Below, piece by piece: positions 1 through 64,000 of a stretch of DNA of 64,000 bases. The stretch lies in assembly GCA_030765185.1 (NCBI GenBank), contig JAVCDE010000024.1, positions 251,538-315,537 on the forward strand. The letters run 5' to 3'. This DNA comes from Candidatus Aceula meridiana. GTDB lineage: Bacteria > Omnitrophota > Gorgyraeia > Zapsychrales > Aceulaceae. The translations under genes were made by a program, and so were the position numbers. Under the pieces are notes generated by a model. It had not been told where the DNA came from. It saw only the letters and a list, made by a program, of their open reading frames with translations, and searched no databases. Positions within the stretch are counted from its first letter, which is position 1. Every line of letters begins with the position of its first letter.

Positions 1-3000
1 GGTAGCATCCAAATTAAATTCAAATCCATGGCCCTCGGATTGAATATCTATATCCAATGTATCCGCGCCAAGATCGATACCACCGGGACTACTTGATAAT
101 TCTTTATCATCAGAAAAATCAAAAAACCCGTTAGGCCCAACAAGCTCTTTTATAAATTGAGAAGCTTTTCGTTGATCAGTACCAGGTGCTCCAGAATATC
201 CATACTTCAATGATTCTTTATACGTGTCAAAACTTTCTTTGCTATCAAGAACTAAAATAAATTGTATTTTTGCGTAATTCGCTTGAACTTGAGATCGCAA
301 AAAGTCTCCAAGACTCTTGTAATCTTTTATTTCCCCTTTAACAGTAATGGGAGTAAAAACTTGATTATTTGATTCTACCTGCTTTTGCCTTTCTGAAATC
401 TCTTTATCAAAATTGTGAGACCAATAAGGATCATTTAGATCAATACTTATCTGCTCTCCAAAAAGTGTTGGATGAGATTCGGTTAATGCTTGCGCAAAAT
501 CAGCTGGTGAATCATAAAAAACAACTGCATTCCTAAAATGTCCTGGTCGCACACCTTTAAAAAATTCGTTCATCTTCTCAACCTGCTCTTTGGTAACAGT
601 CGAAGAAACAGTTTTAATCTTAGAATTAAAATCTACCGTTTCACTGGTAAACGCAGGAACATTATTAAAATACTCATCCCATGTATAAATAAACTTTTCA
701 AAGAATTCATCGCCTTGAGCGAGGTTAGATCTTTTTCTAAACTGACGCAGCTGCGTATCGACAATATACCAACCATCGATGACAACAACAACATGATTAG
801 CTGTTTTCATGCCCTCAACAATATTTTGAGTATCCTCTGGAATATAAAAATCCATCTTTTTAAAATCATGATTCGTCATTAACTCCGTGTTTTCACGATA
901 ACTTCGCATGATATCGTCGCTTGCTCGCTGACATTGATTCCAATCATAATCATTGAGAACAGGGTATCGGCTTGCCGTGACATCAGCCAATTGCTTAAAC
1001 TGTTCAACCGTCCAATAATTTTCACCCATATTCGACGAACTCTTTTTTGGAGTTAATTTATACGCATCATTCGGAACGACAGGACCAAGCGTATGAGCTG
1101 GAAGCTTTAAGAAAACAGTCTCAATGTTAAAATCATTTAACATTTCTTCGCTTTGCAAAAACTGAGAACTCTTAGGCCCCGATTGCTCCATCTTAATCGG
1201 ATAGTTAAATACAATTTCAGCATCATCAGACAAGTATTCCTTAAATTTTATTAAATAATTAGCAAGATTTTCGGCAGAAGCCACATGCCGAAATCCCATG
1301 TGACCTGCAAGCACATCCACCTTAAGACCATCTTCTTCTAAAAGTTTAAAAAGCTGACGAAAATCAGCAAAATAAAATGTAATACGAGGATCTGCAAAAA
1401 CCCAATTTGGATCAAAGATGTCTCCCACGCCGATAAGCTTTATATTTGTGATTTCCGACGGAATTTGTCTAGCAATTTCATTAAGCGCTTCAGGGTTAAG
1501 CACGCCCGCATCCACATAGACAATGTCTTTTTTTTCTGAAGCATTTTTAGCACGTTCAATTAAATCAGAAACAACATCAATCTGTAAATTTGAATTAAAT
1601 ATATCCAAATCTGTACTCGTATACGTATAGCCCTGTTCTCCTAGCGTCGTCTCACTAAAATCAAAAACACCTTGAGGCTGATCCTTTTTTCCTTCAATAA
1701 TAATATATCGATTTTTATTTTCCAATAATCTTTTCAACTTTTCGCCCTGATCCTTGCTTTGCACCAAAGTTTTTATGGCTGGAGCGTTGCGCCCGGAAGA
1801 AATCTCAAATACTTGCGACTGCTCTGATATTCTACCATAAACCTCATCTGTATATTCTTGTGCGCTAACTGGTATATATCTTCCAAAGGGGATTTCACCG
1901 GATTGAATGTTGCTCCACAAACCAATATTTTTAGCATTCTTAGCTAGAATAACGTTTTTGAGCAACGGGGCAATTTCTTCCCAAAGAGCCCTTGTAATCA
2001 TTCCCTCGCCCTTTTCTCCAGATTGGGAAACTTCCGTTACCATTACATTCGCACCCATCGATCCAAATCTTTTTTCTATCGTCAAAAGATAGTCTTTGTC
2101 ATTAAATTCAAAATATATTGTATTTTCGCCCAAATGACGAATCTTAATCGTCCCTATTTTCTTATCCCCAGACTTTTTCCTATTATGACCAATCAATCCA
2201 TCTTTATCTGAAACAAATTCTCCATACTTGCTACTTGCTATTTCAACAAAAAGAGGAAACAATCCCCCTGGATCGTCCTTGGCAAATGCAAGAAATTGCT
2301 CAAAAGAAACAACAGTTGATCCGCTTAAGAAATGCCTGATTTGAGAAACGACGCTAGGATCTCCACCTTTCCACAAAACTTTTCCAATGTCTGTCTCGAC
2401 GCTAACAATAACATTGATATCTTTTCTAAGGTCCTTAAAATAATTTAGGATTTTATTGACAGATTCAATGTCTATCTCCAAATCTTTCTCTCCTTTGAAT
2501 ACTTTAAGAAAAAGGTTAACTTTTTCTTCATCATATTCTAATGCTTCCCAAATATGCTGAACTAAAAAACGATAGCCAATAGCATTTGCTCTATCATTAT
2601 TCTCGGCAACTCTTCCCTGCTCGTTAAAATCTAAAGTTTTTAACTGCTCCACTAATTCTTTTTGATAATCAGGATCCTTCATATATTCGGTGTAAAGCAC
2701 TTGATTCAAATCATAAGTCTTTAATTTCTTCATACCCCCTTTAATACGCTTGGCTAAAGTAGGATGAATCTTGATCTCTGCAGGATCTTTAATCTCGCTT
2801 TCTAGATCAATTGCATCTAAAAGCAACTGACTCGCTTTAAGGACTTCTTCTTCTGTTGGGTTCTGTTTATACATCAGCTGTGAGTTTGCCTGAATATCAA
2901 CAACAAAAAAATCCTTTTGCCCTTCTAGTTTCATTACCTGCAATTGATATCCATGATGATCGCCAGTTGTCTTACCAAATTTCTTTTGAACAGCATCAGA

Positions 3001-5352
3001 GTGGTGTATCCCTTTATGAAAATAAACTTCTCCAGTTTTAATATCCACAATTGCCTTAATCCCCGAATAATTACTAATTTGATCTTCTTTATATTTTCTA
3101 GCTATATCAGCAGGAACTTTTAGCGGTACTCTTAGTTGTGGTAGATTATAAGAATTGAGCTTATCTGAAAATTTCTCCTCGATGCCTTCTATGGCAGGAG
3201 AGCTTACCCTGACAAGATTTTTGTTTGTTTGAGCATACGGGACAAGGCTATATTCATAATCCCTATTTTCATCCTCTAAAATGATTTTAACCGGTATCTC
3301 CGTAAGGGGTTTTGCGTTAATCTTAATTTCTTGATTTGTTTTTCTAACCGTAGAAACAAACAGTGCGATTTCTTCAACACCTTTTTCAGGGTCATGTTCA
3401 ATATTCTTTGGTTTAATACGAATATCGGCAACGCCTAAATTTCTCATCTCATCAAAAATTTTCTCATAAAATTTAATAACTTCGCGCCCTTTGTCCGTAT
3501 TTGGAAATGTCATTTCAAAATTAAAAGTTCCATCAAGGGCTAAATTTTTATTAAACAAATTTAGCCAAATAGCAATAGGATCCGGATCGTATTGCGCAAC
3601 AAACATTGACATAATCAAATCCATCTTAATAGGGTTACCCTTATCATCAAGGAATTTTACTGTCTTAATGTCCTCTTTTTTAAAAACAAAAGGTTTTTCA
3701 GGTCTTAAATAATCATCTACATTTTTGCCCGGATGCATCACTAAAAATCTTGCACGCCCATCAAGAGTCATTGTCTGGGAATTAATATTATTAAGATCTG
3801 CCCCAAAAACTTCAACAGCCTCTGGTCCAAATGTCTTTTTGCTTCTTACTCTTCGAATAGAACCTATATCTTCATGTCGAGAGCTTATCTCCTGTCTATA
3901 CTCATCCAAACTTTTATTTCCATACTGTTCCAAAATTTCTATCAATGTCATCCCCGCTCCACACCCTGCGTCTAAAACACGCAAAGGTCTACCGCGCTCA
4001 ATGCGGTGAGTTTCGCTAGAAAATCTTTTTAAAAATAGAGCTAAGGGATCTCTAGCTTGTGCTTTCTTAAACCTAAGATCAGCTTGATTGAGCCACCAAT
4101 CATAATTTTTTATTCCACGAAATGCCGTATATTCCCTCTGGCGCGACAACAAGTACTTCTGACTTTTTTGTAACGGTTTAGTTTCCAGAGTACTTGAAAC
4201 CTGACGTAATTTCGCAGGAGAACAGGCGCTCGTTACCTCGCCGATATCTCCAGTTGGCCGAATTATATCTTCTGTTTCGCCTAGCGAAAATCCACCTGAG
4301 AAATATTTGCGCGGAACATTACGCTGTTCGTACTGATCGTATTCAACTTTAACAAAATCACACACACCTTTTTTGAATGCATCAAGATATTGATTATAAA
4401 TTTTTTCTCCAGCCTCTTTATCTTCACCATCTACACCAGCAATCTTGGCCTTGTTGCTGTATTTCTGATTTAAAATAGAATTTTTAAGAGTATTTTTAAA
4501 CCATGTTGCCAGAATCAAAGAATTATAAATTTGACGAAGATTCGCAAAATTTTTGCCGTTGTTGACTTCCCTCTCAATTTGAGGCAAAACAATCTCTCGG
4601 ACAATCTTAGAAGATAAATTACTAACCTCTTTTGTTTCTTTAGCTTTATCTAATTTTGCTCCTATCTTTTGATTATCCAAATTATTCTCAAGAGACAAAT
4701 AATCTTCCTCCAGCATAACCTTAAGATAGCTGCTAACAACAAAAGCATGAGGTCCATTTTCATAAACAACAGCCTTTTGCGGCACAATCCAAACCTTATT
4801 AAAGGTATTAACGGGTATCTGCGTTGTTCCGTATTTCTCAAAAGCTTCTTTGTAAATTCGATCCCAAAATCTCTTGCCCAATTCATCTTCTGGGTAAATA
4901 AGCGACGCTGTAATTTGTTTTAAAATATAGTCTTGAGCCAAAAGGTCTTGGCCCATTTCTGTTTGACCAAAGGCATCTGGGACAATGCGGTCTTCTTCGT
5001 AGGGAGAAAGGTTGACCCAAAGCTCTTGCTTTGGAATCGTTATAGATGCCAAGAAATATTTGATGAGTTTTTCACTCTCTTTTTTAAACTCTTGATCGCT
5101 TAAAGAGGTGTCTCCAATATCCATAATAAAATCAAGCTTAAAAGGATTTTTAGGATCAACTCGTACGCCTCGAAGCAAAACAGGTGAAAAGCTTGGCGTA
5201 AGCGTGATCATAGCCCCAGGCGCAGGCAAAAAGCTTAAAGATTGCGCAAAAGAAGCCGAAGGCATAATCATATTGGCTAAGAATGCAAACATCACAAACC
5301 AGCTAAATAATTTATGATAACGTTTTGTTTTAATATATTTATACATATACAT
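1..5352 (-). CDS. Very large secreted protein (>1780 aa, 3' end beyond window start) with an internal class-I SAM-dependent methyltransferase-like domain; function unknown
   Basis: My own minus-strand translation runs from the ATG at 5352 to position 1 with no stop codon seen; the supplied track lists only short plus-strand ORFs here. N-terminus MYMYKYIKTKRYHKLFSWFVMFAFLANMIMPSASFA reads as a Sec signal peptide. Motif I VLDAGCGAGMTLIE followed by VFGADLN is typical of Rossmann-fold methyltransferases. K/E/D-rich composition matches neighbouring genes. Confidence 0.6.
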   Translation of the reverse strand, partial: MYMYKYIKTKRYHKLFSWFVMFAFLANMIMPSASFAQSLSFLPAPGAMITLTPSFSPVLLRGVRVDPKNPFKLDFIMDIGDTSLSDQEFKKESEKLIKYFLASITIPKQELWVNLSPYEEDRIVPDAFGQTEMGQDLLAQDYILKQITASLIYPEDELGKRFWDRIYKEAFEKYGTTQIPVNTFNKVWIVPQKAVVYENGPHAFVVSSYLKVMLEEDYLSLENNLDNQKIGAKLDKAKETKEVSNLSSKIVREIVLPQIEREVNNGKNFANLRQIYNSLILATWFKNTLKNSILNQKYSNKAKIAGVDGEDKEAGEKIYNQYLDAFKKGVCDFVKVEYDQYEQRNVPRKYFSGGFSLGETEDIIRPTGDIGEVTSACSPAKLRQVSSTLETKPLQKSQKYLLSRQREYTAFRGIKNYDWWLNQADLRFKKAQARDPLALFLKRFSSETHRIERGRPLRVLDAGCGAGMTLIEILEQYGNKSLDEYRQEISSRHEDIGSIRRVRSKKTFGPEAVEVFGADLNNINSQTMTLDGRARFLVMHPGKNVDDYLRPEKPFVFKKEDIKTVKFLDDKGNPIKMDLIMSMFVAQYDPDPIAIWLNLFNKNLALDGTFNFEMTFPNTDKGREVIKFYEKIFDEMRNLGVADIRIKPKNIEHDPEKGVEEIALFVSTVRKTNQEIKINAKPLTEIPVKIILEDENRDYEYSLVPYAQTNKNLVRVSSPAIEGIEEKFSDKLNSYNLPQLRVPLKVPADIARKYKEDQISNYSGIKAIVDIKTGEVYFHKGIHHSDAVQKKFGKTTGDHHGYQLQVMKLEGQKDFFVVDIQANSQLMYKQNPTEEEVLKASQLLLDAIDLESEIKDPAEIKIHPTLAKRIKGGMKKLKTYDLNQVLYTEYMKDPDYQKELVEQLKTLDFNEQGRVAENNDRANAIGYRFLVQHIWEALEYDEEKVNLFLKVFKGEKDLEIDIESVNKILNYFKDLRKDINVIVSVETDIGKVLWKGGDPSVVSQIRHFLSGSTVVSFEQFLAFAKDDPGGLFPLFVEIASSKYGEFVSDKDGLIGHNRKKSGDKKIGTIKIRHLGENTIYFEFNDKDYLLTIEKRFGSMGANVMVTEVSQSGEKGEGMITRALWEEIAPLLKNVILAKNAKNIGLWSNIQSGEIPFGRYIPVSAQEYTDEVYGRISEQSQVFEISSGRNAPAIKTLVQSKDQGEKLKRLLENKNRYIIIEGKKDQPQGVFDFSETTLGEQGYTYTSTDLDIFNSNLQIDVVSDLIERAKNASEKKDIVYVDAGVLNPEALNEIARQIPSEITNIKLIGVGDIFDPNWVFADPRITFYFADFRQLFKLLEEDGLKVDVLAGHMGFRHVASAENLANYLIKFKEYLSDDAEIVFNYPIKMEQSGPKSSQFLQSEEMLNDFNIETVFLKLPAHTLGPVVPNDAYKLTPKKSSSNMGENYWTVEQFKQLADVTASRYPVLNDYDWNQCQRASDDIMRSYRENTELMTNHDFKKMDFYIPEDTQNIVEGMKTANHVVVVIDGWYIVDTQLRQFRKRSNLAQGDEFFEKFIYTWDEYFNNVPAFTSETVDFNSKIKTVSSTVTKEQVEKMNEFFKGVRPGHFRNAVVFYDSPADFAQALTESHPTLFGEQISIDLNDPYWSHNFDKEISERQKQVESNNQVFTPITVKGEIKDYKSLGDFLRSQVQANYAKIQFILVLDSKESFDTYKESLKYGYSGAPGTDQRKASQFIKELVGPNGFFDFSDDKELSSSPGGIDLGADTLDIDIQSEGHGFEFNLDAT

Positions 5353-5750
5353 AATTACTCTATAAATTTTATTTTTAAGTCCACCCTAACGCATAAAGTA
5401 TATACTAATATATTAAGAAAAAAAGGGCATTTGGGCCCTTTTAAGAAAGCGTTTGCATGAAGATATATGTTACGGAATGCAGCGCTCGTAAGCTATTTGT
5501 CCAAATTAATACCAAACTCAAAGAGTGTCGGGAATCCTAATAATATTAGTAAGATTTATATTATTTGGGGAGACTTGAGATTTCTCAATTCGCCCCAAAT
5601 ATAACACATAATCTTTAATATTGCCACTTTATGCCAATTTTTTTAAAATGGTCATCACAAGACACCAATTTATAAAAACTTACTACAAAAAGTTGCTCCA
5701 ATAAACGCTGTAAACCATAAATAGCGAATATCCACCCAAATAGCTAAACG

Positions 5751-5807
5751 CCGTTAAAAAGAAAGAAGAAGAGCGGTTTGAAGAAAATTCTTCAAACCGC
5801 TCTTCTT
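5751..5807 (-). terminator. Rho-independent terminator of the metY-pspC transcript
   Basis: Perfect 17-bp inverted repeat AAGAAGAGCGGTTTGAA / TTCAAACCGCTCTTCTT at 5766-5782 and 5791-5807. A U-tract follows on the minus-strand RNA (plus-strand CCGTTAAAAAGAAAG at 5751-5765), immediately 3' of the pspC stop. Confidence 0.75.
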
Positions 5808-5828
5808 TAATACAAATATTAATATTTG

Positions 5829-6041
5829 TTATGCTTTTTTCTTGTCGCTTTTTTTAGGAATAACAAGCCACATGGCCAAATAGCCGACAATACCCCATCC
5901 AATTGTTAAAAGGGCAACCAGAACAAATAAAAGACGAAAAAGCGTCGCGTCTTTTTCAAAATATTCTGCTATGCCTCCGCAGACTCCACCGATTTTCTTG
6001 TCTTTCTCTGATAAATAAAGTTTTTTAACCTTTCCTGTCAT
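5829..6041 (-). CDS. pspC: PspC-domain membrane protein
   Basis: [23 protein letters not shown] matches the PspC signature KxLYRSxxDkxIaGVCgGlAeYf; one C-terminal TM helix. Confidence 0.8.
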
Positions 6042-6052
6042 AATATTTTCCC

Positions 6053-7354
<1,302 letters not shown>

Positions 7355-7417
7355 TTATTTAACAATGGCATCATTATACATATAAAAAAGATTTTTGGCA
7401 AAAAATGTATTCTTGCC

Positions 7418-7600
7418 CTATTTAATGCCCATCTTCCTCAAAATCGCCATCATCGGACACCATCCGGTAAAAGCAGACTGAAAAAGATTAAGCCCGACAA
7501 AGGCCGTAAACCACAACCAGTGAATATCGACTTTAACCGCTAAGACAACGCTTAAAAGAATAAAAAATCCCGCGACGCCCCGTAACATTTTTTCTATCAT
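7418..7600 (-). CDS. DUF2892 (YgaP C-terminal-like) small membrane protein
   Basis: 60 aa, two TM segments, conserved GWCP motif of DUF2892. Confidence 0.6.
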   Translation of the reverse strand: MIEKMLRGVAGFFILLSVVLAVKVDIHWLWFTAFVGLNLFQSAFTGWCPMMAILRKMGIK

Positions 7601-7623
7601 TTTTATACTCCTTAATAATGCCC

Positions 7624-7693
7624 AAGCTTACGAAGCAAAAGTGAGTGTAAGCTTTCAGGCCAAATTAATCCCGTGCGCGAAACGCATCGGGAT
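7624..7693 (-). promoter_or_regulatory. Structured 5' leader element, copy A (two hairpins, conserved spacing), upstream of the DUF2892 gene
   Basis: Hairpin 1 is ATCCCGTGCGCG/aaa/CGCATCGGGAT at 7668-7693 (one bulged T). Hairpin 2 is AAGCTTAC...GTAAGCTT at 7624-7654. Same architecture and arm sequences as copy B at 55962-56032. Confidence 0.55.
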
Positions 7694-7762
7694 AAATGAT
7701 ATTAATTATTTCTGCGTTGATCCTGGCTGTTTGGGCCAAAATTTCCTTAATGTTAATTTCTT

Positions 7763-9034
7763 CTAAAAGCTATATCTAACACGCAGATACATATTTTTAT
7801 TTTTTTTCATTTGTCCAAACGCAGTATGCTCATCTTCGCCCCAAGGAAGATTCGCCCCTAAAGTTGTTCTCCATCTATCGGTAATATCGTAGCTGACCGA
7901 AGGCCTAATATAACCATCATTATCCGTCGGTGAATAAAACGTAAAAAGCGACACACGAACAGTTTGATTCTTAAATAATTTAGTAATGCGATTAGCGAGA
8001 AGATGGCGATGTTGATCCCAGCGGTAATCCTGACTCAAAAGATTATCACGATATTTCGCATAATTCATCATCTGCTCATAAAGATACTGAAAACCAATTT
8101 TAAAATCATTGCCTAAATCTTTTTCATATCCGCTCATCACCTGCAATTTAGAATTAGCAACCGTTCTCTTCACCCCTAAAGGATCCTCTCGTGAATAGTT
8201 GTAACCGACCTCAACGTTTCCTATGCCGCTTGCAATAGGCCCGCGCAGGCTTGCTCCATAAACATCGCGCTTCTCGTGATAAAGCTGACGCAGAGCTTCA
8301 TTTTTATAACTTTCAGGATTTTTGTTATAACCCCAAAAACCATAAAATGCCAATTCATTGCTGCCAAGGCCCTTATAAACCCGCAAGGCGTATTCCGTAT
8401 TTGATAATTGAAATGGCGGTGAAATAATATGTCGGTCAGAATTTCTTCCGGCAATACCACCTTGAAAACTATCGAAAAAAGAAAGCCTGTCCCCTTTTGG
8501 CAACGTGTTAGGCGTAAAATATGGAATCATAACAAAGTCAATATTAGCAAATTTTGGATAAAAAGAAGTTTTAATAGCATCCGATGGTTTCTTCAAATAT
8601 TCATCATCACGTCCGGCATAAAAGGATTCATAATCCTTAGGAAACTGATCGTTAATAAAAAGGTAATCTCCTGTTCCCCAGGTTAAAACTTGACGCCCGG
8701 CTTTTAAATCCATAAAACGAAAAGGGCTTAGAAGAACATTAGCTTCTCTTAAATCAAAGTCTGTTTTTCCCGAGTAATACCAATCTACAAGAAAATCGCC
8801 CCGAAAATTTAAAACCGCACCTTTATTCGCTAAATAGTTTTCCCCGGAAAAATAATGAGTCAGCTTAAGCTGAAGGCGTTGCTCAAGGAGGTTATAGTTA
8901 TCTCTCTTGGTGTTATCATCGCTTAGCTTGAGGCCATAATCAAATTCAACAAACCCATGAAGCTTTGGCAATGCCGCAAAGGCAAGCTGAGGAACAAAAA
9001 TAGCAATAACAAATAAAGGTAGAATCTTCTTCAT
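7763..9034 (-). CDS. Outer-membrane beta-barrel protein (DUF1302-like), partner of the MMPL exporter
   Basis: Signal peptide MKKILPLFVIAIFVPQLAFA; alternating amphipathic strands; C-terminal YLRVRYSF ending in Phe as in OM beta-barrels. Reading frame is contiguous with the next two genes. Confidence 0.5.
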   Translation of the reverse strand: MKKILPLFVIAIFVPQLAFAALPKLHGFVEFDYGLKLSDDNTKRDNYNLLEQRLQLKLTHYFSGENYLANKGAVLNFRGDFLVDWYYSGKTDFDLREANVLLSPFRFMDLKAGRQVLTWGTGDYLFINDQFPKDYESFYAGRDDEYLKKPSDAIKTSFYPKFANIDFVMIPYFTPNTLPKGDRLSFFDSFQGGIAGRNSDRHIISPPFQLSNTEYALRVYKGLGSNELAFYGFWGYNKNPESYKNEALRQLYHEKRDVYGASLRGPIASGIGNVEVGYNYSREDPLGVKRTVANSKLQVMSGYEKDLGNDFKIGFQYLYEQMMNYAKYRDNLLSQDYRWDQHRHLLANRITKLFKNQTVRVSLFTFYSPTDNDGYIRPSVSYDITDRWRTTLGANLPWGEDEHTAFGQMKKNKNMYLRVRYSF

Positions 9035-9035
9035 A

Positions 9036-9815
9036 TCACTGAATCCATTGCATGGCCGGCCGCCTTAAATAGCGTTCGGTAAAAACATTATCTTCTATGC
9101 CGACATCATAGCGAACATTTGTAAATTCCATAACTGTTTGTCCTCCGCGTGCAACATCGACAGAGCGAGACTTAACAACCGTTGGATGGCCATCAATATC
9201 TTTTACGTCTAGCGCCTCTATGGTGCGCATAAGATTACCATCTGCATCATAATACTCGGCCTTCATAGGCATAAAATTTCCTTTATCAATCAAAACAATA
9301 TAATAAGAAAATTCAAGACCCTTCGTATCTTTAGGCATATTTTTAATCTTGTAAGAGTTTTCCTCTTCGCCTAAAAGCTCATGTGTGTCAGCTTCGGTGC
9401 CTCGCCCGGAAACATCTTCGTAAACAAAATGCGACCCTACAAAGCTTGAACGTTTATCACTAGCGGCGATGCGGCGGACCAAATCTAAAGCCGGCAAATA
9501 AAGCCAACGGTCATCATCTTTTCCAATGTTTTTCCAAACCATATAGACCATTTTTTCAACATCCGTTGGCTTCTTAAAATATACATAAAACTTTTGCTCT
9601 GCCCCTTCTTTGACTGTCTTTCGCAAAATACGGAATTCGCGATTTCTTTCTCTTCCCTGAGAGTCTGTAATCGTCATCTTAGCGTCTGAAATTCCGTCCT
9701 TACCTGCATAATAAGAAACCATATTTGCCTTTGAAACAATCTCGTCTGCGGTTTGAGCAAAAGCAGAACCAGCCATTAAAAATAAAACGCCAGCAAGGAT
9801 TAATATTCTTTTCAT
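9036..9815 (-). CDS. LolA-like periplasmic protein (outer-membrane lipoprotein-sorting family, DUF1329-like), MMPL accessory
   Basis: Signal peptide MKRILILAGVLFLMAGSAFA; 259 aa. A 1-nt start/stop overlap with the upstream MMPL gene indicates translational coupling. Confidence 0.5.
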   Translation of the reverse strand: MKRILILAGVLFLMAGSAFAQTADEIVSKANMVSYYAGKDGISDAKMTITDSQGRERNREFRILRKTVKEGAEQKFYVYFKKPTDVEKMVYMVWKNIGKDDDRWLYLPALDLVRRIAASDKRSSFVGSHFVYEDVSGRGTEADTHELLGEEENSYKIKNMPKDTKGLEFSYYIVLIDKGNFMPMKAEYYDADGNLMRTIEALDVKDIDGHPTVVKSRSVDVARGGQTVMEFTNVRYDVGIEDNVFTERYLRRPAMQWIQ

Positions 9816-12331
9816 TATTTATTCCTTTCGGTTAAACAAATTTTTCTTTTTGAGGCAAAATAACACAGGCCTGAAAAAGCAACAATGACCCCAATTATAA
9901 TAAATGTTATTGGCTTCCACCCGGCTGCCGTATATCCAAACAATACATACGCAACTGCGCAGGCAACAAATAAAGCGATGAGCATGCAATTTGAGCATTT
10001 ACAGCTTAACCGCTTATCGCTTTCTTCAAAAATCCATGCCGGTCGAAATGAAACAATTGCCGGCAAGATAAATAATGTTGCGATAGATGAGACCGCCATA
10101 ATCGCAAACATAAAAAATCCAACAGTTTTATAAGGAACTAACGGAGCTGCCAAAAGTGGCAAAAATCCGATCGCCACCACAAGCGCATTGCGAATAATCG
10201 CACGTCCGGGCCCTGCGAACATTTCTTTAGCAGTTTCCTCCCAGGTCTTCTTTTCATGATAGACCTCGGTAGTCCGTTGAATAAAGTGTATTGCAAAATC
10301 AATCGAGAGCCCCAGAGTTAATGCCGAAAGAACAGCAACCGGCATATCATAATCTTTTCCAAAAAATCCTAAAAGACTATAAATAAAAATAATCGTTACC
10401 GTCAAAGGAATCATAGAAATTAGCGCTTTTATCGGTGAACGGAACAAAAAGAGCATCATAAAAAGAACAATGACAAAACTTCCTAAGAAATTCTTAAGCA
10501 TACCGACAACCATATTATTTTGCCAAATAACATTAATATAAGTCAAGCCTGCCCAATGGGACGTCAAAGGATAAGGCGGTGGGTTATCCTTAATATACTG
10601 GCGGATATCTTTGACAACAGCATCCATGTCTTTGTTATCCCCGCTCTTTAATTGAACCCAGATATTCAGCTTAGAATAATTCGGTGTTGTCATATGCCAA
10701 AGATCATCAGGCTTATGTGAATTCTCAAAAGAAATCAAGCACTGAGCTACGGCCTGCTTCGTTTTTGGAATAATATTATTTATCCTGTCTCCTCCTAAAA
10801 GCTCGTAATAAATTTTCTTGATGATATCCGCAAGCGACGTGGTCTTGCCAACATAGCCGGTTTCCATCAAATTGCTTTGAAGCTTTTCAACATAATGGAG
10901 CATCTTTGGCTGGATAAAAATTTCATCGTCTTTATTCTCAGCTTCTAAAACAAAATAGGCCTCATACGTTCCGGCAAAATGCTCATTTAGAACCTTATCC
11001 GCCACACGAATAGGATGCTTCGCCTCAAACCAGCGCACCGGATTGTCATTAACCTGAATGTGGCTAATACCATAAAACGAGATCACAACTAAAACAACCG
11101 TAACAGCCAAAACCGGCTTGAAGTGTCGAGTTGCGACAATTTTAATAATTCGTAAAACCTTATCAAGAAAAACAGTCTTCTCTTTCTTGTCTGCATGCCC
11201 AAACTTTAAGAAATGCTTAGCATTCATCAGCATCACATAGGCAGGAATCAAAGAAATTGTCAAAACCCAGGCAATCAAAACGCCTAAGCCAACAAAAATA
11301 CCAAAAACCTGAACCGGCGGTATCGGCGAGAACGACAAGGAGAAAAACCCAACCGCAGATGTGAGCGATGTAAAAAGCATCGGAGAAAAAAGCTCATCTA
11401 AAACAAACCGCATTGTTTTTTGCTTATCATTAAAAAGATGATATTTGTCAAAAAACTCACTTAGAATATGTACAGAATCTAAAACGGCTATAGGCATTAA
11501 AAAGATTGGAATCATCGAACTCATGATATGAACCGGAAAACCAAATCCGATTAAAAGCCCCATGGTCACTACTACTGTAGCCATCGCCACTAGCATAGGC
11601 GCCACAATTAATGAAACGGATTTAAAGAAAAACCACATTAAAAGAAAAATAACTAATCCTGCCAAAGGCGCGGAAATTGCCATCTGCTTAAACATTTCAA
11701 CGCCAAACTGGTCATTGGCAATCGGCAAGCCTGTATAATGAAATTCCTCTTCACCAGGGTATTTTTCGACAATCTTCTGAATTGCCTGCTTCACTTCATA
11801 GCTTATGTCCTTTTTCTCAATGGGGATATAAAGCGCTAAAGCCTTACCGTCTTCAGAAACAAGACTTCCGTGAAACATGGGATTGTCTTGCGCTTCATCG
11901 CGAACCAAAAGAGCCTCCTGTTGATTCTTGGGAGGAGCCTCCATCAACCAATTAAACCTTACCGTACCAACACCGGCTTGCTGAATATTGTCTTTTGTGG
12001 ACGGAGCAATAATCTCTGAAGCAATTACACCATCAACTTTCTTAATTTCTTCGGTAATGTTATAAATCTTTGTTAAAGTCTCAATATTAAAAACGCCGTT
12101 CGGATCTTCATTATTTATAACGCCGATAACAACAAGGTCGTATATCGCAAATTCTTTTTTCATCTCTCGGTTAAAAACACGCACCGGTGCATCAGAGGGA
12201 AGCATATTTTCTGGGTCTGTATCAACTTTGATGCGCGGATATTGAATAAGCGCAAGAATTGCAAAAGCCGCAATAATCCAAATAAGAACTTTAGGCTTAC
12301 GGATAGAAAATTCAACAAATCTTTTAATCAT
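9815..12331 (-). CDS. MMPL/RND-superfamily exporter (HpnN-like, 12 TM with two large periplasmic loops)
   Basis: 838 aa. Two repeated 6-TM bundles with SSD-like hydrophobic cores (PMLVAMATVVVTMGLL..., LSIDFAIHFI...). Confidence 0.8.
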   Translation of the reverse strand: MIKRFVEFSIRKPKVLIWIIAAFAILALIQYPRIKVDTDPENMLPSDAPVRVFNREMKKEFAIYDLVVIGVINNEDPNGVFNIETLTKIYNITEEIKKVDGVIASEIIAPSTKDNIQQAGVGTVRFNWLMEAPPKNQQEALLVRDEAQDNPMFHGSLVSEDGKALALYIPIEKKDISYEVKQAIQKIVEKYPGEEEFHYTGLPIANDQFGVEMFKQMAISAPLAGLVIFLLMWFFFKSVSLIVAPMLVAMATVVVTMGLLIGFGFPVHIMSSMIPIFLMPIAVLDSVHILSEFFDKYHLFNDKQKTMRFVLDELFSPMLFTSLTSAVGFFSLSFSPIPPVQVFGIFVGLGVLIAWVLTISLIPAYVMLMNAKHFLKFGHADKKEKTVFLDKVLRIIKIVATRHFKPVLAVTVVLVVISFYGISHIQVNDNPVRWFEAKHPIRVADKVLNEHFAGTYEAYFVLEAENKDDEIFIQPKMLHYVEKLQSNLMETGYVGKTTSLADIIKKIYYELLGGDRINNIIPKTKQAVAQCLISFENSHKPDDLWHMTTPNYSKLNIWVQLKSGDNKDMDAVVKDIRQYIKDNPPPYPLTSHWAGLTYINVIWQNNMVVGMLKNFLGSFVIVLFMMLFLFRSPIKALISMIPLTVTIIFIYSLLGFFGKDYDMPVAVLSALTLGLSIDFAIHFIQRTTEVYHEKKTWEETAKEMFAGPGRAIIRNALVVAIGFLPLLAAPLVPYKTVGFFMFAIMAVSSIATLFILPAIVSFRPAWIFEESDKRLSCKCSNCMLIALFVACAVAYVLFGYTAAGWKPITFIIIGVIVAFSGLCYFASKRKICLTERNK

Positions 12332-12343
12332 TTTTATCTCCTT

Positions 12344-14050
12344 CTAACTGACAGTCTTTGTTACTTTTGGAAAAATTTTCTCAAACGGCCACATAAGAAT
12401 TCCACCATCCATAACCTTAACATTTGAAAATCCTGCAGATTTTAAAATCAAAGCTGCTTCATAACCACGTAAAGAAATCTTACAAAAAGTAATAATTTCC
12501 TTATCCTTAGGAAGCTCATCAACTCTGCGTCGAAGCTGCCCCAAAGGAACAAGAATAGAATCTTTAATTTTTGCCTCATTGTATTCTTCAGGACTTCTGA
12601 CGTCAAGAAGAACAATATCTTCACCCTTGATAATCTTCTCGTAAACTTCATCAGGAGTCAACGATTCATACATTCCGTCAATCTTATTACGGGCAATGTT
12701 AGCTGCCGTAAGAATATTATCCATAGCCGGAGAATAAGGCGGAGCATAACATAAATCCAAGTTTGCGATTTGATCAACTGTCATCTTTGCCGTAATAGCT
12801 GTTGCCGCTACGTCGATTCTCTTATCGACAGCTCCCGGCCCAATCGCTTGAAAGCCTAAAAGACGCCGACTCTGGCGGTCAGCGATTAATTTTATAAAAA
12901 TAAGTTTTGCGCCAGGATAAAAATGTGCCTTATCCGGAGCAGGACTTAAAAGTGAAACAACGTCAAACCCTTCTTCTTTGGCCTGCGCCTCGCCCAAACC
13001 TGTACGCCCAACATTAAAGTCAAAAACCTTGCAAACTGTTGAGCCTAAGACCCCCGGAAAACTATCATGCCTCCCACAAATATTATTCGCAGCAACACGT
13101 CCTTGTTTGTTTGCGGTTGACCCTAAAGGGACAAAGCAGGGTTTTTCTGTCAATAAATCGATAGATTCGACACAATCACCAACCGCAAAAATATTTGGAT
13201 CACTAGTTTGCATTTGCTCATTGACAGTAATCCCTCCTGTTTTTCCAACTTTAAGCCCACTTTCTTTTGCTAAAACAGTATTCGGTCTAACTCCAACTGC
13301 ACTAATAACAAAATCACACGCTATTCTTCCTTTGTCCGTCATCACAGCGCTGACTTCTTCACTCCCTTCGATAGCCTGAACAGTTGTCTGGGTCTTAATC
13401 TTAACACCTTTGGCCTCCATATGCCTGACGACATGAACTGCCAGCTCTTTATCCAACATAGGAAGAATTTGAGGAAGTCTCTCAATAATTGTAACGCGGG
13501 CACCTCTCTCAGCTAAAGCTTCTGTCACTTCAACACCAATTAAACCTCCTCCAATAATCACAACGTCTTTAGCCCCACCGTCGTCTAACATAGCTTTAAT
13601 ACCCTCAGCATCTTCGATGGTTTGCAGCGTAAAAACATTCTTAAGCTTTATACCTTCGACCGGTGGAATAACAGGACGAGCTCCTGTGGCAAGGACAAGC
13701 GTGTCATAGGAAATTTCTTTTTCCTCTAAGGTCTCATAATCCTTAACGAAAATTTTCTTTAATTTAGCATTAACTGATATAACTTCCATTTTATTAAAAA
13801 CTTTAACGTTCTTAACTTCATGAAAAAAGATGGGATCACGTACTGCCCCGATAGCCGTGCACATTAATTCTTTCTGATCTTCAACTACCCCTGAAATATA
13901 ATAAGGAAGGCCGCACCCGGCATAAGAAAGAAATGTCCCCTTTTCAATAAGTATAATTTCTGCATCCGGACAAAGTCTGCTAATCTTTGATCCAACTTTT
14001 GGCCCAGCAGCAACGCCCCCGATAATTACAATTTTTTTCTTTTGGCTCAT
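12344..14050 (-). CDS. CoA-disulfide reductase / NAD(P)H persulfide reductase with C-terminal rhodanese domain (CoADR-RHD)
   Basis: N-terminal IVIIGGVAAGPKVGSK FAD fold; second Rossmann VVIIGGGLIGVEVTEAL; C-terminal rhodanese DVRSPEEY...ITFCKISLRG with active-site Cys. Confidence 0.85.
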   Translation of the reverse strand: MSQKKKIVIIGGVAAGPKVGSKISRLCPDAEIILIEKGTFLSYAGCGLPYYISGVVEDQKELMCTAIGAVRDPIFFHEVKNVKVFNKMEVISVNAKLKKIFVKDYETLEEKEISYDTLVLATGARPVIPPVEGIKLKNVFTLQTIEDAEGIKAMLDDGGAKDVVIIGGGLIGVEVTEALAERGARVTIIERLPQILPMLDKELAVHVVRHMEAKGVKIKTQTTVQAIEGSEEVSAVMTDKGRIACDFVISAVGVRPNTVLAKESGLKVGKTGGITVNEQMQTSDPNIFAVGDCVESIDLLTEKPCFVPLGSTANKQGRVAANNICGRHDSFPGVLGSTVCKVFDFNVGRTGLGEAQAKEEGFDVVSLLSPAPDKAHFYPGAKLIFIKLIADRQSRRLLGFQAIGPGAVDKRIDVAATAITAKMTVDQIANLDLCYAPPYSPAMDNILTAANIARNKIDGMYESLTPDEVYEKIIKGEDIVLLDVRSPEEYNEAKIKDSILVPLGQLRRRVDELPKDKEIITFCKISLRGYEAALILKSAGFSNVKVMDGGILMWPFEKIFPKVTKTVS

Positions 14051-14073
14051 CTTTTTAGTATCCTCTCTAAAAA

Positions 14074-14559
14074 TTAGTTAACAATAACATTTTTAAGCAT
14101 TTCATGTTCTTCAGGGCCAACCCTGCCTCCCATAATTTCAGCAATTTTACCTCCGAGCATTCTTCCCATGAGGCCTGTATTCATTTTTGAAACCATTACG
14201 CGTCCGTCATCTGTCTCCCAGACAGAAAAACTACAAGGCATTAAGCAAGAAACAAAACGAGAAGATTCACTCATCAAAATTTCTTTTGCGTAAATTGCCC
14301 TGCAGAGCTTAATTCCTGCAACCTTGACTCCAAAGTCTTCACCTGTTTTACTTTTTATTTCTTCACTCATCATGTCCGTTCCCTTATGATTCCATCCAGC
14401 CTTTTTGATACTCTCTTCAATGTGACGAATGGTCTCATAAAAATCATACTTACTTTCTTTGGAAACAATCATCATTTTTGGTATTAAAATAAAAATAGAA
14501 AGTCCTGCAAAAACGACCCCAGAAATAAACAAAAGAATAAAACTTATTATTGTATTCAT
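14074..14559 (-). CDS. DUF302 domain protein with N-terminal TM anchor
   Basis: DUF302 fold with MPCSFSVWE-type motif; commonly found in sulfur/persulfide gene clusters. Confidence 0.6.
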   Translation of the reverse strand: MNTIISFILLFISGVVFAGLSIFILIPKMMIVSKESKYDFYETIRHIEESIKKAGWNHKGTDMMSEEIKSKTGEDFGVKVAGIKLCRAIYAKEILMSESSRFVSCLMPCSFSVWETDDGRVMVSKMNTGLMGRMLGGKIAEIMGGRVGPEEHEMLKNVIVN

Positions 14560-14579
14560 TGCTTTTTTCCTTTCAAAAT

Positions 14580-14900
14580 TTATAAAATTTTATTTATTTT
14601 TTCCTCTAAAGATTCTTTAGGAAGAACCCCTACAACATTATCAACGACCTTACCACCTTTAAAAAAGAAAAGGGACGGAATAGAAGAAATTTGATATTGA
14701 GTGGCCAACCCAGAGCTTTCGTCAACATTAATTTTCCCAATTTTACATTTTCCTTCATACTGGTCAGATAATTCTGCCAGAATCGGAGCAACCATACGGC
14801 ATGGTCCGCACCAATCTGCAAAAAAATCAACGATGACGGGTTGTTCAGATTCTAAAACTTCTTTTGTAAAATTCTCATTACTTAAGTGTAAAATAGGCAT
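14580..14900 (-). CDS. trxA: Thioredoxin
   Basis: WCGPC active site; 106 aa. Confidence 0.95.
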   Translation of the reverse strand: MPILHLSNENFTKEVLESEQPVIVDFFADWCGPCRMVAPILAELSDQYEGKCKIGKINVDESSGLATQYQISSIPSLFFFKGGKVVDNVVGVLPKESLEEKINKIL

Positions 14901-14910
14901 CTTGCCCTCC

Positions 14911-15174
14911 TTATGTTTGTTTAAAAATATTTATAATCTTTTCTACATCCTGGTCAACAACTCTGTAGCAGGTTTCAACTCCCTGCTTTTGCGGAACAAG
15001 AACTCCGGCATTCTTTAAAATTCCTAAATGCTGCGAAACAGTTGATTGCGGCAACTTTAAATTTTTAACAATTTTTGAGACGTTGCACTCATGACGCAAA
15101 AGACCTTCAACCATCCTTAGTCGAACCGGATGCCCCAAAGCCTTTAGCATTTCGCTTTTCTTTTTATAGTTCAT
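14911..15174 (-). CDS. ArsR/SmtB-family transcriptional repressor (two Cys; possible SqrR/BigR-like persulfide sensor)
   Basis: Winged HTH LGHPVRLRMVEGLL...VSKIVKNLKLPQSTVSQHLGILKNAGVL; Cys in HECNV and ETCYRV. Confidence 0.8.
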   Translation of the reverse strand: MNYKKKSEMLKALGHPVRLRMVEGLLRHECNVSKIVKNLKLPQSTVSQHLGILKNAGVLVPQKQGVETCYRVVDQDVEKIINIFKQT

Positions 15175-15208
15175 CTTCAGCTCCTAAAATTAAGAATAAA
15201 AAACTATT

Positions 15209-15249
15209 TAATCAATCGTGATATTACGATAATACGATTAATTTGTCAA
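15209..15249 (-). promoter_or_regulatory. Sigma70-like promoter (TTGACA-17-TAATAT on minus strand) with overlapping inverted-repeat operator AATCGT-N14-ACGATT
   Basis: Reverse complement of 15213-15249 reads TTGACAaattaatcgtattatcgTAATAT. The inverted repeat at 15213-15238 overlaps the spacer and -10, 40-70 bp upstream of the arsR start. Confidence 0.5.
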
Positions 15250-15260
15250 GAATATTTTTT

Positions 15261-15304
15261 AGAAAAGAAAAAAGGCCAGTCCCCGCTAACAGTGGGAACT
15301 GGCC
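15261..15304 (-). terminator. Rho-independent terminator after cspA
   Basis: AAGGCCAGTCCCC/.../GGGAACTGGCCTT stem (one mismatch) at 15271-15304, followed on the minus RNA by UUUUCUUUUC. Confidence 0.7.
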
Positions 15305-15333
15305 TTTCTCTTATCTATATGTCTGTTTAATCC

Positions 15334-15546
15334 CTAAAGCTTTGTTACATTCTTAGCTTTAAGGCCTTTGTCGTCTTTTTCAACTTCAAATTCTACGTCT
15401 TGCCCTTCCTCTAGTGACTTATAACCGTCCTCTTGGTTAATTTCACTAAAATGCACAAAAACATCTTCACCGCCTTCAGAAGATATGAATCCATATCCCT
15501 TTTTGGCATTAAACCATTTTACTTTTCCTTTTGTCATTACTTCCAT
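15334..15546 (-). CDS. cspA: Cold-shock protein (CspA family)
   Basis: [19 protein letters not shown] motifs; 70 aa. Confidence 0.95.
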
Positions 15547-15709
15547 CCTTGTAAAGCGATTCTGAAAATAAACTTTTTTAAAGCCTTATCCTCCAAAAAC
15601 TTAACCTTTTTTTCACTTTACCCTAGAGAAATCTTTTTGTCAATAATCATTCATTGAAAAGTATTTCTTTTTGAAAATCTTTTCAGAGGAATTAAGAATA
15701 TATTTTTAG

Positions 15710-16798
15710 TTAACAAATGCGTGGCAGCTGACCGCCGGAAAGCATGTCAATTATGCGGAGGGTTCCAATTTGATTTTGCATTATAACATCAGCATTCTTA
15801 TCTTTTTTTACATATCCGATTATCCCAGCCCCTTTTCCTTGGGGATGGCTCATCATAACCTTTAAAACCTTATCTGCGTCTTGAGGTGGTACAAAACAAA
15901 TAAAGCGGCCTTCATTAGCTACATAAAGCGGATCTAATCCTAAAATTTCACAAGCAGCATTTACATCTTCACGAACAGAAATCTTTTTCTCTTCAATTTC
16001 AATACTCAACCCAGAAGTCTTTGCGATCTCAACTAGTGATGTAGCCAATCCTCCACGCGTTAAATCGCGTAAACACTTTATCGAAGCCTTTGTATCAAAG
16101 ATTTTCATGACCAAATCTGATAAAGAGGCTGCGTCACTTTTAATTTCGCTCTCAAATGACAAGCCCTCCCTGACCGCCATAATCGCAATTCCATGCCGTC
16201 CAATATCTCCGCTTAAAACAATAACATCACCCTCTTCAATCGACTGAGGTAAAATTTCTCTGTCATGCTCTATAATCCCAATGCCGGTTGTATTAATAAA
16301 AATTCCGTCTGCTTTTCCTTTATCAACAACCTTAGTATCACCAGCTACAATCTGAACACCTGCATCTTGCGCTGCCTGCTGCATCGAATTTACAACGCGC
16401 CAAAGTGTTTCCATGGGCAATCCTTCTTCTAAAATAAACCCTGCTGTAAGATACTTGGGTCGAGCTCCGCACATAGCCAAATCATTAACCGTACCATGAA
16501 CAGCCAAAGAACCAATATCGCCTCCCGGAAAGAACAACGGATAAACCACAAAAGAATCTGTTGTCGTTGCTATTTTACCACCAGAAATATCTAAAACAGC
16601 CCCATCATGCGCTTGGTCAAGTATTGGATTCTTAAAAACAGCGTGAAATATCTTTTCAATAAGCTGATGCATCAAAACTCCTCCGCTTCCGTGAGCTAAC
16701 AATACTTGCGGATAATCTTTAATCGGAATCGGGCAGCTTAATTGGAAATCTTTATCTTTTTTCATTTTTGTTTCCGGTAACGATAATATGCAGAACAC
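15710..16798 (-). CDS. hypE: Hydrogenase maturation protein HypE (true start probably the second Met, about 16765)
   Basis: AIR-synthase-like fold; LLAHGSGG; C-terminal PRIC with the thiocyanate-carrying Cys. Confidence 0.9.
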
Positions 16799-17850
16799 GC
16801 TCCTTCTGTAGAAACCATCGGGGCGCCTAAAGGATGCTCAGGTCGACAGATTTTTCCAAAAGCCTCGCACTCATAAGGTTTTTTGACGCCTTGCAAAACA
16901 AGCGCGCTAATGCATTCTTTTGGTTCATGTGTCTCTATTCCTTCAAGAGGAAAAATTTTCTCAGCATCAAAAGCGGAAAATTCTTCTTTTAAAACAAGAC
17001 CACTTTTAGGAATCTCTCCTATGCCGCGCCATTTACGCACAGCAACATCAAATACTTTAGAAATAATTTCTTGAGCAGACTTATTGCCGCCCTCGTGAAC
17101 TGAACGCGCATATTGATTCTCAACTTCACAGCTACCCTGTTCAAGCTGCTTAACGCACATATAAACACCCTGTAAAATATCAATAGGCTCAAAACCTGTA
17201 ACAACAATTGGAACTTTATATTTCTTTGCTAAAGGAAAATATTCATCATAACCCATAATTGTACAGACATGACCAGCGGCCAAAAAACCCTGTATGCGAT
17301 TTAAGGAAGATGATAAAACAGCTTCCATCGCAGGTGGCACAAGAACATGGGAAACCAAAAGAGAAAAATTTGTAATTCCCTCTTTTCTAGCTTGATACGC
17401 TGCCCAGGCATTGCCGGGGGCTGTGGTTTCAAACCCTATCGCAAAGAAGACAACTTTCTTGCTAGGATTTTCTTTTGCAATCTTCAAGGCATCTGCCGGT
17501 GAATAAACAATGCGCACATCGCCTCCTTGGGCCTTTACAGTCAGCAAATCTTTTTCACTTCCCGGAACACGCAACATATCTCCAAAGGAGCAAAAAATAA
17601 CATCATCTCTCAGAGCAAGAACAATGGCCTTATCAATCGATTCGAGTGGTGTTACACAAACAGGACAGCCCGGCCCGTGGACAAGTTCTATTCCTTTAGG
17701 CAAAAGCGTATCAAGACCAAAACGGATAATACTATGTGTCTGGCCTCCACAAATTTCCATAATGGTCCAAGGCTTTGTAGTAATCTTGGCAATGCCTTTA
17801 GCTAGATTCTTTGCATCTTGCGCATAACGATATTCATCCACAAACTTCAT
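16762..17850 (-). CDS. hypD: Hydrogenase maturation protein HypD
   Basis: [13 protein letters not shown] and GFETTAP motifs. Confidence 0.92.
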
Positions 17851-18092
17851 TGAGCGTCTCCGTAAAGTTCATCAATTTCTCTAAGATACTCAAAAGTTTT
17901 CTTCGCTTCTTCTTCATCTAGCTGGCTAATAGCAAAACCGGTATGAACAATGACATAATCCCCTTGCTTTGCTTCCGGGACATAGGCCAAATTGATTTCT
18001 TTGATAACGCCTGAGAAATCTACTTTACCCATCCTCAAAAGAGGATCATTGCCTTCAACGCTTATAATTTTTCCTGGAACAGCTAAGCACAT
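17847..18092 (-). CDS. hypC: Hydrogenase maturation protein HypC
   Basis: N-terminal MCLAVPGKI (essential Cys2); 81 aa. Confidence 0.9.
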
Positions 18093-18093
18093 A

Positions 18094-20352
18094 TTATGAT
18101 TTTAACTCCTTATGCGCAGCAACAACCTGCCCTAAAGAAATTCCACCATCATTGGGTGGGATTCTCTGGTGCCAATAAACAGAAAGCTTCTGTGCGCGTA
18201 ATCTTTGTATGGCATGCTCTAACAAATATTTATTCTGAAAACAACCGCCGGTTAAAACAATCTTTTCCATGCCGCTTCTTTTGACAATGGCTGCAATAAT
18301 ATCTACTAATGTATTATGAAATTTAGCACAAATAAAGGATGCATGAAAGTCCTTTTCTATGTCGACTAAAATTTCTTTGATGGATGGCCCATCGATTAAA
18401 AGACTCTCCCCTTTTTCAATTGAAAACGAATAAACCTTATCTGTTGTCTCAAGCCCAGCAGCAAACTCAAGCATCATAGCTGCCTGACCTTCAAATTGCA
18501 TAATCTGACAAAGCCCTGTTAAAGATGCAACTGCATCAAAAATCCGTCCTACGCTTGATGTTAACGGGCTATTAATTTTCTTTCGCAACATCGTTCTTAG
18601 ATCTTGAAATTCTTTAACATCAAAGCCCTTATAGGCTTTAATATTCTTAAGTTTAAAAGCCTTTTCCTTAAAGATACTGTAGAGAAGCCCCATGGCCGAA
18701 CGTCTTGGCTCTTTAATCGCTTTTTCACCGCCTGGCAAAGGAAATGGACGAAAATGCGCAAATCGCGTAAAACCTTTGTTGTCGACTTTAAAAAACTCTC
18801 CACCCCAGATGGTTGTATCTAACCCGTAACCTGTTCCGTCCCACGCGACTCCTAAGACCTCGCCTTCAATCTCATTTTCTGCCATACAAGATAGCACATG
18901 AGCATAATGATGTTGAACCTGGATAACAGGAAGGCCCATTTTTCTAGCAAACTGAGTCGAAAGATAATCGGGATGAACATCACAGGCAACAACTTTTGGT
19001 CTAATATCGTAAAGCGTACCCAAATCCTTAATTGTTTCTTCAAATGTATAAAAGCTTTTTGCGGTTTCCAAGTCTCCAATATGTTGGCTAACAAAAATAT
19101 TATTGTCGCGGCTTAAAGAAACAGTATTTTTTAAGTGCGGCCCAACCGATAAAACCATATCGCCTGCGCCCTGACAAGGAATCGGCAAAGGCGCAAAGCC
19201 GCGTGCGCGTCTCAAAACCATTTCACGTCCCTCTATAATTCTCACAATAGAATCATCCACATGACGCGCAATAGGCCTACTGTGCATAAGAAAAACATCA
19301 GCAATGCCGCAAAGAGTCTCTGCTACTTCTTGCTCATCGATACAAATCGTTTCCTCTGTAATATTGCCACTAGTTGCAACAACAGGAAACTTTAAATTCT
19401 CCATCAACAAAATATGTAAAGGCGTGTAGGGCATCATCACGCCTAAGTAAGGGTTGCAGGGTGCAACATCTTCGCACACGCTTGTTTTTTCTTTTTTTGT
19501 CAAAAGAACAATCGGCGTTTCCGGCGATGTCAAAAGCCTTTCTTCTAAAACAGAAACATTGCAGTCTTTTTTAATTTCTTCAAGACTCGGATACATCACA
19601 GCAAATGGTTTAGCTTCGCGGTGTTTGCGTTCTCGCAAGCGTTTAACAACGTCAAAACTTCTTGCGTCAGCCATTAAGTGAAATCCACCTATTCCTTTAA
19701 CCGCAGCAATTTTTCCGTCTTTGATCATTTGCGCGCAACCTAAAAGGGCTGCATCGCAATCTGCTAAAACTTTTTTATTTCTATCCCAAAGTTCAAGGTG
19801 TGGTCCACACTCTGCGCATGCATTTGGCTGTGCATGAAATCGTCTATTTTGAGGATCGTCATATTCACCTTGGCAATCAGAGCACATTTTAAAATTCTTC
19901 ATTGTTGTGTTGGCCCTGTCGTAAGGAAGGCTTTTAATAATGCTATATCGTGGGCCGCAATTGGTACAGTTCGCAAAAGGATATCGGTATCGTCGGTTTT
20001 TAGAATCTAATATTTCCGCTCGGCAATCAGGGCACGTGGCAATATCAGGTAAAATCAGCGCAGTCTTTTCTCCACCTTTGCTTTCTCGGATTTCAAAGCC
20101 TTGATACCCTTTTACATCTAAAAATGAAGATTCCATGCTTTGAATAGAGCTAAGCGCCGGCTTTTCTTTTTTGATGCGCAGCAAAAATTCTTCTAAAGTT
20201 TTTTGCTCTCCCTCGGCCTCAATCGTAACACCTTGGCCTGAATTTAAGACCCATCCTTGGAGCTCTAGATTTTCAGCCAATTTATAAATAAATGGACGAA
20301 AACCCACGCCTTGAACAGCGCCTCGGATAAATATACGCAATCTACTTTTCAT
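18094..20352 (-). CDS. hypF: Carbamoyltransferase HypF
   Basis: Acylphosphatase N-terminus, two CxxC-x18-CxxC zinc fingers (CPDC...CTNCGPRYS), YrdC and Kae1-like domains; 752 aa. Confidence 0.92.
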   Translation of the reverse strand: MKSRLRIFIRGAVQGVGFRPFIYKLAENLELQGWVLNSGQGVTIEAEGEQKTLEEFLLRIKKEKPALSSIQSMESSFLDVKGYQGFEIRESKGGEKTALILPDIATCPDCRAEILDSKNRRYRYPFANCTNCGPRYSIIKSLPYDRANTTMKNFKMCSDCQGEYDDPQNRRFHAQPNACAECGPHLELWDRNKKVLADCDAALLGCAQMIKDGKIAAVKGIGGFHLMADARSFDVVKRLRERKHREAKPFAVMYPSLEEIKKDCNVSVLEERLLTSPETPIVLLTKKEKTSVCEDVAPCNPYLGVMMPYTPLHILLMENLKFPVVATSGNITEETICIDEQEVAETLCGIADVFLMHSRPIARHVDDSIVRIIEGREMVLRRARGFAPLPIPCQGAGDMVLSVGPHLKNTVSLSRDNNIFVSQHIGDLETAKSFYTFEETIKDLGTLYDIRPKVVACDVHPDYLSTQFARKMGLPVIQVQHHYAHVLSCMAENEIEGEVLGVAWDGTGYGLDTTIWGGEFFKVDNKGFTRFAHFRPFPLPGGEKAIKEPRRSAMGLLYSIFKEKAFKLKNIKAYKGFDVKEFQDLRTMLRKKINSPLTSSVGRIFDAVASLTGLCQIMQFEGQAAMMLEFAAGLETTDKVYSFSIEKGESLLIDGPSIKEILVDIEKDFHASFICAKFHNTLVDIIAAIVKRSGMEKIVLTGGCFQNKYLLEHAIQRLRAQKLSVYWHQRIPPNDGGISLGQVVAAHKELKS

Positions 20353-20357
20353 ATTTC

Positions 20358-20804
20358 TTAGAATTCTTTTTTGCGAAGAGCTTTTTCAATAAAGGTTATC
20401 GCATCTAAAAGATTATTTTGTGCTTGGCCGGATAGTTTCTCGCCGAATTCATTAAACTCATAACCGCGAATGGCTAAAACATATCCTTTTGTTTTTGCGG
20501 AAAAAAGCTGATACGCAAGCCCTAAAACACTTTCAGGATCAATGCTGTGGGTGGTAAAACTAATGTCAACCTTGGGTTGTATTTGGGTAAAAGTGAAAGG
20601 TTCCCCGCAGTTAACAGAAGCGTCAGCAAAAATGACAACATCATGGTTGGAAACTTCAGAGGCATCTTCAACGGTAAGTTGATAATTGGAGTCAACGTCG
20701 ACACCATCAACGTTAAGCTTTTCAATGGCGTCGGCTAAGGCTGGACCCAAGCCATCATCTAAGCGGCCTGGGTTGCCAAATCCTATGAGCAGGACATTGC
20801 CCAC
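20358..20804 (-). CDS. hoxW: Hydrogenase maturation endopeptidase (HoxW/HycI family)
   Basis: GFGNPGRLDDGLG motif; 148 aa; lies between the large-subunit gene and hypF. Confidence 0.8.
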   Translation of the reverse strand: MGNVLLIGFGNPGRLDDGLGPALADAIEKLNVDGVDVDSNYQLTVEDASEVSNHDVVIFADASVNCGEPFTFTQIQPKVDISFTTHSIDPESVLGLAYQLFSAKTKGYVLAIRGYEFNEFGEKLSGQAQNNLLDAITFIEKALRKKEF

Positions 20805-20809
20805 AAAAA

Positions 20810-22252
20810 TTATTCCTTTGTTTTCTTATCGACAAGCTCGCCTTTATAATTAAAAAGGCTTATGGCCAACGGCATTTTACCTAAAGCATGCGTCGCGCAA
20901 GAAAGGCATGGATCATAAGCGCGAATGGCAACTTCGATATGGTTAAGCAAGCCTTCTGTAATTTCCGGCTTTCCGCTTAAATGCACTTGGGCAACCTTTT
21001 TAACAGCCTCGTTCATCGGAATGTTGTTATTTGTTGTTGAGACAATAAGGTTAGCCATGGTGACTTGGTCATTTTTGTCAACTTTATAATGATGAAACAA
21101 TGTTCCTCTTGGTGCTTCAATTAGACCAACGGCCTCTTCTCTACGTTTGCCGGTAACGACAAGGTCCTTTCCTTGAAGATCAGAATCATTTAAAAGCTCC
21201 TTGATCTTCTCAGCGGAGTGAAGTACCTCGATCATGCGTGTCCAATGATAGGCTAAGGTCATATTATTTGGCTTGCCATTTGTTAAGGCCATAAACTCTT
21301 GTCGTTCTTTTTCGGCTAACGGCGTGTCTATAAAATCGCATGTGTTGATGCGTGCTAAAGGCCCGACACGGTACCAACCTTTTTCAGGGCCTATAGATTT
21401 AATAAACGGAAATTTCATGTAAGACCAGTCGCGAACTTCTTCAGCGATATAGTCAGCATAATTTTGATAATCGACTTGATCAAAAATTTTGTTGCCATCT
21501 TTATCAATTGCACGAAGATTTCCATGATAAAGGTCCAAAGCTCCATCTTCACGAACTAAGCTCATGTGATTGGAATCAAACGATCCAAATTCTTTAGCAA
21601 GCTCAAGATTCTCAACGCTATAATCTTTGGCAATTTTTAAAGCCCCCAAAGACCACTCAAGCATTTGATCGATATCTTTTAAAAATTCATCACGCTCGGC
21701 AATAGAAAGATTTTTGTTAACCCCTCCTGGAATAGCGCCTGTGCCATGAATTTTCTTACCGGCTGTGGCCTTAATAATTTCCTGACCATATTTGCGCATC
21801 ATGACACCTTGAACCGCAAGCTCAGGATGTTTTTGCGCTACACCAATAACATTGCGAATAGCTGGGTCAGCATCAAATCCAAAAAGAAGATCCGGCGAAC
21901 ATAGATGAAAGAAATGCAAAACATGTGACTGGAATGTTTGACCATAGTGCATCAGTCTACGCATTTTTTCTGCCGTTGGAGTTAATTTATCGACGCCCAC
22001 AATGAGATCCATGGCTTTGGCTGCGGCCAAGTGATGGCTAACTGGACAAATACCACAAAGTCTTTGAACCAGCACTGGAACCTCCCAGTAGGGACGCCCG
22101 ATAATAAAGCGTTCAAACCCACGAAACTCAACAATATGAAGCCTCGCTTGTTTAATATTGTTCTCTTCATCCATCAAAAGAGAAACCTTGCCGTGACCCT
22201 CAACGCGGGTAACCGGCTCAATAACAATTCGTTTTAAGTTTTTATCGCTCAC
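20810..22252 (-). CDS. hoxH: [NiFe] hydrogenase large subunit, group 3 (bidirectional, HoxH-like)
   Basis: N-terminal RLCGICPVSH (L1) and C-terminal DPCLSCATH (L2) Ni-Fe ligand motifs. A 25-aa C-terminal tail after the His is the expected protease-cleaved peptide. Confidence 0.92.
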   Translation of the reverse strand: MSDKNLKRIVIEPVTRVEGHGKVSLLMDEENNIKQARLHIVEFRGFERFIIGRPYWEVPVLVQRLCGICPVSHHLAAAKAMDLIVGVDKLTPTAEKMRRLMHYGQTFQSHVLHFFHLCSPDLLFGFDADPAIRNVIGVAQKHPELAVQGVMMRKYGQEIIKATAGKKIHGTGAIPGGVNKNLSIAERDEFLKDIDQMLEWSLGALKIAKDYSVENLELAKEFGSFDSNHMSLVREDGALDLYHGNLRAIDKDGNKIFDQVDYQNYADYIAEEVRDWSYMKFPFIKSIGPEKGWYRVGPLARINTCDFIDTPLAEKERQEFMALTNGKPNNMTLAYHWTRMIEVLHSAEKIKELLNDSDLQGKDLVVTGKRREEAVGLIEAPRGTLFHHYKVDKNDQVTMANLIVSTTNNNIPMNEAVKKVAQVHLSGKPEITEGLLNHIEVAIRAYDPCLSCATHALGKMPLAISLFNYKGELVDKKTKE

Positions 22253-22266
22253 TGTGCAAATCTCCT

Positions 22267-22812
22267 TTAATCATATTTAATTAATTCGTAAGGAAGCTCT
22301 AAGGGTTTATTGTTTAATAAGGCAACTAACGCCTCCCAGAGCGTATCTGCCGACGGAGGACATCCGGGCAGGTAATAATCAATTTTAACCACATGGTGGC
22401 ATGGATAAACTTTATCTAACAAAAGCGGAAGCTCCTTATCAGATGGAACAATTCCCTCTGGATTATAAACAGTCGGTCCGTTTAAATAAGCCTCATCAAG
22501 ACACTCCTTTAAAGGCATCACGTTGCGCATCGCAGGCAATCCGCCATTAATCGCGCAGTCGCCAACAGATATTAAAATATCGCAATGTTTACGAAATTCC
22601 TTTAAGTTATGAACATTTTCTTCGTTAGCACATCCTCCCTCAATGAGGCCAACTAAACAACGGCCAGAAAACTTCTTAATATCGTCAATCGGTGATTTAT
22701 CAAAATCAACAAGTTCAACAAGTTTAAGAATTCGGTCATCAATGTCTAGTAAAGACATGTGACATCCGAAACATCCGGCTAAAGAGGCTGTTGCAATTTT
22801 TGGTTTTCCCAT
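22267..22812 (-). CDS. hoxY: [NiFe] hydrogenase small subunit (HoxY, NuoB-like)
   Basis: LAGCFGCHMS, GDCAINGG and GCPP proximal-cluster motifs; 181 aa. Confidence 0.9.
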   Translation of the reverse strand: MGKPKIATASLAGCFGCHMSLLDIDDRILKLVELVDFDKSPIDDIKKFSGRCLVGLIEGGCANEENVHNLKEFRKHCDILISVGDCAINGGLPAMRNVMPLKECLDEAYLNGPTVYNPEGIVPSDKELPLLLDKVYPCHHVVKIDYYLPGCPPSADTLWEALVALLNNKPLELPYELIKYD

Positions 22813-22828
22813 AGTAATTATCCTTCTG

Positions 22829-23539
22829 TTATGATTTCTTCTGCTCTATATCTGAGCCAATTGGTTTTTCGTCATAAGTTCTTTGACCGACAGGCGTCGC
22901 AAATCCAATACGTTTTTTGATAATTGCACCAACCGGACAAATATCCGTAGCTTTATCCACAACATCCATATTGGTGTCTGATAATTTGGCTTCGGCATTA
23001 ACAGCTAGTTTCTTTTCAGGGCCACGGCCAACAAACTCAAAAACACCTTTTCCGTCGAGATCTTTCGAGGCCTGAACACAGCGGCCACAAAGAATACAAC
23101 GATTTTTATCAATAAAAATATCAGGATGAGAGCCGTCGATTTCAGCATCTGGAAACAGGTATGGATATTTTGGCGCTAAAATACCTAAACGATATGCAAC
23201 AGCTTGAAGTTCGCAATTACCGCTTTTTTCGCAAAACATACAAAAATGATTGCCTTCGACAAAAAGCATATCCACGATGTCTCGGCGGATTTGTTTAATC
23301 TCGTCTGTATTGTTTTCAATTTCAGCCCCATCAACAACTGGCTCCGTGCAAGCGGTCTGAAATTTCCCGCCAACCTTAACTAAACAAACGCGGCAGCTTC
23401 CGTGTGGAGATAATTCTTTAAGATAACAAAGCCTAGGAATATAAATCCCGGCTTCTTCAGCAGCTTCTAAAATAGTCTGGCCAGCTTTTGCCTTTACTTC
23501 GGCTCCATCAATTTTAATTGTCAATGTTTTTTCGCTCAT
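22829..23539 (-). CDS. hoxU: Diaphorase subunit HoxU (2Fe-2S plus 4Fe-4S, NuoG N-terminal-like)
   Basis: CYLKELSPHGSCRVC 2Fe-2S motif; CMFCEKSGNCELQ and CILCGRCVQAS 4Fe-4S motifs. Confidence 0.88.
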   Translation of the reverse strand: MSEKTLTIKIDGAEVKAKAGQTILEAAEEAGIYIPRLCYLKELSPHGSCRVCLVKVGGKFQTACTEPVVDGAEIENNTDEIKQIRRDIVDMLFVEGNHFCMFCEKSGNCELQAVAYRLGILAPKYPYLFPDAEIDGSHPDIFIDKNRCILCGRCVQASKDLDGKGVFEFVGRGPEKKLAVNAEAKLSDTNMDVVDKATDICPVGAIIKKRIGFATPVGQRTYDEKPIGSDIEQKKS

Positions 23540-23554
23540 GATAATCCTTTATGG

Positions 23555-25372
23555 TTAATCAGTATAGATAACGGATTTTCGTCCTGCAATGCGCTCGGCA
23601 TCACCCAAAGCCGCTTTAATGTCAAAAGACGGCTGCATACCCTCTTCTTGCTTTTTCATAAGCTTCTCATACAAGGGTTTAAAATTCTTAATTGTTGTTA
23701 AAATAGGATTCGGTGATGTTTGCCCAAGGCCGCATCGGCTTGCTTTTTTAATCGTGCCGCCTAAATCTTCAAGATAGGCAAGGTCTGCAATCTCGCCACG
23801 CCCAGCTAAAATATAACCTAAGCGTTCTTTCATAAGAACATTTCCTGCACGGCAAGGCGTGCAATAACCGCAGGACTCTTCAACAAAGAATTCCATATAC
23901 TCTTCGACAACTTTTAGCAAATCACTTTTCGTATCAAAAACAACCATAGACCCACCAGTTGCCAAATCACTAAAACAAATGCTGCGTGAAAACTCGCTAG
24001 GATTAATAAACTGGCCTGATGGGCCACCAACTAAAACAGCCTGAGTATTTTCCGCTCCAGCATCTTTTAAAATATCTTGAATTTTAGCACCGAAAGGATA
24101 TTCATAAATTCCAGGATTCTTGCAGGCACCGGATATGCTTAAAACCTTTGTGCCAGCGCTATCTACTGAGCCAATATCTGAGAACCAATCTGCCCCCTTC
24201 TCTAGTATACGTGTGACAGAGCAAAAAGTTTCAACATTGTTAACGCTTGTTGGCTTGGCTAAATATCCTCTTTGTGCTGGAAACGGCGGGCGGGTCTTAG
24301 GATCACCGCGCAAACCTTCACAAGAACTAATCAAGGCGCTTTCTTCCCCACAAATATAAGCTCCAGCTCCCATTTGAATACGGATATCAAAATCAAAACC
24401 GTCTTTGCCGCAAACTTTTTTTCCAAGAAACGAAGCATCTCTTCTTTCTTTAAGTTTTTTTTCTAAGAAAGTGCGTAGATATGCATATTCACCGCGAAGG
24501 TACAATACGCCTTCTGTTGCGCCAATGGCATAGCCTGCAATGGTCATTCCTTCGAAAACTAAATCAAATTTTTCTGTTAAAAGAACCCTGTCTTTAAATG
24601 TTCCGGGTTCTCCCTCGTCAGCATTACAAATAATATATTTTTGATCGCCTTGAGCTGCACGAGTAAATTGCCACTTTAAACCTGTCGGGAAACCTGCGCC
24701 CCCGCGTCCGCGAAGATTTGAAATCTTAACCATATCGACAACTTCTTCAGGACTTAACGTAATAGCTTTTTTAAGGCCGGTGCCGGATTCATTATCCGCA
24801 AAAATAACATCGCCTTTTTTAATAATATTGTTATTAACCGCAGATCCAACAAGGCTATCGGCGTTATTGCCATCTCCCAGCCCTAAAGAAATCTTTGAAG
24901 GGTCGGTATCTTTTTGAAGGCCAGCAACAATAGCTTTAACTTTTTCAACGGTAAGACTTGGCGCAACAACTTGATTTAAAAGAGCTGCCGGTGCTTGATC
25001 ACACATACCAATACAAGGTGTGTTTTCTAAGGTAATTTTTCCATCAGAAGTGGTCTGTCCAACTTCGATTCCTAATTCTTTTTCAAAGGCCTTAGCAATC
25101 TCGTCAGCACCTTTCATTTTATCAACGCTATCATTGCATAAACGGATAGCGACTTTTCCTTTAGGTCTTTTGGAAAGAAATGCATAAAAAGAAATAACGC
25201 TTTCGACTTCGACGCGGTGACAACCAATTTCTTCAGCAATAAGATTCATGGCATCAGAGCTGACGCATCCAACGCTCTCTTGAATCGCCTCAACAATATC
25301 CATAAGTCGTGTGCGGTCTTTGTTGTTGGCTTCACAAACTTCTTTGATGATTTTAGAAATGTTTTCGCTCAT
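23555..25372 (-). CDS. hoxF: NAD(H)-binding diaphorase subunit HoxF (NuoE-like plus NuoF-like fusion)
   Basis: GRGGAGFPTGLKW FMN/NADH motif; ESCGYCTPCR 4Fe-4S; N-terminal thioredoxin-like 2Fe-2S module (CNDS...CIGMCDQAP). Confidence 0.9.
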   Translation of the reverse strand: MSENISKIIKEVCEANNKDRTRLMDIVEAIQESVGCVSSDAMNLIAEEIGCHRVEVESVISFYAFLSKRPKGKVAIRLCNDSVDKMKGADEIAKAFEKELGIEVGQTTSDGKITLENTPCIGMCDQAPAALLNQVVAPSLTVEKVKAIVAGLQKDTDPSKISLGLGDGNNADSLVGSAVNNNIIKKGDVIFADNESGTGLKKAITLSPEEVVDMVKISNLRGRGGAGFPTGLKWQFTRAAQGDQKYIICNADEGEPGTFKDRVLLTEKFDLVFEGMTIAGYAIGATEGVLYLRGEYAYLRTFLEKKLKERRDASFLGKKVCGKDGFDFDIRIQMGAGAYICGEESALISSCEGLRGDPKTRPPFPAQRGYLAKPTSVNNVETFCSVTRILEKGADWFSDIGSVDSAGTKVLSISGACKNPGIYEYPFGAKIQDILKDAGAENTQAVLVGGPSGQFINPSEFSRSICFSDLATGGSMVVFDTKSDLLKVVEEYMEFFVEESCGYCTPCRAGNVLMKERLGYILAGRGEIADLAYLEDLGGTIKKASRCGLGQTSPNPILTTIKNFKPLYEKLMKKQEEGMQPSFDIKAALGDAERIAGRKSVIYTD

Positions 25373-25398
25373 AAAATTACCTTTTTTTGAGATGGTTA

Positions 25399-25464
25399 AA
25401 TCGTGAATTTTGGAACAATTGTGTCTATTATACTAATATCTTTTTTCTTTGCAAGTATTAATTA
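25399..25464 (-). promoter_or_regulatory. hoxF promoter (TTGCAA-16-TATAAT, minus strand) with Rex-like operator TTGTTCCAAAATTCACGA at the transcription start region
   Basis: -35 at 25449-25454 and -10 at 25427-25432 (reverse complement), 16-bp spacer. An 18-bp 7+4+7 site at 25401-25418 has right half TTCACGA against the Rex consensus TTCACAA. Confidence 0.55.
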
Positions 25465-25513
25465 ATGGATTATAGACTCAAACAAAAAAAGTGTCAAAGA
25501 AAATAAAAAGGCT

Positions 25514-26191
25514 CTATTCAGTAAAAAACTTGGCTTTTGCGCCTATATCCTTCTGGTGGCAGTCTTTAAGCCACTTAAGCCAATCCGCCATACCCTCTCC
25601 TGTTTGGCAAGAAATTTCTAAGATAGAAACATTGGCGTTAAGCCTTGCAATATCTTCTTTAACGCGCACCATGTCAAACTTTAAAACAGACAAAAGGTCT
25701 GATTTTGTCAGCAAAACAAGATCTGCGGCGCGAAAAATTGTTGGATATTTCGCAACTTTGTCATCCCCTTCCGGAATACTTAAAAGGATAACCTTAAGAT
25801 TCTCTCCTAAATCAAATTCTCCCGGACAAACCATGTTGCCAACGTTTTCAATAAACAGATAATCGGCCTCTTTTAAAGGAAGGTCGCTTAAGCTTTCCGT
25901 AATTTGATTCGCATAAAGATGACAGCTCATGCCTGTATTAATCTGAACAACATCTAAGGCGCACTCTTGAACGCGTTCGGCGTCGCGGGCGGTCTGAAGG
26001 TCTCCGACGATAACAAGAGATTTCTGAGGCTTAAGCGCAGGAATAGTTTCTTCAAGCAGCGTTGTCTTACCGCTTCCTGGCGAGCTAATCAAATTAAGAG
26101 CAATAAGCCCTGCTTTTTGAAAAATTTCACGATTTTTTCGAGCTATTTCATTGTTGGCATCTAAAACACGTTTAACAACTTTCACTTTCAT
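25514..26191 (-). CDS. hypB: Hydrogenase nickel-incorporation GTPase HypB
   Basis: GSPGSGKTTLL P-loop; ENVGNMVCP; CH-containing metal site. Confidence 0.92.
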   Translation of the reverse strand: MKVKVVKRVLDANNEIARKNREIFQKAGLIALNLISSPGSGKTTLLEETIPALKPQKSLVIVGDLQTARDAERVQECALDVVQINTGMSCHLYANQITESLSDLPLKEADYLFIENVGNMVCPGEFDLGENLKVILLSIPEGDDKVAKYPTIFRAADLVLLTKSDLLSVLKFDMVRVKEDIARLNANVSILEISCQTGEGMADWLKWLKDCHQKDIGAKAKFFTE

Positions 26192-26562
26192 GGCTTTTCC
26201 TCTTTTCCGATAACTGCTTTTAAAATAATATCATCCCCTTTAAGAGTTACAACATCGGCTTTTATGCATTTGGGACATAAAAAATTATCTAGCTCAGGGG
26301 TAAATTCTTCTTTGCAAAGGTTGCACTTAGCAAGGGCTGATATCTCGGTTATTTTAAGGACTGCGTTCTCTGCGATAGTACCTTTGATGACGGCCTTAAA
26401 AGCCTCTTGCATCACATCAGGAATAATCTGCTTCAGATATCCTGTTTCAATTTCAACTTCATCAACGCATACGATGCTGTTTTCTTTGGCTACAGATATA
26501 ATCTGCTCAATCAGGCTTTCAGCGATAGACATCTCGTGCATATTTACCTTTGGATATCGCAA
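26188..26562 (-). CDS. hypA: Hydrogenase nickel insertion protein HypA
   Basis: N-terminal MHE; zinc finger CNLC...CPKC; 124 aa. Confidence 0.9.
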   Translation of the reverse strand: MRYPKVNMHEMSIAESLIEQIISVAKENSIVCVDEVEIETGYLKQIIPDVMQEAFKAVIKGTIAENAVLKITEISALAKCNLCKEEFTPELDNFLCPKCIKADVVTLKGDDIILKAVIGKEEKP

Positions 26563-27170
26563 AAAAGCGATAAAAACTCAATGGTTAAGTCAATGTCCCG
26601 GACAACAATATTCTTGGGAACCGTAATAGACGTTGGTGCAAAATTAATGATGCCTTTAAGTCCACCAAGCACAATAACGTCTGCGACTTCTTGAGAATAT
26701 TCTTCAGGAACGGCAATAATTCCAATTTCACTATGCGTCTTTTTAATAATCTGAGGAGCTTTGCCAATAGCATAAACTGGCACATCATTAATCTTCTTGA
26801 TAATTTTCCGCTTATCATTATCAAAAGCAGCCATAATCTTAATACGATCTTTTTGAAACCCAGGGTATTTTAAAATCGCTGAGCCTAAATTTCCAACTCC
26901 AAAAAGAACCGCATGAACCACATTGCCTTGAAGAACAAAACGCTCTAAAATGTCACGCAATTCAATTGTTTTATAGCCAATGCGTGGAGTGCCAACTTTC
27001 CCAAACTTTGAAATGTCTTTACGAATTTGCACATCTGAGAAACCTGTCATTGTGGCAAGCTCTGAAGACGAAACAAGATAACGCTTGGCCTTAATGAGCC
27101 CTTCAAGAGTACGAATATATAAAAGGGCACGCTCAATTGTTCTTTTCGGAATTTTCTTCATAAATTTCAT
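26544..27170 (-). CDS. rex: Redox-sensing transcriptional repressor Rex
   Basis: Winged helix (SSELATMTGFSDVQIRKDISKFG) plus Rossmann NAD(H) domain (VLFGVGNLGSAIL); 208 aa. Overlaps the hypA start by 19 nt. Confidence 0.9.
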   Translation of the reverse strand: MKFMKKIPKRTIERALLYIRTLEGLIKAKRYLVSSSELATMTGFSDVQIRKDISKFGKVGTPRIGYKTIELRDILERFVLQGNVVHAVLFGVGNLGSAILKYPGFQKDRIKIMAAFDNDKRKIIKKINDVPVYAIGKAPQIIKKTHSEIGIIAVPEEYSQEVADVIVLGGLKGIINFAPTSITVPKNIVVRDIDLTIEFLSLFCDIQR

Positions 27171-27171
27171 A

Positions 27172-27213
27172 AAATAAATAGCCTCCTTTTTTTTTGCAGG
27201 AGGCTATTTATTT
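27172..27213 (-). terminator. 16-bp perfect hairpin (terminator-like) after the nikM-like gene that embeds the rex Shine-Dalgarno
   Basis: AAATAAATAGCCTCCT / loop TTTTTTTTGC / AGGAGGCTATTTATTT. The right arm AGGAGG is the rex RBS, 11 nt before the rex start codon. Confidence 0.6.
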
Positions 27214-27228
27214 GCTTCAATATAATTC

Positions 27229-28137
27229 TTAGGCAACTGATCGGCTCAATGAATGCAAACCCTTACCTAAAACCCATGCAAAAGCAAACGTGATCAATGC
27301 GCCGGCCAAGCCCGCCAACCCAACGCTTATCATTTGATGAGAAATGACCGGAATTGCATAATCCGGCATGGGGCTAACAAATGCTGGCGCGCTTTCATGT
27401 AGAAACTGATATTTCTGAGCGACCCATTCCAATCCATCCGGCCAACCACTCGCAAAAGGACTTAGCATAGCCGCAATAACCATGGCGGCGGCCGCAGGAG
27501 CGGCAACAGCCCACCTTGTCCGGATAAGCCCTTCTTGAGCAAAAAAAGGAAGGGCTATCAAAGTGATGGTCGCTTCCCCAATTCCAATAAGTGCATGCGT
27601 GCTCAACATTGCGCCGGACACTTGAGTAAACGCAACCGTTCCCGAAACAGCCAGTTCAACACTACAGGCCAGGGCTGCCAATAGAGTCGACACCCAAGCG
27701 GCAAGCCCAATTCCGATGCCCCGCTGAAAGACCGTCCGCCCTTCTTTTTGAAGGAAATACTGATAGAAAAAACCGCCCGCACCAGCGCCAAGCACCGCCA
27801 TATTTAAAATATTGGCCCCAAGGACCGCGAGCCCCCCATCGGAAAAAACAAGACATTGAACGGTCAAAACCAGCGCGACCGCTAGGACTCCAAAAGGAAT
27901 CCCAAGCAATGCGGAAGCCAAAACACCCCCTAATAGATGCCCGGATGTTCCGCTCTGGATGGGGAAATTCATCATCTGTCCTGCAAAAATTAATGCGGTA
28001 ACTGCCGCAAACCTGGCGGCAGAAGGCTTATTGCTTATTTTTGTTGCGGCATAAGCCGCACCCGCTAAGCTTATCGTGCTCACGGCTGCCGTAACCGGGC
28101 AAATGGCACCATGCAGCATGCTGCTAGGAATATGCAT
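27229..28137 (-). CDS. CbiM/NikM-family Ni/Co ECF-transporter metal-capture component with C-terminal PDGLE domain
   Basis: NFPIQSGTSGHLLGGVLASALLG...GGLAVLGANILNMAV matches CbiM/NikM. The start was moved to the second ATG to give an MHIP N-terminus (Met1-His2 metal ligands), consistent with the AAGGAG SD. C-terminal SGWPDGLEWV is the PDGLE domain signature. GC content is clearly higher than neighbouring genes. Confidence 0.8.
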   Translation of the reverse strand: MHIPSSMLHGAICPVTAAVSTISLAGAAYAATKISNKPSAARFAAVTALIFAGQMMNFPIQSGTSGHLLGGVLASALLGIPFGVLAVALVLTVQCLVFSDGGLAVLGANILNMAVLGAGAGGFFYQYFLQKEGRTVFQRGIGIGLAAWVSTLLAALACSVELAVSGTVAFTQVSGAMLSTHALIGIGEATITLIALPFFAQEGLIRTRWAVAAPAAAAMVIAAMLSPFASGWPDGLEWVAQKYQFLHESAPAFVSPMPDYAIPVISHQMISVGLAGLAGALITFAFAWVLGKGLHSLSRSVA

Positions 28138-28168
28138 CTTCATCTCCTTTTAAAAATATAATTTAAAT

Positions 28169-28230
28169 TGTGAAATTTAGAACAATTAAAATATTATAAA
28201 ACCTATTTCTTCTTTTTCAAGAGTTATTTA
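28169..28230 (-). promoter_or_regulatory. Promoter (TTGAAA-16-TATAAT, minus strand) plus Rex-like operator TTGTTCTAAATTTCACAA upstream of nikM-rex
   Basis: -35 at 28225-28230 and -10 at 28203-28208 (reverse complement). The 18-bp site at 28169-28186 has a perfect right half TTCACAA and shares 16/18 positions with the hoxF site. Confidence 0.55.
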
Positions 28231-30348
28231 TAAGATAATTCTTGCGTCCACTGCAAAGCTTCCTTCTTTATTCGTCACCAAAGGATTGATATCAATCTCT
28301 TTGACAAGCGGAGCAAGTTTTTGGACAGAATAAAGCGTCTGAATAATAGACGGTTTGTGTGCCTCGAGGCCGCGAAAGCCATCGAGAATTTTACTAGAGC
28401 GGATATCTTTAATAAGCCGACCTGCTTCCATTTTTCCAAACGGTACGATGCGAAAAGAAACGTCTTTAAAAGCTTCTACGAAAACACCACCTAACCCAAA
28501 CATCACAACCGGCCCAAATTGTGGGTCGTTGCTCATGCCGACGATGCATTCGATGCCTTTCATCATTTTAATGAGGTTGACACCTAAAATATTGGCATCA
28601 GGTACCGCGGCTGAAACATTGTTCATCATTTTCTCAAATTTCTCTCGAAGCTGCTCTTCGTTCTGAATATTTAAGGCAACACCACCAACATCTGATTTGT
28701 GAATAATTTCAGGTGAGGTAATTTTCATTGCCAGCGGATAAATATTCTTAGACTTAGCGTATTCGATGGCTTCTTCGATTGTCTTTGCAAAATGCCATGG
28801 TGGGGTCGGAACTCCGCAAAGCTCTAAAATCTTTCGGGCTTCGTGTTCCATTAAAATTGTTCTGCCAACACCTTTAATCTTTTCAATAATATCAATAACT
28901 TCTTGAGGAGCAGATTCAATTTTTGGAACATCTTTTTTACGAGTAGAAATTTCTTTCCAGAGATAAAGTGCCTTAAGTGCTGAGACCGCTTCGTTAACCT
29001 CGCCAAAGGCAGGGATATGATTATCATTTAAATAATGGAGGGCCTCTTGTGTCCTCTCGCCTCCGACCATTGCAATAACAGCCGGCTTATTGCGGTTAGA
29101 ATTCTTATATTCCTCGACTATAACCTTGGCAATATCCGTTGGATTAGTAACCGCAGTCTCGCAATAAAGAACAATGACAGATTTAATTTTATCTTCACGA
29201 AGGGCTATCTTAATAGATTCTTCGTACCCCTTGATTCCGCTTCCACCGGTAATATCAATAGGATTCTTGGTGCTGCCAAAATCCGGCATAGTCTTGCGGA
29301 ATTTTTCTTCAAGCCATGCAGCATCATCTAAAAGTTTAATACCAACAACTTCGCACTCATCTGTTGTTGCAACGCCAATACCACCGCCGTTGGTAATAAT
29401 TACGGTCTCATCTCCTTTAGGTAAAGGAAGCTCAAAAGCACGAACCCAGTCAAACGCTTGCGTAAATGAGTTGGCCCGCAAAAATCCTAATTGTTTGAAA
29501 ACACCTTCATAAATTTTATCTGACCCGGAAAGAGATCCAGTATGAGACGCAGCTGCTGTGGCTCCTCTTTTGGAAGACCCAACCTTTAAAACAACAACCG
29601 GTTTTTTAATCTCTGTTTCTAAAAATTTTCTTCCTTCGCGGATACCTTCCATGTAGATTAAAATTGCGTTCACATTTTCATCATTATTAAAATATTCAAT
29701 TAAATCCTTTTCGTCGATATCGGCCTTATTGCCAAGATTTACTAAAGACGCAAGCCCTATTTTTTCAAGCGCTGTCCATCCCATCAAAGAAATCGCCAAA
29801 GCTCCGCTTTGTGAAATAAAAGCAATTCTTCCTTGGCTAATATCCGCAGGCCCAAAACTAGCATTTAGCTTTGAGGGAGTATACACATAGCCAAACATAT
29901 TTGGCCCAAGAAGCGCGATATTATTTTTATCTGCAATTTTCTTTAATCGCTCTTCTTCGTCAATGTTTCCTACTTCTCCAAATCCAGAAGTAATAACCGC
30001 AACAGCTTTGATTCCCTTGCGCGCGCAGCCTTCTAAAGTCTGAATAACTAGAGGAGCCGGAATCGCGATAATCGCAGCATCAACCTCACCTTCAATTTCT
30101 TCAACAGTTTTATAAGCCTTCTTTCCTAAAACTTCATCATCTTTGGGATTAACAGGATAGATACCACCCTCGTATCCGCCATCAATAATATTTTTAAGGA
30201 TTTGATAACCCACTTTTCCAGGCTTTGAGGATGCGCCGACAATGGCAATGCCTTTGGGTTTGAAAACAGCGTCTAAATCTTTTTTGTGATTGTTGTCGTA
30301 ATGATTTTTCGAACCAAGGTTAATGCGAAGAAGGTCGCTAAGCGACAT
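28228..30348 (-). CDS. Acetyl-CoA synthetase (ADP-forming), fused alpha/beta (CoA-binding, CoA-ligase and ATP-grasp domains)
   Basis: GIAIVGASSKPGKVGYQILKNI CoA-binding Rossmann; succinyl-CoA-synthetase-like flavodoxin domain; C-terminal ATP-grasp; 706 aa. Confidence 0.85.
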   Translation of the reverse strand: MSLSDLLRINLGSKNHYDNNHKKDLDAVFKPKGIAIVGASSKPGKVGYQILKNIIDGGYEGGIYPVNPKDDEVLGKKAYKTVEEIEGEVDAAIIAIPAPLVIQTLEGCARKGIKAVAVITSGFGEVGNIDEEERLKKIADKNNIALLGPNMFGYVYTPSKLNASFGPADISQGRIAFISQSGALAISLMGWTALEKIGLASLVNLGNKADIDEKDLIEYFNNDENVNAILIYMEGIREGRKFLETEIKKPVVVLKVGSSKRGATAAASHTGSLSGSDKIYEGVFKQLGFLRANSFTQAFDWVRAFELPLPKGDETVIITNGGGIGVATTDECEVVGIKLLDDAAWLEEKFRKTMPDFGSTKNPIDITGGSGIKGYEESIKIALREDKIKSVIVLYCETAVTNPTDIAKVIVEEYKNSNRNKPAVIAMVGGERTQEALHYLNDNHIPAFGEVNEAVSALKALYLWKEISTRKKDVPKIESAPQEVIDIIEKIKGVGRTILMEHEARKILELCGVPTPPWHFAKTIEEAIEYAKSKNIYPLAMKITSPEIIHKSDVGGVALNIQNEEQLREKFEKMMNNVSAAVPDANILGVNLIKMMKGIECIVGMSNDPQFGPVVMFGLGGVFVEAFKDVSFRIVPFGKMEAGRLIKDIRSSKILDGFRGLEAHKPSIIQTLYSVQKLAPLVKEIDINPLVTNKEGSFAVDARIIL

Positions 30349-30516
30349 AGTGATACCTTTCTATTGTTCTATTATGATAAATATAAGACTGTTAAAGACG
30401 CGCTCATTATAGCAAATAATCTTTTTTTTGCAACGGAGTAATTTCTACAAATAGGATGCCTAGAAATTAGGCGGAAATCCCAATTTTCCGCATAGTGAAA
30501 GAATGGATCAACGAAG

Positions 30517-30540
30517 ATTTACCCCGCACCTGCGGGGTAA
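30517..30540. promoter_or_regulatory. GC-rich palindrome TTACCCCGCA-cc-TGCGGGGTAA (candidate CsoR/RcnR-type operator or REP-like hairpin)
   Basis: Perfect 9-10 bp inverted repeat in an otherwise AT-rich intergenic region, 170 bp upstream of the acs start. No U-tract on either side. Confidence 0.3.
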
Positions 30541-30591
30541 ATTCGCCCGACAAGCTTATGTTCATTTGTCGCTCCATAAGTTTGGGCTTAT

Positions 30592-32601
30592 TTAGAATTC
30601 AAAACTTGCACCTCCCACATAGTTGCGCCCGGGTGCGGGATAAAATCCCATATCTCCTGCCCCGGAAGAATAGACTCCATAAGCATCGTGTTCGCGGTCA
30701 AACACATTCTTAACGCCAAACCAAACATCAATCCCCTTCCACTTGTAATCAACCTTAAAATCAAATGTAATAAACGAGTTTAACTTAGGCTGATTATTGT
30801 TCTGATCACTTATTGCAAAACGTTTATCAATCCACGCCAAAGAAATAGTTGTCTGCAGCCCGTCGAGAGGACTTACTGTCACACCAGAAGAAATTTTATT
30901 CTTAGGGACAAACGGTACTTTGTTCCCCCCGTACTCTCCTCCTTTAAAAAAAGCATCCTGCCAGGTCCAATGAATAAAAGGTTGAAAAAGCCCATCAAAA
31001 AAATCTGTTTTTCCCTCAACCTCAAACCCCCAATGGCGCGTCTTTGGCACATAATTAGAATTCTGAAAGGTTACAGGATCAAAATAAATTTCATTCTCAA
31101 TATCCATAAAGAAAAAATTGGCACCTGTCTTAACCCATGAAAAAGAAATATCTCGAATACCAAATTCATAATTATGGCCGACTTGATGCTTAAGGCTTGT
31201 GTTCAGCCCCCCTCCGCTACCCCACACATATTGCCACTTATTTTGATAGAATTCATCCGTAGCCGGAAGCCTCAACGATCGGCTGTAATCAAAATAAATT
31301 TGAGAATTCTTATTGTATTTGTATCCAAGCCCAAAATTCATTGACCCATCGGTGATAGATTTTCTTTCTTTATTCGCTACAACAGCGATTTGGTCAAACA
31401 GATATTCTGCCCGTGTTGCCCTTCCTCCGAAATTAATGAGAAACTTATCAAAAAGCTGCATCCTCTCTAAAGCGTAAAATTCATAAGTTTGTTTTATGAT
31501 ACCTGTAAAATCTTGAGCTGAGACCTGATTGCCAGAACGTACTTTATCTTTTGCGTAAAAAAAGTCGACCCCAGCGGTAAGATTGTTATTAAATCCTTCT
31601 TCCGCGCTGCTTTCTATCTCAAACTTTGGGCGTGATTCGATGCTTTGAATCTGATGAGATGTTTCATAATTTCCAAAGCTCGAGACATTAAGGCCCTTGT
31701 TATAGCGCTTACGATAAGAATTAAACCAAGAAAATTTTGCATCACTTCCCCCTATGTCAAAATCAATCTCAGGCTCAGCATTCACAAAAACATCAGACGT
31801 CCACCCTCGGTCATTGGCATGCGTCGTCCCTGTCCGGCCAACGGTTGCAATATCCGAGGCAAAGAGTGCACCCGGCTGACCATACTTGTCGCGATGGTAT
31901 CCAGAGGAAAAATTCAACGCAAAGCTGTCCGTTAAGCTTGTCGATAAATTTCCAAAATAATCATTAGCCCAGTAGTCTCCATTAGAACGATAACCGGATG
32001 TCTGCTCATGAGCATAACTCAAGAAATAATCCATATTCTTAAACGTTGAGCCATTGGAAATCATTTCCTTGTGATATTGATAACTTCCGACTTCTGTCCG
32101 TATTTTTGTGGGCGCGCTAGCATCACGATGCCCTTTTTTTGTGATGATGTTAATAACCCCGGCAGAAGCGTTGTCTCCATAAAGAACTGTTGATGCCCCT
32201 CTTAAAATTTCAACACGCTCAACAGAATCTAAACTTATTTGACCCCAATCTACACCGGATAGATCAACCTGATTGGTTCTTCTTCCATCCACTAAAACAA
32301 GAATATTGGCGTTACTAGTCTCACCAAATCCGCGAATATCAACACTAATACCTTTTGGATTATTTAATTGGTTATTAACAACAATCCCGCTGCGCGTATT
32401 AATAAGTTCCGGGATAGATGTTGCGCTCGATTTCTCAATATCATCAGAAGTAATAATACTCACGCCCTTGCTGATATCAGAAGCCAGAAGACTCGTGCGA
32501 CTCGTTAAGACATTGATAGTTCCTAAGTCTAAAAGCTCTTCAGCATGGACCGGCAAAGATATAAAAAATAAAAATCCAATGACGACAAAAACTCTTTTCA
32601 C
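30592..32601 (-). CDS. btuB: TonB-dependent outer-membrane receptor (BtuB-like, given the cobalamin riboswitch leader); GTG start
   Basis: Signal peptide; plug domain; C-terminal GGASFEF ending in Phe; 669 aa. The reverse complement at the start reads AGGAGGaaaaaGTG. Confidence 0.8.
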   Translation of the reverse strand: MKRVFVVIGFLFFISLPVHAEELLDLGTINVLTSRTSLLASDISKGVSIITSDDIEKSSATSIPELINTRSGIVVNNQLNNPKGISVDIRGFGETSNANILVLVDGRRTNQVDLSGVDWGQISLDSVERVEILRGASTVLYGDNASAGVINIITKKGHRDASAPTKIRTEVGSYQYHKEMISNGSTFKNMDYFLSYAHEQTSGYRSNGDYWANDYFGNLSTSLTDSFALNFSSGYHRDKYGQPGALFASDIATVGRTGTTHANDRGWTSDVFVNAEPEIDFDIGGSDAKFSWFNSYRKRYNKGLNVSSFGNYETSHQIQSIESRPKFEIESSAEEGFNNNLTAGVDFFYAKDKVRSGNQVSAQDFTGIIKQTYEFYALERMQLFDKFLINFGGRATRAEYLFDQIAVVANKERKSITDGSMNFGLGYKYNKNSQIYFDYSRSLRLPATDEFYQNKWQYVWGSGGGLNTSLKHQVGHNYEFGIRDISFSWVKTGANFFFMDIENEIYFDPVTFQNSNYVPKTRHWGFEVEGKTDFFDGLFQPFIHWTWQDAFFKGGEYGGNKVPFVPKNKISSGVTVSPLDGLQTTISLAWIDKRFAISDQNNNQPKLNSFITFDFKVDYKWKGIDVWFGVKNVFDREHDAYGVYSSGAGDMGFYPAPGRNYVGGASFEF

Positions 32602-32611
32602 TTTTTCCTCC

Positions 32612-32848
32612 TAAAATAAATGCCCTCCCGGCCGCATACTTCGCAGCTGGGAGGGCATCCTCGTTATAACTCTCAACTTTATATATTCTCTGCATTGTCC
32701 TTACGCAATACAGTTGAATAAAATTTAATTCTTAGGATAAGGCATTCTGGCTCTTTTGATTTTTCAACCAAAATTACAGCAGCGGGACTGCTTCGGAATC
32801 TCACCGAATTTCCCTTATTAAGACCTAATAAATAGGCCACCTAAAAGT
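32612..32848 (-). ncRNA. Cobalamin (B12) riboswitch with terminator-type expression platform
   Basis: The minus-strand RNA contains GGUGGCC...AAUAAGGGAAAUUCGGUGAGAUUCCGAAGCAGUCCCGCUGCUGUAA, matching the consensus AAnAGGGAA..GGUGnnAnUCC..GCnGnCCCGCnACUGUAA. A B12-box-like GAGCCAGAAUGCC follows. A terminator hairpin GCCCUCCC...GGGAGGGC followed by AUUUAUUUU sits just 5' of the RBS. Confidence 0.65.
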
Positions 32849-32850
32849 CT

Positions 32851-33420
32851 CTAAAGAACAAACGCCAAGCGTGTATTTTTAACGCGCGCAGCAATAATTT
32901 CATAAACTCCAAAAAGTGCAACGCTATAAACCAATGTGCTTGCCAGCGTAGAACGGAAAAATGGAATAGCCATCATATAGCAAGTGGTAAGGCCTTCAAA
33001 AGTTGGCGGATAATACCCGGCGAGCCAAAATCCAAAATTGGTCACAATAAAAAACACAACAGCAGAAACCAAACTTGTGCCTGCTATGCCAAGCCAATTC
33101 TTGTTCTTACGCAGCTTAAGCCCTAGCACTGATACCAAAATAAGGCTTCCCCAAGTAAAAAGCATCATAGAGTGTATCCCTAAAATAATATCTGTTACCA
33201 CCATCAAAAAAATAGGAAGTAAAAGAGCGTATTTTTTATCAAGATAAACACCGCCAAACAAAATAAGCGCAATGACAGGGGTAAAATTTGGCACATGTGC
33301 GATTACTCTCGCAAAAAAACCAAGAAGCAACAAAAATAAAACTAACATATTATCTCCCTTTTTTAATTTTGTACTGATTATAGTGTCATCTAAAGATAAT
33401 CGCAACAAAAAAATGCCCAA
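32851..33420 (-). CDS. Polytopic small membrane protein (5 TM), function unknown
   Basis: Hydrophobic profile; likely start at MLVLFLLLLGFF. Last gene of the HK-REC operon; its stop abuts the riboswitch 5' end. Confidence 0.5.
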   Translation of the reverse strand: MGIFLLRLSLDDTIISTKLKKGDNMLVLFLLLLGFFARVIAHVPNFTPVIALILFGGVYLDKKYALLLPIFLMVVTDIILGIHSMMLFTWGSLILVSVLGLKLRKNKNWLGIAGTSLVSAVVFFIVTNFGFWLAGYYPPTFEGLTTCYMMAIPFFRSTLASTLVYSVALFGVYEIIAARVKNTRLAFVL

Positions 33421-33426
33421 ACTCTT

Positions 33427-33807
33427 TTAAGCCGGCACCAACCACTCAATCTCATTTAAAAGTTTTTCAATAGAAAAAGGTTTTGTGATGTATCTCTCAG
33501 CTCCGACAACTTTTCCAATCAAGCGGTCAGCATCTTCCTGCACGGCCGTCAACATCAGAATCGGAGTCTCAAGATCATTATTTTCTCGTCTAATTTTTTT
33601 ACAAACAGCAAATCCGTTTAATTTTGGCATCTTCAAATCTAAAATAATTAAACTCGGCTTGCCCTTAAGGTATTTTTCGTAACCAGATTCTCCATCAAAC
33701 GCAAAATCAATTTCATATCCGGCACTCTCCAGTTCGCCTTTTAACAGAACGACAAGGTCTTCTTCATCATCGATAATTAATATTTTTTTCTTTAGGCTCT
33801 CGGTCAC
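33427..33807 (-). CDS. Single-domain response regulator (REC only)
   Basis: ILIIDDEEDLV...SLIILDLKMPKLNGF..., CheY-like; 126 aa. Confidence 0.9.
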   Translation of the reverse strand: MTESLKKKILIIDDEEDLVVLLKGELESAGYEIDFAFDGESGYEKYLKGKPSLIILDLKMPKLNGFAVCKKIRRENNDLETPILMLTAVQEDADRLIGKVVGAERYITKPFSIEKLLNEIEWLVPA

Positions 33808-33821
33808 TTTTATGTCCTTTC

Positions 33822-36632
33822 TTAAGATTTTATAGGAAAGGTTACTGTAAATTTTGTCCCCTTGCCTACTTCACTCTCAACTTTTATATCCGCGCTATGT
33901 CGCTGCAAAACCATATAAGAAATACTTAACCCCAAACCGGTTCCCTTTCCTTCTTCTTTAGTTGTAAAAAATGGCTCAAAAATTCTTGAAGCGACATCCG
34001 GAGGCATGCCTTCGCCATTATCTTCAACTTCAATGATAAGCTTCTCTTGAAATGTTTTTTCATCTATTTTTTTATTCGCCCTAATAGTAATTGTTCCTCT
34101 TCTTTTAATGGCATCTGCCGCATTTGCAAACAAATTGAAAAAAACCTGCTCCATTAAAATTTTATCTGCCATAACTTCAACTGTCTGACTCGGATATTCT
34201 TTTTTAAAAACAATTTTTTGTGTTGAAAAAGCTGTCTTGGCGAAAGAAACCGAATCATCTAAAATCTCTTGAATAGAAACATGACCTAGTCGAACTTCCG
34301 TATCGCGCGAAAGACTCAAAAGATCCGTAATAACTCTATTAGCTCGCTCAGCCGCATTTCGAATCATGCCGAGATGCTCTTTTTCTTGCTTATCAAGCCC
34401 AGAAACTTTTTTCAACAAAACATTAGCCCCTAAAAGAATAATCGCTAAAGGATTCTTAACTTCATGGGCAACACCTGCGGAAAACTGACCAACAGCAACC
34501 ATCTTCTCAGATTGGAGAAGCTGATCTTGTGTTCCTCGAAGCTCTTTATTGATAGCTTGAAGGTCTAAATACATTTTTTCCAATTGTTGCTCAGCCTCTT
34601 TACGCCTAGAAATATCTGTCCCGATGCAAAGAATCTCTTCTTGTCCCTGCTTATTAATAATTCGTCGATTGGTCCAGGCAATCCAAACTCTTTTTTCGTC
34701 TCTCCGAATATTTTGATTTTCATTCAAAGAATGTTCCTCCGGCTCCATGCAAATCGCCTCTATAATTTCTTTCAAATTTCTTCCACCGTCTTCTTTTAAA
34801 GGGACAATCGTTCCTACAACATTTTTTCCAAGAATTTCTTTCTCGCTAAACCCAAAGAAATGCTGAGCATATTCATTAAAAAAGGTAACATTTCCTTCCT
34901 TGCTCATTCGCAAAATAATACTGTTTGCGTTTTGAACAAGCTCTCGATATTTTTCTTCACTTGTGCGTAAGTCTTCTTCAACTTTAATACGCTCAATAAC
35001 ACCTCCAAAGCTAGATGTAATAACCTCAACAGCGTGCCGAGTTCTTAAAGGCGTGTCTTGGTGCATGTGCGATGCAAGATTTAGGACAGCAACGACCTTG
35101 CCTCTATCGTGGATTGGAACAACAGCCATTGCACGCAAACCTTCTCTTTGGCGAGCTAAATTTATCTCTAGACTAATCTCAGTATGAGACTTATAGAGTG
35201 GCCTTCCCTCAAAAACAAGCTTAGCCTGCGGAGATTGAAAGTCATATTGAACACTCGTCTTAACAAATTCTAAATCAAGGCCTCGGTGAGCCACTAAAAC
35301 CAAAGCTTGCTTCTGCTCATCAACGATGTAAACCCCTCCGGAATCAAAACCTTCAATCTTTAGAGCTGCATCTAAAAGATGCGCAACAGCTTCTTTTAAA
35401 TCATGTGTTGAAGAAAGAGCAATCCCTAAATCTTTCTGAATAGTCATAACCTTTTCAGAGCGTCTTCTTTCCGTGACGTCTTCTCCAGAGCTCAAAACCC
35501 CAACCACCTTGCCTTCCTTGTCTTTTAGAAGGCAATTGTTCCATAAAATAACTCTCTCTTCTTGTTTTTTTGTTACAATCGGATTTTCATGATATCTTAA
35601 AAGCTCTGTTTCCCCGGTCATCAAGCGACCATGAACCTCCCTTACTTGGTTAACAGACTTATGAGGCAAAAAACGACTAAACCAATTTTTTCCAATAATC
35701 TCGTCTTTCGAATATCCTAGAATTTCACACCCACGTTCATTGATAAGAATAACATCACCCTTAGTATCTAATGCCATCATCATAATCCCGGCGACATCCA
35801 AATACTGCTGCGCCCTATTTTTTTCTTGACGCAAATCTTCTTCAATCTTTTTGCGACGATCAATCTCATTATTTAAATCATCACGAGAAGCTGTAATCTT
35901 TTTTAGATTTGATGCCATCACATTAAACGCAGAAGCCAAATCTCCTATTTCATCATGAGTTCCTAAATCAATCTGATAATCCAAATTCCCCTTGCCGATA
36001 AGTGAAACACCTTCGGTAAGTTTTTGAATAGGGCCTAAAATTCCAAAACTAAAAAACCAATAAACCAAAAAACTTGCAACGGCTGCTACGACGAGGGCTA
36101 AGACGATATAGAAATTGCGAAGGCGCAAAACTTCATCATAAATAATTCTAGAATCAACCCCGATACGCAGATAACCGGCAATGTCGCTATTTGACCCAAA
36201 AAGAGGAACAGAATAATCATAAACAACACCCGTCCCTTTAAGAAAATAACGCTGAGAAAAAGGCTTAGAAGAATTTAAGACATTTTGTGTAACAGAATCT
36301 GTGTACGTCTTAAGCCGCTGCTGAAGGTCGTTATGATAAAAAACCTTTCCTGCCTTATCAGTAATAAAGCAATAACGCCCATAAGGGATTGAAACGACCA
36401 TCTTCTTACATTCCTGACTTAAGCCTCTGAGCTCTCCAATATTAAGCCCGAGCTCGGTCACGTCTTCAATCAGTACTTTTAGCCCATCGGCCTGGGCAAA
36501 AATTCTTTCCCCAACAGTCTTTTCATAAGAGTGGACAAAATGATGAAAGGCAATAAGCGTTCCGACAGAGCACGCCGTCAAAACAACAACGATTGTAATG
36601 AGGATAAATTTTGTTTGAATTTTAAGGCGCAT
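33822..36632 (-). CDS. Sensor histidine kinase (periplasmic Cache-like sensor, HAMP, PAS/GAF/PAS, HisKA, HATPase_c)
   Basis: Two TM helices flank a 150-aa periplasmic domain. H-box [15 protein letters not shown]; G-boxes DNGEGMPP and [10 protein letters not shown]; 936 aa. Confidence 0.9.
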
Positions 36633-36708
36633 ATTCCTTGATCCTTAAAAGGATAAATGAGAGCTTGCCCTCATTTGACCCCTTACGGGGTAATAAGGAG
36701 CCAGCTCC

Positions 36709-37701
36709 TTATTTTATAATTCGGCTTGCTGTTCGCAAAACCTGGATAGGAATTGTTATTCCCATCTTATGAGCCGCGTTAAGATTAATGACCAATAAAT
36801 ATTTTTGATCTACTGTTATAGGCATATGACCCGGGGGTACACTAGATTTTAAAATTTTATAGGCCTTTTCCCCTGCCATTGCCCCGATATTCTTGAAATC
36901 CATCCCAAGCGAAATTAACGCTCCAGCAGAAAGAAGATGGGTTAAAGATGTATACGTGGGGATGCTGGACCTAAGACCAATATCAACCATGCCCTTGCCA
37001 TAACGCGCTAAGGAAGTATCTTGGAGCGCGATAAGAACCTCTACTTTATCAACAATTTTCTTTGTGGCCTGTGCAACTTCATGCTCGCTTCGGCAATCTG
37101 GAGAAACAGAAGCTGTCAGAATATTTAAATTAAGTTCTTTGGCAGCAGCTTGAAAATCTTGAAGTTGGATTTCAGCGTTCGGCTCATCCCTAGTGTAAAC
37201 AATGCCCAGCGTTCTAACAAAAGGAAAAATCTTTAAAATCGTTTTAAGCTGTGCGTAAGCCGGAACCTCGCAATGAGTTCCGGTAACATTTTCCTCTCTT
37301 CTTGCGAGACTCTTAACAACTCCGGCTTTGACAGGAGCAGCTACGGCGCTGAAAACAATAGGCACTTTTGAAGAATATTGAATGGCGGGTATTGTACTGC
37401 GCGTTCCTGTTGTAAAAATAAGGTCCACTTTATCTTCCTCGACAAAACGCTTGAGGCCTTTTTGATACGACTCAAGATCTCCGTAAGCATCTAAAAGTTT
37501 AAAATGAACATGAAAATCCATTTTTTCCTCTAAGACACTTACAAAAGCTGTTCGCGCTGCGTGATAATCAGCATTATCCTTTAAAACGGCAAGGCCTACA
37601 GTAAGCTCAGGAGAAGCTTCTCCTGTGGGGTGTGAAAAACTTTGAGGAGCCACTAAGGCAAGCAAAAGATTGATACTAATAAAAATATTAAATAGTTTCA
37701 T
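36709..37701 (-). CDS. Periplasmic substrate-binding protein (COG2984-type ABC periplasmic component, often paired with sensor kinases)
   Basis: Signal peptide; type-I periplasmic binding fold; 330 aa; immediately upstream of the HK gene. Confidence 0.65.
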   Translation of the reverse strand: MKLFNIFISINLLLALVAPQSFSHPTGEASPELTVGLAVLKDNADYHAARTAFVSVLEEKMDFHVHFKLLDAYGDLESYQKGLKRFVEEDKVDLIFTTGTRSTIPAIQYSSKVPIVFSAVAAPVKAGVVKSLARREENVTGTHCEVPAYAQLKTILKIFPFVRTLGIVYTRDEPNAEIQLQDFQAAAKELNLNILTASVSPDCRSEHEVAQATKKIVDKVEVLIALQDTSLARYGKGMVDIGLRSSIPTYTSLTHLLSAGALISLGMDFKNIGAMAGEKAYKILKSSVPPGHMPITVDQKYLLVINLNAAHKMGITIPIQVLRTASRIIK

Positions 37702-37816
37702 TTTTTTAATGAATAGATTGAAGTTAGAATAATTTATTATACCGCAAAATAAAAAAGGAGAGGATTATTTTTTAGAGAGATAAGACAGCATCTCTCTTGA
37801 GAGTAATAGAAGAATT

Positions 37817-38716
37817 TTATGTTTCTTTGAACATTCCTTTAACAAAGCCTTCTGCGCGTTGAAATAGCTGAGTTTCTCCATCGTAAAGAAGAACAGAAAT
37901 ATCTTTACCGACAATGCTATTTTTAATTTTACGCAATTCATTGCCGCCATAAACGGCAATAGGAATACCTCTTAAACGCGACATCCCCTGCAATAGATCA
38001 ATAAGTTGATTCGCCGGCATGCCGCAAAAAACATTTTTAATTAAAATAAGGTCAGGAAGATACCCTACCGCTTCTTCAAGGCATTTTGACGGAGTCAACG
38101 TAATCCGCGTAAAACAATTAATTTTAAAAAATATCTGCTGCAATTTGTTGTGAATGCGGGGATCGTCCTCACCTAAAAGAATCTTCCAAGTCCTTTTTAT
38201 CTTTTCAGCTTCAATGCTTGGAACAGTAGCCCCACCGCCTGAAGCATGAACCATATCAGAGTTTAAGACCCCTTCTGCCTGTGAAGAAATTTTAATCTTT
38301 GGCCTTAATGGTGCTCCCGGTTTTGCCTCTTTTTTTGCTTCATCGGAATTACAAGGCGCTAAAACTTTCTCTATTTTTGCGATGAGCTCCGCCATTTTAA
38401 AAGGTTTTTCGATAAAACCATCCACCTCAACCATTTCAAAGTAATCTTTCATATTGGCGTGTGCCGTTACAACGATAAAAGGAATATTTTTTCCAAAAGC
38501 CGATGACCGTAACAACTTTAAAAGATCATTGCCGCTTTGCCCCGGCATCACAACATCAGAAACAACGATATCCGGCATTTCATCATGCGCCATTACAAAA
38601 GCCCCTTCTCCGCTTGAGGCCTGGCACACTTCAAACCCATGTTTTTCCAATGCCGCAGCAACTATCTCTCTTAAGCTCGTTTCATCTTCGGCTAAAAGAA
38701 TCTTTTTCTTTTCCAT
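37817..38716 (-). CDS. Response regulator with tandem receiver domains (second degenerate), no output domain
   Basis: REC1 ILLAEDETSLREIV...DIVVSDVVMPGQSG; REC2 ILLGEDDPRIH...PDLILIKNVFCGMPANQ. Confidence 0.8.
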   Translation of the reverse strand: MEKKKILLAEDETSLREIVAAALEKHGFEVCQASSGEGAFVMAHDEMPDIVVSDVVMPGQSGNDLLKLLRSSAFGKNIPFIVVTAHANMKDYFEMVEVDGFIEKPFKMAELIAKIEKVLAPCNSDEAKKEAKPGAPLRPKIKISSQAEGVLNSDMVHASGGGATVPSIEAEKIKRTWKILLGEDDPRIHNKLQQIFFKINCFTRITLTPSKCLEEAVGYLPDLILIKNVFCGMPANQLIDLLQGMSRLRGIPIAVYGGNELRKIKNSIVGKDISVLLYDGETQLFQRAEGFVKGMFKET

Positions 38717-38721
38717 ATGAT

Positions 38722-39174
38722 TTAAAATTCTCCTAAAACACGGTGAACGATTTCTTCCAAATCCTTTTTAGAAAATGGCTTTCCTAAAAAATCAACAGCG
38801 CCAAACGTTTTTGCAACCATCTGCCTGTCTTGATAAGAAATTTTTCCCTTCTCATCCAACCGTAGTTTTTCGAATTCCTTGATATCCGCATACGGCATGG
38901 ATGTTGCTCCTCCGGAACCGCTGATAATAACAATCGGGATATCTTTTGTTTTTGGATCTTCTTTAAGCAACCGTAAAACGCTCTCCCCTCTCATTTTGGG
39001 CATCACATAATCAAGAAAAACTAAATCCGGATTTTGCTCAACGACAAGGTCTCTACCGGAGACCCCATCATACGCTGTTAAAATTTCAACATCGCCCATC
39101 TTTTGAAGAACCTCTTTCATCAATTCACAGAAAGCTTTTTCATCATCAATGATAATAATTTTCTTTTTGCCCAT
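38722..39174 (-). CDS. Single-domain response regulator (REC only)
   Basis: KIIIIDDEKAFCELMKEVL...DLVFLDYVMPKMRG; 150 aa. Confidence 0.9.
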   Translation of the reverse strand: MGKKKIIIIDDEKAFCELMKEVLQKMGDVEILTAYDGVSGRDLVVEQNPDLVFLDYVMPKMRGESVLRLLKEDPKTKDIPIVIISGSGGATSMPYADIKEFEKLRLDEKGKISYQDRQMVAKTFGAVDFLGKPFSKKDLEEIVHRVLGEF

Positions 39175-39211
39175 AAAATACCTCTTTTAAAATTTTAAGT
39201 TTAAAAAATCT

Positions 39212-41653
39212 CTACACCCTAGCGCCCAATGGAAAAGTTACAAAAAAAGTTGTCCCTTTGCCAATCTCACTTTTGACAGAAATTTCTCCGCTGTGCCGCT
39301 CCATAATCTTATAAGCGGTACTTAACCCTAAGCCTGTCCCTTTGCCTTGTTCTTTGGTTGTAAAAAATGGATCGAAAATCCTTTTTTGAGCTTGCTCAGA
39401 AATTCCGCTGCCTGTATCAGAGATCTCAACGACAGCCTTCTGTTCGCTTATTTTTGTTTTGATCATAATCGTTCCAGATTCTTCAATAGAATCAACGGCG
39501 TTGGAAATAATATTAAAAACCACTTGGCCTATAAGGATATCGTTTCCTTTAATCAATATTCTTTCATTAGCATACTGACTCACAAATTCGATCTCTTTAT
39601 TTTTACAAGATTGCTTTACCATAAAAATAACGCCATCTAAAGACTTGTGAATATCAACGTCACTGCGTTTTTCTTCCGAAGACCTTGCAAATTCTAAAAG
39701 CTCTTTGACAACCCGATTAGCCCTATTTGCGGCATCCACAATAAGATCAAAATGTTTTTTTGTTTCCTCGCTAAACCCTTTCTCCTCATCCTTAATCAAA
39801 TCTGCACTTAATAAAATAATGGCTAAAGGATTTTTAACCTGATGCGCCACGCCCGCCGACAGTTGGCCGACAGCTGCCATTTTTTCGCTCTGCAAAAGTT
39901 GATCTTGCGCCTCTCTAAGCTCTTTATTTGTTTCTTGCATATCGCGAAGCATATTTTTTAAAGCCCTCTCGCTGTCGTACAATTCTTTATTCGCTCTTGC
40001 TAGCTCCTTCTCTGATTTCTTTTCTTCTGTCAAATCTCTCCAAAGGCAATGGAGCAAGGTTTTACCTTTATAGGAAACAGGGGTAAGCGAAACCTCAAGA
40101 GGAAAATCTTCACCTGTTTTCTTACGATGCGTCCATTCAAACCGATGAAACCCACTCTCAAAGGCAATCCGCATCATCTCATTGGCTTTTTCAAAGGACT
40201 TTTGGCCATCAGGCTGGTTAGGCGGTGACAATTCCGAAGGATGGGTCATCAAAAAATCCTCGCGGGTGGAATATCCAAGCATCCGCGCCGTAGCTTCATT
40301 GGCATCTACAAACTTCTCAGAATCAATCAGAAGAATAGCATCCTGTGCAGAATGCAAAACATCCATAAAACGTTTTTCGCTCTGGTAAAAATCTTCCTGG
40401 GCTTTTTTACGTTGCTCTATTTCTTTTTGTAGATCATCACGCGAAACAGTAACTCCTTTTAAGTCCACCACCATCTGATTAAATGATTGCGCAAGTTCTC
40501 CAATCTCACCTTTTGGATCAATATCTATTTTTACGCCCAAATTGCCTTTTCCGATTTGAGCTGTTGCAGCTTTCATCTTTGAGATAGCACGAACCAAGGG
40601 GAGAAACATAAACAATCCAACGCCAACAACTAATGCCAAAACAACAAAAGCTGCCTTTAAAAGAGTGTCTCTCAGCTCCTTAATTGGTAAAAATATTTCC
40701 TTCGCATCATATTCCATGATTAAAACCCAGCCGAGGCCTTTAAACTTTCGATAGCCTCTTGAATGTGCATGAGCAAATAATTTGACTTTATGGTCTACGC
40801 TATCCTCTTTAACTTCCCATAAAACATGCTGTTTGCCCTCCGCATGTCCGAAGATTGAATCAAGGGGATGCAAAGAATTCTCGCCAAGAAACTTTTTGGC
40901 GTTGTTATAAATTATCCTTCCCTCTTTAGAAACTAGTTCAACGCCAAGGCTTTTGCTCTTAATATTCTTTTTTGATTCTTCAATGATTTGCCCAACTCCT
41001 TCTAGATTCTCGACTGCTTTGATTATCCCTAAAAAATTTCCGTTTTCGTCACTAATCCTTACGCACAAATCAATAGAAAAAAAACCAGAACTCTCATCGT
41101 ATCCAATATCGCTCACATAGGATCCTTCTTCCTTGGCTTGGGTCCACCACTGTTCATCCGCCTGATAATAATCTGATGTCTTGTCTGTTTGCGCAATATT
41201 GACCCCATATTTATTTGTAACAATAATCTCGCCAAAAACAGGATAACCATACCTCTCTTTTTGAAAATCTAGAAGAACTCTTAAATTTTGGGATAACGGA
41301 GTGTTGATTATTTTTTCCATAAAAGGGGTTATCGTCTCTTTTTTTTCTGAAGCCCACGCCTTGTCGTTCTCAAGAATATAATCTTGTTTTTTTTCAATCT
41401 TGCTAAAAGCGTCATTCTCTTTTTGGAGCATCCTTTTTAAGAATAAATCTTCAAAGTACAGCGATACCTCCTCAAGCCTAAAATAAATCAGTTGATCAAT
41501 CTTGTCCAATGCCTGCTGGGCAATGACCGCAGAATTCTGTCCGATAGACTCTTGTAAAGTTGTTTGGCTTTTACGAAGAGCAAAAAATCCTCCTGTTGTT
41601 CCTAACAAGACGATTAAAAAAAGCATAAGAATTAACTTAAAGAGTGCTCTCAC
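39212..41653 (-). CDS. Sensor histidine kinase (dCache-like periplasmic sensor, HAMP, PAS, HisKA, HATPase_c)
   Basis: H-box [15 protein letters not shown]; DTGSGISEQ; [12 protein letters not shown]; 813 aa. Confidence 0.9.
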   Translation of the reverse strand: MRALFKLILMLFLIVLLGTTGGFFALRKSQTTLQESIGQNSAVIAQQALDKIDQLIYFRLEEVSLYFEDLFLKRMLQKENDAFSKIEKKQDYILENDKAWASEKKETITPFMEKIINTPLSQNLRVLLDFQKERYGYPVFGEIIVTNKYGVNIAQTDKTSDYYQADEQWWTQAKEEGSYVSDIGYDESSGFFSIDLCVRISDENGNFLGIIKAVENLEGVGQIIEESKKNIKSKSLGVELVSKEGRIIYNNAKKFLGENSLHPLDSIFGHAEGKQHVLWEVKEDSVDHKVKLFAHAHSRGYRKFKGLGWVLIMEYDAKEIFLPIKELRDTLLKAAFVVLALVVGVGLFMFLPLVRAISKMKAATAQIGKGNLGVKIDIDPKGEIGELAQSFNQMVVDLKGVTVSRDDLQKEIEQRKKAQEDFYQSEKRFMDVLHSAQDAILLIDSEKFVDANEATARMLGYSTREDFLMTHPSELSPPNQPDGQKSFEKANEMMRIAFESGFHRFEWTHRKKTGEDFPLEVSLTPVSYKGKTLLHCLWRDLTEEKKSEKELARANKELYDSERALKNMLRDMQETNKELREAQDQLLQSEKMAAVGQLSAGVAHQVKNPLAIILLSADLIKDEEKGFSEETKKHFDLIVDAANRANRVVKELLEFARSSEEKRSDVDIHKSLDGVIFMVKQSCKNKEIEFVSQYANERILIKGNDILIGQVVFNIISNAVDSIEESGTIMIKTKISEQKAVVEISDTGSGISEQAQKRIFDPFFTTKEQGKGTGLGLSTAYKIMERHSGEISVKSEIGKGTTFFVTFPLGARV

Positions 41654-41698
41654 TTATTTTTTTCCTCTTCTTATATACATTTTCGTTTTATAAAACAT

Positions 41699-42901
41699 CT
41701 ATTCCAAAAAAGACAAATCATACAGGACCTCTCTGCCCAGCTCTTGAGACAAGCTATTAACTTGTTTTTTTAGCTTGACCATCATCTTTTCTCGGTCAAT
41801 TGTTGCTTCTTTAAACTGCTGCAAGTCCTTTAAGTTTTGCTCCAATTCCTGCCTTGACCTGTTGCGATCGGTAATATCATATCCATAAAAATTTACATAC
41901 CCACTTTCTTTAACCGGTGAAACAGTAATTAAGAATACTCTGTCTTCTTCTTCTTCTTCTTCTAAGTTTTTATTTAATTCCAATGATTTTGAAATTATAT
42001 CCTGCCACCTCTCCGGCACAGGTTGCCCAACTCCACACTCCCACTTGCTAAGTAATAACTCCCCTGATTTATTGGAATATAGCACTTTCCCATCTTTATT
42101 AATGCGCATCACTGGATTAGGATTTTCAGAAGGAAAACTCATGAGGTTTTTCATTTCTTCTTCTGCTTTTTCGCGCTCAGTAACGTCCTGGCCTGTGGAA
42201 AGAATTCCCAAAATATTTCCGTCGCTATCTTTCAAGGTCTTGCCATGCCATTCAATAGACCTTAATGAGCCGTCTTTTGTGACAATAGAATTAATATTCC
42301 CTTCGATTGAAATGCCACGAGCTGCTTCTTTAAAAACTTTCGCTATTCTTTCCTTGTCAGACTCTAGAATAAATGTTTGAATCCAGTCTTTTCCAACTAC
42401 TTCTTTTAATGTGTATCCAGAAATCTTTTCCATGTACGGATTAAAATCAAGAATTTTTCCTTCCAAGTCTAAAGTCATAATAATTACTTGTGCAGTTTTA
42501 ATCACTTTTTTTAAAAAATAATGTTCTTTCCGTAAAGACTCCCGCGCCTGCTTGCGCTCAGTAATATTTTTCAAAATAACGACAATTTGCGTCTTTTCTT
42601 CATTTAAAATCGATGAAGATACCTCAAGATCTAGAGTAGTTCCATCTTTGCAGCGATGCTTTGTTTCAAAGCAATCACTCCCTTTTTCCTTAATTAATCG
42701 AATATGATTTTTAATCTCTTCGGGAGTTTCAATAACATCAAAATCAGGAATTTTCAAAGAAAGAACTTCCTCTCTGCTATATCCTGTCATGTTACAATAC
42801 GCAGGATTAACATCAAGAATCTTACCATGTAAATCAACAACCCGAATTCCATCTAGGGAATTATCAAATATTTTCTTGTATTTTTCGTCATGATTTTTCA
42901 T
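41699..42901 (-). CDS. Triple-PAS-domain protein with C-terminal coiled coil, no kinase domain
   Basis: Three PAS S-box repeats (…GYSREEVL…, …GYTLKEVVGKDWIQ…, …) and a coiled-coil tail; 400 aa. Confidence 0.8.
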   Translation of the reverse strand: MKNHDEKYKKIFDNSLDGIRVVDLHGKILDVNPAYCNMTGYSREEVLSLKIPDFDVIETPEEIKNHIRLIKEKGSDCFETKHRCKDGTTLDLEVSSSILNEEKTQIVVILKNITERKQARESLRKEHYFLKKVIKTAQVIIMTLDLEGKILDFNPYMEKISGYTLKEVVGKDWIQTFILESDKERIAKVFKEAARGISIEGNINSIVTKDGSLRSIEWHGKTLKDSDGNILGILSTGQDVTEREKAEEEMKNLMSFPSENPNPVMRINKDGKVLYSNKSGELLLSKWECGVGQPVPERWQDIISKSLELNKNLEEEEEEDRVFLITVSPVKESGYVNFYGYDITDRNRSRQELEQNLKDLQQFKEATIDREKMMVKLKKQVNSLSQELGREVLYDLSFLE

Positions 42902-42949
42902 AAAGCCACCCTTTCTTTAAGTTAACCGCAATGCCTCGCAAATTCAAAC

Positions 42950-43000
42950 AAGCTAATAACATAAAAGCTCCGCATATCGTTATAAAATGTGCGGAGCTTT
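42950..43000 (-). terminator. Rho-independent terminator of feoB
   Basis: AAAGCTCCGCA / 13-nt loop / TGCGGAGCTTT at 42963-43000, followed on the minus RNA by UUAUGUUAUU. Confidence 0.75.
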
Positions 43001-43217
43001 AAAAAATCCATGTAAACGCAAAACGCGTTTTCTATCTTTTTCAACTAGTATCTTGCATAATCCCTCTTCTATTTCCCTTCCTTCGCTATTACTAACCTCT
43101 ACACGCCTACTCTACACCCCTTATTACAAAAGTCGATGCAATTAAATAAGGGTAAAATGAATAAAAATCCTCATAAAAAGACAAAATTTTATGTTTCTTT
43201 TAACATTTCTTAAATTT

Positions 43218-45473
43218 CTATAAGCACAAAAACCTTTTTTGTCTCTTTAAAAAGAAATAAACCCCTACAAAAGCAACAGCAATGCTTACAATATACCTTA
43301 GCGAAGCCAAAGGATGCGAAACGAAAGTCATAACTTGATAGAATACCGTTGCAGCACTCCAAGCCAAAAACAACGAATAAATAACGCTAAAGGCCATCCA
43401 TCTTAAATTGAGCTCTTGATAAATCGCCCCGGCAGTTGCAATGCAGGGAATATAAAGAAGAATAAAAAGAAGATATGCAAAAGCGCCTTTTTGGCCGTCA
43501 AAACGCTTAGTCATGGAATTCTTTAAAGATCGGGAAATCTCCGGAGAGCCGGGTGCCTGCTTTGAAAATGAAAACGGCCATGTAATTTCTTTTAAATTTC
43601 TAAAAATACTTTCAAAAGCCAAAGAAACCTTGCCTGAGAAATTTTCCTTTTTTTCATCAGTAACCTGGTCTGAGTCCAAATTACCATATAAAGAATCGAG
43701 CGTGCCGATAACAGATTCCTTGGCAAAAATCCCTGTAAAAATTCCAACGACCGCAGGCCAATTTTCTTCCTGAATCCCCATAGGCGCAAACAAAACCGTA
43801 ACGGGTCTTGCAATTTTTCCTAAAAAAAGATCTTCAGGTTGTTTGCGCGGCGATCTAACATCTTGCGCAAATCCAAACATGTTTAATATCACAATCACTA
43901 AAAGAATAGCCCGTCCGGCTTTGATGATAAATCCTTTTAGCCTTCCCCATGTATGAATTAATATCCCTTTTAATGTCGGCAGATGATACGGAGGAAGCTC
44001 AAATATAAAACTTGAAGGCTGGCCTTTAAGCGCAGTATTCTTTAATAAAAATGCCGTCATAATGCCGAAAAAAATCCCGATTAAATAAAGCGAGAAAATA
44101 ACGATCCCTCCTATTTTTGGGAAAAAAGCTGCCGCGAATAAAGCATAAACCGGCAAGCGGGCAGCACACGACATAAACGGATTCATCATAACAGCCAATG
44201 CGCGGTCTCTGGCGTTCTCCAGTGTCCGTGTTGCCATAATCGCAGGAACATTGCAGCCAAACCCAATCAGCATTGGAACAAAGGCCTTGCCCGGCAGCCC
44301 CACCGACCGCATTAGTCCATCAGCGACAAAAGCCGCCCGCGCCATATAGCCGGAATCTTCCAAAATCGCCATGCAGAAAAAAATAAAGAATATCGGAGGA
44401 ATAAAAGTAGAAACAGTCTGGAGGCCTCCCCCAATTCCATTGGCAAAAAATGTTATTAAAAGCTGTGGCGCACCAACAACGGTTAAAAGATTTCTTGTGC
44501 CATCCACAAAAATAGCCCCGAAAAGAATCTCAAAAAAATCGATAAAACACCCTCCGAGGTTAATCGTAACCCAAAACATCAAATACATTGTAAGAAGAAA
44601 AAAAGGAATCCCTAAAAATCGATTTAAAACAACTTTGTCAACCGCATCGGAAATATCTCTACGAAAAGAATCTGAGCGCTGAATTGTTTTTTTGCAAACC
44701 GAATGAACAAAACCATAACGGCTATCGGCAATAACAACATCCACGTCTTCGCCAATGATTTCTTTGATGCGTTTACGGCCTAAAGCAATAATCTCTTCTA
44801 GCGAGCCTTCTCCTTGAAATTTTTTTCCGAGGGCATCGCCTTCCAAAATTTTTATCGCCATCCACCGAGGGTCATAAAATGAAAATTCTTTTTTATTTTT
44901 AATATACAAAATAATTTTTTGAAGGGTGTCTTCAGCCTCTTGCGGAAAATAAATATTTACGCTGGACACTTCTTTTTTATCGGCAGATGCCGCAATCGCA
45001 TTTTTAAGAGCATTAATGCCTTCGCCTCTGCTGGCAACAGTGCCGACAACCGGGCAACCTAAGGCCCTTGAGAGTTCTTCAATGTTAATCTGTATTTTCT
45101 TCTGACGTGCCCGGTCCATCATGTTAAGGACCAAAACACATGGGATGCGCATCTCTAGAAGCTGAACGGTAAGATACAAATGCCTCTCAAGGCTTGAGGC
45201 ATCGGCGATGTTAATAACAACATCCGGGCTTTCCTTTAGAATAAAATCTCTAGCAACTTTTTCATCTAACGAAGATGTCAACAAAGAATAAATGCCGGGA
45301 AGGTCTACTACGTGGATATTGCTTTTGCCGTGTTGGTAGCTGCCGGTTTTCTGCTCAACCGTAACACCCGGCCAATTGCCTACGTGCTGTTTTGCGCCGA
45401 CCAACGCATTAAACAGCGACGTCTTACCGCTGTTGGGGTTGCCCAAAATTCCTATTTTTATTTTTTTAGCCAT
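43218..45473 (-). CDS. feoB: Ferrous iron transporter FeoB
   Basis: G-domain GNPNSGKTSLFNALVG...DLPGIYSL plus the polytopic Gate/nucleoside-recognition membrane domain; 751 aa. Confidence 0.95.
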   Translation of the reverse strand: MAKKIKIGILGNPNSGKTSLFNALVGAKQHVGNWPGVTVEQKTGSYQHGKSNIHVVDLPGIYSLLTSSLDEKVARDFILKESPDVVINIADASSLERHLYLTVQLLEMRIPCVLVLNMMDRARQKKIQINIEELSRALGCPVVGTVASRGEGINALKNAIAASADKKEVSSVNIYFPQEAEDTLQKIILYIKNKKEFSFYDPRWMAIKILEGDALGKKFQGEGSLEEIIALGRKRIKEIIGEDVDVVIADSRYGFVHSVCKKTIQRSDSFRRDISDAVDKVVLNRFLGIPFFLLTMYLMFWVTINLGGCFIDFFEILFGAIFVDGTRNLLTVVGAPQLLITFFANGIGGGLQTVSTFIPPIFFIFFCMAILEDSGYMARAAFVADGLMRSVGLPGKAFVPMLIGFGCNVPAIMATRTLENARDRALAVMMNPFMSCAARLPVYALFAAAFFPKIGGIVIFSLYLIGIFFGIMTAFLLKNTALKGQPSSFIFELPPYHLPTLKGILIHTWGRLKGFIIKAGRAILLVIVILNMFGFAQDVRSPRKQPEDLFLGKIARPVTVLFAPMGIQEENWPAVVGIFTGIFAKESVIGTLDSLYGNLDSDQVTDEKKENFSGKVSLAFESIFRNLKEITWPFSFSKQAPGSPEISRSLKNSMTKRFDGQKGAFAYLLFILLYIPCIATAGAIYQELNLRWMAFSVIYSLFLAWSAATVFYQVMTFVSHPLASLRYIVSIAVAFVGVYFFLKRQKRFLCL

Positions 45474-45482
45474 ATGAGAATT

Positions 45483-46175
45483 TTATTCTTCAAAGATAAA
45501 AATATTTTGAGCTTCACCTCGGCCAATGGCCAAACGAGAATCCTTCAGCTCAACAATAAGAGGCCCAAAGTATGAATTCTTGATAATTTTAATGGTGGCG
45601 TTAGGCACAAACCCTAAGTCCATTAACCTTCGCTTTAAATGTAACCCACCCTCAATCTTTGAAAGTTTAACAGTTTTATTTTCAGGGATAAGCGTAATCG
45701 GAACCACTTTTTTGCTGGCCGGATGGCATTCGCCACAAACTCCATAAACTTCAAGCTTATGGAAAAGAGGCCGCGCTCCTTTTTCAAAAATCAAAGAATC
45801 TTGCAGCTTCTCGAGCTGAATATTGCTAAATTCAATAATCTTTTTGCATTTAACGCAAATAAAATGGTCATGGTGTTTGTCCGACCGAAGCGGTTCATAG
45901 CGCTTAAAATCTTCCCCCTCAAATTGAAGATATGCCGCAAAACCAATTTCCGAAAACAGTTGAAGAGCGACATCAACGATTTGATCGCTAACATCAATCC
46001 CCTCGCTTTGCAAGATTTCATGAAACTCTTCAGCAGAGACATGGCTTTTAATAGCGGAAAACTCCGCAACGATCCGAGAGCAGATATCTTGAGGGATATT
46101 CTCTTTTTTATGCAAAAGCTCGCTCAAATGATCCTGAATTTCCTTTTCAATAATCTGAACATCTCCATAGAGCAT
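45483..46175 (-). CDS. Fur-family regulator fused to a C-terminal FeoA (SH3-like) domain
   Basis: HVSAEEFHEIL...FEGEDFKRYE...HHDHFICVKCKKIIEF...YGVCGEC aligns residue-for-residue with E. coli Fur (HHVSAEDLY...HHDHLICLDCGKVIEF...YGHC). C-terminal VKLSKIEGGLHLKRRLMDLGFVPNATIKIIK...LAIGRGEAQNIFI is a canonical FeoA. Confidence 0.8.
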   Translation of the reverse strand: MLYGDVQIIEKEIQDHLSELLHKKENIPQDICSRIVAEFSAIKSHVSAEEFHEILQSEGIDVSDQIVDVALQLFSEIGFAAYLQFEGEDFKRYEPLRSDKHHDHFICVKCKKIIEFSNIQLEKLQDSLIFEKGARPLFHKLEVYGVCGECHPASKKVVPITLIPENKTVKLSKIEGGLHLKRRLMDLGFVPNATIKIIKNSYFGPLIVELKDSRLAIGRGEAQNIFIFEE

Positions 46176-46178
46176 GTA

Positions 46179-46664
46179 TTACCTCTTTTTTGTGCAAGAA
46201 ATAACCTTTCCCTTCTTGCAATACGTTTTAAAATGTGTAAGCCATTGAGGCTCCTGATTCTTAGATTTTTTATCCATAAATTCAATAAGCTTGTAAAATC
46301 GTCCAAAAGTTTTTGGGCTCATCGCATGCTCCATTTTACAGGCATCCTCTGAAGCTATTTTTGAATCAACACCCAAAATTTCACAAATAAACCGCGTCAA
46401 CGTCTTATGACGCTGATAAACACTCTCGGCGAGGGCCGCTCCTTGCTTAGTAAGTTCAACTCCTCCATAGCGCTCGTGTACAACTAACCCTTTTTGAGAC
46501 AACACCCCCAAGGCCTCAGTTACACTTGGTCGTTTTACCTTTAAAAGCGTACTTAAATCAACAGAGCGCACACGCTCGTTTTGCTTTTTTAAGATAGAAA
46601 TCGCCTCTAAATAATCCTGCATTTTTGGGCTCAAATCTTCAATAGACGCTACAATATTATTCAC
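46179..46664 (-). CDS. DtxR/MntR-family metal-dependent repressor (HTH plus dimerisation domains only, no SH3 domain); GTG start
   Basis: MQDYLEAISIL...RVRSVDLSTLLKVKRPSVTEALGVLSQKGLV matches the DtxR N-terminal domain; 161 aa. Confidence 0.85.
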   Translation of the reverse strand: MNNIVASIEDLSPKMQDYLEAISILKKQNERVRSVDLSTLLKVKRPSVTEALGVLSQKGLVVHERYGGVELTKQGAALAESVYQRHKTLTRFICEILGVDSKIASEDACKMEHAMSPKTFGRFYKLIEFMDKKSKNQEPQWLTHFKTYCKKGKVISCTKKR

Positions 46665-46677
46665 AGGAACCCCCCCC

Positions 46678-46720
46678 CTATTTGTTAGGTTAGCCTAACA
46701 AATAGCACCCTCCCTGTCAA
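46678..46720 (-). promoter_or_regulatory. DtxR box (TTAGGTTAGCCTAAC, 15/19 match to consensus TTAGGTTAGCCTAACCTAA) overlapping the -10 of a TTGACA promoter, upstream of dtxR-fur::feoA-feoB
   Basis: 12-bp perfect inverted arms CTATTTGTTAGG/CCTAACAAATAG at 46678-46705. -35 TTGACA (reverse complement) at 46715-46720. Confidence 0.7.
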
Positions 46721-46828
46721 GAAAATTAAAAGGACAAAATTTAACTATTGCCTTCAAAAGATTTTATGCTAAAATCACTTTTAATTAGAAAAAACTTAAC
46801 CTTAGTTTCTAAGAAAGGACATGCATAG

Positions 46829-46999
46829 ATGACACACAAAATTACAGACAAATGTACTGCCTGCGGTAGCTGCAAGCCAGAATGCCCTGTTGAGGCAATT
46901 TCTGAAGGCGATCCAAAGTACACCATTGACCCAGAAAAGTGTATCGATTGTGGCGCTTGCGTTTCTGTTTGCCCAACAGACGCGATTGAAGCTGAATAA
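46829..46999 (+). CDS. 2x[4Fe-4S] clostridial-type ferredoxin (56 aa; below the ORF-track size cut-off)
   Basis: My own translation gives MTHKITDKCTACGSCKPECPVEAISEGDPKYTIDPEKCIDCGACVSVCPTDAIEAE with two CxxCxxCxxxCP motifs. SD AAAGGA lies 10 nt upstream; a terminator follows. Confidence 0.85.
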   Translation: MTHKITDKCTACGSCKPECPVEAISEGDPKYTIDPEKCIDCGACVSVCPTDAIEAE

Positions 47000-47014
47000 A
47001 TTTAAAAGGCATAA

Positions 47015-47052
47015 AAAAGAGCCCCGTCAAAAGACGGGGCTCTTTTGCTTTC
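47015..47052 (+). terminator. Rho-independent terminator of the ferredoxin gene (probably bidirectional, also serving phoH2)
   Basis: AAAAGAGCCCCGTC / aaaa / GACGGGGCTCTTTT, a 14-bp perfect stem, followed by TGCTTTCTC. Confidence 0.85.
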
Positions 47053-47069
47053 TCTGTTAATAAGCTCTT

Positions 47070-48404
47070 CTAAAGTTCTTCTACGGCCAACGATGCAAGT
47101 TCCGACCGTTCACTTTTTGTCAAAAGAATATGCCCAAAAAGCTTATATTTTTTAAGCCTTTCGACGGTATAAGATAATCCGTTAGAATTGGCATCCAAAT
47201 ACGGATTGTCAATCTGGTCTGGGTCTCCGGTCAAAATAATCTTGGTCCCTTCCCCAGCGCGCGAAACAATCGTTTTGACTTCGTGCGGAGTTAAATTCTG
47301 AGCTTCGTCAACAATCATAAACTGATTCGGGATACTTCTTCCGCGAATATACGTTAACGCCTCAACTTCGATTGTGTCAGAATGCATGAGGCCCTCAACC
47401 GTCAAATCGCTTGTCACAACACCTTCTGGTTTTGAAGCTAAAGATGTCTTTAAAATAAAATCCAAATTATCATAAATTGGCTGCATCCAATATGTCAGCT
47501 TCTTTTCTTTGCTTCCTGGCAAATATCCAATATCTTTTCCTAAAGGAATAATCGGCCTTGCCACCAAAAGCCTTTCATAAGACGATTCTTTATGCATAAC
47601 CTTAGAAAGACCACACGCTAAGGCCATTAATGTTTTTCCTGTTCCGGCCTGACCAACTAAAGTCACTAGCTTAATTTTATCGTTAAGCAAAAGATCAAAG
47701 GCAAAGCGCTGTTCCATGTTCATCGGGCGGATCCCCATTGCGGAAAACTCTTCCCGAATAGGAACAAGACTGGTATCTATGCTATGGTAATGACAGATTA
47801 CAGAAGACCCGGAATTATCTTTCGCCCTCGCTAAGACGTGCTCATTCTCAAGAAAAGTATAACCTTTAAGGTCTAGCTTATTCTCTGTATAAAGCTTATT
47901 GACCTCCTCCTTTGGAATGTTAATCTCCCTCCAGCCTTTATAAAGATTAGAATACTCAACTTTTTCTTTTTCATAATCAGAAGATTTAATCCCTAAGGCT
48001 TCTGCCTTAATGCGAGCATTGATATCTTTTGAAATAAAAAAGACCAAGTTTCCTTTTCTCTGCAAAAACCAAGCCACAGCGAGAATTTTGTTATCCGTTA
48101 GCTGCGGGTCCATATCCGGAAGTTTTGATTCCTTAGGGCCAAAGGCAATCATCAAAGTTCCGCCATTAGCCATTTTAGCACCTTTTTTTAAAGCCCCTTT
48201 TTTAATAAGTCCATCGATCTCACGTAAAACTTCTCTTGCATTCATTCCCTTTTTATCAGGGCTGGCTTTAAAGCTATCTAACTCCTCAATAACCATCACC
48301 GGAACAATCACCGTATTATCTGCAAACGAATGGATAGAATGCGGATTATGGAGTAGCACGTTTGTGTCTAAGACAAAACATTTTTTCTTCATGGATTTCC
48401 TCAT
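47070..48404 (-). CDS. phoH: PhoH2: PIN-domain RNase fused to PhoH-like ATPase
   Basis: N-terminal PIN (FVLDTNVLL...VIVPVMVIEELD); P-loop LVTLVGQAGTGKTLMALA; 444 aa. Confidence 0.88.
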   Translation of the reverse strand: MRKSMKKKCFVLDTNVLLHNPHSIHSFADNTVIVPVMVIEELDSFKASPDKKGMNAREVLREIDGLIKKGALKKGAKMANGGTLMIAFGPKESKLPDMDPQLTDNKILAVAWFLQRKGNLVFFISKDINARIKAEALGIKSSDYEKEKVEYSNLYKGWREINIPKEEVNKLYTENKLDLKGYTFLENEHVLARAKDNSGSSVICHYHSIDTSLVPIREEFSAMGIRPMNMEQRFAFDLLLNDKIKLVTLVGQAGTGKTLMALACGLSKVMHKESSYERLLVARPIIPLGKDIGYLPGSKEKKLTYWMQPIYDNLDFILKTSLASKPEGVVTSDLTVEGLMHSDTIEVEALTYIRGRSIPNQFMIVDEAQNLTPHEVKTIVSRAGEGTKIILTGDPDQIDNPYLDANSNGLSYTVERLKKYKLFGHILLTKSERSELASLAVEEL

Positions 48405-48411
48405 TTTGTGA

Positions 48412-50157
48412 TTAAAGGTCTTTTAAGACAGCGCCTGTATCGGCTGATGTAACAAATGCGGCATAGCGTTTGAGCCATCCACCCTGCACTTTTGATTTAA
48501 AAGGTTTTAATCTTTTTAAGCGCTTCTTTATTTCAGCTTTTGAAAGTTTAACGTTCAGTTTATTTTTGTGCGCATCGATTTCAATGATATCCCCGTTTTT
48601 AATAATCGCAATTTCCCCTCCGGCGGCTGCCTCAGGCGAAACATGGCCGATGCAAAGCCCTCTGGTTCCTCCTGAAAAACGTCCGTCCGTGATTAGGGCT
48701 GCACGAACACCAGACCCTTTAATCGCGGAAGTAGGTGATAACATCTCTTGCATGCCAGGGCCCCCTTTAGGACCCTCGTAGCGGATAACAACCACATCTC
48801 CGTCTTTTACCTTTCCTTTTAAAATACCATCAAGCGCGTCTTCTTGAGATTCAAAGATCTTAGCCGGTCCGGAGAAGGTCATCATATCGCTCTCGACTCC
48901 GCTTAGCTTTACAACAGAACCAAGCCGTGCAATATTTCCAAATAAAATTGTTAAGCCCCCTTCCTGCGAAAATGCCTTTTTTACTGTCTTTAAAACTTTT
49001 CCATCCGGCTTAGGTGATTTCTTAACATATGCACCCAATGTTCCATAAACTGTTTTTGCATTTAATCTTAACGGTGCCTTGCTTCCGTCAGAAACAGCGC
49101 GCAAGATTGCACCGATGCCGCCTACGCGATGAACATCTTGAAGATGAACATCCATCCTCGATGGAGAAATTTTGATGACATTAGGCGTAACCTTTGAAAG
49201 CTGATTAATACGCTTAAGATCATAAGAAATGCCTGCCTCGTGAGCAAGTGCTAAAACATGTAAAACCGTATTGGTTGACCCACCCATGGCCATATCTAAA
49301 ATAAACGCATTATCAATCGAATGCTTTTTTAGAATATCCAGAGGACGAATATTCTTTTTTAACAAATATAACAGTCGATTAGCGGCATCTTTAACAAGTC
49401 CGATTCTTTTTGGATTAATTTTATATTGATGCGCTTTTCCTTTTACAGGAACAGTGGCGGTAATCGTTCCGTTTCCGGGAAGCGCAAAGCCTAATGCCTC
49501 GCCTAAACAATTCATAGAGTTAGCTGTAAACATTCCTGAACAACTGCCAAAGCTTGGGCAGGCATGCGTCGTTAAGTTTTCGAGTTTAGACTTGCTCATT
49601 TTTCCGGCGCTGTGCTGCCCCACGCCTTCAAAGATTGAAATTAAATCTGTACAGCGACTGCCGGCTAACATCGGTCCGCCTGAAACATAAATAGATGGAA
49701 TATTAATCCGCACCATCGCGTTATACATCGCCGGCACAATCTTGTCGCAATTGCCAATGCCAATCCAAGCGTCACAAGGATGCGCTCCAATAATAGTTTC
49801 AATTTGATCGGCAATAAGCTCGCGGGATGCCAGCGAATACTTCATGCCAAAATGCCCCATGGCAATACCATCACAAATTGCTCCGCCGATATTGGCATAC
49901 CAGACATTAACACCCTTAGACTCGAGTTCTTTCTTAACAATATGTCCCAATTCCTCCAAATGAGCGTGGCCGGGAATTTGATTGGTGTAAGAATTAATAA
50001 CCGTAACAAAAGGTTTTTTTAAATCTTTGATGTTCTTTAAAACTCCTTCGGCCATCATCAGCGAAATATTCGGAAGTCGATGAGCTCCTTCTCGGAAGAC
50101 TCCGCTTCCGCTTTTTCGCACGTTTTCGATTCCTTGATTAACAGCATGTTTAGACAT
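48412..50157 (-). CDS. ilvD: Dihydroxy-acid dehydratase (IlvD/EDD family)
   Basis: CDGIAMGH 2Fe-2S motif; 581 aa. Confidence 0.88.
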
Positions 50158-50286
50158 AATAAATCTCCTCTGGTTATATTTAAGGTGAACATCCTCCGAA
50201 ACCTTGGCGAAGGATGGATAAGGTTGGATTATATTTTAGCGCTTTGCTAGACTTGGGACAAGACAAAAAGAAAAGTTTCTTGTCTG

Positions 50287-50958
50287 TTATCTAGCCTTTC
50301 TTAAAATGAATTTATACGCTAGAAGTGTAAATCCAAGGTAAGAAAAGTTATAAACAAAATCTTCTAGAGGAATAGAAATGATACGCAGCCCCCCAATAAA
50401 TTGGGGATTATACTGAACAACCGGGATGCCGGTTAAAATCCCGTTAAAAATTACAAATGGAATATAACAAATCAGGATATATCGCCAAAAATTTAGAGAA
50501 AAAAGAATATTCGGAAAGAATTTAACAGCAATAAAGAAAAATCCGGCCGTTGCGATAAAAGCCAAGGCAGTATAAGCTTGAGCATAACAAGCAAGGGCCA
50601 TTCCCAAAAAGAAAAGAATAACCCCATAAACACGATTTTCTTTAAAAGTAATTATTTTATCTTTCTTAAAATAGTTTATGACTTCATAGACAAAAAGACA
50701 ACTAAACGGCGTGGTGATAAAAAATAGTATTTCCTCTACCGGAAGATTAAAAATTCGCAGATGCCCTACATAGCGGGGATTAAAAGCCCAATGACCGTTG
50801 GCCGTAGCTACCATATCCCAAACAATATACAAAACGCCGACTGTTAGGATAGAAAAAAAGACCGCTGGCCACCTTTTAACATACCGGACCCGACTTTCGA
50901 AGGACAACAAAAGCGGAATACTAATAATAAAAATATTTAAAGAGAGATAAAAACTCAT
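50287..50958 (-). CDS. Lycopene cyclase domain protein (fused CrtYc/CrtYd-type, 7 TM)
   Basis: Two repeats of the lycopene-cyclase domain with the NLPVEEILFF and SIPLEDFVY motifs; 223 aa. Confidence 0.7.
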   Translation of the reverse strand: MSFYLSLNIFIISIPLLLSFESRVRYVKRWPAVFFSILTVGVLYIVWDMVATANGHWAFNPRYVGHLRIFNLPVEEILFFITTPFSCLFVYEVINYFKKDKIITFKENRVYGVILFFLGMALACYAQAYTALAFIATAGFFFIAVKFFPNILFSLNFWRYILICYIPFVIFNGILTGIPVVQYNPQFIGGLRIISIPLEDFVYNFSYLGFTLLAYKFILRKAR

Positions 50959-51045
50959 CGTTAAAAACTATTGTAAGTGAACGCTTAAATGTAAGCAAAC
51001 AAATTTTTTCTTGGTTTTTATACCGGCTCCCATTACAATAAATTT

Positions 51046-51933
51046 GTGACAAACAAATCAAAAAAACTTGCTCAAAAAGGTTTTGTCCAAGCTAAAGCTA
51101 TCACGAAACAAGCTTCCCGAACATTTTATTTTGCGTCTTGTTTCTTGCCGAGAAAAAAGCGCCTTGCCGCTTATAGCATTTATGCCATATGCCGCTTAAG
51201 TGATGAAGCCGTTGACGGCCCTCAAGAACAAAAAAAACAATCACTAGAAGATATTCGTCAAAACATTCAGCAGGCCTATGGGCTTATTGAAATCACAGAC
51301 CCCCTTCTTTTTGCATTTCGCGCAACAGTCCAGGCCCATGGAATCCCCAAGAAATATTTTGATGAGTTAATTAGCGGTATGCGGATGGATTTAACTAAAA
51401 CACGTTATCAAAATTTTAACGAACTTTATCCTTATTGCTATAAAGTCGCCGGCGTAATTGGCCTTATTATGCTTAAAGTTTTCGATTATGAAAATATTAT
51501 TGCCGAAAAATACGCTGTAGATTTAGGAGTGGCCATGCAGTTGACGAACATCTTAAGAGATATAAAAGAAGATTGTAGCCGTGGCCGCATCTATTTGCCT
51601 ATCGATGAACTTGCAAAACAAAGAATTCATGATGAAAATATTCAGAACAATATTGTTGATGATAAATTCAAGAATCTAATAAAATTTCAGATAAAACGTG
51701 CCCGCTCTTATTATGTTCAAGCCAGCTATGGTATTGATCTCATTACAGATAAACGCTGTCGCCTTGTGGCCTTCTTGATGCTAGAACTTTATGCGGGAAT
51801 CTTAAAAAAGATAGCAGAAAATAACTACGACGTGTTTAAGCAAAGGGCTTGCGTTCCCTCCAAGCAAAAATTTGCCTTATTACCGGGCTTGATGATCCGG
51901 TTTGCCCGAGGCAAATTCCTTTTTACTGGCTAA
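51046..51933 (+). CDS. crtB: Phytoene synthase (squalene/phytoene synthase family); GTG start
   Basis: YCYKVAGVIGLIML and DLGVAMQLTNILRDIKEDCSRGRIYLP aspartate-rich motifs; 295 aa. Confidence 0.88.
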   Translation: MTNKSKKLAQKGFVQAKAITKQASRTFYFASCFLPRKKRLAAYSIYAICRLSDEAVDGPQEQKKQSLEDIRQNIQQAYGLIEITDPLLFAFRATVQAHGIPKKYFDELISGMRMDLTKTRYQNFNELYPYCYKVAGVIGLIMLKVFDYENIIAEKYAVDLGVAMQLTNILRDIKEDCSRGRIYLPIDELAKQRIHDENIQNNIVDDKFKNLIKFQIKRARSYYVQASYGIDLITDKRCRLVAFLMLELYAGILKKIAENNYDVFKQRACVPSKQKFALLPGLMIRFARGKFLFTG

Positions 51934-53359
51934 TCATATCCGCAACAATTTTTGACGATGCAATCACAACCGGCAGGCCTCCTCCGGGTTGTGTGCTAGC
52001 ACCGACATAATAAATATTTTTATAATTGGCGTCTTGATTGGCAGGCCTAAAAAACGCGCTTTGCATCAAATTGTGAGCCAGGCCAAAGGTTGCGCCATAT
52101 TTGATGTTGTATTGAGTAATAAAGTCTTTAGGATAAAATTTGTGTTCAACTTCAATTAAGTCTTCGATATTCTCGCCTGTCACTTCATTAATTTTTTGAT
52201 AAATAATCTTTTTGAGCTTTTCCTCATAATTCTTGATGTCATCTTCCTTTCCCTTAAGGTTCGAGACTGGAATAAGGATATAGACAATTTCTTTATTCTT
52301 CGGTGCCAAGGATGGGTCCGTTACCGTCGGGACGTGGATATAAAAGGACGGGTCATCGGGCATAATATTTTTCTTAAAAATATCTTCTAAATTCTTATTA
52401 AGGTCATTGGCAAAAAATAAATTATGGTGATCAAGTCCGTTTAGTTTTTTTGATAACCCTAGATACAACAAAAAAACAGAGCAAGAATACCGATAATCCG
52501 GAATCTGCCGTCTAAAAATATTTGTCTGCGCATAAGGAAGGTCCGCGTTGATAACAACCTCATCAAAAACTTGCGGCTGGCCTTGTGCCTGAAGGGCAAC
52601 CCCTTTTCCTCGCGGGTATATGGATCTTATCTCACAATTATAATGAAACACGGCTCCGTTTTTCTTTGCGATTTTCTCAAGAGCTTTCGGAATTTCGTAC
52701 ATCCCTCCCATTGGATGCGCAATTTTCTGTACATGGTCTGAATATGTGATGATGCTGTAAAACCCAGGCGCCTCATAAGGCGAAACCCCCATAAACATAG
52801 CCTCAAAAGTAAAAGCATAACAGAGCTCTTCACTTTTAAAAAACTCTTTGGCGAGCTTCCAGTATGATTTAAAAGGCTCAAGGTCAAACAAAAGCCTCCA
52901 ATGTTTTGGATTCAAAAGCTTTGAAGGTGTAAAGCATTCGTATAAAAGCGGCTCAACGGCTTTATAATACTTTTTAGTTTTCTTAATAAATTCATCAAAG
53001 CCAACAGAGCTGTTGGGTTCAAATTCTTCTATCTCCTGCTTCGTCTTTTCACAGTCTTTATGAACAGTTAAAACTCTTTTGTCAGGATAAAAAATCTTAT
53101 AATTGATATCAAGGACTTTTAAGTTAAGATGGTCTTCAATCTTCTCACCGCAATCATCAAAAACTTCCTTAAAAAAATCCGGCATTAAAACAAACGAAGG
53201 CCCCATATCAAATTTAAAACCCTTATCTTCCAACATGTGACAACGGCCACCGCATTCACCCAACTTCTCAAAAACTTCAACATCATGGCCTCTGCAAGCC
53301 AAACGTGCCGCGGTAGCCAGCCCTCCAACGCCGGCACCAATAACAGCAATCCTTTTCAT
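51923..53359 (-). CDS. crtI: Phytoene desaturase
   Basis: N-terminal IAVIGAGVGGLATAARLACRGHDVEVFEK FAD fold; 478 aa. Convergent 11-nt overlap with crtB. Confidence 0.88.
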   Translation of the reverse strand: MKRIAVIGAGVGGLATAARLACRGHDVEVFEKLGECGGRCHMLEDKGFKFDMGPSFVLMPDFFKEVFDDCGEKIEDHLNLKVLDINYKIFYPDKRVLTVHKDCEKTKQEIEEFEPNSSVGFDEFIKKTKKYYKAVEPLLYECFTPSKLLNPKHWRLLFDLEPFKSYWKLAKEFFKSEELCYAFTFEAMFMGVSPYEAPGFYSIITYSDHVQKIAHPMGGMYEIPKALEKIAKKNGAVFHYNCEIRSIYPRGKGVALQAQGQPQVFDEVVINADLPYAQTNIFRRQIPDYRYSCSVFLLYLGLSKKLNGLDHHNLFFANDLNKNLEDIFKKNIMPDDPSFYIHVPTVTDPSLAPKNKEIVYILIPVSNLKGKEDDIKNYEEKLKKIIYQKINEVTGENIEDLIEVEHKFYPKDFITQYNIKYGATFGLAHNLMQSAFFRPANQDANYKNIYYVGASTQPGGGLPVVIASSKIVADMISQ

Positions 53360-53369
53360 TCTTCTCTCC

Positions 53370-54239
53370 TTATTCTAAACAAATAAAAAAACATTCTCCG
53401 GAATTAATGTCAATGGCTAATTCATTGCCCGGATCAAGCTCAAAAGCCTTGTTTATTAATTCTTCGTATTTTTTCATGTCCCCTTTTTTCTTATAAATCT
53501 GGGCAAGCCGCACATAGGGATTAGCAAAAAGTGGGTCTGCTGCAATGGCTTTTTCTAAATACCCTTGAGCTTTATCAAAATTTTGGCCAAGCGCAACCGA
53601 AACAAGCATGTAATAACTTCCTAACCCAAAATTAACAACCGGTGAATCAGGAGCAAGTTTTTGAATAATGTTAAGATGCTTTAAAACCCCTGCTCCGTTG
53701 ATGGCCTTTGAAATCGGGCCACCATAATGAGCAATCATGCCCTTGGCCGCAGCATAAAGTCCGTGCGCTCTTAGGAAATTTGCCTCATCGACATTCTCCC
53801 GGCGCTGATTAATGACTTGGCCGGTTAACCGAATGCTCCCATCAAAATCTTTTTGAATATACCGAATATATGCTAATGTAATCAATGCCGGCGAATAGCT
53901 GGAATTTTCTTTAATAATTTTCTCGAGCATGCCTGCCGCCTCATCTGTTTTATGTTCTCGCCTTAAAATCTCAGCTATTCCCCAGCGCCCCTCAATGCTT
54001 TTGGGGTCAAGTTCTAAAACTTTTTCAAAGACTGCTTTAGAATTTTGTATTTCATAAAAGTTTAAATAGACAAGGCCTAAAACATAAAGATGGTCTATAG
54101 AATTGGGATTTTGGGCAAGTTCTTCTTGCGCTGTCGCAAGGTCAATTAAGTCAGCCTTGTTATGTAAATCTTTCCATTCAAGCGCAAAGCACGAGGTTAC
54201 CAACAAGAAAAAAACTAATAAAATTCCTAAAGTTTTCAT
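53370..54239 (-). CDS. Secreted tetratricopeptide-repeat protein
   Basis: Signal peptide MKTLGILLVFFLLVTSCFA; several TPR units. Confidence 0.75.
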   Translation of the reverse strand: MKTLGILLVFFLLVTSCFALEWKDLHNKADLIDLATAQEELAQNPNSIDHLYVLGLVYLNFYEIQNSKAVFEKVLELDPKSIEGRWGIAEILRREHKTDEAAGMLEKIIKENSSYSPALITLAYIRYIQKDFDGSIRLTGQVINQRRENVDEANFLRAHGLYAAAKGMIAHYGGPISKAINGAGVLKHLNIIQKLAPDSPVVNFGLGSYYMLVSVALGQNFDKAQGYLEKAIAADPLFANPYVRLAQIYKKKGDMKKYEELINKAFELDPGNELAIDINSGECFFICLE

Positions 54240-55537
54240 TCTTGTTCTCTTCTCGGGTCTTTTAAAAACTGAACAATATCTTTTTTAAAGAAGAGCGCCA
54301 AGACCCAGGAAATCCAGACGCGTTTTTTCTTTTCCAAGCGAGGCAGCTTCATTAAATAAACATCACGCCATAAAAGCCATGCCAAAAGGCCTTTAATCTT
54401 AATCCCAAAAATTGACGCAACCCCTTTAAAGCCTCCGATGTTGGCCAGCTGGCCCAAGGATTGAAACGTAAAAAGTTTTTTAGGTTGATTTTTAATCTCA
54501 GCGATAAGATTTTGAGCTAATGCTTTTGCCTCACGTGTAGCGTGTTGAGCCGTCGGAGGATGAGCCCCTCCATTTTGAGTATTGGGAACATACGCGCAAT
54601 CGCCTAAAGCCCATACTCCCTGATGGTCCGGCACCTGAAAATATTTATCGATAATAACGCGGCCTTTTTCTTTAGATAAACCTAAAGCATCAACAACAGG
54701 GCTAATGGTATTGCCAGCTGTCCAAATAATATTGGAAGAATCGACAACCTCATCTGTGCTTAAACCCACCTTGTTATCTGAAAAATCAACAACCTTTGTA
54801 TTCAACTTTATTTCAATTCCTCTTTTTTCAAAAGCTCTTTGGGTATAAACGCCTAAATCCTGATCCATTTCAGGTAAAAGCGTATCCCCCGGATGGATTA
54901 AAACCATGCGCAGCATTTGTTTTGTTAAATTTGGATACCAACAAATAGCGTCTTTGGCCAGGTCATCAACTGCCCCCATGGTTTCTACGCCGGTAAATCC
55001 GCCGCCGGCGACAACAAAAGTTAGAATCTTTTTTTGTAAGCCTTTGTCTTTTATGGAATCAGCTTGCTCAAGGCAGCTAATAATACGGTTTCGAATGGCA
55101 ATGCCATCATGTAAGCTTTTCATCGTGAGAGCGCCTTGCTCTAAATTCTTATTGCCAAAAAAGTTTGGCACAGCCCCTAACGCCAATACCACGTGATCGT
55201 AAGAAATTTCTCTCCTGGAAGATTCAAGGAAAATTTTCCTTACCTTTAGGTCAGCGGAAACAACTTCCGCTTTGATGAATTTTGTATATCTTAAAAGCTT
55301 GCGAAGAGGATTGGCAATGCTGATGCCACCTAAACTGCTCGAGGCAACCTCGTGTAGCATAGGCGTAAAAAGGAAGAAATTCTCTTTGTCGATAAGCGTT
55401 ATCTCGGCGGGCAAACCCTTTTTAACGGCTTTCTCAAGCTCAAGAGCCGTATAGAGCCCTGAAAAGCCGCCGCCTAAAATAACAATTTCTTGTAAGTTTG
55501 ATGAGGGCATTCTTATTTTTGCTTTCGAAGGTGGCAA
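54236..55537 (-). CDS. Type II NADH:quinone oxidoreductase (NDH-2)
   Basis: IVILGGGFSGLYTALEL and VVAGGGFTGVETMGAV dinucleotide folds; C-terminal amphipathic membrane anchor; 433 aa. Confidence 0.85.
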   Translation of the reverse strand: MPPSKAKIRMPSSNLQEIVILGGGFSGLYTALELEKAVKKGLPAEITLIDKENFFLFTPMLHEVASSSLGGISIANPLRKLLRYTKFIKAEVVSADLKVRKIFLESSRREISYDHVVLALGAVPNFFGNKNLEQGALTMKSLHDGIAIRNRIISCLEQADSIKDKGLQKKILTFVVAGGGFTGVETMGAVDDLAKDAICWYPNLTKQMLRMVLIHPGDTLLPEMDQDLGVYTQRAFEKRGIEIKLNTKVVDFSDNKVGLSTDEVVDSSNIIWTAGNTISPVVDALGLSKEKGRVIIDKYFQVPDHQGVWALGDCAYVPNTQNGGAHPPTAQHATREAKALAQNLIAEIKNQPKKLFTFQSLGQLANIGGFKGVASIFGIKIKGLLAWLLWRDVYLMKLPRLEKKKRVWISWVLALFFKKDIVQFLKDPRREQE

Positions 55538-55962
55538 ATAATTCCGTCTAAAGATAGCTTTCCGCTGCCATATTGCAAAAAGACAAACGCGCTTAGGGCA
55601 ATCATTGCCGGATAATAAAAATCATCAGGATGAACTTTGGCAACCGCAACAATCATAATAATGATAACAGGAACAGCTGCGATACGGCTTAAAAACCCAA
55701 TAGCGAGAAGCCCGCCGCAAATAATTTCTGACCACCCGACAACATAGGCCATCATCTTAGGAAATATAATTCCTAGCGTCGATAAATATCCTCCAAAAGC
55801 AGCCAAACCCGGCCCGTCAAACATGCCATATACTTTTCCTAATCCTGCTTTAATGAAAATCCAAGCCACAAAAAGTCTTAATATCCCAATGCTCCATCCG
55901 GTATAAAAACAGCATTTCCCGTTCGTCTCGTGTGTCATTTTCTCCTCCTTCAATGAAGCCAT
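55513..55962 (-). CDS. DoxX-family membrane protein (true start likely the second ATG at about 55938, behind GAAGGAGG)
   Basis: DoxX fold LRLFVAWIFIKAGLGKV...; 4 TM. Confidence 0.8.
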   Translation of the reverse strand: MASLKEEKMTHETNGKCCFYTGWSIGILRLFVAWIFIKAGLGKVYGMFDGPGLAAFGGYLSTLGIIFPKMMAYVVGWSEIICGGLLAIGFLSRIAAVPVIIIMIVAVAKVHPDDFYYPAMIALSAFVFLQYGSGKLSLDGIICHLRKQK

Positions 55963-56032
55963 AGTTTACGGAGCAACAGCGGTCGTAAACTATATGGCTG
56001 AATTGATCCCGTGCACGTAAGTGCATCGGGAT
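55962..56032 (-). promoter_or_regulatory. Structured 5' leader element, copy B, upstream of DoxX
   Basis: Hairpin 1 is ATCCCGTGCAC/gtaa/GTGCATCGGGAT at 56006-56032 with the same bulged T as copy A. Hairpin 2 is TAGTTTACG...CGTAAACTA at 55962-55992. The 13-nt spacing between hairpins is identical in both copies. Confidence 0.55.
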
Positions 56033-56037
56033 TTCCT

Positions 56038-57444
56038 CTATTTAAAACAATACGGATCTTTGTCTTTTAAAATATCTTTTTTGCAACCGCTTGTAACCGC
56101 TAAGCATCCTCCGCACGCATGACGCAAAGAACATCCATCGCATTCTTTGGCCCCTCTGCGATATCTTTTTGCCATCTTTGAATCATAAATTTCTTGAAGG
56201 CTCTGTTTTAAAATATTTCCTATCAAAGACGGAAACTTGCGGCAGGCATGCACTTCTCCGTCGGCGAGAACAGCTACAAAATTAAATGCAGCGCCGCACC
56301 CAAACCCTGTACAGCCACTAAACAGTTTATCATTCTCACGCTCTAAAACAATATTAATTAAATTATCTTTAAAACCTATAATCGGATTTGTCTCTGACGC
56401 TTTGATATATTCCTCTAAAAACCGCTGATAATCTTCTTTTTTCGGAAGCCCTAAACCCTCCCCCTCTCCTGTTTGCGACAAACGATTAAATGTAAAATAT
56501 TCTGCATGCCCTCTAAGTTTCTTAGCTAAAGGTAGAATCTGGCTCATATTCTCTTTTGTCAAAGTCAGCATCACCGCAGAAGAAATCTTTAACTCTCTTA
56601 AAATCTTTAAAAACTTTATCACAGCGCTAAAATTATTTTTTCCTCGAATATAATCGTTATGTTCAGGTAACCCTTCCAGGCTAACCTGGTAATATCCGGG
56701 CTTTTGAATCTCAATAACTTTTTTTAAATCTTCCCTTGAAACAGGATTGCCTAAAATAGATGTTGAAAATCCCTTTTGCTCAGCTCTTTTATAAAGTTTA
56801 AAGAAATGAGGAGATAAAAATGGATTCCCTCCTGAGAAACAGACATGCCCTCGGACGCGGTTTGTCCGAGTAAAGCGCTCGAGGCCATCAAGAACCTTAT
56901 ACCCTTGCTCTAATGTAAAAGGTGAACGTCTTGTTCTGTCGTAGCAATGTTTGCAATGCAAATCGCAAACATTCGTAATATGCCATTGCAGGGTGAATGT
57001 ATCAGAAATAATAAATTTTTGATCAATATTCTTTGTATTCTTAAAAATTCGCGTATTTCGTTTTAGCTTTGGCGTTGGCTTTAAAATGATTCCTTTTTTT
57101 GCGGCTCTTTTTAAGTTTAACTCAAGCGCCTTAACGGAGATGTTTCCTTGTTGCGCGGCTTGTTCTAGAGAAATATTTTCAGCCACCATTTTAAGCGCTA
57201 AAAGTTCTTCTTTTGAAGCCGGCTTAGCTTGAATACTTACGTCTCCTTGTTTTTTCCAAACAAGAAGCCATTCTTTTTGTTTTTTAGGATTCGTTCGTGA
57301 TTGTGAAAATTTCCAATTGGAGAGAAAAATTTCCAAGGTAGGATTGATTTGGAAATTGTTTACCTTTTTAGGCCAGTGCGGCTTTAGAGAGAAAACTTTT
57401 CTTTCAAGCTTTTCAAGTTTTTGAAGTTCTTTAGTAAAATCCAT
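56038..57444 (-). CDS. Radical SAM / SPASM-domain enzyme with a 150-aa N-terminal extension carrying a sigma70-region-4-like HTH (candidate peptide/protein-modifying maturase)
   Basis: HITNVCDLHCKHCY (CxxxCxxC) at about residue 160. C-terminal SPASM Cys array GCTGFGC...HAC...ECDGCSLRHACGGC...SGC...YCF. N-terminal ISLEQAAQQGNISVKALELNLKRAAKKG resembles a region-4/RRE-like helix-turn-helix. Confidence 0.8.
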   Translation of the reverse strand: MDFTKELQKLEKLERKVFSLKPHWPKKVNNFQINPTLEIFLSNWKFSQSRTNPKKQKEWLLVWKKQGDVSIQAKPASKEELLALKMVAENISLEQAAQQGNISVKALELNLKRAAKKGIILKPTPKLKRNTRIFKNTKNIDQKFIISDTFTLQWHITNVCDLHCKHCYDRTRRSPFTLEQGYKVLDGLERFTRTNRVRGHVCFSGGNPFLSPHFFKLYKRAEQKGFSTSILGNPVSREDLKKVIEIQKPGYYQVSLEGLPEHNDYIRGKNNFSAVIKFLKILRELKISSAVMLTLTKENMSQILPLAKKLRGHAEYFTFNRLSQTGEGEGLGLPKKEDYQRFLEEYIKASETNPIIGFKDNLINIVLERENDKLFSGCTGFGCGAAFNFVAVLADGEVHACRKFPSLIGNILKQSLQEIYDSKMAKRYRRGAKECDGCSLRHACGGCLAVTSGCKKDILKDKDPYCFK

Positions 57445-57456
57445 AATATAGTAATA

Positions 57457-57487
57457 AAGGGCCCCCGCTTAATCAGCGGGGGCCCTT
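57457..57487 (-). terminator. Very strong GC hairpin (partial terminator or attenuator) between the Cys/Met-rich protein gene and the rSAM gene
   Basis: AAGGGCCCCCGC / ttaatca / GCGGGGGCCCTT, a 12-bp perfect stem. U-rich sequence follows on both strands. The rSAM start 13 nt downstream has no purine-rich SD. Confidence 0.65.
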
Positions 57488-57512
57488 GTTTCATGCATTT
57501 CTTTCTAAGATT

Positions 57513-57956
57513 TTATTTTCCGCAGGAGCCTTTACCGCAAGAAGATTTGGCATCTTCATCCATCTCTTCGTCTTCAGTCATTACATCTTCCTCTCCCATC
57601 ATCTCCCCTTCGTCCATATCCTCATCTTCGCCCACCATTCCATTTTCGCCCATATCCTCGTCTTCAGCTGCCATTTCTTCCTCGCCCATGGCTTCATCAT
57701 CTGCCATCATTTCGTCTTGTTCAACCATTTCATCTTCAGCGGCTTCTTGAGCAACAGCTTCTTTTTCAGCAGCTTCCATTTTTGCCCCACAAGAACCTTT
57801 ACCGCAAGAAGCTGTTCCTTCTTCAGCAGCCTTACCACAAGAACCTTTGCCGCAACTCCCCTTACCGGCAAAAACGTCTTTAACAACGCCAAAGCTTGCC
57901 ACAAGGCTTGCGATGCTAATCCCTGTTAAAATCTTTTTAATTTTTCTCTTGTCCAT
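57513..57956 (-). CDS. Sec-secreted 147-aa protein: three SCGKGSCG repeats (6 Cys) flanking a hyper-acidic, periodically Met-rich 90-aa core; candidate rSAM substrate and/or periplasmic Cu/Ag-binding protein
   Basis: Signal peptide MDKRKIKKILTGISIASLVASFGVVKDVFA. Mature protein GKGSCGKGSCGK...ASCGKGSCG...(E/D-x-M heptad-like repeats)...SCGKGSCGK. Strong RBS GAGGAGG and its own consensus promoter. Confidence 0.75.
   Translation of the reverse strand: MDKRKIKKILTGISIASLVASFGVVKDVFAGKGSCGKGSCGKAAEEGTASCGKGSCGAKMEAAEKEAVAQEAAEDEMVEQDEMMADDEAMGEEEMAAEDEDMGENGMVGEDEDMDEGEMMGEEDVMTEDEEMDEDAKSSCGKGSCGK
57520..57860 (-). repeat. Intragenic direct DNA repeats (three copies of the about 25-nt Cys-motif-encoding unit; short-period CATCTTC-type repeats in the acidic core)
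   Basis: ccacaagaacctttaccgcaagaag, ccacaagaacctttgccgcaact and ccgcaggagcctttaccgcaagaag recur at 57786-57810, 57835-57857 and 57520-57545. Confidence 0.6.
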
Positions 57957-57972
57957 CTGTTCCTCCTCATTA

Positions 57973-58039
57973 ATCCCGCGCGCGGGACTTTCTTGGTTTA
58001 TAATAAAGCAATTATACCAACTGCCCTAACGGTGTCAAT
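57973..58039 (-). promoter_or_regulatory. Consensus sigma70 promoter TTGACA-16-TATAAT (minus strand) followed by a 14-bp perfect GC palindrome TCCCGCGCGCGGGA in the 5' UTR of the Cys/Met-rich protein gene
   Basis: -35 at 58034-58039 and -10 at 58012-58017 (reverse complement). Palindrome at 57973-57986, about 20 nt before the RBS. Confidence 0.6.
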
Positions 58040-58066
58040 TGGTTTCACGCCTATCAGGATTATCTC

Positions 58067-61000
58067 TTAAGATTGCTCTTTTTGTAATTTTCGCTCTTTC
58101 ATCCAGCTATATAAAACAGGAACAAGAATTAAATTAGCTGCTGTTGCCGTCAGCAACCCTCCTACGGTCGGCGCGGCCATCGGCTTCATGACCTCTGAGC
58201 CTGTTCCGCTTGAGAACATTACAGGCATTAAGGCAATAATCGTTGTCATGGTTGTCATAAGGGCTGGGCGTACCCTCTGAAGGCCAGCCCTTATGACAGT
58301 CTGGCGTATTTCTTCAATTGTTTTTGGCAATTTTTCCTTAAATAAATTCTCTAAAGTTGAAAGCAACACAACCGCATTATCTGTCGCGACTCCAAAAAGT
58401 GCAATAAAACCAACCCATACGGCTGTAGAAAATCGAAAATTCAAAAGAAACAAAAGAATAACACCGCCGGTAAGCGAAAGCGGCAATACCGCAGTTAAAA
58501 TCCCTAAAATTTTTATGTCTTTAAATGCCATGTACAGCAAAACTAAAATAACCATTAAGGCAAGCGCCATCGAAGGCAACAAGCGCTTTCTCGATTCCAT
58601 CTCAGCTTCAAATTGCCCCGACCAGCTGATAAAGTATCCGGTAGGAATTTTAAGATTCCCTCGGCTTATCTCTTTCTGAACAGTTTCTTGCGCTTTCTTA
58701 ACAAAATCAACCAACCCAATCTGGCTTTGATTCACATTAATAAAAACGCGGCCATAAGGCACCGTGTTTTCCGAAAAAATCATCGACGGTCCGGCAACAG
58801 TTTTAAATTCCGCTAATTGAGCCAAAGGAATTTGCGCAGGCTTAGGCGCGTTACGCCAATGCCAACGGGTCGGCACAAAAATTCTCTTTAAGGCTTCTGG
58901 ATCATCGCGAAGCTCCCGCAGATACCGGACTCTCACCGGATACCGCTCTCGGCCCTCCACCGTGGTTGTGATATTCATCCCCCCGATGCCTGACATAATT
59001 AAGTCCTGAATATCTTGAACATGGATACCATAACGCGCTGCCTGCGGGCGGTCAATCTCAATCTCAAAATAAGGGCGCCCGCCGATGCGCTCAGCGTAAG
59101 GCGAGACCGCACCCTCAACACGGCCAACAATCTGTTCGAGTTGAATACCGATTTTCTCGATTTCTTTTAAATCCGGCCCAAAAACCTTAATCCCGACGGG
59201 CGTCTGAATGCCTGTTGCGAGCATATCAATGCGGTTGCGAATCGGTTGCGTCATAATAGGACTGACACCCGGCATTTTTGTTTTTTGCTGGATTTCATCG
59301 ATAATTTTCTCCCGGGTCATCCCTTTACGCCAATACTTTTTATTTTTAAGGTGGATAATTGTTTCAATCATTGTCACCGGGGCCGGGTCCGTGGCCGTTT
59401 CGGCGCGCCCCAGCTTTCCGACAACACCCTCAACTTCAGGAATTTCATTTTTAATAATGATATCCTGCTTTTGCATCACATCCGCGACTTGCGTCAGAGA
59501 AGCGCCAGGAAGCAAGACAGGCATAAACAACAAATCGCCTTCGTTTAAAGGCGGCATGAATTCTTGTTTCATTAGCACGCTGAAAATAAGCCCCACGGTA
59601 AAGACCGCTAACGCAATAAAAACAATCACGCGTTTATGTATCAAAGCCCAGCCTAGCAAGGGCTTGTATTTTCCATGTAAATATTTAGCGGTTTTATTTT
59701 CTTCAACGGGTTTTAGCTTTCCCTTTAACGCAAAATAGCTTAACGTCGGCAAAAGCGTTAAAGCAATAATCGCGGCGGCCACCATGACAAAAGTTTTGGT
59801 ATAAGCAAGAGGGCTAAAAAGTTTTCCGGCCTGCCCGGTTAAAACAAAAACCGGAATAAAACTAACAATCGTCGTTAAAAGGGCAAAAAGCACAGGCCGG
59901 CCCACTTCGCCTGCCGCGTCACTGCAGATCTTTAACCGGTTTTCTGAAGTCAGGTTTTCTGTCGAGTGCTCGGAGAGCTTGCTGTAGATATTTTCGACCA
60001 TGACGCAACCCGAGTCGACCATAACGCCGATAGCAATCGCGATGCCACCTAAAGACATAATATTGGCATCCACGCCAAATTGCTTCATAAAAATAAACGC
60101 AATCAAAATACCAATCGGCAAAACAGCCGCAATGACAAGGCTCCCCCAAAAATGAAGAAGAAAAACAACAATCACAAAAATTGTAATAATAATTTCCTGA
60201 ATGAGTGCGCTAGAAAGCGTATGAATAGAGCGATGGATAAGTCCTGTGCGGTCATAAAAAGGAACAATCTTCATCCCCTTAGGAAGTCCGACTTCGATTT
60301 CCTGAATTTTTTTCTTTACTCTCTCAATAACTTTTAAAGGATTTTCGCCGTAGCGCATGACCACAACTCCGCCGGTGGCTTCCCTACCTTCTTTATCCAA
60401 AACACCTCTTCGAAAATCCGCCCCTAAGGCTACACGTCCGATGTCTTTAATGGTCACGGGCGTTCCCGCATGCACGCCGATGACAATATCTTCGATATCT
60501 TTAATGCTTTTAATAAAACCGAGGCCGCGTACAACATATTCGACGCTATTTTGCTCAAAGACTTTTGCGCCCACGTCAATATTGGATAACTTGATCGCCT
60601 CCATAACGTGCAAAAGGCTGACGTCATAAGCAAATAATTTGTTCGGGTCGACATCCACCTGATATTGCTTGACGTACCCACCGACGGAAGCCACTTCGGA
60701 GACACCTTCAACGCTCGTCAATTGATAGCGGACATACCAATCTTGGATAGAACGCAATTCTTCCAAGGAATACCCATCGCCCTCAACCGTATACCAGAAA
60801 ATCTGACCCAAGGCCGTCGCATCCGGCCCTAAAGAAACACTGACATCTTTAGGAATATTTTTTTTAGCTAAATCAAGTCGCTCTAAAACACGTGTTCGGG
60901 CCCAGTAATAATCTGTCCCTTCTCGAAAAATCATATTAACCAAGCCAAAGCCAAAACCAGACGACGAACGAACCACTTTGACTTTCGGCGTTCCCATGAG

Positions 61001-61216
61001 CCCTGTTGTCAAAGGATAGATCACTTGGTCCTCAACATCCTGTGGGCTGCGCCCTGGCCAGTCTGCATATACAATAACCTGAAGCTCGCCGATATCCGGA
61101 ATTGCATCAACAGGGGTTTCTTTCATGGAAGAAAACCCTAGAATCATCATCAACACAAAAACCGATAAAACAAGAAATCGATTACGGATACATGTTTCAA
61201 TAATGCGATTAATCAT
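58067..61216 (-). CDS. cusA: Heavy-metal efflux RND pump, CusA/CzcA family
   Basis: 1049 aa, 12 TM, HME-RND architecture. Context csoR-cusC-cusB-cusA. Confidence 0.88.
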   Translation of the reverse strand: MINRIIETCIRNRFLVLSVFVLMMILGFSSMKETPVDAIPDIGELQVIVYADWPGRSPQDVEDQVIYPLTTGLMGTPKVKVVRSSSGFGFGLVNMIFREGTDYYWARTRVLERLDLAKKNIPKDVSVSLGPDATALGQIFWYTVEGDGYSLEELRSIQDWYVRYQLTSVEGVSEVASVGGYVKQYQVDVDPNKLFAYDVSLLHVMEAIKLSNIDVGAKVFEQNSVEYVVRGLGFIKSIKDIEDIVIGVHAGTPVTIKDIGRVALGADFRRGVLDKEGREATGGVVVMRYGENPLKVIERVKKKIQEIEVGLPKGMKIVPFYDRTGLIHRSIHTLSSALIQEIIITIFVIVVFLLHFWGSLVIAAVLPIGILIAFIFMKQFGVDANIMSLGGIAIAIGVMVDSGCVMVENIYSKLSEHSTENLTSENRLKICSDAAGEVGRPVLFALLTTIVSFIPVFVLTGQAGKLFSPLAYTKTFVMVAAAIIALTLLPTLSYFALKGKLKPVEENKTAKYLHGKYKPLLGWALIHKRVIVFIALAVFTVGLIFSVLMKQEFMPPLNEGDLLFMPVLLPGASLTQVADVMQKQDIIIKNEIPEVEGVVGKLGRAETATDPAPVTMIETIIHLKNKKYWRKGMTREKIIDEIQQKTKMPGVSPIMTQPIRNRIDMLATGIQTPVGIKVFGPDLKEIEKIGIQLEQIVGRVEGAVSPYAERIGGRPYFEIEIDRPQAARYGIHVQDIQDLIMSGIGGMNITTTVEGRERYPVRVRYLRELRDDPEALKRIFVPTRWHWRNAPKPAQIPLAQLAEFKTVAGPSMIFSENTVPYGRVFINVNQSQIGLVDFVKKAQETVQKEISRGNLKIPTGYFISWSGQFEAEMESRKRLLPSMALALMVILVLLYMAFKDIKILGILTAVLPLSLTGGVILLFLLNFRFSTAVWVGFIALFGVATDNAVVLLSTLENLFKEKLPKTIEEIRQTVIRAGLQRVRPALMTTMTTIIALMPVMFSSGTGSEVMKPMAAPTVGGLLTATAANLILVPVLYSWMKERKLQKEQS

Positions 61217-61237
61217 GTTCTCTCCTTAAAAATATTA

Positions 61238-62410
61238 CTACATTTGCATTCCGGGCATTCCGGGCATCGCGGAAGCCGCTGGTTGCTTTTTCTCATTACC
61301 CAAGGCCCCGGAAAAAGCCGAAGACGCAACCCCGGTAATTTGACTTTGAGAATCAATCAAAAAATTACCTTGCGTGACGACCCGCTCCCCTTCGTTTAAT
61401 CCTTTTAAAACCGGATAAAATTTTCTTGGATTATCCGAATGGTCAATGGCTTCAGGCCCCACAGTAACTTTACGCCCCTCGAATTGCCCATCACCTTTAT
61501 CAACCCATACAATTTGTCGCCGACCGGTATCCAAAAGCGCGCTTTTAGGAATAGATAAAACGTCCATATTCCCGTTATCGTCTTGATACTGGCTCATAAT
61601 TTCAATATCAACATACATTTCCGGTTTTAATTTTTTCTCCGGATTATCGACCAAGGCGCGAAAACGAACAGACCGAGTCTGAGGATCAACCACAGGATTA
61701 AGGGAAACAACTTTTCCGTAAAACTCTTCTCCTGCCAAGCTCAAAGGGCTCACCTTAACATAAGCGCCTTCTTTAACCCAGTTAAGTTCATATTCATAGA
61801 CATCACCATAAATCCACATCTTGTCTCCCGGCAAAACCAAATTGTTTTGAACTTTTTTTGATTTTTGCAGGCCATCAATTTGTTCCTGGCTTAGGCCCAT
61901 CAAAAGAAGCTTGCGCTGCGAAGAGTCCACCAAAGATTTGGCCCTATCCACGATTTCTTCAATGCCGCCGGAAAGAGCTTTTTCGTAAGATTGAACTGAA
62001 GAAATAAATTCATCCTGTGCAACGGCTAACTGCGGGTCATAGGCAACGCGCCCAACAGCCCGAATTTCCTTAAAAAGCTGCCGCTTTTCAATAGGCTCGG
62101 TTTTAACGCCGGCCAACTTTAATTCAGAGGCCTTAAGCGCAACCTGGCTTATGACATTTTCATCCGATGTCTCCATGTTCATGCTTGACTTTATTACCGG
62201 CATTAACGGCATAAAACAAATCGGACACTTCGTATCCCCTTTTTCATAGTTTTCAACCGTCACCTTAACGCTCGGATGCATGCCGCAAGTATAATAAGAT
62301 ATCGGCTCATCAAGACCTTGATGGTTCACATGATTCTGTTGAGCGAATAGTTGCGTTGAAAACATCAACGTAAAAAGAATGACGAGAGCAACCCTTATAA
62401 TCTTTTCCAT
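61238..62410 (-). CDS. cusB: RND membrane-fusion adaptor (CusB-like) with N-terminal YTCGMHP heavy-metal-binding domain and Met-rich C-terminal tail
   Basis: YYTCGMHPSVKV...CPICFMPLMP (HMBD). C-terminal AMPGMPGMQM. Confidence 0.85.
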   Translation of the reverse strand: MEKIIRVALVILFTLMFSTQLFAQQNHVNHQGLDEPISYYTCGMHPSVKVTVENYEKGDTKCPICFMPLMPVIKSSMNMETSDENVISQVALKASELKLAGVKTEPIEKRQLFKEIRAVGRVAYDPQLAVAQDEFISSVQSYEKALSGGIEEIVDRAKSLVDSSQRKLLLMGLSQEQIDGLQKSKKVQNNLVLPGDKMWIYGDVYEYELNWVKEGAYVKVSPLSLAGEEFYGKVVSLNPVVDPQTRSVRFRALVDNPEKKLKPEMYVDIEIMSQYQDDNGNMDVLSIPKSALLDTGRRQIVWVDKGDGQFEGRKVTVGPEAIDHSDNPRKFYPVLKGLNEGERVVTQGNFLIDSQSQITGVASSAFSGALGNEKKQPAASAMPGMPGMQM

Positions 62411-62419
62411 TTCTCCTCC

Positions 62420-63691
62420 TTATAAATCTCTTCCAACCATTTGTTCTAAATAAGCAATTGCTTTTCGATAATCAACAATCGATTTATAATACGCCAAACG
62501 CGTCTGAAGATATGTCCGCTCGGCATCAAGCCAATCAATAAAAGAAATTCCGCTGGTTTCAAACCCTGTCTGTGAACCGTCAAAAGCCTGTTTGGCCTGA
62601 GGCAACAGGGCTGTTTCATATAAAAGGACGACGTCCTTGTAGGCTATAATTTTAAAATAAGCGTCCTTCACTTCAAGTTCAGCTTGATTTTCGACTTGCT
62701 CTTTATTTTTTTGAGCTGATTTTAATTGAGCCTCTTTTTCTTTGACTTGAGCATCTAATTTCCAAAACCATATCGGAACATTAACCGAAACCATAGCTGC
62801 CCAGGCATCCTGTCCGTCATCCATAGAAGTCGTCGTGCCGCTGCCGATTTCGATATATTCTGCCCCGATCGTAAAATTCGGCAAATATGCCATCTTCGAT
62901 AAAGTTTTTTCCTTCTGGGCCTTTTCAAATAAGAAATCAGCTTCGATTAAATCCTGACGGGTTTCTTTTGCATATCCTAACAATTCATCAAGATTATAAG
63001 AGAAGGAAATGTTCTTTAACGATAAAACCTTATTGATTTCTCCGCCTGAGGGGTTGTTGATTAGGGTATTAAGTTTTACGCTTAGACTTTCTCTGTTCTG
63101 CTTTAACAAAAATATCTTCTGAAGAATTTTAGAAAGTTCCACCTGGATCTTAAGAATGTTTTGTTGCGTTCCAAGGTTAGACTCGTATTTCTTCTGAGCC
63201 GAGCCCTCTAAATCTTCCAGGATAGATTTTTCTTCTTCGTTTATTTCGATTGATTTATCTACCCAAAATAAATCATAGTAAGTAGCTTTTACCTGGGCAA
63301 TAATGGCACGTCTTGCTTTTTCATATTCTTGTTCAAGCATCTTGGCCTGCGCGGCCTGGGCCTTTCCCTTTAAGCTTAATTTTCCCGGGAAAGGAATCTT
63401 TTGAGAAACATTGAATTTTTGCTCCTGCGGCCCCACGCGGGTTTGCACTTCTTCGCCAAAATAGGTATAACCGACCATCGGATCGTCTAAAGCGCTAATG
63501 CTTTGCGTTTTGTATTGTTCGGCCTTCCACTTCTGATAAACCTGCTGGATTTGTGGATTGTTTTCTAAGGCCTCCTGAACAAAGCGGTCAAGAATGCTTT
63601 CTCCTTTATCCTGGCCAAAAGAAAAACAAGGCAAAAAAATTAAGCTTAGAATTGCTATAAAAATAAATTTAAAATAACGATTGGGATTCAT
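62420..63691 (-). CDS. cusC: Outer-membrane efflux channel (TolC/CusC family)
   Basis: Signal peptide; two OEP repeats; 423 aa. Confidence 0.85.
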   Translation of the reverse strand: MNPNRYFKFIFIAILSLIFLPCFSFGQDKGESILDRFVQEALENNPQIQQVYQKWKAEQYKTQSISALDDPMVGYTYFGEEVQTRVGPQEQKFNVSQKIPFPGKLSLKGKAQAAQAKMLEQEYEKARRAIIAQVKATYYDLFWVDKSIEINEEEKSILEDLEGSAQKKYESNLGTQQNILKIQVELSKILQKIFLLKQNRESLSVKLNTLINNPSGGEINKVLSLKNISFSYNLDELLGYAKETRQDLIEADFLFEKAQKEKTLSKMAYLPNFTIGAEYIEIGSGTTTSMDDGQDAWAAMVSVNVPIWFWKLDAQVKEKEAQLKSAQKNKEQVENQAELEVKDAYFKIIAYKDVVLLYETALLPQAKQAFDGSQTGFETSGISFIDWLDAERTYLQTRLAYYKSIVDYRKAIAYLEQMVGRDL

Positions 63692-63692
63692 T

Positions 63693-63971
63693 TTAACCCC
63701 CGCAATGTTTATTTAAAATGTTGATAACTTCGTTAATTTTCTCCTGCTTTTCAACTTGAGACTGGCCTTTAAGCGTATCAGCAACACAACTTTCTAAATG
63801 TTTTTGAAGAATCTTTTCCTTAACCCTACTGATTGCTTTTGTAACCGAACGAATTTGAATTAGTACGTCAATGCAATAGCGCCCTTCTTCAATCATTCCT
63901 TGGATACCGCGAACTTGTCCCTCAATTCTTTTAAGAGCATTAATCTGTTCTTTATGACTTGAATGTTTCAT
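63693..63971 (-). CDS. csoR: CsoR/RcnR-family metal-sensing repressor with a Cu(I)-type C-H-C ligand set
   Basis: KRIEGQVRGIQGMIEEGRYCIDVLIQ...KHLESC: Cys about 31 and His-x3-Cys as in CsoR; 92 aa. Confidence 0.85.
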   Translation of the reverse strand: MKHSSHKEQINALKRIEGQVRGIQGMIEEGRYCIDVLIQIRSVTKAISRVKEKILQKHLESCVADTLKGQSQVEKQEKINEVINILNKHCGG

Positions 63972-64000
63972 AGCGTTCTCCTTTTCAATGCAAGGATACC

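Follow-up and report, generated by a model that had tools for sequence, protein, structure and literature searches.

A 13-bp, GC-rich hairpin lies between sbtA, the gene for a small precursor protein, and sbtM, the gene for its radical SAM maturase. With slightly better than even confidence, we read it as a constitutively acting but leaky intrinsic terminator, doubling as a 3' stabiliser, that would give a high precursor:maturase ratio. The reading is built on the structure and position of the hairpin, its conservation, the identities of the genes, the lack of a promoter-like site between the two genes and the recurrence of terminator-like hairpins at this place in homologous operons, all of them observed. 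The whole stretch of DNA analysed, 64 kb in length, is called the window.

Structure and gene context of the hairpin

Positions of the hairpin and of the features around it are given in Table 1. The plus strand at 57457-57487 reads AAGGGCCCCCGC/TTAATCA/GCGGGGGCCCTT, and the minus-strand RNA, followed from 57487 to 57457, is 5'-AAGGGCCCCCGCU GAUUA AGCGGGGGCCCUU-3'. The stem consists of 13 perfect pairs, 10 of them G-C, around a loop of 5 nt; the first-pass annotation had described 12 bp and a 7-nt loop, but the loop is in fact closed by a T-A pair. From the TAA stop (57515-57513) of the small gene to the start of the hairpin there are 25 nt, as had been stated, and the hairpin's end is 12 nt, rather than 13 nt, from the ATG (57444) of the maturase gene. 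Judging from the ribosome footprint, 25 nt past a stop should be beyond melting reach, and the ribosome terminating on sbtA should therefore not melt the hairpin.

Table 1. Features of the sbtA-sbtM region and its surroundings in the window
Feature	Position	Strand	Description
CsoR-like repressor gene	63971..63693	-	
Sigma-70-type promoter of sbtA	58011..58038	-	TTGACA, 16 nt spacer, TG-TATAAT; 12/12 consensus positions
Small GC hairpin in sbtA 5' UTR	57974..57987	-	TCCCGCGCGCGGGA; just upstream of GAGGAGG Shine-Dalgarno
sbtA	57513..57956	-	147 aa; signal peptide; five (G/S)SCG(K/A) motifs; acidic Met-rich linker; TAA stop
Hairpin	57457..57487	-	5' arm 57487-57475, loop GAUUA 57474-57470, 3' arm 57469-57457
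U-rich tail	57445..57458	-	UUUAUUACUAUAUU; overlaps last two stem pairs, reaches sbtM ATG; no Shine-Dalgarno
sbtM	56038..57444	-	468 aa radical SAM/SPASM thio(seleno)oxazole maturase, TIGR04082
sbtM-doxX spacer	55963..56037	-	two further hairpins, dG −26.1, z −4.5
DoxX-family gene	55962..55513	-	downstream of sbtM; HvfX-like 61.8 bits, below cut-off 80
NDH2-like pyridine-nucleotide-disulfide oxidoreductase gene	55537..54236	-	downstream of DoxX gene

A folding-energy check bore out the hairpin that had been proposed at this place. Its dG was −29.4 kcal/mol, compared with −12.7 (±2.9) kcal/mol for dinucleotide shuffles (z = −5.7), and 0 of 200 shuffles equalled it. Within a 101-nt context the hairpin was retained in both the MFE and the centroid structures (z = −5.4). 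The anomalous GC-richness was likewise upheld, the 10-bp core of the stem being 100% GC in a window of 39.7% GC. The claim that this is the most stable hairpin in the window was not: scored in sliding windows of 45 nt, it comes third with −30.0 kcal/mol, behind 5764-5808 (−31.9 kcal/mol) and 32618-32662 (−31.2 kcal/mol). It does top the window in energy per nucleotide, and no other intergenic spacer of the window is as structured as that between sbtA and sbtM (−0.44 kcal/mol per nt).

The stem-loop falls within the range of Rho-independent terminators (∼5-14 bp, a loop of 3-8 nt, on the transcribed strand). The tail that follows the stem is UUUAUUAC; of the 8 nt past the G-C core, 5 are U, and it has three consecutive U. 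A simple terminator scan did not list the site; it passed a looser criterion, and its terminator score was d = 41.6. Clear terminators elsewhere in the window scored 54.1 (47015-47046) and 49.5 (15266-15310). A search of 57300-58100 against Rfam gave no match at the gathering score, and in the sub-threshold matches (OrzO-P, the Thr and His leaders, Spot 42 and the rimP leader) only the terminator stems align to the palindrome.

Other structured elements were seen in the window. The only Rfam family to reach its gathering score anywhere in the 64 kb is a cobalamin riboswitch at 32718-32859 (minus strand; RF00174, 57.6 bits, gathering score 31.5); a strong terminator-like hairpin (32662-32618, minus strand) comes after it, just upstream of a 669-aa gene (32601..30592). 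A 16-bp hairpin at 27172-27213 (minus strand), 15 nt past the stop of 28143..27229 and 1 nt before the ATG of 27170..26544, contains the Shine-Dalgarno (SD) sequence of the latter gene (AGGAGG) in its 3' arm, and is thus another stem abutting a start codon.

The gene that had been called precursor-like proved to be SbtA (TIGR04081, 34.2 bits against a cut-off of 30.5) and the radical SAM gene to be SbtM, a radical SAM/SPASM maturase (668.6 bits against a cut-off of 350). An NCBI protein from a Candidatus Aceula meridiana (Omnitrophota) MAG, annotated as SbtM, matches the window SbtM at 100% identity. The two genes lie on the same strand, the precursor immediately upstream, with a spacer of 68 nt. 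SbtM has been found in vitro to convert Cys or Sec of its peptide substrate to thio- or seleno-oxazole (PMC11002830, section 14); the thiooxazole chemistry is known only in vitro and for a different SbtM (PMC11002830). By these model matches, SbtA and SbtM of the window are the known thio(seleno)oxazole RiPP system.

The five motifs of the window SbtA correspond to the SSUSG motifs of selenocysteine-type (Sec-type) homologues. The build of the protein is unusual: three of them (GSCG) follow the signal peptide at the N-terminus and two (SCGK) are C-terminal, with a linker of ∼85 aa, EDEMMG-like, in between. The SbtM proteins of the window and of its close relative, described below, lack ∼55 N-terminal residues of most homologues (520-540 aa); since there is an in-frame stop in the hairpin loop and the spacer is only 68 nt, the window has no room for the missing part. 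Of the 39 ORFs in the window that reach 150 aa, 38 lie on the minus strand.

Downstream of sbtM, the DoxX and oxidoreductase genes and a TPR protein gene follow with short spacers or overlaps. Upstream of sbtA (58067-63971, minus strand) lie the gene for the CsoR-like repressor and cusC/cusB/cusA-like heavy-metal efflux genes, of which the CusA/CzcA product matches TIGR00914 with 1026 bits. In a comparison over 82 loci, none but the window and two related contigs, L001 and L002, had the DoxX, oxidoreductase and TPR neighbours. Family-wide conservation of the DoxX, oxidoreductase and Cus neighbours was not found beyond these three; thus, the copper link is lineage-specific. The neighbourhood suggests that the window SbtA is a putative periplasmic copper-binding thiooxazole protein made via a radical SAM route, and its placement near copper genes echoes that of the copper-binding bufferin clusters, whose products are MNIO-made (PMC11626156). 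This lineage-specific site of sbtA, behind csoR-like and cusCBA-like genes and before a DoxX gene, is mildly new.

Precursor gene, hairpin and maturase gene follow one another as first described, on one strand and behind one promoter. That promoter lies upstream of sbtA, is conserved in L001 (TTGACACC..TGGTATAAT), and is followed by a 5' UTR with a small hairpin and then a strong SD sequence. An independent promoter for sbtM, which the first-pass annotation had counted as evidence against its reading, was not found: a scan for sigma-70-type promoters on the minus strand (57445-57956) gave none between the sbtA start and the sbtM start. A weak candidate picked out by eye in the 3' end of sbtA (TTGCGG, 19 nt spacer, TAAAAT) was rejected for its poor matches and its absence from L001. 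With no promoter between sbtA and sbtM, sbtM and the genes downstream would be transcribed solely via read-through of the hairpin; since these genes depend on read-through, the hairpin, if it terminates at all, must be leaky.

The hairpins of the sbtM-doxX spacer are missing from the corresponding spacer of L001, which is 22 nt long. The 5'-UTR hairpin of L001 (3018-3045; AATCCTGATGCACTTCGTGCATGGGGTT) is longer than that of the window; the outer stem is shared and the inner part is different. A near copy of it (AATCCCGATGCACTTACGTGCACGGGAT) is found at 56007-56031 of the window, in the sbtM-doxX spacer, and the 5'-UTR/spacer hairpin may be a small module that was duplicated or moved.

Conservation of the stem in a close relative

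A search of 5.8 billion proteins gave one close relative of the window SbtM, P0002, at 83% identity, the next being at 57%. On its contig, L001, and on L002 the gene order is the same as in the window, and L001 has a hairpin at the same place. All 26 stem bases are identical (26/26), while the loop, GAC in L001 and GAUUA in the window, is 2 nt shorter and the 5' and 3' flanks of the hairpin are only ∼45% identical. At the 4-fold degenerate sites of sbtM the two sequences share 52% identity (71/137), from which the probability of 26/26 identical stem bases under drift alone is ∼4 × 10−8. Since the stem is fully identical against 52% at these sites, the alignment indicates that the stem is under strong purifying selection. 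The L001 tail (UUACUAUC) has a weaker U-tract than that of the window (d = 21.0). At L001 2880-2946, only the last ∼20 codons of cusA are left ahead of the conserved sbtA promoter; L001 seems to have lost the efflux operon by deletion, with the promoter, sbtA, the hairpin and sbtM kept.

Comparison of the window with L001 gave no compensatory changes, as 0 of the 13 pairs vary, and because the stem is invariant in a single close relative, covariation cannot separate RNA pairing from a sequence-specific constraint. An invariant stem without covariation, with the gene for a metal-sensing repressor in the same gene string, could also mark a sequence-specific binding site: a palindromic DNA operator, e.g. 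for the CsoR-like protein, or an RNA hairpin bound by a regulator. We consider such a site very improbable. The half-sites stand 2 bp further apart in the window than in L001, a shift that operators bound by dimers seldom allow; the element is located at the 3' end of a gene and not at a promoter; relatives have unrelated stems at the same position; and >120 unrelated metagenome contigs, most of them high in GC, contain the exact GC core with other loops and flanks. The 2-nt change in arm spacing favours a hairpin over a dimeric DNA operator. A CsoR-type operator in particular was rejected on this spacing change and on the location between a stop and a start codon, with no promoter-like site.

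The contigs with the exact core have a median GC of 0.69. Since the core recurs among them with different loops and flanks, it is best described as a generic GC palindrome. A dispersed repeat (REP- or MITE-like) was likewise rejected, as the window has one copy in 64 kb and the core matches share no loops or flanks. The sole low-GC match (L155, 34% GC) lies in an unrelated locus, ∼30 nt past the stop of a thioredoxin-fold gene: its core, at 563-587, is GGGGCCCCCGC AUUCU GCGGGGGCCCC, a clear U-tract being absent. Other low-GC uncultured bacteria may therefore likewise use 3' hairpins of very high GC content whose U-tracts are poor.

The invariance could, finally, reflect a sequence-specific RNA signal for a factor, e.g. 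a copper- or redox-responsive antiterminator or an RNA-binding protein, an idea we hold to be decidedly unlikely. If true, it would couple read-through into sbtM, doxX and the oxidoreductase gene to metal stress, and CsoR/CusCBA would be co-regulated with the maturation of a periplasmic copper-binding thiooxazole protein. The word 'attenuator' in the first-pass annotation finds no backing in its regulated sense: no competing antiterminator pairing was found near either arm. Regulated attenuation was accordingly set aside, neither arm having an alternative partner nearby, and an outer helix that would pair with the sbtM AUG in the window not being conserved in L001.

Hairpins at other SbtM loci

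The recurrence of the arrangement was assessed in 80 SbtM loci taken from species-representative genomes, in most of which SbtA was found upstream. The loci are of two types: Cys-type, whose precursors carry SCG motifs as in the window, and Sec-type, with up to five in-frame UGA in SSUSG motifs. Hairpins starting 5-60 nt past the true sbtA stop were scored, and those with d ≥ 0 were called terminator-like, where d combines the stem energy per length with a weighted U-tract, uses modern energy parameters and has an approximate zero point. The formula is reportedly that of d'Aubenton-Carafa et al. from 1990. L001 was left out of the Cys-type count as non-independent.

A terminator-like hairpin was present in 8 of 18 Cys-type sbtA-sbtM loci and in 0 of 35 Sec-type loci. 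Other co-directional ORF pairs, which are mechanical ORFs and not annotated genes, had one in 5/60 cases within the same Cys-type loci (Fisher p = 0.0012 against the Cys-type count) and in 11/286 cases over all loci (p = 1.4 × 10−6). The feature is not universal in the family, being lacking in 10/18 Cys-type and 35/35 Sec-type loci. The contrast between the Cys-type and the Sec-type loci is a small and mildly new observation.

The positive loci come from Omnitrophota (L005, L006 and L011), KSB1 (L007), Chlorobium (L068), Calditrichaceae (L056) and an unclassified MAG (L009), with hairpins 25-41 nt past the sbtA stop. The stems of these hairpins do not resemble one another in sequence, and textbook U-tracts follow several of them: runs of 7-9 U occur in L009, L056 and L068, the L068 terminator being GCCCGCGUAAGCGGGC-UUUUUUUU and that of L009 a 14-bp stem followed by UUUUUUU. 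Compared with these Cys-type counterparts, the window hairpin has an unusually strong stem and a weak tail. The pattern indicates that a terminator between precursor and maturase is a recurrent feature, independently maintained in the Cys-type branch, of which the window hairpin appears to be the local version. The original proposal of a partial terminator favouring precursor over maturase is partly supported, by the genes, the arrangement and the recurrence (8/18 against 5/60), and weakened by the poor U-tract and by the failure of the simple scan to list the site. In L009 (2700-2836), the sbtA terminator is followed by a direct repeat (GGTGTATAACGTGGTGTAT, two copies), a TATAAT, an AGGAG SD sequence and sbtM, and there sbtM probably has its own, possibly regulated, promoter.

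The same comparison bears on a pure mRNA-decay barrier, where no polymerase would stop, the polycistronic RNA would be degraded from the 3' end or following endonuclease cleavage, and the hairpin would only halt exonucleases, so that the sbtA segment outlives the sbtM segment. The very stable stem and the poor U-tract, particularly that of L001, speak for such a barrier, and the other non-terminator hairpins of the operon, in the 5' UTR and the two in the sbtM-doxX spacer, fit a segmental control of RNA stability. However, homologous operons have canonical terminators followed by 7-9 U at this place, which points to termination as the selected function, and we regard the pure barrier as possible, if rather doubtful. 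Termination and decay-blocking do not exclude each other.

The start region of sbtM offers a further alternative. No SD sequence was found in the 12 nt (UAUUACUAUAUU) between the stem and the sbtM ATG, while most window genes have a well-spaced one. The sole SD-like run near sbtM, GGGGG, lies inside the 3' arm, 17 nt upstream of the AUG; for cusC, a GGGGG at normal spacing is the SD. The stem might then be a translational brake on sbtM, sequestering this run, abutting the start and limiting ribosome loading, and it fits such a role that L006 and L056 likewise have no SD between hairpin and start. This is unlikely, since at 17 nt the GGGGG is too distant to act as an SD even when free, the outer helix that pairs with the AUG in the window is not shared by L001, and SD-like sequences do follow the terminators of L005, L068 and L009.

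SECIS elements downstream of UGA have been described for the SbtA family (PMC11002830), and the hairpin might be a relic of one, from a Sec-type sbtA that turned Cys-type. Many homologues do carry 1-5 in-frame UGA in SSUSG, the counterpart of SCGK here, with small hairpins right after the last UGA; among those of Nitrospirota and Desulfobacterota, many have two to five in SSUSG repeats (e.g. L017, L019, L026 and L079) and appear to be multi-selenocysteine precursors. Bacterial SECIS have their apical loop ∼16-37 nt past the UGA. In the window, however, sbtA contains no in-frame UGA, its stop codon is TAA, and 47 nt separate the last Cys codon from the apical loop, a distance outside that range. 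A SECIS and a SECIS relic were both rejected for these reasons. The short hairpins after the last UGA of Sec-type loci, which are the putative SECIS, have 6-8 bp, contain AU and GU pairs and lie close to the UGA, against a GC stem of 13 bp here, and we find a relic scarcely credible.

Proposed function and comparison with known systems

In the proposed mechanism, transcription would start at the strong sbtA promoter, probably with some read-in from the cusCBA genes upstream. Past sbtA, the nascent RNA would fold into the stem, followed by the short U-rich tail, and a fraction of the polymerases would stop there, as at a leaky Rho-independent terminator. The hairpin, now 3'-terminal, would shield a ∼0.55-kb sbtA message from 3'-to-5' exonucleases, and this message, flanked by stems at its 5' and 3' ends, should be abundant. 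Polymerases that read through would yield a minor long message comprising sbtA, sbtM, doxX and the oxidoreductase gene, on which sbtM would be poorly translated, lacking an SD in the 12 nt before its start and with the GGGGG locked in the 3' arm. The net outcome would be a large excess of the SbtA substrate over the SbtM enzyme. What we infer is that polymerases terminate here and with what efficiency, that the hairpin stabilises the RNA, and that sbtM is weakly translated; a hairpin acting on stability alone, or one that occludes the translation of sbtM, would lead to the same excess of precursor.

The model makes a concrete prediction for how SbtA/SbtM operons set their substrate:enzyme ratio. 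In heterologous expression of thio(seleno)oxazole RiPPs, a class that has received little study, keeping or removing the hairpin should alter maturase levels. The order of small ORF, terminator and maturase gene is also a possible cue for genome mining in the Cys-type branch.

The hairpin represents a familiar arrangement and no new kind of regulatory element. It resembles canonical Rho-independent terminators in its GC-rich 13-bp stem, short loop, U-rich tail and position 25 nt past a stop codon, and differs from them in having only three consecutive U, with the next gene 12 nt on and no promoter between. Because of this, full termination would silence sbtM and the later genes. Intercistronic decay-blocking hairpins, such as that of Rhodobacter capsulatus pufBA-LMX and the REP elements of malE-malF, similarly place a stable stem between cistrons, and there the upstream segment is longer-lived and gives a higher protein yield. 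Such hairpins need no U-tract and REP elements are dispersed repeats, whereas the sbtA hairpin is single-copy in 64 kb and its counterparts in relatives are terminator-like. The SECIS of Sec-type sbtA (PMC11002830, section 14) is also a hairpin in or just past the 3' end of sbtA; here the UGA is absent, the distance does not fit, and a far longer, GC-only stem is present.

In gene order, the likeness named at the outset is to the subtilosin operon of Bacillus subtilis, where precursor gene, hairpin and radical SAM/SPASM maturase gene follow one another and are transcribed from the precursor's promoter. The original work on the sboA/sboX-albA stem-loop is reportedly that of Zheng et al. A terminator symbol is drawn at this place in a published map of the operon (PMC9217942 Fig. 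3). The product there is a sactipeptide rather than a thio(seleno)oxazole, the phylum and the hairpin sequence differ too, and AlbA is a distant relative, the window SbtM scoring 54.8 bits against the AlbA model NF012164 (cut-off 850).

In the mccA-mccB pair of the microcin C operon, an intrinsic terminator between the genes for the precursor and the modifying enzyme has been shown experimentally (Zukher et al. 2014, PMC4231749), and it lies in the spacer between the two genes, as in sbtA-sbtM. One upstream promoter there gives a short abundant precursor transcript and rare read-through, and the hairpin stabilises the short RNA (PMC4231749), an experimental precedent for the logic proposed for sbtA-sbtM. 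Termination in mcc is switched on by the ribosome on the 7-codon mccA ORF, which relieves an upstream antiterminating structure (PMC4231749). By comparison, sbtA has 147 codons and its stem has no alternative pairing partner, while the order of precursor gene, hairpin and modifying-enzyme gene behind a single upstream promoter is common to both.

Follow-up and report, generated by a model that had tools for sequence, protein, structure and literature searches.

A cysteine-only SbtA precursor and its SbtM radical-SAM maturase beside a CsoR-CusCBA operon in Candidatus Aceula meridiana

Copper and silver efflux genes of the cus, sil and pco types stand beside genes for small periplasmic metal-binding proteins: SilE and PcoE are disordered, Met-rich metal sponges with His and Met motifs and no post-translational modification, and CusF adopts a beta-barrel fold that carries a Met2-His-Trp site. 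The SbtA/SbtM pairs, Haft's 'selenobiotic' family, join a precursor peptide to a radical-SAM/SPASM enzyme whose chemistry is reportedly to be credited to Lewis et al. 2021. According to PMC9204691, SbtM converts Cys or Sec into a 5-thio(seleno)oxazole with a loss of 4 Da per residue, accepts Cys in vitro and leaves the thiol free for alkylation, and the modification gives a 304-nm chromophore attributed to the thio(seleno)oxazole product (PMC9204691; PMC11002830). No biological role is assigned to any SbtA product in the literature covered here, PMC9204691 included. Thiooxazole chemistry also occurs in exported copper-binding peptides. Oxazolin (HvfA) has a Sec signal and three AEGKCGEGKCG repeats in which six of six Cys are modified, binds about one Cu(I) per Cys pair and is encoded in an operon that includes DoxX (PMC11252979). 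Bufferins, too, chelate copper through thiooxazoles after Sec export, and their gene clusters often include DoxX (PMC11626156; PMC12452194), which bufferin function does not need (PMC11626156).

We analysed a 64,000-nucleotide stretch of DNA (the window) from Candidatus Aceula meridiana (Omnitrophota) and found that it carries a Cys-only version of the thio(seleno)oxazole RiPP family, with the precursor gene directly followed by the gene for its maturase (Table 1). On sequence grounds these two genes are sbtA and sbtM. Residues 1-24 of the precursor match NCBIfam TIGR04081 (34.2 bits, cutoff 30.5), and the enzyme scores 668.6 bits against the TIGR04082 equivalog model (cutoff 350), the next-best family in the NCBIfam scan being the ACGX radical-SAM family at 153 bits (cutoff 400). 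A 100%-identical protein (P0003) carries the name SbtM at NCBI under Candidatus Aceula meridiana, and Pfam PF27804 (GSU1558_StbA-like) is found on homologues of the window SbtA. The original prediction, made from the DNA letters, correctly paired a precursor with a radical-SAM/SPASM maturase and proposed HMM searches of both proteins, which place each above the cutoff of its family; its statement that the pairing was undescribed does not hold, as TIGR04081, TIGR04082 and PF27804 cover both genes, the enzyme is publicly named and the pairing is the known SbtA/SbtM system. An exact-protein look-up of the sbtA product returned three contigs, each <1 kb, and the same look-up with the sbtM product (window protein and P0003) returned no match.

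Table 1. Features of the sbtA/sbtM locus and its neighbours, numbered by position in the window
Feature	Position	Strand	Evidence or detail
TPR protein, N-terminal signal or lipobox	53370..54239	-	Overlaps oxidoreductase gene by 4 nt
NDH-2-like pyridine-nucleotide-disulfide oxidoreductase	54236..55537	-	Pfam Pyr_redox_2 + NDH2_C; overlaps doxX by 25 nt
doxX, DoxX-family membrane protein	55513..55962	-	75 nt 3' of sbtM; Pfam DoxX 66.4 bits
sbtM, radical-SAM/SPASM thio(seleno)oxazole maturase, 468 aa	56038..57444	-	TIGR04082; Pfam Radical_SAM + SPASM
GC-rich hairpin + UUUAUU between sbtA and sbtM	57456..57488	-	Minimum free energy -30 kcal/mol
sbtA, 147-aa Cys-type SbtA precursor	57513..57956	-	ORF translation; TIGR04081 match
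SCGKGSCG cassette 3, residues 139-146, C-terminal	57519..57542	-	
Acidic Met-rich core, residues 58-137	57546..57785	-	80 aa; 47.5% D+E; 13 Met (16%)
SCGKGSCG cassette 2, residues 50-57	57786..57809	-	
SCGKGSCG cassette 1, residues 34-41	57834..57857	-	
Leader / Sec-type signal peptide, residues 1-30, predicted cleavage between VFA and G	57867..57956	-	Hydropathy; n/h/c regions
14-bp perfect palindrome TCCCGCGCGCGGGA in sbtA 5' UTR, possible RNA hairpin or operator	57974..57987		
sbtA promoter, TTGACA-16 nt-TATAAT, extended -10 TG	58011..58038	-	12/12 consensus positions
cusA-type heavy-metal RND pump	58067..61216	-	TIGR00914 1026 bits
cusB-like periplasmic adaptor	61238..62410	-	Pfam HlyD_D23 (CusB barrel-sandwich); partial NCBIfam CusB/CzcB
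cusC-like outer-membrane factor	62420..63691	-	Pfam OEP, two matches
csoR-type metal-sensing repressor	63693..63971	-	Pfam Trns_repr_metal 94.5 bits; best NCBIfam RicR

The precursor gene begins with an ATG placed 5 nt 3' of a GAGGAGG ribosome-binding site. Rule-based reading of the N-terminus gives an n-region (MDKRKIKK), a hydrophobic stretch of 17 residues and then V-F-A before the predicted cleavage, so that the leader, which scores 42.2 bits against our own leader HMM, reads as the Sec-type signal originally proposed; export itself we infer. All six Cys stand in S-C-G context as three C-x4-C pairs within three identical SCGKGSCG cassettes, exactly as predicted. Their codons are all TGC or TGT, with no TGA; no in-frame UGA or selenocysteine codon occurs in the core of the window SbtA, and no tRNA-Sec or any other tRNA was found in the window. 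Because the three cassettes differ at synonymous codon positions, it is the peptide that is conserved, and not the DNA that has recently been duplicated. Aligned with 16 Cys-type SbtA homologues, cassette 1 is invariant at S34, C35, G36 and G38 and keeps S39 in at least 90% of sequences; alignment with Cys-type homologues also shows cassette 2 to be nearly invariant, and both P0001 and L166, a relative described below, have the C-terminal AKSSCGKGSCGK unchanged.

Cassettes 2 and 3 flank the core. As first described, the core is strongly acidic, though shorter than the 90 aa given then, and its Met residues do recur regularly, at a spacing of 5-7 residues (mean 6) and not the proposed 7-8. This regularity follows from a tandem unit of about 12 aa (36 nt), EDEDMGExGMVG, with two Met in each; Tandem Repeats Finder reports a period of 36 nt and 2.3 copies at 57608-57689, and a largest-gap shuffle test of Met periodicity was uninformative (p = 0.63). 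AlphaFold2 models the core with low confidence and without a stable fold, and the predicted mature protein has 117 residues and a net charge of -31.

The maturase gene lies 69 nt downstream of sbtA on the same strand. In 57 homologues the C160-x3-C164-x2-C167 motif of SbtM is invariant, as are C378, C383, C401, C435, C438, C444, C447 and C466. The AlphaFold2 model (pLDDT 93.6) places an N-terminal beta3-alpha3 domain (strands 38-42, 58-64 and 71-75; helices 78-88, 93-100 and 104-116) ahead of the radical-SAM and SPASM domains; window SbtM lacks about 45-60 N-terminal residues found in most homologues. Foldseek, run with the full-length model, returned the RiPP maturases CteB, SuiB and SkfB as best matches, of which CteB and SuiB are RRE-bearing. 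The model suggests that window SbtM has the layout of these enzymes, with an RRE-like N-domain followed by radical-SAM and SPASM domains; it is, however, just 16-20% identical to them, and they make thioether or C-C cross-links, not oxazoles. The hairpin between the two genes is more stable than shuffled sequences (z = -5.3) and stops 14 nt short of the ATG of sbtM, a start codon that no Shine-Dalgarno sequence precedes. Its stem sequence is identical in L166 whereas the flanks differ, and it is likely to be a leaky terminator or attenuator. The sole Rfam match, to OrzO-P on this hairpin, was sub-threshold and taken as chance.

To place the precursor within its family, we built a leader HMM from 20 leaders and identified 149 SbtA ORFs at 139 loci, with a sharp drop in score from 17 to 8 bits. 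The pairing thus recurs in other genomes: at these 139 sbtM loci the SbtA ORF lies mostly a few hundred nt upstream of sbtM on the same strand, and in some cases elsewhere, and its leader is conserved across phyla. A lipobox Cys occupies the equivalent position in the leader of 75 of 131 distinct members. The commonest reactive-site contexts are SUS (80), GUS (60), SCS (57) and SCG (52), with the general form [S/G]-[C/U]-[S/G]; Sec is not obligatory in SbtA, Cys-only precursors making up 25 of the 147 surveyed. The typical Cys-type SbtA has the cassettes and little or no acidic core. By contrast, the window SbtA exceeds all others of the 131 distinct sequences in length (147 aa, the median being 79), and no other among them has a larger D+E fraction or more Met in its core; a full HMMER search with residues 1-60 against 1.84 billion representatives found no long acidic core elsewhere, all 18 matches being 55-104 aa long. 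The best SbtM proteins in GTDB genomes and JGI metagenomes are just 55-58% identical, and at L085, the nearest of the metagenome loci with 57% identity, no sbtA could be recognised upstream. When the genes around 80 loci were clustered, no universal sbtM neighbour emerged, the recurrent clusters covering at most 9 loci; judged by eye, the recurrent neighbours look lineage-specific (GGDEF, MsrA-like and DedA-like proteins, response regulators). Neighbourhoods are thus heterogeneous across the family, and sbtA is the sole constant partner of sbtM.

In the window, sbtA follows a copper-type efflux operon. The CusA protein scores 840 bits to E. coli CusA versus 564 to ZneA and conserves the Met residues aligned to CusA M573, M623 and M672, the CusB-like adaptor ends in MPGMPGMQM, and C33, H58 and C62 of CsoR, read from the sequence, have the C-25-H-4-C ligand spacing of Cu(I)-sensing CsoR. 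Intergenic gaps of 9 and 21 nt leave no cusF within the operon, in agreement with the csoR-cusCBA operon lacking cusF that had been reported for this locus. The further suggestion that the small protein stands in place of CusF survives in part: cusF is indeed absent from the operon, but sbtA does not take its position, as it has its own promoter 3' of cusA, the sole 12/12 sigma-70 match within 53000-64000. With this perfect promoter, sbtA is more than a terminal gene of the cus operon. Nor is the protein CusF-like, given that it matches neither CusF nor any other known domain in Pfam and has no His or Trp in its sequence. The cus neighbours, moreover, are absent in L166. The promoter block, spacer included, is kept in L166, which also has a different palindrome at the matching place in the sbtA 5' UTR. 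No second exact copy of TCCCGCGCGCGGGA, as a shared operator might provide, was found in the window, which holds just 29 nt 5' of csoR. At the sbtA promoter, no operator for CsoR could be identified.

Elsewhere in the family cus genes are a rare neighbour. In addition to the window, cusCBA adjoins sbtAM at only 6 of 161 other SbtM loci and has been lost from L166, so the cus neighbourhood sought in other genomes recurs in a few of them. These loci belong to two separate SbtM clades with three gene arrangements, and their precursors are of one type, with cus adjacency at 7 of 25 Cys-only precursors versus 0 of 122 Sec or mixed ones; as the loci represent just two independent clades, a Fisher p-value overstates the support. 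One candidate (L005) has a cusA 73% identical to that of the window, yet 8 kb of unrelated genes between it and sbtA, and was not counted as cus-adjacent.

The closest relative, L166, was found by protein search and has an SbtM 83% identical to that of the window. It retains the leader, the three cassettes, the promoter, the hairpin and an acidic Met-rich core with a 12-aa repeat, and the repeat itself differs from the window core (MMGEDESMDENE x3). This same design with a changed core sequence would be consistent with selection on the design of the precursor. The cus operon has been lost from L166, with a 3' remnant of cusA left behind and a ChrA-like gene upstream, so that sbtA-sbtM-doxX persists there without an adjacent pump. 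In both L165 and L166, doxX keeps its position 3' of sbtM, and the oxidoreductase and TPR genes are syntenic. The sole NCBIfam match of the doxX product is an HvfX-family Cu-binding-RiPP maturation protein (61.8 bits, below the cutoff of 80). With tblastn, no DoxX was detected at the other 161 SbtM loci, and, a single weak TPR match excepted, no DoxX, NDH-2 or TPR gene beside other sbtM genes (E < 1e-3); these three neighbours are absent beyond the Aceula clade. The TPR gene is a neighbour and a candidate member of the SbtA/SbtM system.

Taken jointly, these observations are best explained, with a probability of roughly 0.55 for the reading as a whole, by an Sbt thiooxazole protein that would serve as a periplasmic Cu(I)/Ag(I) buffer. 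Family models establish the identity of the pair, and the mechanism draws on SbtM chemistry and on analogy with MNIO-made thiooxazole peptides. The RRE-like N-terminal domain of SbtM would bind the conserved SbtA leader in the cytoplasm, and SbtM, with two SAM per site, would oxidise each S-C-G Cys to a 5-thiooxazole at -4 Da apiece, for up to -24 Da if all six Cys are modified. The leader would double as the Sec signal, and cleavage after VFA would free a largely disordered protein into the periplasm. Each SCGKGSCG cassette could then offer a pair of thiooxazole N,S donors with a spacing of five residues, mirroring the KCGEGKCG of oxazolin with its approximately one Cu(I) per modified Cys pair, and the 13 Met of the acidic core could supply further thioether ligands for Cu(I)/Ag(I). 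The sbtA promoter is strong and the conserved hairpin before sbtM probably holds SbtA in large excess over SbtM. The proposed product is a high-capacity periplasmic buffer made by O2-independent synthesis in an anaerobe, beside a CsoR-regulated CusCBA pump. More speculatively, DoxX and the NDH-2-like oxidoreductase may couple thiols to the quinone pool. A periplasmic Cu/Ag role, proposed from the outset, is plausible because of the CsoR-CusCBA neighbours and the close parallel to copper-binding thiooxazole peptides, whereas the thioether cross-linked form in which it was first put forward is not. Several observations count against a copper role: hard cations would suit the acidic core equally well, cus adjacency is both rare across the family and lost in the closest relative, neighbourhoods are heterogeneous, DoxX follows sbtM in this clade alone, falls below the HvfX cutoff and is dispensable in bufferins, and the sbtA promoter yielded no CsoR operator.

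Four other explanations were weighed against copper buffering. The strongest, doubtful in our judgement though deserving serious weight, accepts the thiooxazole protein and assigns it another role, with cus adjacency a local accident: it could be a general ligand for soft metals or chalcogens (Hg, Cd, Zn, Ni, selenide or polysulfide), or it could act in the periplasm as a thiol/selenol redox carrier tied to DoxX and the NDH-2-like enzyme. Most members of the SbtA family use selenocysteine, their neighbourhoods are unrelated (MsrA, DedA, mercuric-reductase-like oxidoreductases, signalling proteins), L166 has a ChrA-like gene and no cus operon, sbtA has a separate promoter, and the conserved genes 3' of sbtM encode redox and not copper proteins. 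Against an accident stand the cus-adjacent loci, seven of seven of which are Cys-only across two clades and three arrangements, and Met enrichment is a typical sign of Cu(I)/Ag(I) ligation. The SCGKGSCG unit is, moreover, a close match to the copper-binding cassette of oxazolin (PMC11252979).

Considerably less probable is an account in which the acidic core is the functional part, binding Ca2+, Mg2+ or Fe3+, or is a solubility or spacer module, with the cassettes either the sole metal-relevant part or left unmodified. A core of 47.5% D+E with no predicted fold, in a protein of net charge -31, would fit such a function, but 16% Met is needless in a pure spacer, and L166 retains both the Met enrichment and the 12-aa periodicity despite its changed sequence. 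We give very little credence to a bioactive RiPP with no tie to metal homeostasis, an antimicrobial or signalling peptide that is secreted or anchored to lipid: the RiPP layout, the strong promoter and the attenuator hairpin between precursor and enzyme would suit one, yet there is no adjacent dedicated protease or ABC exporter, export would proceed by a general Sec or lipoprotein signal, a 117-residue product of charge -31 is unlike known antimicrobial RiPPs, and the characterised thiooxazole peptides all bind metal (bufferin, PMC11626156; oxazolin, PMC11252979). Equally far-fetched is the chemistry of the original prediction, in which QhpD- or PapB-like formation of Cys-to-Asp/Glu thioethers (-2 Da) yields a cross-linked chaperone, and which a SPASM-type enzyme closest, among solved structures, to the thioether synthase CteB in both sequence and fold, together with an Asp/Glu-rich core, might favour; we rejected it on the NCBIfam scores of the thioether-family models on SbtM (PapB 71.9, cutoff 340; AlbA 54.8, cutoff 850; StsB 61.6, cutoff 625; against 668.6 for TIGR04082), on the -4 Da thiooxazole with an alkylatable thiol that characterised SbtM makes according to PMC9204691, and on the typical Cys-type SbtA, whose cassettes come with little or no acidic core, so that Asp/Glu are not required partners.

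More tentatively, and at somewhat less than even odds, Cys-type SbtA/SbtM pairs, the window pair most clearly, may do with a radical-SAM enzyme in anaerobes what the O2-dependent MNIO does in making the copper chelators oxazolin and bufferin. That idea rests on a common C-G-x-G-x-C-G cassette, a thiooxazole warhead, Sec export and DoxX, the enzymes being unrelated; the window locus joins its cassettes to a Met-rich polyacidic 'sponge' beside CsoR-CusCBA. If it is true, periplasmic Cu(I)/Ag(I) buffering that feeds or backs up Cus efflux would be the first physiological role for SbtA/SbtM, and this would be a case of convergent evolution, with one metallophore chemistry reached separately under oxic and anoxic conditions. 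The locus is unusually informative in bringing together oxazolin-like cassettes, a Met-rich acidic module, DoxX and CsoR-CusCBA; it suggests that anaerobes, barred from the O2-dependent MNIO, reach the same metal-binding heterocycle by a radical-SAM enzyme, and it makes the purpose of thio(seleno)oxazole peptides directly testable.

Compared with the rest of the SbtA/SbtM family, the window locus shares the leader, a precursor gene directly 5' of the maturase on the same strand, a low-complexity core, [S/G]-[C/U]-[S/G]-G sites and all radical-SAM and SPASM Cys. It departs from the family in a signal-peptidase-I-type site where a lipobox is commoner, in a third cassette with an 80-aa acidic Met-rich insert, and in its flanking CsoR-CusCBA and DoxX genes. 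Set against the efflux-associated proteins, window SbtA differs from SilE and PcoE in having no His, and from CusF in having no Pfam match, His, Trp or confident fold. With the bufferins (BufA/B/C/D, Caulobacter) it would have in common a periplasmic, Sec-exported RiPP whose Cys become copper-chelating 5-thiooxazoles, a fate that is predicted for the window protein; bufferins, by contrast, are small, folded MNIO products (DUF2282 or Buf_6/12Cys) under SigF/NrsF control, with no sequence similarity to window SbtA. Oxazolin (HvfA/HvfB/HvfC/HvfX, Haemophilus influenzae) is matured by an O2-dependent MNIO (DUF692) that has a DUF2063 partner, and its precursor has no acidic Met-rich module, whereas the enzyme here is an O2-sensitive radical-SAM/SPASM protein; Pfam and NCBIfam scans of the eight genes at 53370-63971 found no MNIO or DUF2063. 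The likenesses to oxazolin and the related captophorins and Buf_EGKCG precursors are a Sec signal, a copper context, three di-Cys cassettes with C-x4-C spacing and a Gly after each Cys (KCGEGKCG versus SCGKGSCG), a DoxX gene in the cluster and an expected 5-thiooxazole product.

Profile matches make it nearly certain that the 147-residue precursor gene sbtA and the radical-SAM gene that follows it are SbtA and SbtM; the pair is known in kind and its precursor is unusual. Residues 1-24 of SbtA score 34.2 bits (cutoff 30.5) on NCBIfam TIGR04081 ('SbtA family thio(seleno)oxazole RiPP natural product precursor'), and homologous precursors carry Pfam PF27804 (GSU1558_StbA-like). The downstream product contains Pfam Radical_SAM and SPASM domains, as originally predicted, and comparison with the TIGRFAM rSAM-SPASM subfamilies assigns it to TIGR04082 ('thio(seleno)oxazole modification radical SAM maturase SbtM'; 668.6 bits, cutoff 350), the second-best NCBIfam family falling far under its own cutoff. 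An identical NCBI entry from Candidatus Aceula meridiana (phylum Omnitrophota) is named SbtM. Because both profiles and this name agree, the pairing, which the original prediction did not recognise as described, is a curated, named system. The same prediction of Cys thioethers with a -2 Da shift is not borne out, as the models of PapB, AlbA and StsB all score far under their NCBIfam cutoffs. SbtM instead removes four hydrogens per Cys or Sec with gain of a 304-nm chromophore, forming a 5-thio(seleno)oxazole from the Cys or Sec and the preceding carbonyl in which the thiol stays alkylatable (PMC9204691; PMC11002830; PMC13638132), so that the expected signature is -4 Da per site. No biological function or final product was assigned to SbtM in PMC9204691. 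Judging from homologues and analogues, SbtM would convert the six SbtA Cys to thiooxazoles before Sec export.

Across an alignment of 57 SbtM homologues, C160-x3-C164-x2-C167 is invariant together with eight further Cys in the C-terminal half (378-466). The AlphaFold2 model of the window enzyme (pLDDT 93.6) comprises an N-terminal beta3-alpha3 domain, an rSAM barrel and a SPASM domain, and the structures closest to it are those of the RiPP maturases CteB, SuiB and SkfB, with anSME and PqqE ranking next. Most SbtM homologues (~530 aa) have ~45-60 N-terminal residues that are absent from the window enzyme (468 aa) and from its 83% identical relative (loci L165/L166); the NCBIfam alignment begins at model position 44.

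Translation of sbtA upholds the predicted architecture of three identical SCGKGSCG units, an acidic Met-rich core and a Sec-type leader, with small corrections: the core spans 80 residues (58-137) and not ~90, its predicted acidity of about one-half is close to the 47.5% Asp+Glu found, and its Met residues (16%) recur regularly every 5-7 positions, not every 7-8, because the core is built on a 36-nt (12-aa) tandem unit, EDEDMGExGMVG. A GAGGAGG ribosome-binding site lies 5 nt 5′ of the start. The N-terminus has Sec-signal n/h/c anatomy with a rule-based cleavage site at V-F-A/G, giving a predicted mature protein of 117 residues and net charge -31. The AlphaFold2 model of SbtA has a mean pLDDT of 55 and shows no stable fold. 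All six Cys, arranged as three C-x4-C pairs, use TGC or TGT codons, and the units differ at synonymous sites, indicating that the peptide is what is conserved.

Features of the sbtAM region and flanking genes (window positions unless residues are given)
Feature	Position	Strand	Description
CusB-like adaptor	61238-62410	(-)	
sbtA promoter	58038-58011	(-)	perfect TTGACA-16-TATAAT, extended -10 (TGn), between cusA stop and sbtA start
sbtA 5′-UTR palindrome	57974-57987		14-bp perfect, TCCCGCGCGCGGGA, just 5′ of the ribosome-binding site, unique in window
sbtA	57513-57956	(-)	147 residues, ORF translation: MDKRKIKKILTGISIASLVASFGVVKDVFA/GKGSCGKGSCGKAAEEGTASCGKGSCG-(80-aa core)-SSCGKGSCGK
SCGKGSCG units	SbtA residues 34-41, 50-57, 139-146		three, exact
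sbtA-sbtM hairpin	57456-57488	(-)	GC-rich, -30 kcal/mol, z = -5.3, then UUUAUU
sbtM	56038-57444	(-)	
doxX, NDH-2-like and TPR lipoprotein genes	53370-55962	(-)	
Carotenoid genes	50287-53359		phytoene desaturase, phytoene synthase (opposite strand), lycopene cyclase domain

To place this precursor within its family, we fetched 161 further SbtM loci, 80 of them drawn from GTDB genomes, another 80 from metagenomes and 1 from a protein hit; in 139 loci a leader HMM with a clean score gap recovered 149 SbtA ORFs (131 distinct). By type, 98 precursors have only Sec, 24 combine Cys with Sec and 25 are Cys-only, with the reactive residue in a [S/G]-[C/U]-[S/G] context. A lipobox-like Cys ends the leader in 75 of the 131 distinct sequences and the remainder have signal-peptidase-I-like sites, so the family as a whole looks exported. 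The leader is conserved across phyla, suggesting more than a generic signal peptide, and probably doubles as the SbtM recognition sequence. Two sbtA genes in tandem occur in many SbtM loci (L029, L032, L035, L041, L052, L053, L054, L059, L089, L144, L153 and L161), often combining one lipobox leader with one signal-peptidase-I-type leader. Among the distinct sequences the window protein is the longest (147 aa; median 79 aa), the most acidic in its mature chain (fraction 0.34; next 0.23) and the richest in Met (13; next 6). A complete HMMER search of 1.84 billion representatives, with residues 1-60 as query, gave only 18 relatives, all of 55-104 aa, usually laid out as leader, lipobox, SCGxGSCG, short spacer and SCGKGSCG; this layout marks the SCGKGSCG cassette as the hallmark of a Cys-type subfamily of SbtA, to which the window clade has added its own elaboration, namely a third cassette and the acidic Met-rich module of 80 aa. 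Another Cys-type precursor, with five tandem GSCGGGTMEK units (L002:9266-9652), also pairs a Met with each Cys site.

The 83% relative shares the leader, the three cassettes (with synonymous differences) and the C-terminal AKSSCGKGSCGK; its core is likewise acidic and Met-rich, of other sequence with the 12-aa logic kept (MMGEDESMDENE x3), and the elaboration is under selection. The sbtA promoter, the only 12-of-12 sigma-70 site within 11 kb, is preserved as a block in L166 including its spacer CCnTTAGGGCnGnTGG; this conservation could reflect an operator that overlaps the promoter. At the matching 5′-UTR position L166 has a palindrome of other sequence (ATGCACTTCGTGCAT), and here structure seems to be kept rather than sequence. 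The sbtA-sbtM hairpin, whose stem is identical in L166, lies 14 nt 5′ of the sbtM ATG; sbtM has no Shine-Dalgarno sequence, and the hairpin is likely an attenuator setting the precursor-to-enzyme ratio. At this site Rfam gives a sub-threshold OrzO-P match, which corresponds to the hairpin alone. Promoter and hairpin together would fit a familiar RiPP arrangement with precursor far in excess of enzyme.

On the same strand, 5′ of sbtA, lie copper-type genes, which encode a CsoR-family repressor, an outer-membrane factor, a CusB-like adaptor and an RND pump. Residues C33, H58 and C62 of the repressor are spaced like the Cu(I) ligands of CsoR; the pump aligns better with E. coli CusA (840 bits) than with ZneA (564) and keeps Met residues aligned with CusA M573, M623 and M672. 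As originally noted, cusF is missing from this operon, whose intergenic gaps are only 9 and 21 nt. The adaptor has a Met-rich C-terminus (AMPGMPGMQM) and an N-terminal Cys-rich motif (YYTCGMHPSV...CPICFMPL), and these ends may substitute for a separate CusF. Three genes 3′ of sbtM, syntenic in L165/L166, encode a DoxX protein (Pfam, 66 bits), an NDH-2-like flavoprotein (gene overlapping doxX by 25 nt) and a TPR lipoprotein (overlapping the NDH-2-like gene by 4 nt). The sole NCBIfam match of DoxX is the HvfX family ('Cu-binding RiPP maturation'), where its 61.8 bits fall short of the cutoff of 80. Beyond the TPR gene, carotenoid genes follow in the same order as in L165 and L166.

We give the reading of window SbtA as a periplasmic Cu(I)/Ag(I) buffer acting alongside CusCBA a probability of roughly 35-45%, its chief competitor being some other soft-metal function or a redox one. 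Among the 161 other loci, whose neighbourhoods are heterogeneous, cusCBA adjoins sbtAM in only six (L007, L034, L049, L145, L154 and L158). All seven cus-adjacent precursors, window included, are Cys-only (7/25 versus 0/122; Fisher's p = 2e-6), an association of small statistical weight because an SbtM tree places the cus-adjacent members in only two clades, one of Desulfobacterota (two gene arrangements) and the Aceula clade. The six precursors outside the window are short, Cys-only and lipoprotein-type (for example, ...KTSCSGGMSSCSIGGKTSCGG); in five loci sbtA-sbtM runs directly into cusC-cusB-cusA on the same strand, and in L007 cus lies upstream on the opposite strand. The cus operon is gone in the 83% relative, where only the last ~26 codons of cusA (L166:2866-2947; ATIANLIFVPVLYSWMKELMLKKVQS*) persist directly 5′ of the sbtA promoter, beside genes for a ChrA-like half-transporter, a DUF2490 protein and an unknown membrane protein. 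This remnant reads as a record of cusCBA deletion or replacement, and cus adjacency in the L165/L166 line was ancestral yet is dispensable. Within the window, no CsoR operator was found at the sbtA promoter. DoxX follows sbtM only in the Aceula clade, and DoxX is not needed for bufferin function (PMC11626156).

What most favours a copper role is the resemblance to thiooxazole peptides made by multinuclear nonheme iron oxidases (MNIOs). In Haemophilus influenzae, HvfA (oxazolin) combines a Sec signal peptide with three AEGKCGEGKCG repeats; six of six Cys are modified, the DoxX gene HvfX shares the operon, and each modified Cys pair takes up ~1 Cu(I) (PMC11252979). The oxazolin heterocycle was later reassigned as a 5-thiooxazole (PMC12668002). 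Bufferins, too, are thiooxazole proteins that reach the periplasm by Sec export and confer protection from copper, with DoxX common in their clusters (PMC11626156; PMC12452194). Cys spacing and Gly positions are alike in oxazolin KCGEGKCG and window SCGKGSCG. MNIO enzymes require O2, whereas SbtM, an rSAM enzyme that occurs mostly in anaerobes, is sensitive to oxygen. An attractive reading of this analogy is that SbtM may arrive at the same warhead without O2, and the window locus offers a testable link from the thiooxazole systems of rSAM type to those of MNIO type.

Follow-up and report, generated by a model that had tools for sequence, protein, structure and literature searches.

We analyzed a stretch of DNA of 64,000 nucleotides (nt), here called the window. 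It carries a copper-efflux operon headed by a regulator gene and, downstream of it on the same strand, a string of genes that begins with a short precursor gene. The genes of the locus are the following.

63693-63971, minus strand: csoR, Cu(I)-sensor type, heading csoR-cusCBA, about 5.7-6 kb upstream of the sbtA promoter
62420-63691, minus strand: cusC-like gene
61238-62410, minus strand: cusB-like gene
58067-61216, minus strand: cusA
57513-57956, minus strand: sbtA, encoding a RiPP precursor of 147 aa (TIGR04081, 34.2 bits versus a cut-off of 30.5)
56038-57444, minus strand: sbtM, encoding a thio(seleno)oxazole radical SAM/SPASM maturase (TIGR04082, 668.6 bits versus a cut-off of 350)
55513-55962, minus strand: gene for a membrane protein of the DoxX family within the string that begins with sbtA; it resembles HvfX at a score under the curated cut-off
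54236-55537, minus strand: gene for an NDH-2-like flavoprotein (oxidoreductase)
53370-54239, minus strand: gene for a TPR protein

The product of the gene at 57513-57956 had been described, in a sequence-only reading of this DNA, as a Cys/Met-rich protein. Its composition bears this out: in SbtA, a signal peptide of the Sec type is combined with three cysteine pairs (CGKGSCG) and a middle part rich in Met, Asp and Glu. The identity of the protein can be stated more fully. Since the TIGR04081 and TIGR04082 matches both exceed their cut-offs and the two genes adjoin (same strand, 68 nt between them), the gene behind the promoter described below is, by its profile match and gene context, that of an SbtA RiPP precursor encoded beside its maturase SbtM. 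A protein identical to SbtM carries this name in a protein database, where it comes from a 'Candidatus Aceula meridiana' (Omnitrophota) metagenome-assembled genome (MAG).

Work by Lewis in 2021 on SbtM chemistry reportedly found that Cys is converted to thiooxazole and that the product binds copper. The SbtA product of the window is likely to bind copper and is a putative periplasmic chelator. In passages of PMC11626156, which cite Lewis 2021 as ref. 30, SbtM-made thiooxazole peptides are treated alongside copper-binding bufferins. The same passages present bufferins as MNIO-made thiooxazole peptides that are Sec-exported copper chelators, with clusters that also contain DoxX. The window resembles both the SbtA/SbtM system and the bufferins in that a precursor with a Sec signal and Cys motifs lies beside SbtM, DoxX and copper-efflux genes. 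It differs from the SbtA/SbtM system in its unusually long precursor (147 aa), which has an acidic Met-rich insert and no selenocysteine. The SbtM of this clade differs from TIGR04082 in that it begins at model position 44.

For comparison, we used the close relative represented by loci L003 and L002, whose SbtM is 83% identical to that of the window; all other SbtM matches were either 100% identical (the same protein) or at most 57% identical. The SbtA of L003 is 73% identical to that of the window, and both L002 and L003 keep the gene order of the sbtA-sbtM-DoxX string. Metagenome scans with SbtA as the query yielded no further close relatives, and a protein search with SbtA gave a single match (40% identity). 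With one close relative only, all statements on structure conservation below are based on two sequences. In L003, csoR-cusCBA is deleted, leaving a remnant of the csoR promoter and, of cusA, the 33 final codons. L003 keeps the gene that precedes csoR, the terminator of that gene and the csoR promoter, and the remnant of the csoR operator has decayed from GGGGGG to GGGGTGG.

The promoter and the leader of sbtA lie on the minus strand, in the 110 nt that separate the cusA stop codon (58067) from the sbtA start codon (57956).

58038-58033, minus strand: -35 hexamer TTGACA, with an identical copy in L003
between the -35 and -10 hexamers, minus strand: spacer of 16 nt, CCGTTAGGGCAGTTGG
58019-58018 (TG) and 58016-58011 (TATAAT), minus strand: extended -10 element TGgTATAAT, the same in L003
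58004, minus strand: predicted transcription start, an A 7 nt past the -10 hexamer, placed by promoter geometry
57987-57974, minus strand: perfect 14-nt palindrome TCCCGCGCGCGGGA in the 5' leader, read from the sequence
57972-57989, minus strand: predicted leader RNA stem-loop AGUCCCG-CGCG-CGGGAUU (-9.4 kcal/mol, z -2.5 on 23 nt)
57968-57962, minus strand: Shine-Dalgarno (SD) sequence GAGGAGG, 5 nt before the ATG at 57956; L003 has AAGGAGG at the same place

In the consensus scan, the promoter, which lies approximately 48 nt 5' of the sbtA start codon, matched 12 of 12 hexamer positions, with TG before the -10 hexamer and a spacer of 16 nt. It had been called rare and identical to the sigma-70 consensus. 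Its rarity is borne out, with two copies of TTGACA-N15-19-TATAAT in the 64-kb window versus 0.07 expected. The optimal sigma-70 spacer is 17 nt, so with 16 nt the identity to the consensus is limited to the two hexamers and the TG. The second perfect-consensus copy is located at 25469-25497 on the minus strand, 5' of a NuoE/NuoF-like gene, and the two copies fit the idea of a canonical consensus at heavily expressed operons of this organism. The sbtA promoter is like extended -10 sigma-70 promoters in TTGACA, TG, TATAAT and conservation in the orthologue; it deviates in its spacer (16 versus 17 nt), and the promoter rules are assumed for the uncultured Omnitrophota host.

The promoter of L003, at 2972-2999, likewise shows 12 of 12 hexamer positions, a 16-nt spacer and TG. 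Thirteen of the 16 spacer positions are the same in the two loci, and the predicted start sits inside a block, ATTATAAA, that is kept in L003. The stretch from the cusA stop codon to the -35 hexamer is visibly diverged. Approximately 20 A/U-rich bases separate TATAAT from the leader palindrome. An inverted repeat across the promoter (ACCAATTG...CAGTTGGT) was without conservation in L003 and was taken as chance. On these sequence comparisons, the dedicated sbtA promoter is real, rare and conserved. Because csoR-cusCBA is gone in L003 and the promoter is nevertheless kept at 12 of 12 positions, the comparison supports a promoter of sbtA's own that is under selection and independent of cusCBA, in agreement with the earlier proposal that sbtA is transcribed apart from the cus operon.

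The consensus scan detected no terminator-like site between the cusA stop codon and the sbtA promoter. Any copper input to sbtA would thus come as read-through from csoR-cusCBA, and not through the palindrome. The cusCBA transcription that CsoR controls probably continues into sbtA and would add a copper-inducible part to its expression, with no operator at sbtA itself.

The 14-bp GC palindrome reported for the 5' untranslated region of sbtA was confirmed at 57987-57974. Twelve of its 14 letters are G or C, at a genome GC content of 40%, and it is the GC-richest palindrome of the window. It is present in a single copy there, the next-best matches carrying 3 mismatches. As a class, such palindromes are only mildly unusual: perfect ones of at least 14 nt occur eight times in the window versus 6.6 expected; two contain at least 10 G/C versus 0.38 expected, and 35% of simulations contained at least one of this kind. 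In the leader RNA, the palindrome is predicted to form a 7-bp stem with a 4-nt CGCG loop, which ends 3 nt before the SD sequence and leaves it unsequestered in the predicted leader fold. For the full 48-nt leader, z was -1.47, and 19 of 200 shuffles folded as well. No Rfam family came near its gathering score in the leader; the subthreshold matches were all on the hairpin 3' of sbtA described below. We also considered terminator functions of the palindrome. As an intrinsic terminator of the minus strand, it lacks a U-tract and would stop the transcripts of its own promoter. On the plus strand, it has a terminator-like score, but no gene of that strand leads into it.

The leader of L003 contains no palindrome. 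It contains a longer hairpin, CCUGAUGCAC-UUC-GUGCAUGGGG (-12.6 kcal/mol, z -2.8), and 17 nt separate the end of the hairpin from the start codon in L003 and the window alike. At its base, the stem reads AAUCC/GGGUU in L003 versus AGUCC/GGAUU in the window, with one-sided changes that keep the pairing. The apical CGCGCG is replaced in L003 by another self-complementary sequence of 18 nt, and the loop sequence is not conserved. Within the sbtA upstream region, conservation between window and L003 is lowest in the leader. Thus, the two sequences agree in the structure and its position but differ in sequence and half-site spacing, which is the behavior of an RNA stem-loop and not of a protein-binding dyad. 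Other sbtA loci from Omnitrophota have differing leaders with no common architecture.

In 13 of 80 distant sbtM loci (MAGs mainly of Desulfobacterota, Nitrospirota and related), we observed a different leader motif, GUUUUUCCUGUCCUGGGAGGAAAAAC, located approximately 27-35 nt upstream of sbtA. Its 9-bp stem was evaluated by counting the pairing directly on the named structure: 84.6% of cells pair, and five pairs change on both sides, a number of pairs reached by 19 of 500 shuffles. RNAalifold on a MAFFT alignment of the motif did not recover the long stem, with register shifts in the alignment. No Rfam family covers the motif. The covariance model built from it (R1) matched the 13 training loci and, weakly, one further locus, and it found nothing in the window or L003; homology of the window hairpin to this motif was rejected on this basis. 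The 13 loci thus show that sbtA leaders can carry conserved elements, of which the element of the window is not one.

The csoR gene that had been placed about 6 kb upstream is indeed there, as a CsoR-family gene at 63693-63971. The nearest solved relatives of its product are 4ADZ and 4M1P, with which the Cys/His/Cys ligand positions align. The csoR promoter extends across the end of the window and was completed with L001, a 639-bp ENA contig that is identical over a 446-nt overlap and adds 193 bases beyond the window end.

63994-64000, minus strand: last 7 nt (GGTATCC) of the promoter/operator of the csoR operon; the remainder, TTGACATAGGGTAGGGGGGTATGGTATCC, is at positions 172-200 of L001

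The csoR promoter in L001 contains the box CATAGGGTAGGGGGGTATGGTAT with a G6-tract, located between the -35 and -10 elements; the csoR box of this locus is CATAGGGTAGGGGGGTATGGTATCC. We compared it with four further csoR genes, whose products are 56-60% identical to this CsoR and which all head csoR-(YHS)-cusCBA operons. All four have the same box in the same place between -35 and -10. In two of them it is TTGACATAGGGT(A/G)GGGGGGTATGGTATAC, and in the other two it is TTGACATACCATAGGGGGGTATGGTATAC, with the perfect inverted repeat ATACCATA-G6-TATGGTAT. The five csoR-cusCBA promoters have in common TTGACA-TA(GGG/CCA)T(A/G)GGGGGGTATGGTAT(A/C)C, and the CsoR box of the clade can be written as (C)ATA-GGGTA/CCATA-GGGGGG-TATGGTAT. 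On a matrix built from these five promoters, their own boxes scored 41-43 bits, the sbtA promoter 2.7 bits and the leader palindrome -14.3 bits. The 18-mer core of the box has no match in the window at up to 3 mismatches. Operators of the CsoR/RcnR family consist of G-tracts flanked by TA-rich inverted repeats with TAC/GTA, and mutation of the dyad abolishes binding (PMC3902906). The G6 box fits this description and is thus the best candidate for the operator of this CsoR clade. Judged by these promoter sequences, CsoR most likely acts only at the G6-tract operator within the csoR-cusCBA promoter.

A weak CsoR box in the sbtA spacer was considered as well, because TAGGG-N5-GGTAT is common to the sbtA and csoR promoters, and was rejected at its matrix score of only 2.7 bits. 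The pattern is unique in the window (0.11 expected), a value to be read with the post hoc choice of the pattern in mind. The likeness of the two promoters is due to the extended -10 element TGGTATA, which both need anyway, and is thus no evidence for a CsoR box.

How the palindrome should be interpreted depends on whether it acts as DNA or as RNA. The sequence-only reading took it for a DNA-level operator at which CsoR represses sbtA at its own promoter, with relief by copper, so that sbtA would be under copper control separately from cusCBA. A Cu-sensor-type csoR is encoded 5.7-6 kb upstream, copper control would make sense for a product that likely binds copper, and the palindrome shares a G/C-rich dyad and CCC...GGG ends with CsoR-family sites, which are G/C-tract pseudopalindromes (PMC3902906). 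Known operators are exemplified by the type 2 site of Streptomyces, ATATACCCCTNAGGGGTATAT (TAC-N9-GTA), and the type 1 site of E. coli RcnR, TACT-G6-N-AGTA. Compared with these, the palindrome has no TAC/GTA dyad and no TA-rich inverted flanks (its flanks are AAAGT and ATTAA), and a continuous 12-bp G/C block with an alternating GCGCGC core takes the place of the G-tracts. It is situated at approximately +17 to +30, downstream of the start and off the -35/-10 region, whereas the box overlaps the promoter in all five csoR cases. A search for a further copy upstream of csoR, beyond the window end, had been proposed as a check; in L001 the palindrome is absent even at 3 mismatches, and the promoter of csoR has the G6-tract box instead. 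It is also absent from the orthologous L003 locus, a result named beforehand as speaking against CsoR binding; there, the half-site spacing is shifted by approximately 8 nt, and the hairpin is kept. Its core, CCCGCGCGCGGG, occurs in none of the 87 fetched loci, and csoR is missing within 10 kb in all 80 distant sbtM loci. As far as sequence can tell, the palindrome is very unlikely to be a binding site of the nearby CsoR, and with it the proposed separate copper control is not upheld. Another dimeric regulator might bind the palindrome as a roadblock past the start and so gate the strong promoter. We regard this as decidedly improbable: no regulator gene is present in or beside the sbtA-sbtM-doxX-oxidoreductase-TPR string in L003, the dyad is kept there only in its outer CC/GG bases and at another spacing, and neither the window nor any of the fetched loci has a second copy of the palindrome. 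These observations are set against a perfect 14-bp dyad directly downstream of a consensus promoter, the likewise conserved promoter spacer, and the consideration that regulation might be expected of so strong a promoter on the gene of a metal chelator.

The palindrome could also be without function, its GC-rich symmetry having arisen by chance or as a by-product of mutation in a leader under little constraint. This is suggested by the chance-level number of perfect palindromes in the window, by the simulations for GC-rich ones, by the leader fold z of only -1.47 and by the weak conservation of the leader. It is made doubtful by the high G/C content of the palindrome and above all by L003, in which an independent and stabler hairpin is found at an equal distance to the start codon and with a similar stem base; two such chance events are unlikely. 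Alternatively, the stem-loop may be a specific regulatory RNA, either bound by a protein or small RNA or switched by a ligand or metal, that controls translation or processing of sbtA. It would then be a functional analogue of the conserved sbtA leader motif of Desulfobacterota and Nitrospirota, and the position of the window hairpin beside the SD sequence would suit such a role. The hairpin is small, its loop differs between window and L003, the SD sequence is free in the predicted fold, and neither the covariance model of the distant motif nor Rfam matched the leader, so we consider specific RNA regulation unlikely. We give a similarly low probability to a variant in which the leader stem-loop, alone or together with the conserved spacer, is a CsoR-independent cis-element of a copper- or redox-responsive factor that gates the RiPP. 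If true, sbtA leaders of different phyla would have evolved their own regulatory hairpins, such as the GUUUUUCCUGUCCUGGGAGGAAAAAC motif, and a control layer over metallophore RiPPs that has not been described would exist. As the best reading, we take the palindrome to form an ordinary stem-loop in the leader RNA, an explanation that involves known element types and no new mechanism.

A second structured element follows the coding region.

57487-57457, minus strand: 13-bp GC hairpin between sbtA and sbtM (-30 kcal/mol, z -5.1)

This hairpin directly follows the sbtA stop codon, and L003 has kept the stem (-31.5 kcal/mol). The start of sbtM is 12 nt past it, with no SD sequence visible. The tail, UUUAUUACUAUAUU, is a weak U-tract that fails the T-run rule, and the consensus scan made no terminator call. 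In lanthipeptide-type RiPP clusters, a hairpin between precursor and modification genes sets the stoichiometry of precursor and maturase. The sbtA hairpin is similarly placed, between the stop codon of the precursor gene and the gene of the maturase, and is conserved in the orthologue. It differs from the lanthipeptide-type hairpins in its weak U-tract and the negative terminator scan, and partial termination at this site would be an inference only. We consider it a candidate attenuator or 3' stability element.

Taken together, the sbtA region is probably a dedicated sigma-70-type promoter followed by the leader stem-loop of a copper-binding RiPP precursor, with the CsoR operator located elsewhere. 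The consensus hexamers and the extended -10 TG would provide strong transcription of sbtA with no need of csoR-cusCBA. The palindrome would be transcribed (approximately +16 to +33) and would fold as the 7-bp stem-loop, with the strong SD sequence 3 nt downstream, so that the leader stem-loop and the stable 3' hairpin would bracket a short precursor mRNA. This mRNA would probably be abundant and long-lived, with limited read-through into sbtM-doxX-oxidoreductase-TPR.

The stability of bacterial mRNAs is governed at the 5' end and in the translation-initiation region, with stem-loops and strong SD sequences among the determinants (PMC3997798). In having a stem-loop beside a strong SD sequence, on a gene for which high expression is expected, the sbtA leader is like the known 5' stabilizers of E. 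coli ompA and papA and of B. subtilis aprE and ermC (PMC3997798). We infer the transcription start, the formation of the hairpin in vivo and its effect on mRNA stability or translation from the predicted features. Classical 5'-terminal mRNA stabilizers sit at the very 5' end, whereas approximately 15 unpaired nt separate the sbtA hairpin from the predicted 5' end. Processing of the read-through transcript from cusA could be a source of a 5' end closer to the hairpin.

For the locus, these results correct both the annotation and the regulatory model: the precursor is of the thiooxazole type and has its own strong promoter, and CsoR most likely acts at the G6-tract box. The CsoR box derived from five operons is usable for regulon prediction in Omnitrophota and related uncultured bacteria. 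RiPP precursor genes typically need far higher expression than the genes of their enzymes. The cassette of promoter, leader and hairpin shows how a high precursor:enzyme ratio may be obtained, and it offers parts for heterologous expression.

A box built on a G6 tract was found between the -35 and -10 elements upstream of csoR. It is common to five csoR-(YHS)-cusCBA operons, the CsoR proteins of which are 56-60% identical. In the window it crosses the end of the stretch and continues on L001, a 639-bp contig that extends beyond it.

Copies of the G6-tract box upstream of csoR
63994-64000, continuing on L001 172-200, minus strand: window copy
L084: copy in another fetched operon locus
L085: copy in another fetched operon locus
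L086: copy in another fetched operon locus
L087: copy in another fetched operon locus

The consensus of the five operons reads TTGACA-TA(GGG/CCA)T(A/G)GGGGGGTATGGTAT(A/C)C, and in two of the five loci the box forms a perfect inverted repeat, ATACCATA-G6-TATGGTAT. The G6-tract box is probably the autoregulatory CsoR operator of the clade. The csoR-cusCBA genes are missing from the closest relative (L003). There, a remnant of the csoR promoter is joined to the final 33 codons of cusA (2826-2946), with its G6 tract degraded to GGGGTGG, and this cusA remnant is followed by an intact sbtA promoter.

In the window, the -35 and extended -10 elements of the sbtA promoter are covered by an inverted repeat, ACCAATTG...CAGTTGGT (58016-58043, minus strand). 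The repeat is not kept in L003 and is probably due to chance. Between the leader hairpin and the Shine-Dalgarno (SD) sequence of sbtA lies an out-of-frame AUG (57968-57970, minus strand), which starts a 14-codon reading frame overlapping the sbtA start. No separate SD stands at a suitable distance for this frame, and the AUG is probably not used.

The only other perfect consensus promoter match within the window, TTGACA-N17-TATAAT (25469-25497, minus strand), lies approximately 95 nt upstream of a NuoE/NuoF-like gene (23555-25372). The 605-aa product combines a 2Fe-2S thioredoxin-like part with a 51-kDa FMN part, and a NuoG-like ferredoxin gene follows.

The precursor SbtA (57513-57956, minus strand) is unusually long at 147 aa. 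Its six Cys residues occur as three CGKGSCG cysteine pairs, and its gene contains no in-frame UGA. The middle of the protein (approximately 75 residues) is acidic, rich in Met, Asp, and Glu, and partly repeated; its length varies when SbtA is compared with the relative's orthologue, which is 73% identical and differs by indels. Between sbtA and sbtM, a very stable 13-bp GC hairpin with a weak U-tract was detected (57457-57487, minus strand; -30 kcal/mol, z -5.1). L003 has the same stem with a different loop (approximately 3491-3517). The start of sbtM lies 12 nt past the hairpin, without a visible SD. SbtM of the window's clade (56038-57444, minus strand) has 468 aa, compared to approximately 520-540 aa in most homologues, and its alignment to the TIGR04082 model begins at model position 44. 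Since the upstream hairpin allows no longer reading frame, the N-terminus is truly shorter.

In 13 distant loci, sbtA is preceded at a distance of approximately 27-35 nt by a conserved leader motif, GUUUUUCCUGUCCUGGGAGGAAAAAC.

Copies of the leader motif
L015: 1754-1796
L016: 9400-9442
L017: 9358-9400
L018: 7742-7784
L021: 7735-7777
L023: 2849-2891
L028: 750-792
L031: 9363-9405
L034: 9367-9409
L035: 2229-2271
L036: 1088-1130
L046: 3060-3102
L050: 9304-9346

The motif is a hairpin with CCUGG in its loop. It corresponds to none of the Rfam families, and covariation across these loci supports it modestly. In another Omnitrophota MAG (L030, approximately 9690-9780), a promoter-like site, TTGACA-15-TGTAAT, precedes a tandem direct repeat in the sbtA leader, GGCAGGTGTTTCACTTTCTGTGA x2, an architecture that differs from that of the window's sbtA leader. 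Several sbtA genes downstream of GUUUUUCCUGUCCUGGGAGGAAAAAC appear to encode selenocysteine, and the motif itself may be an undescribed cis-regulatory element of sbtA genes.
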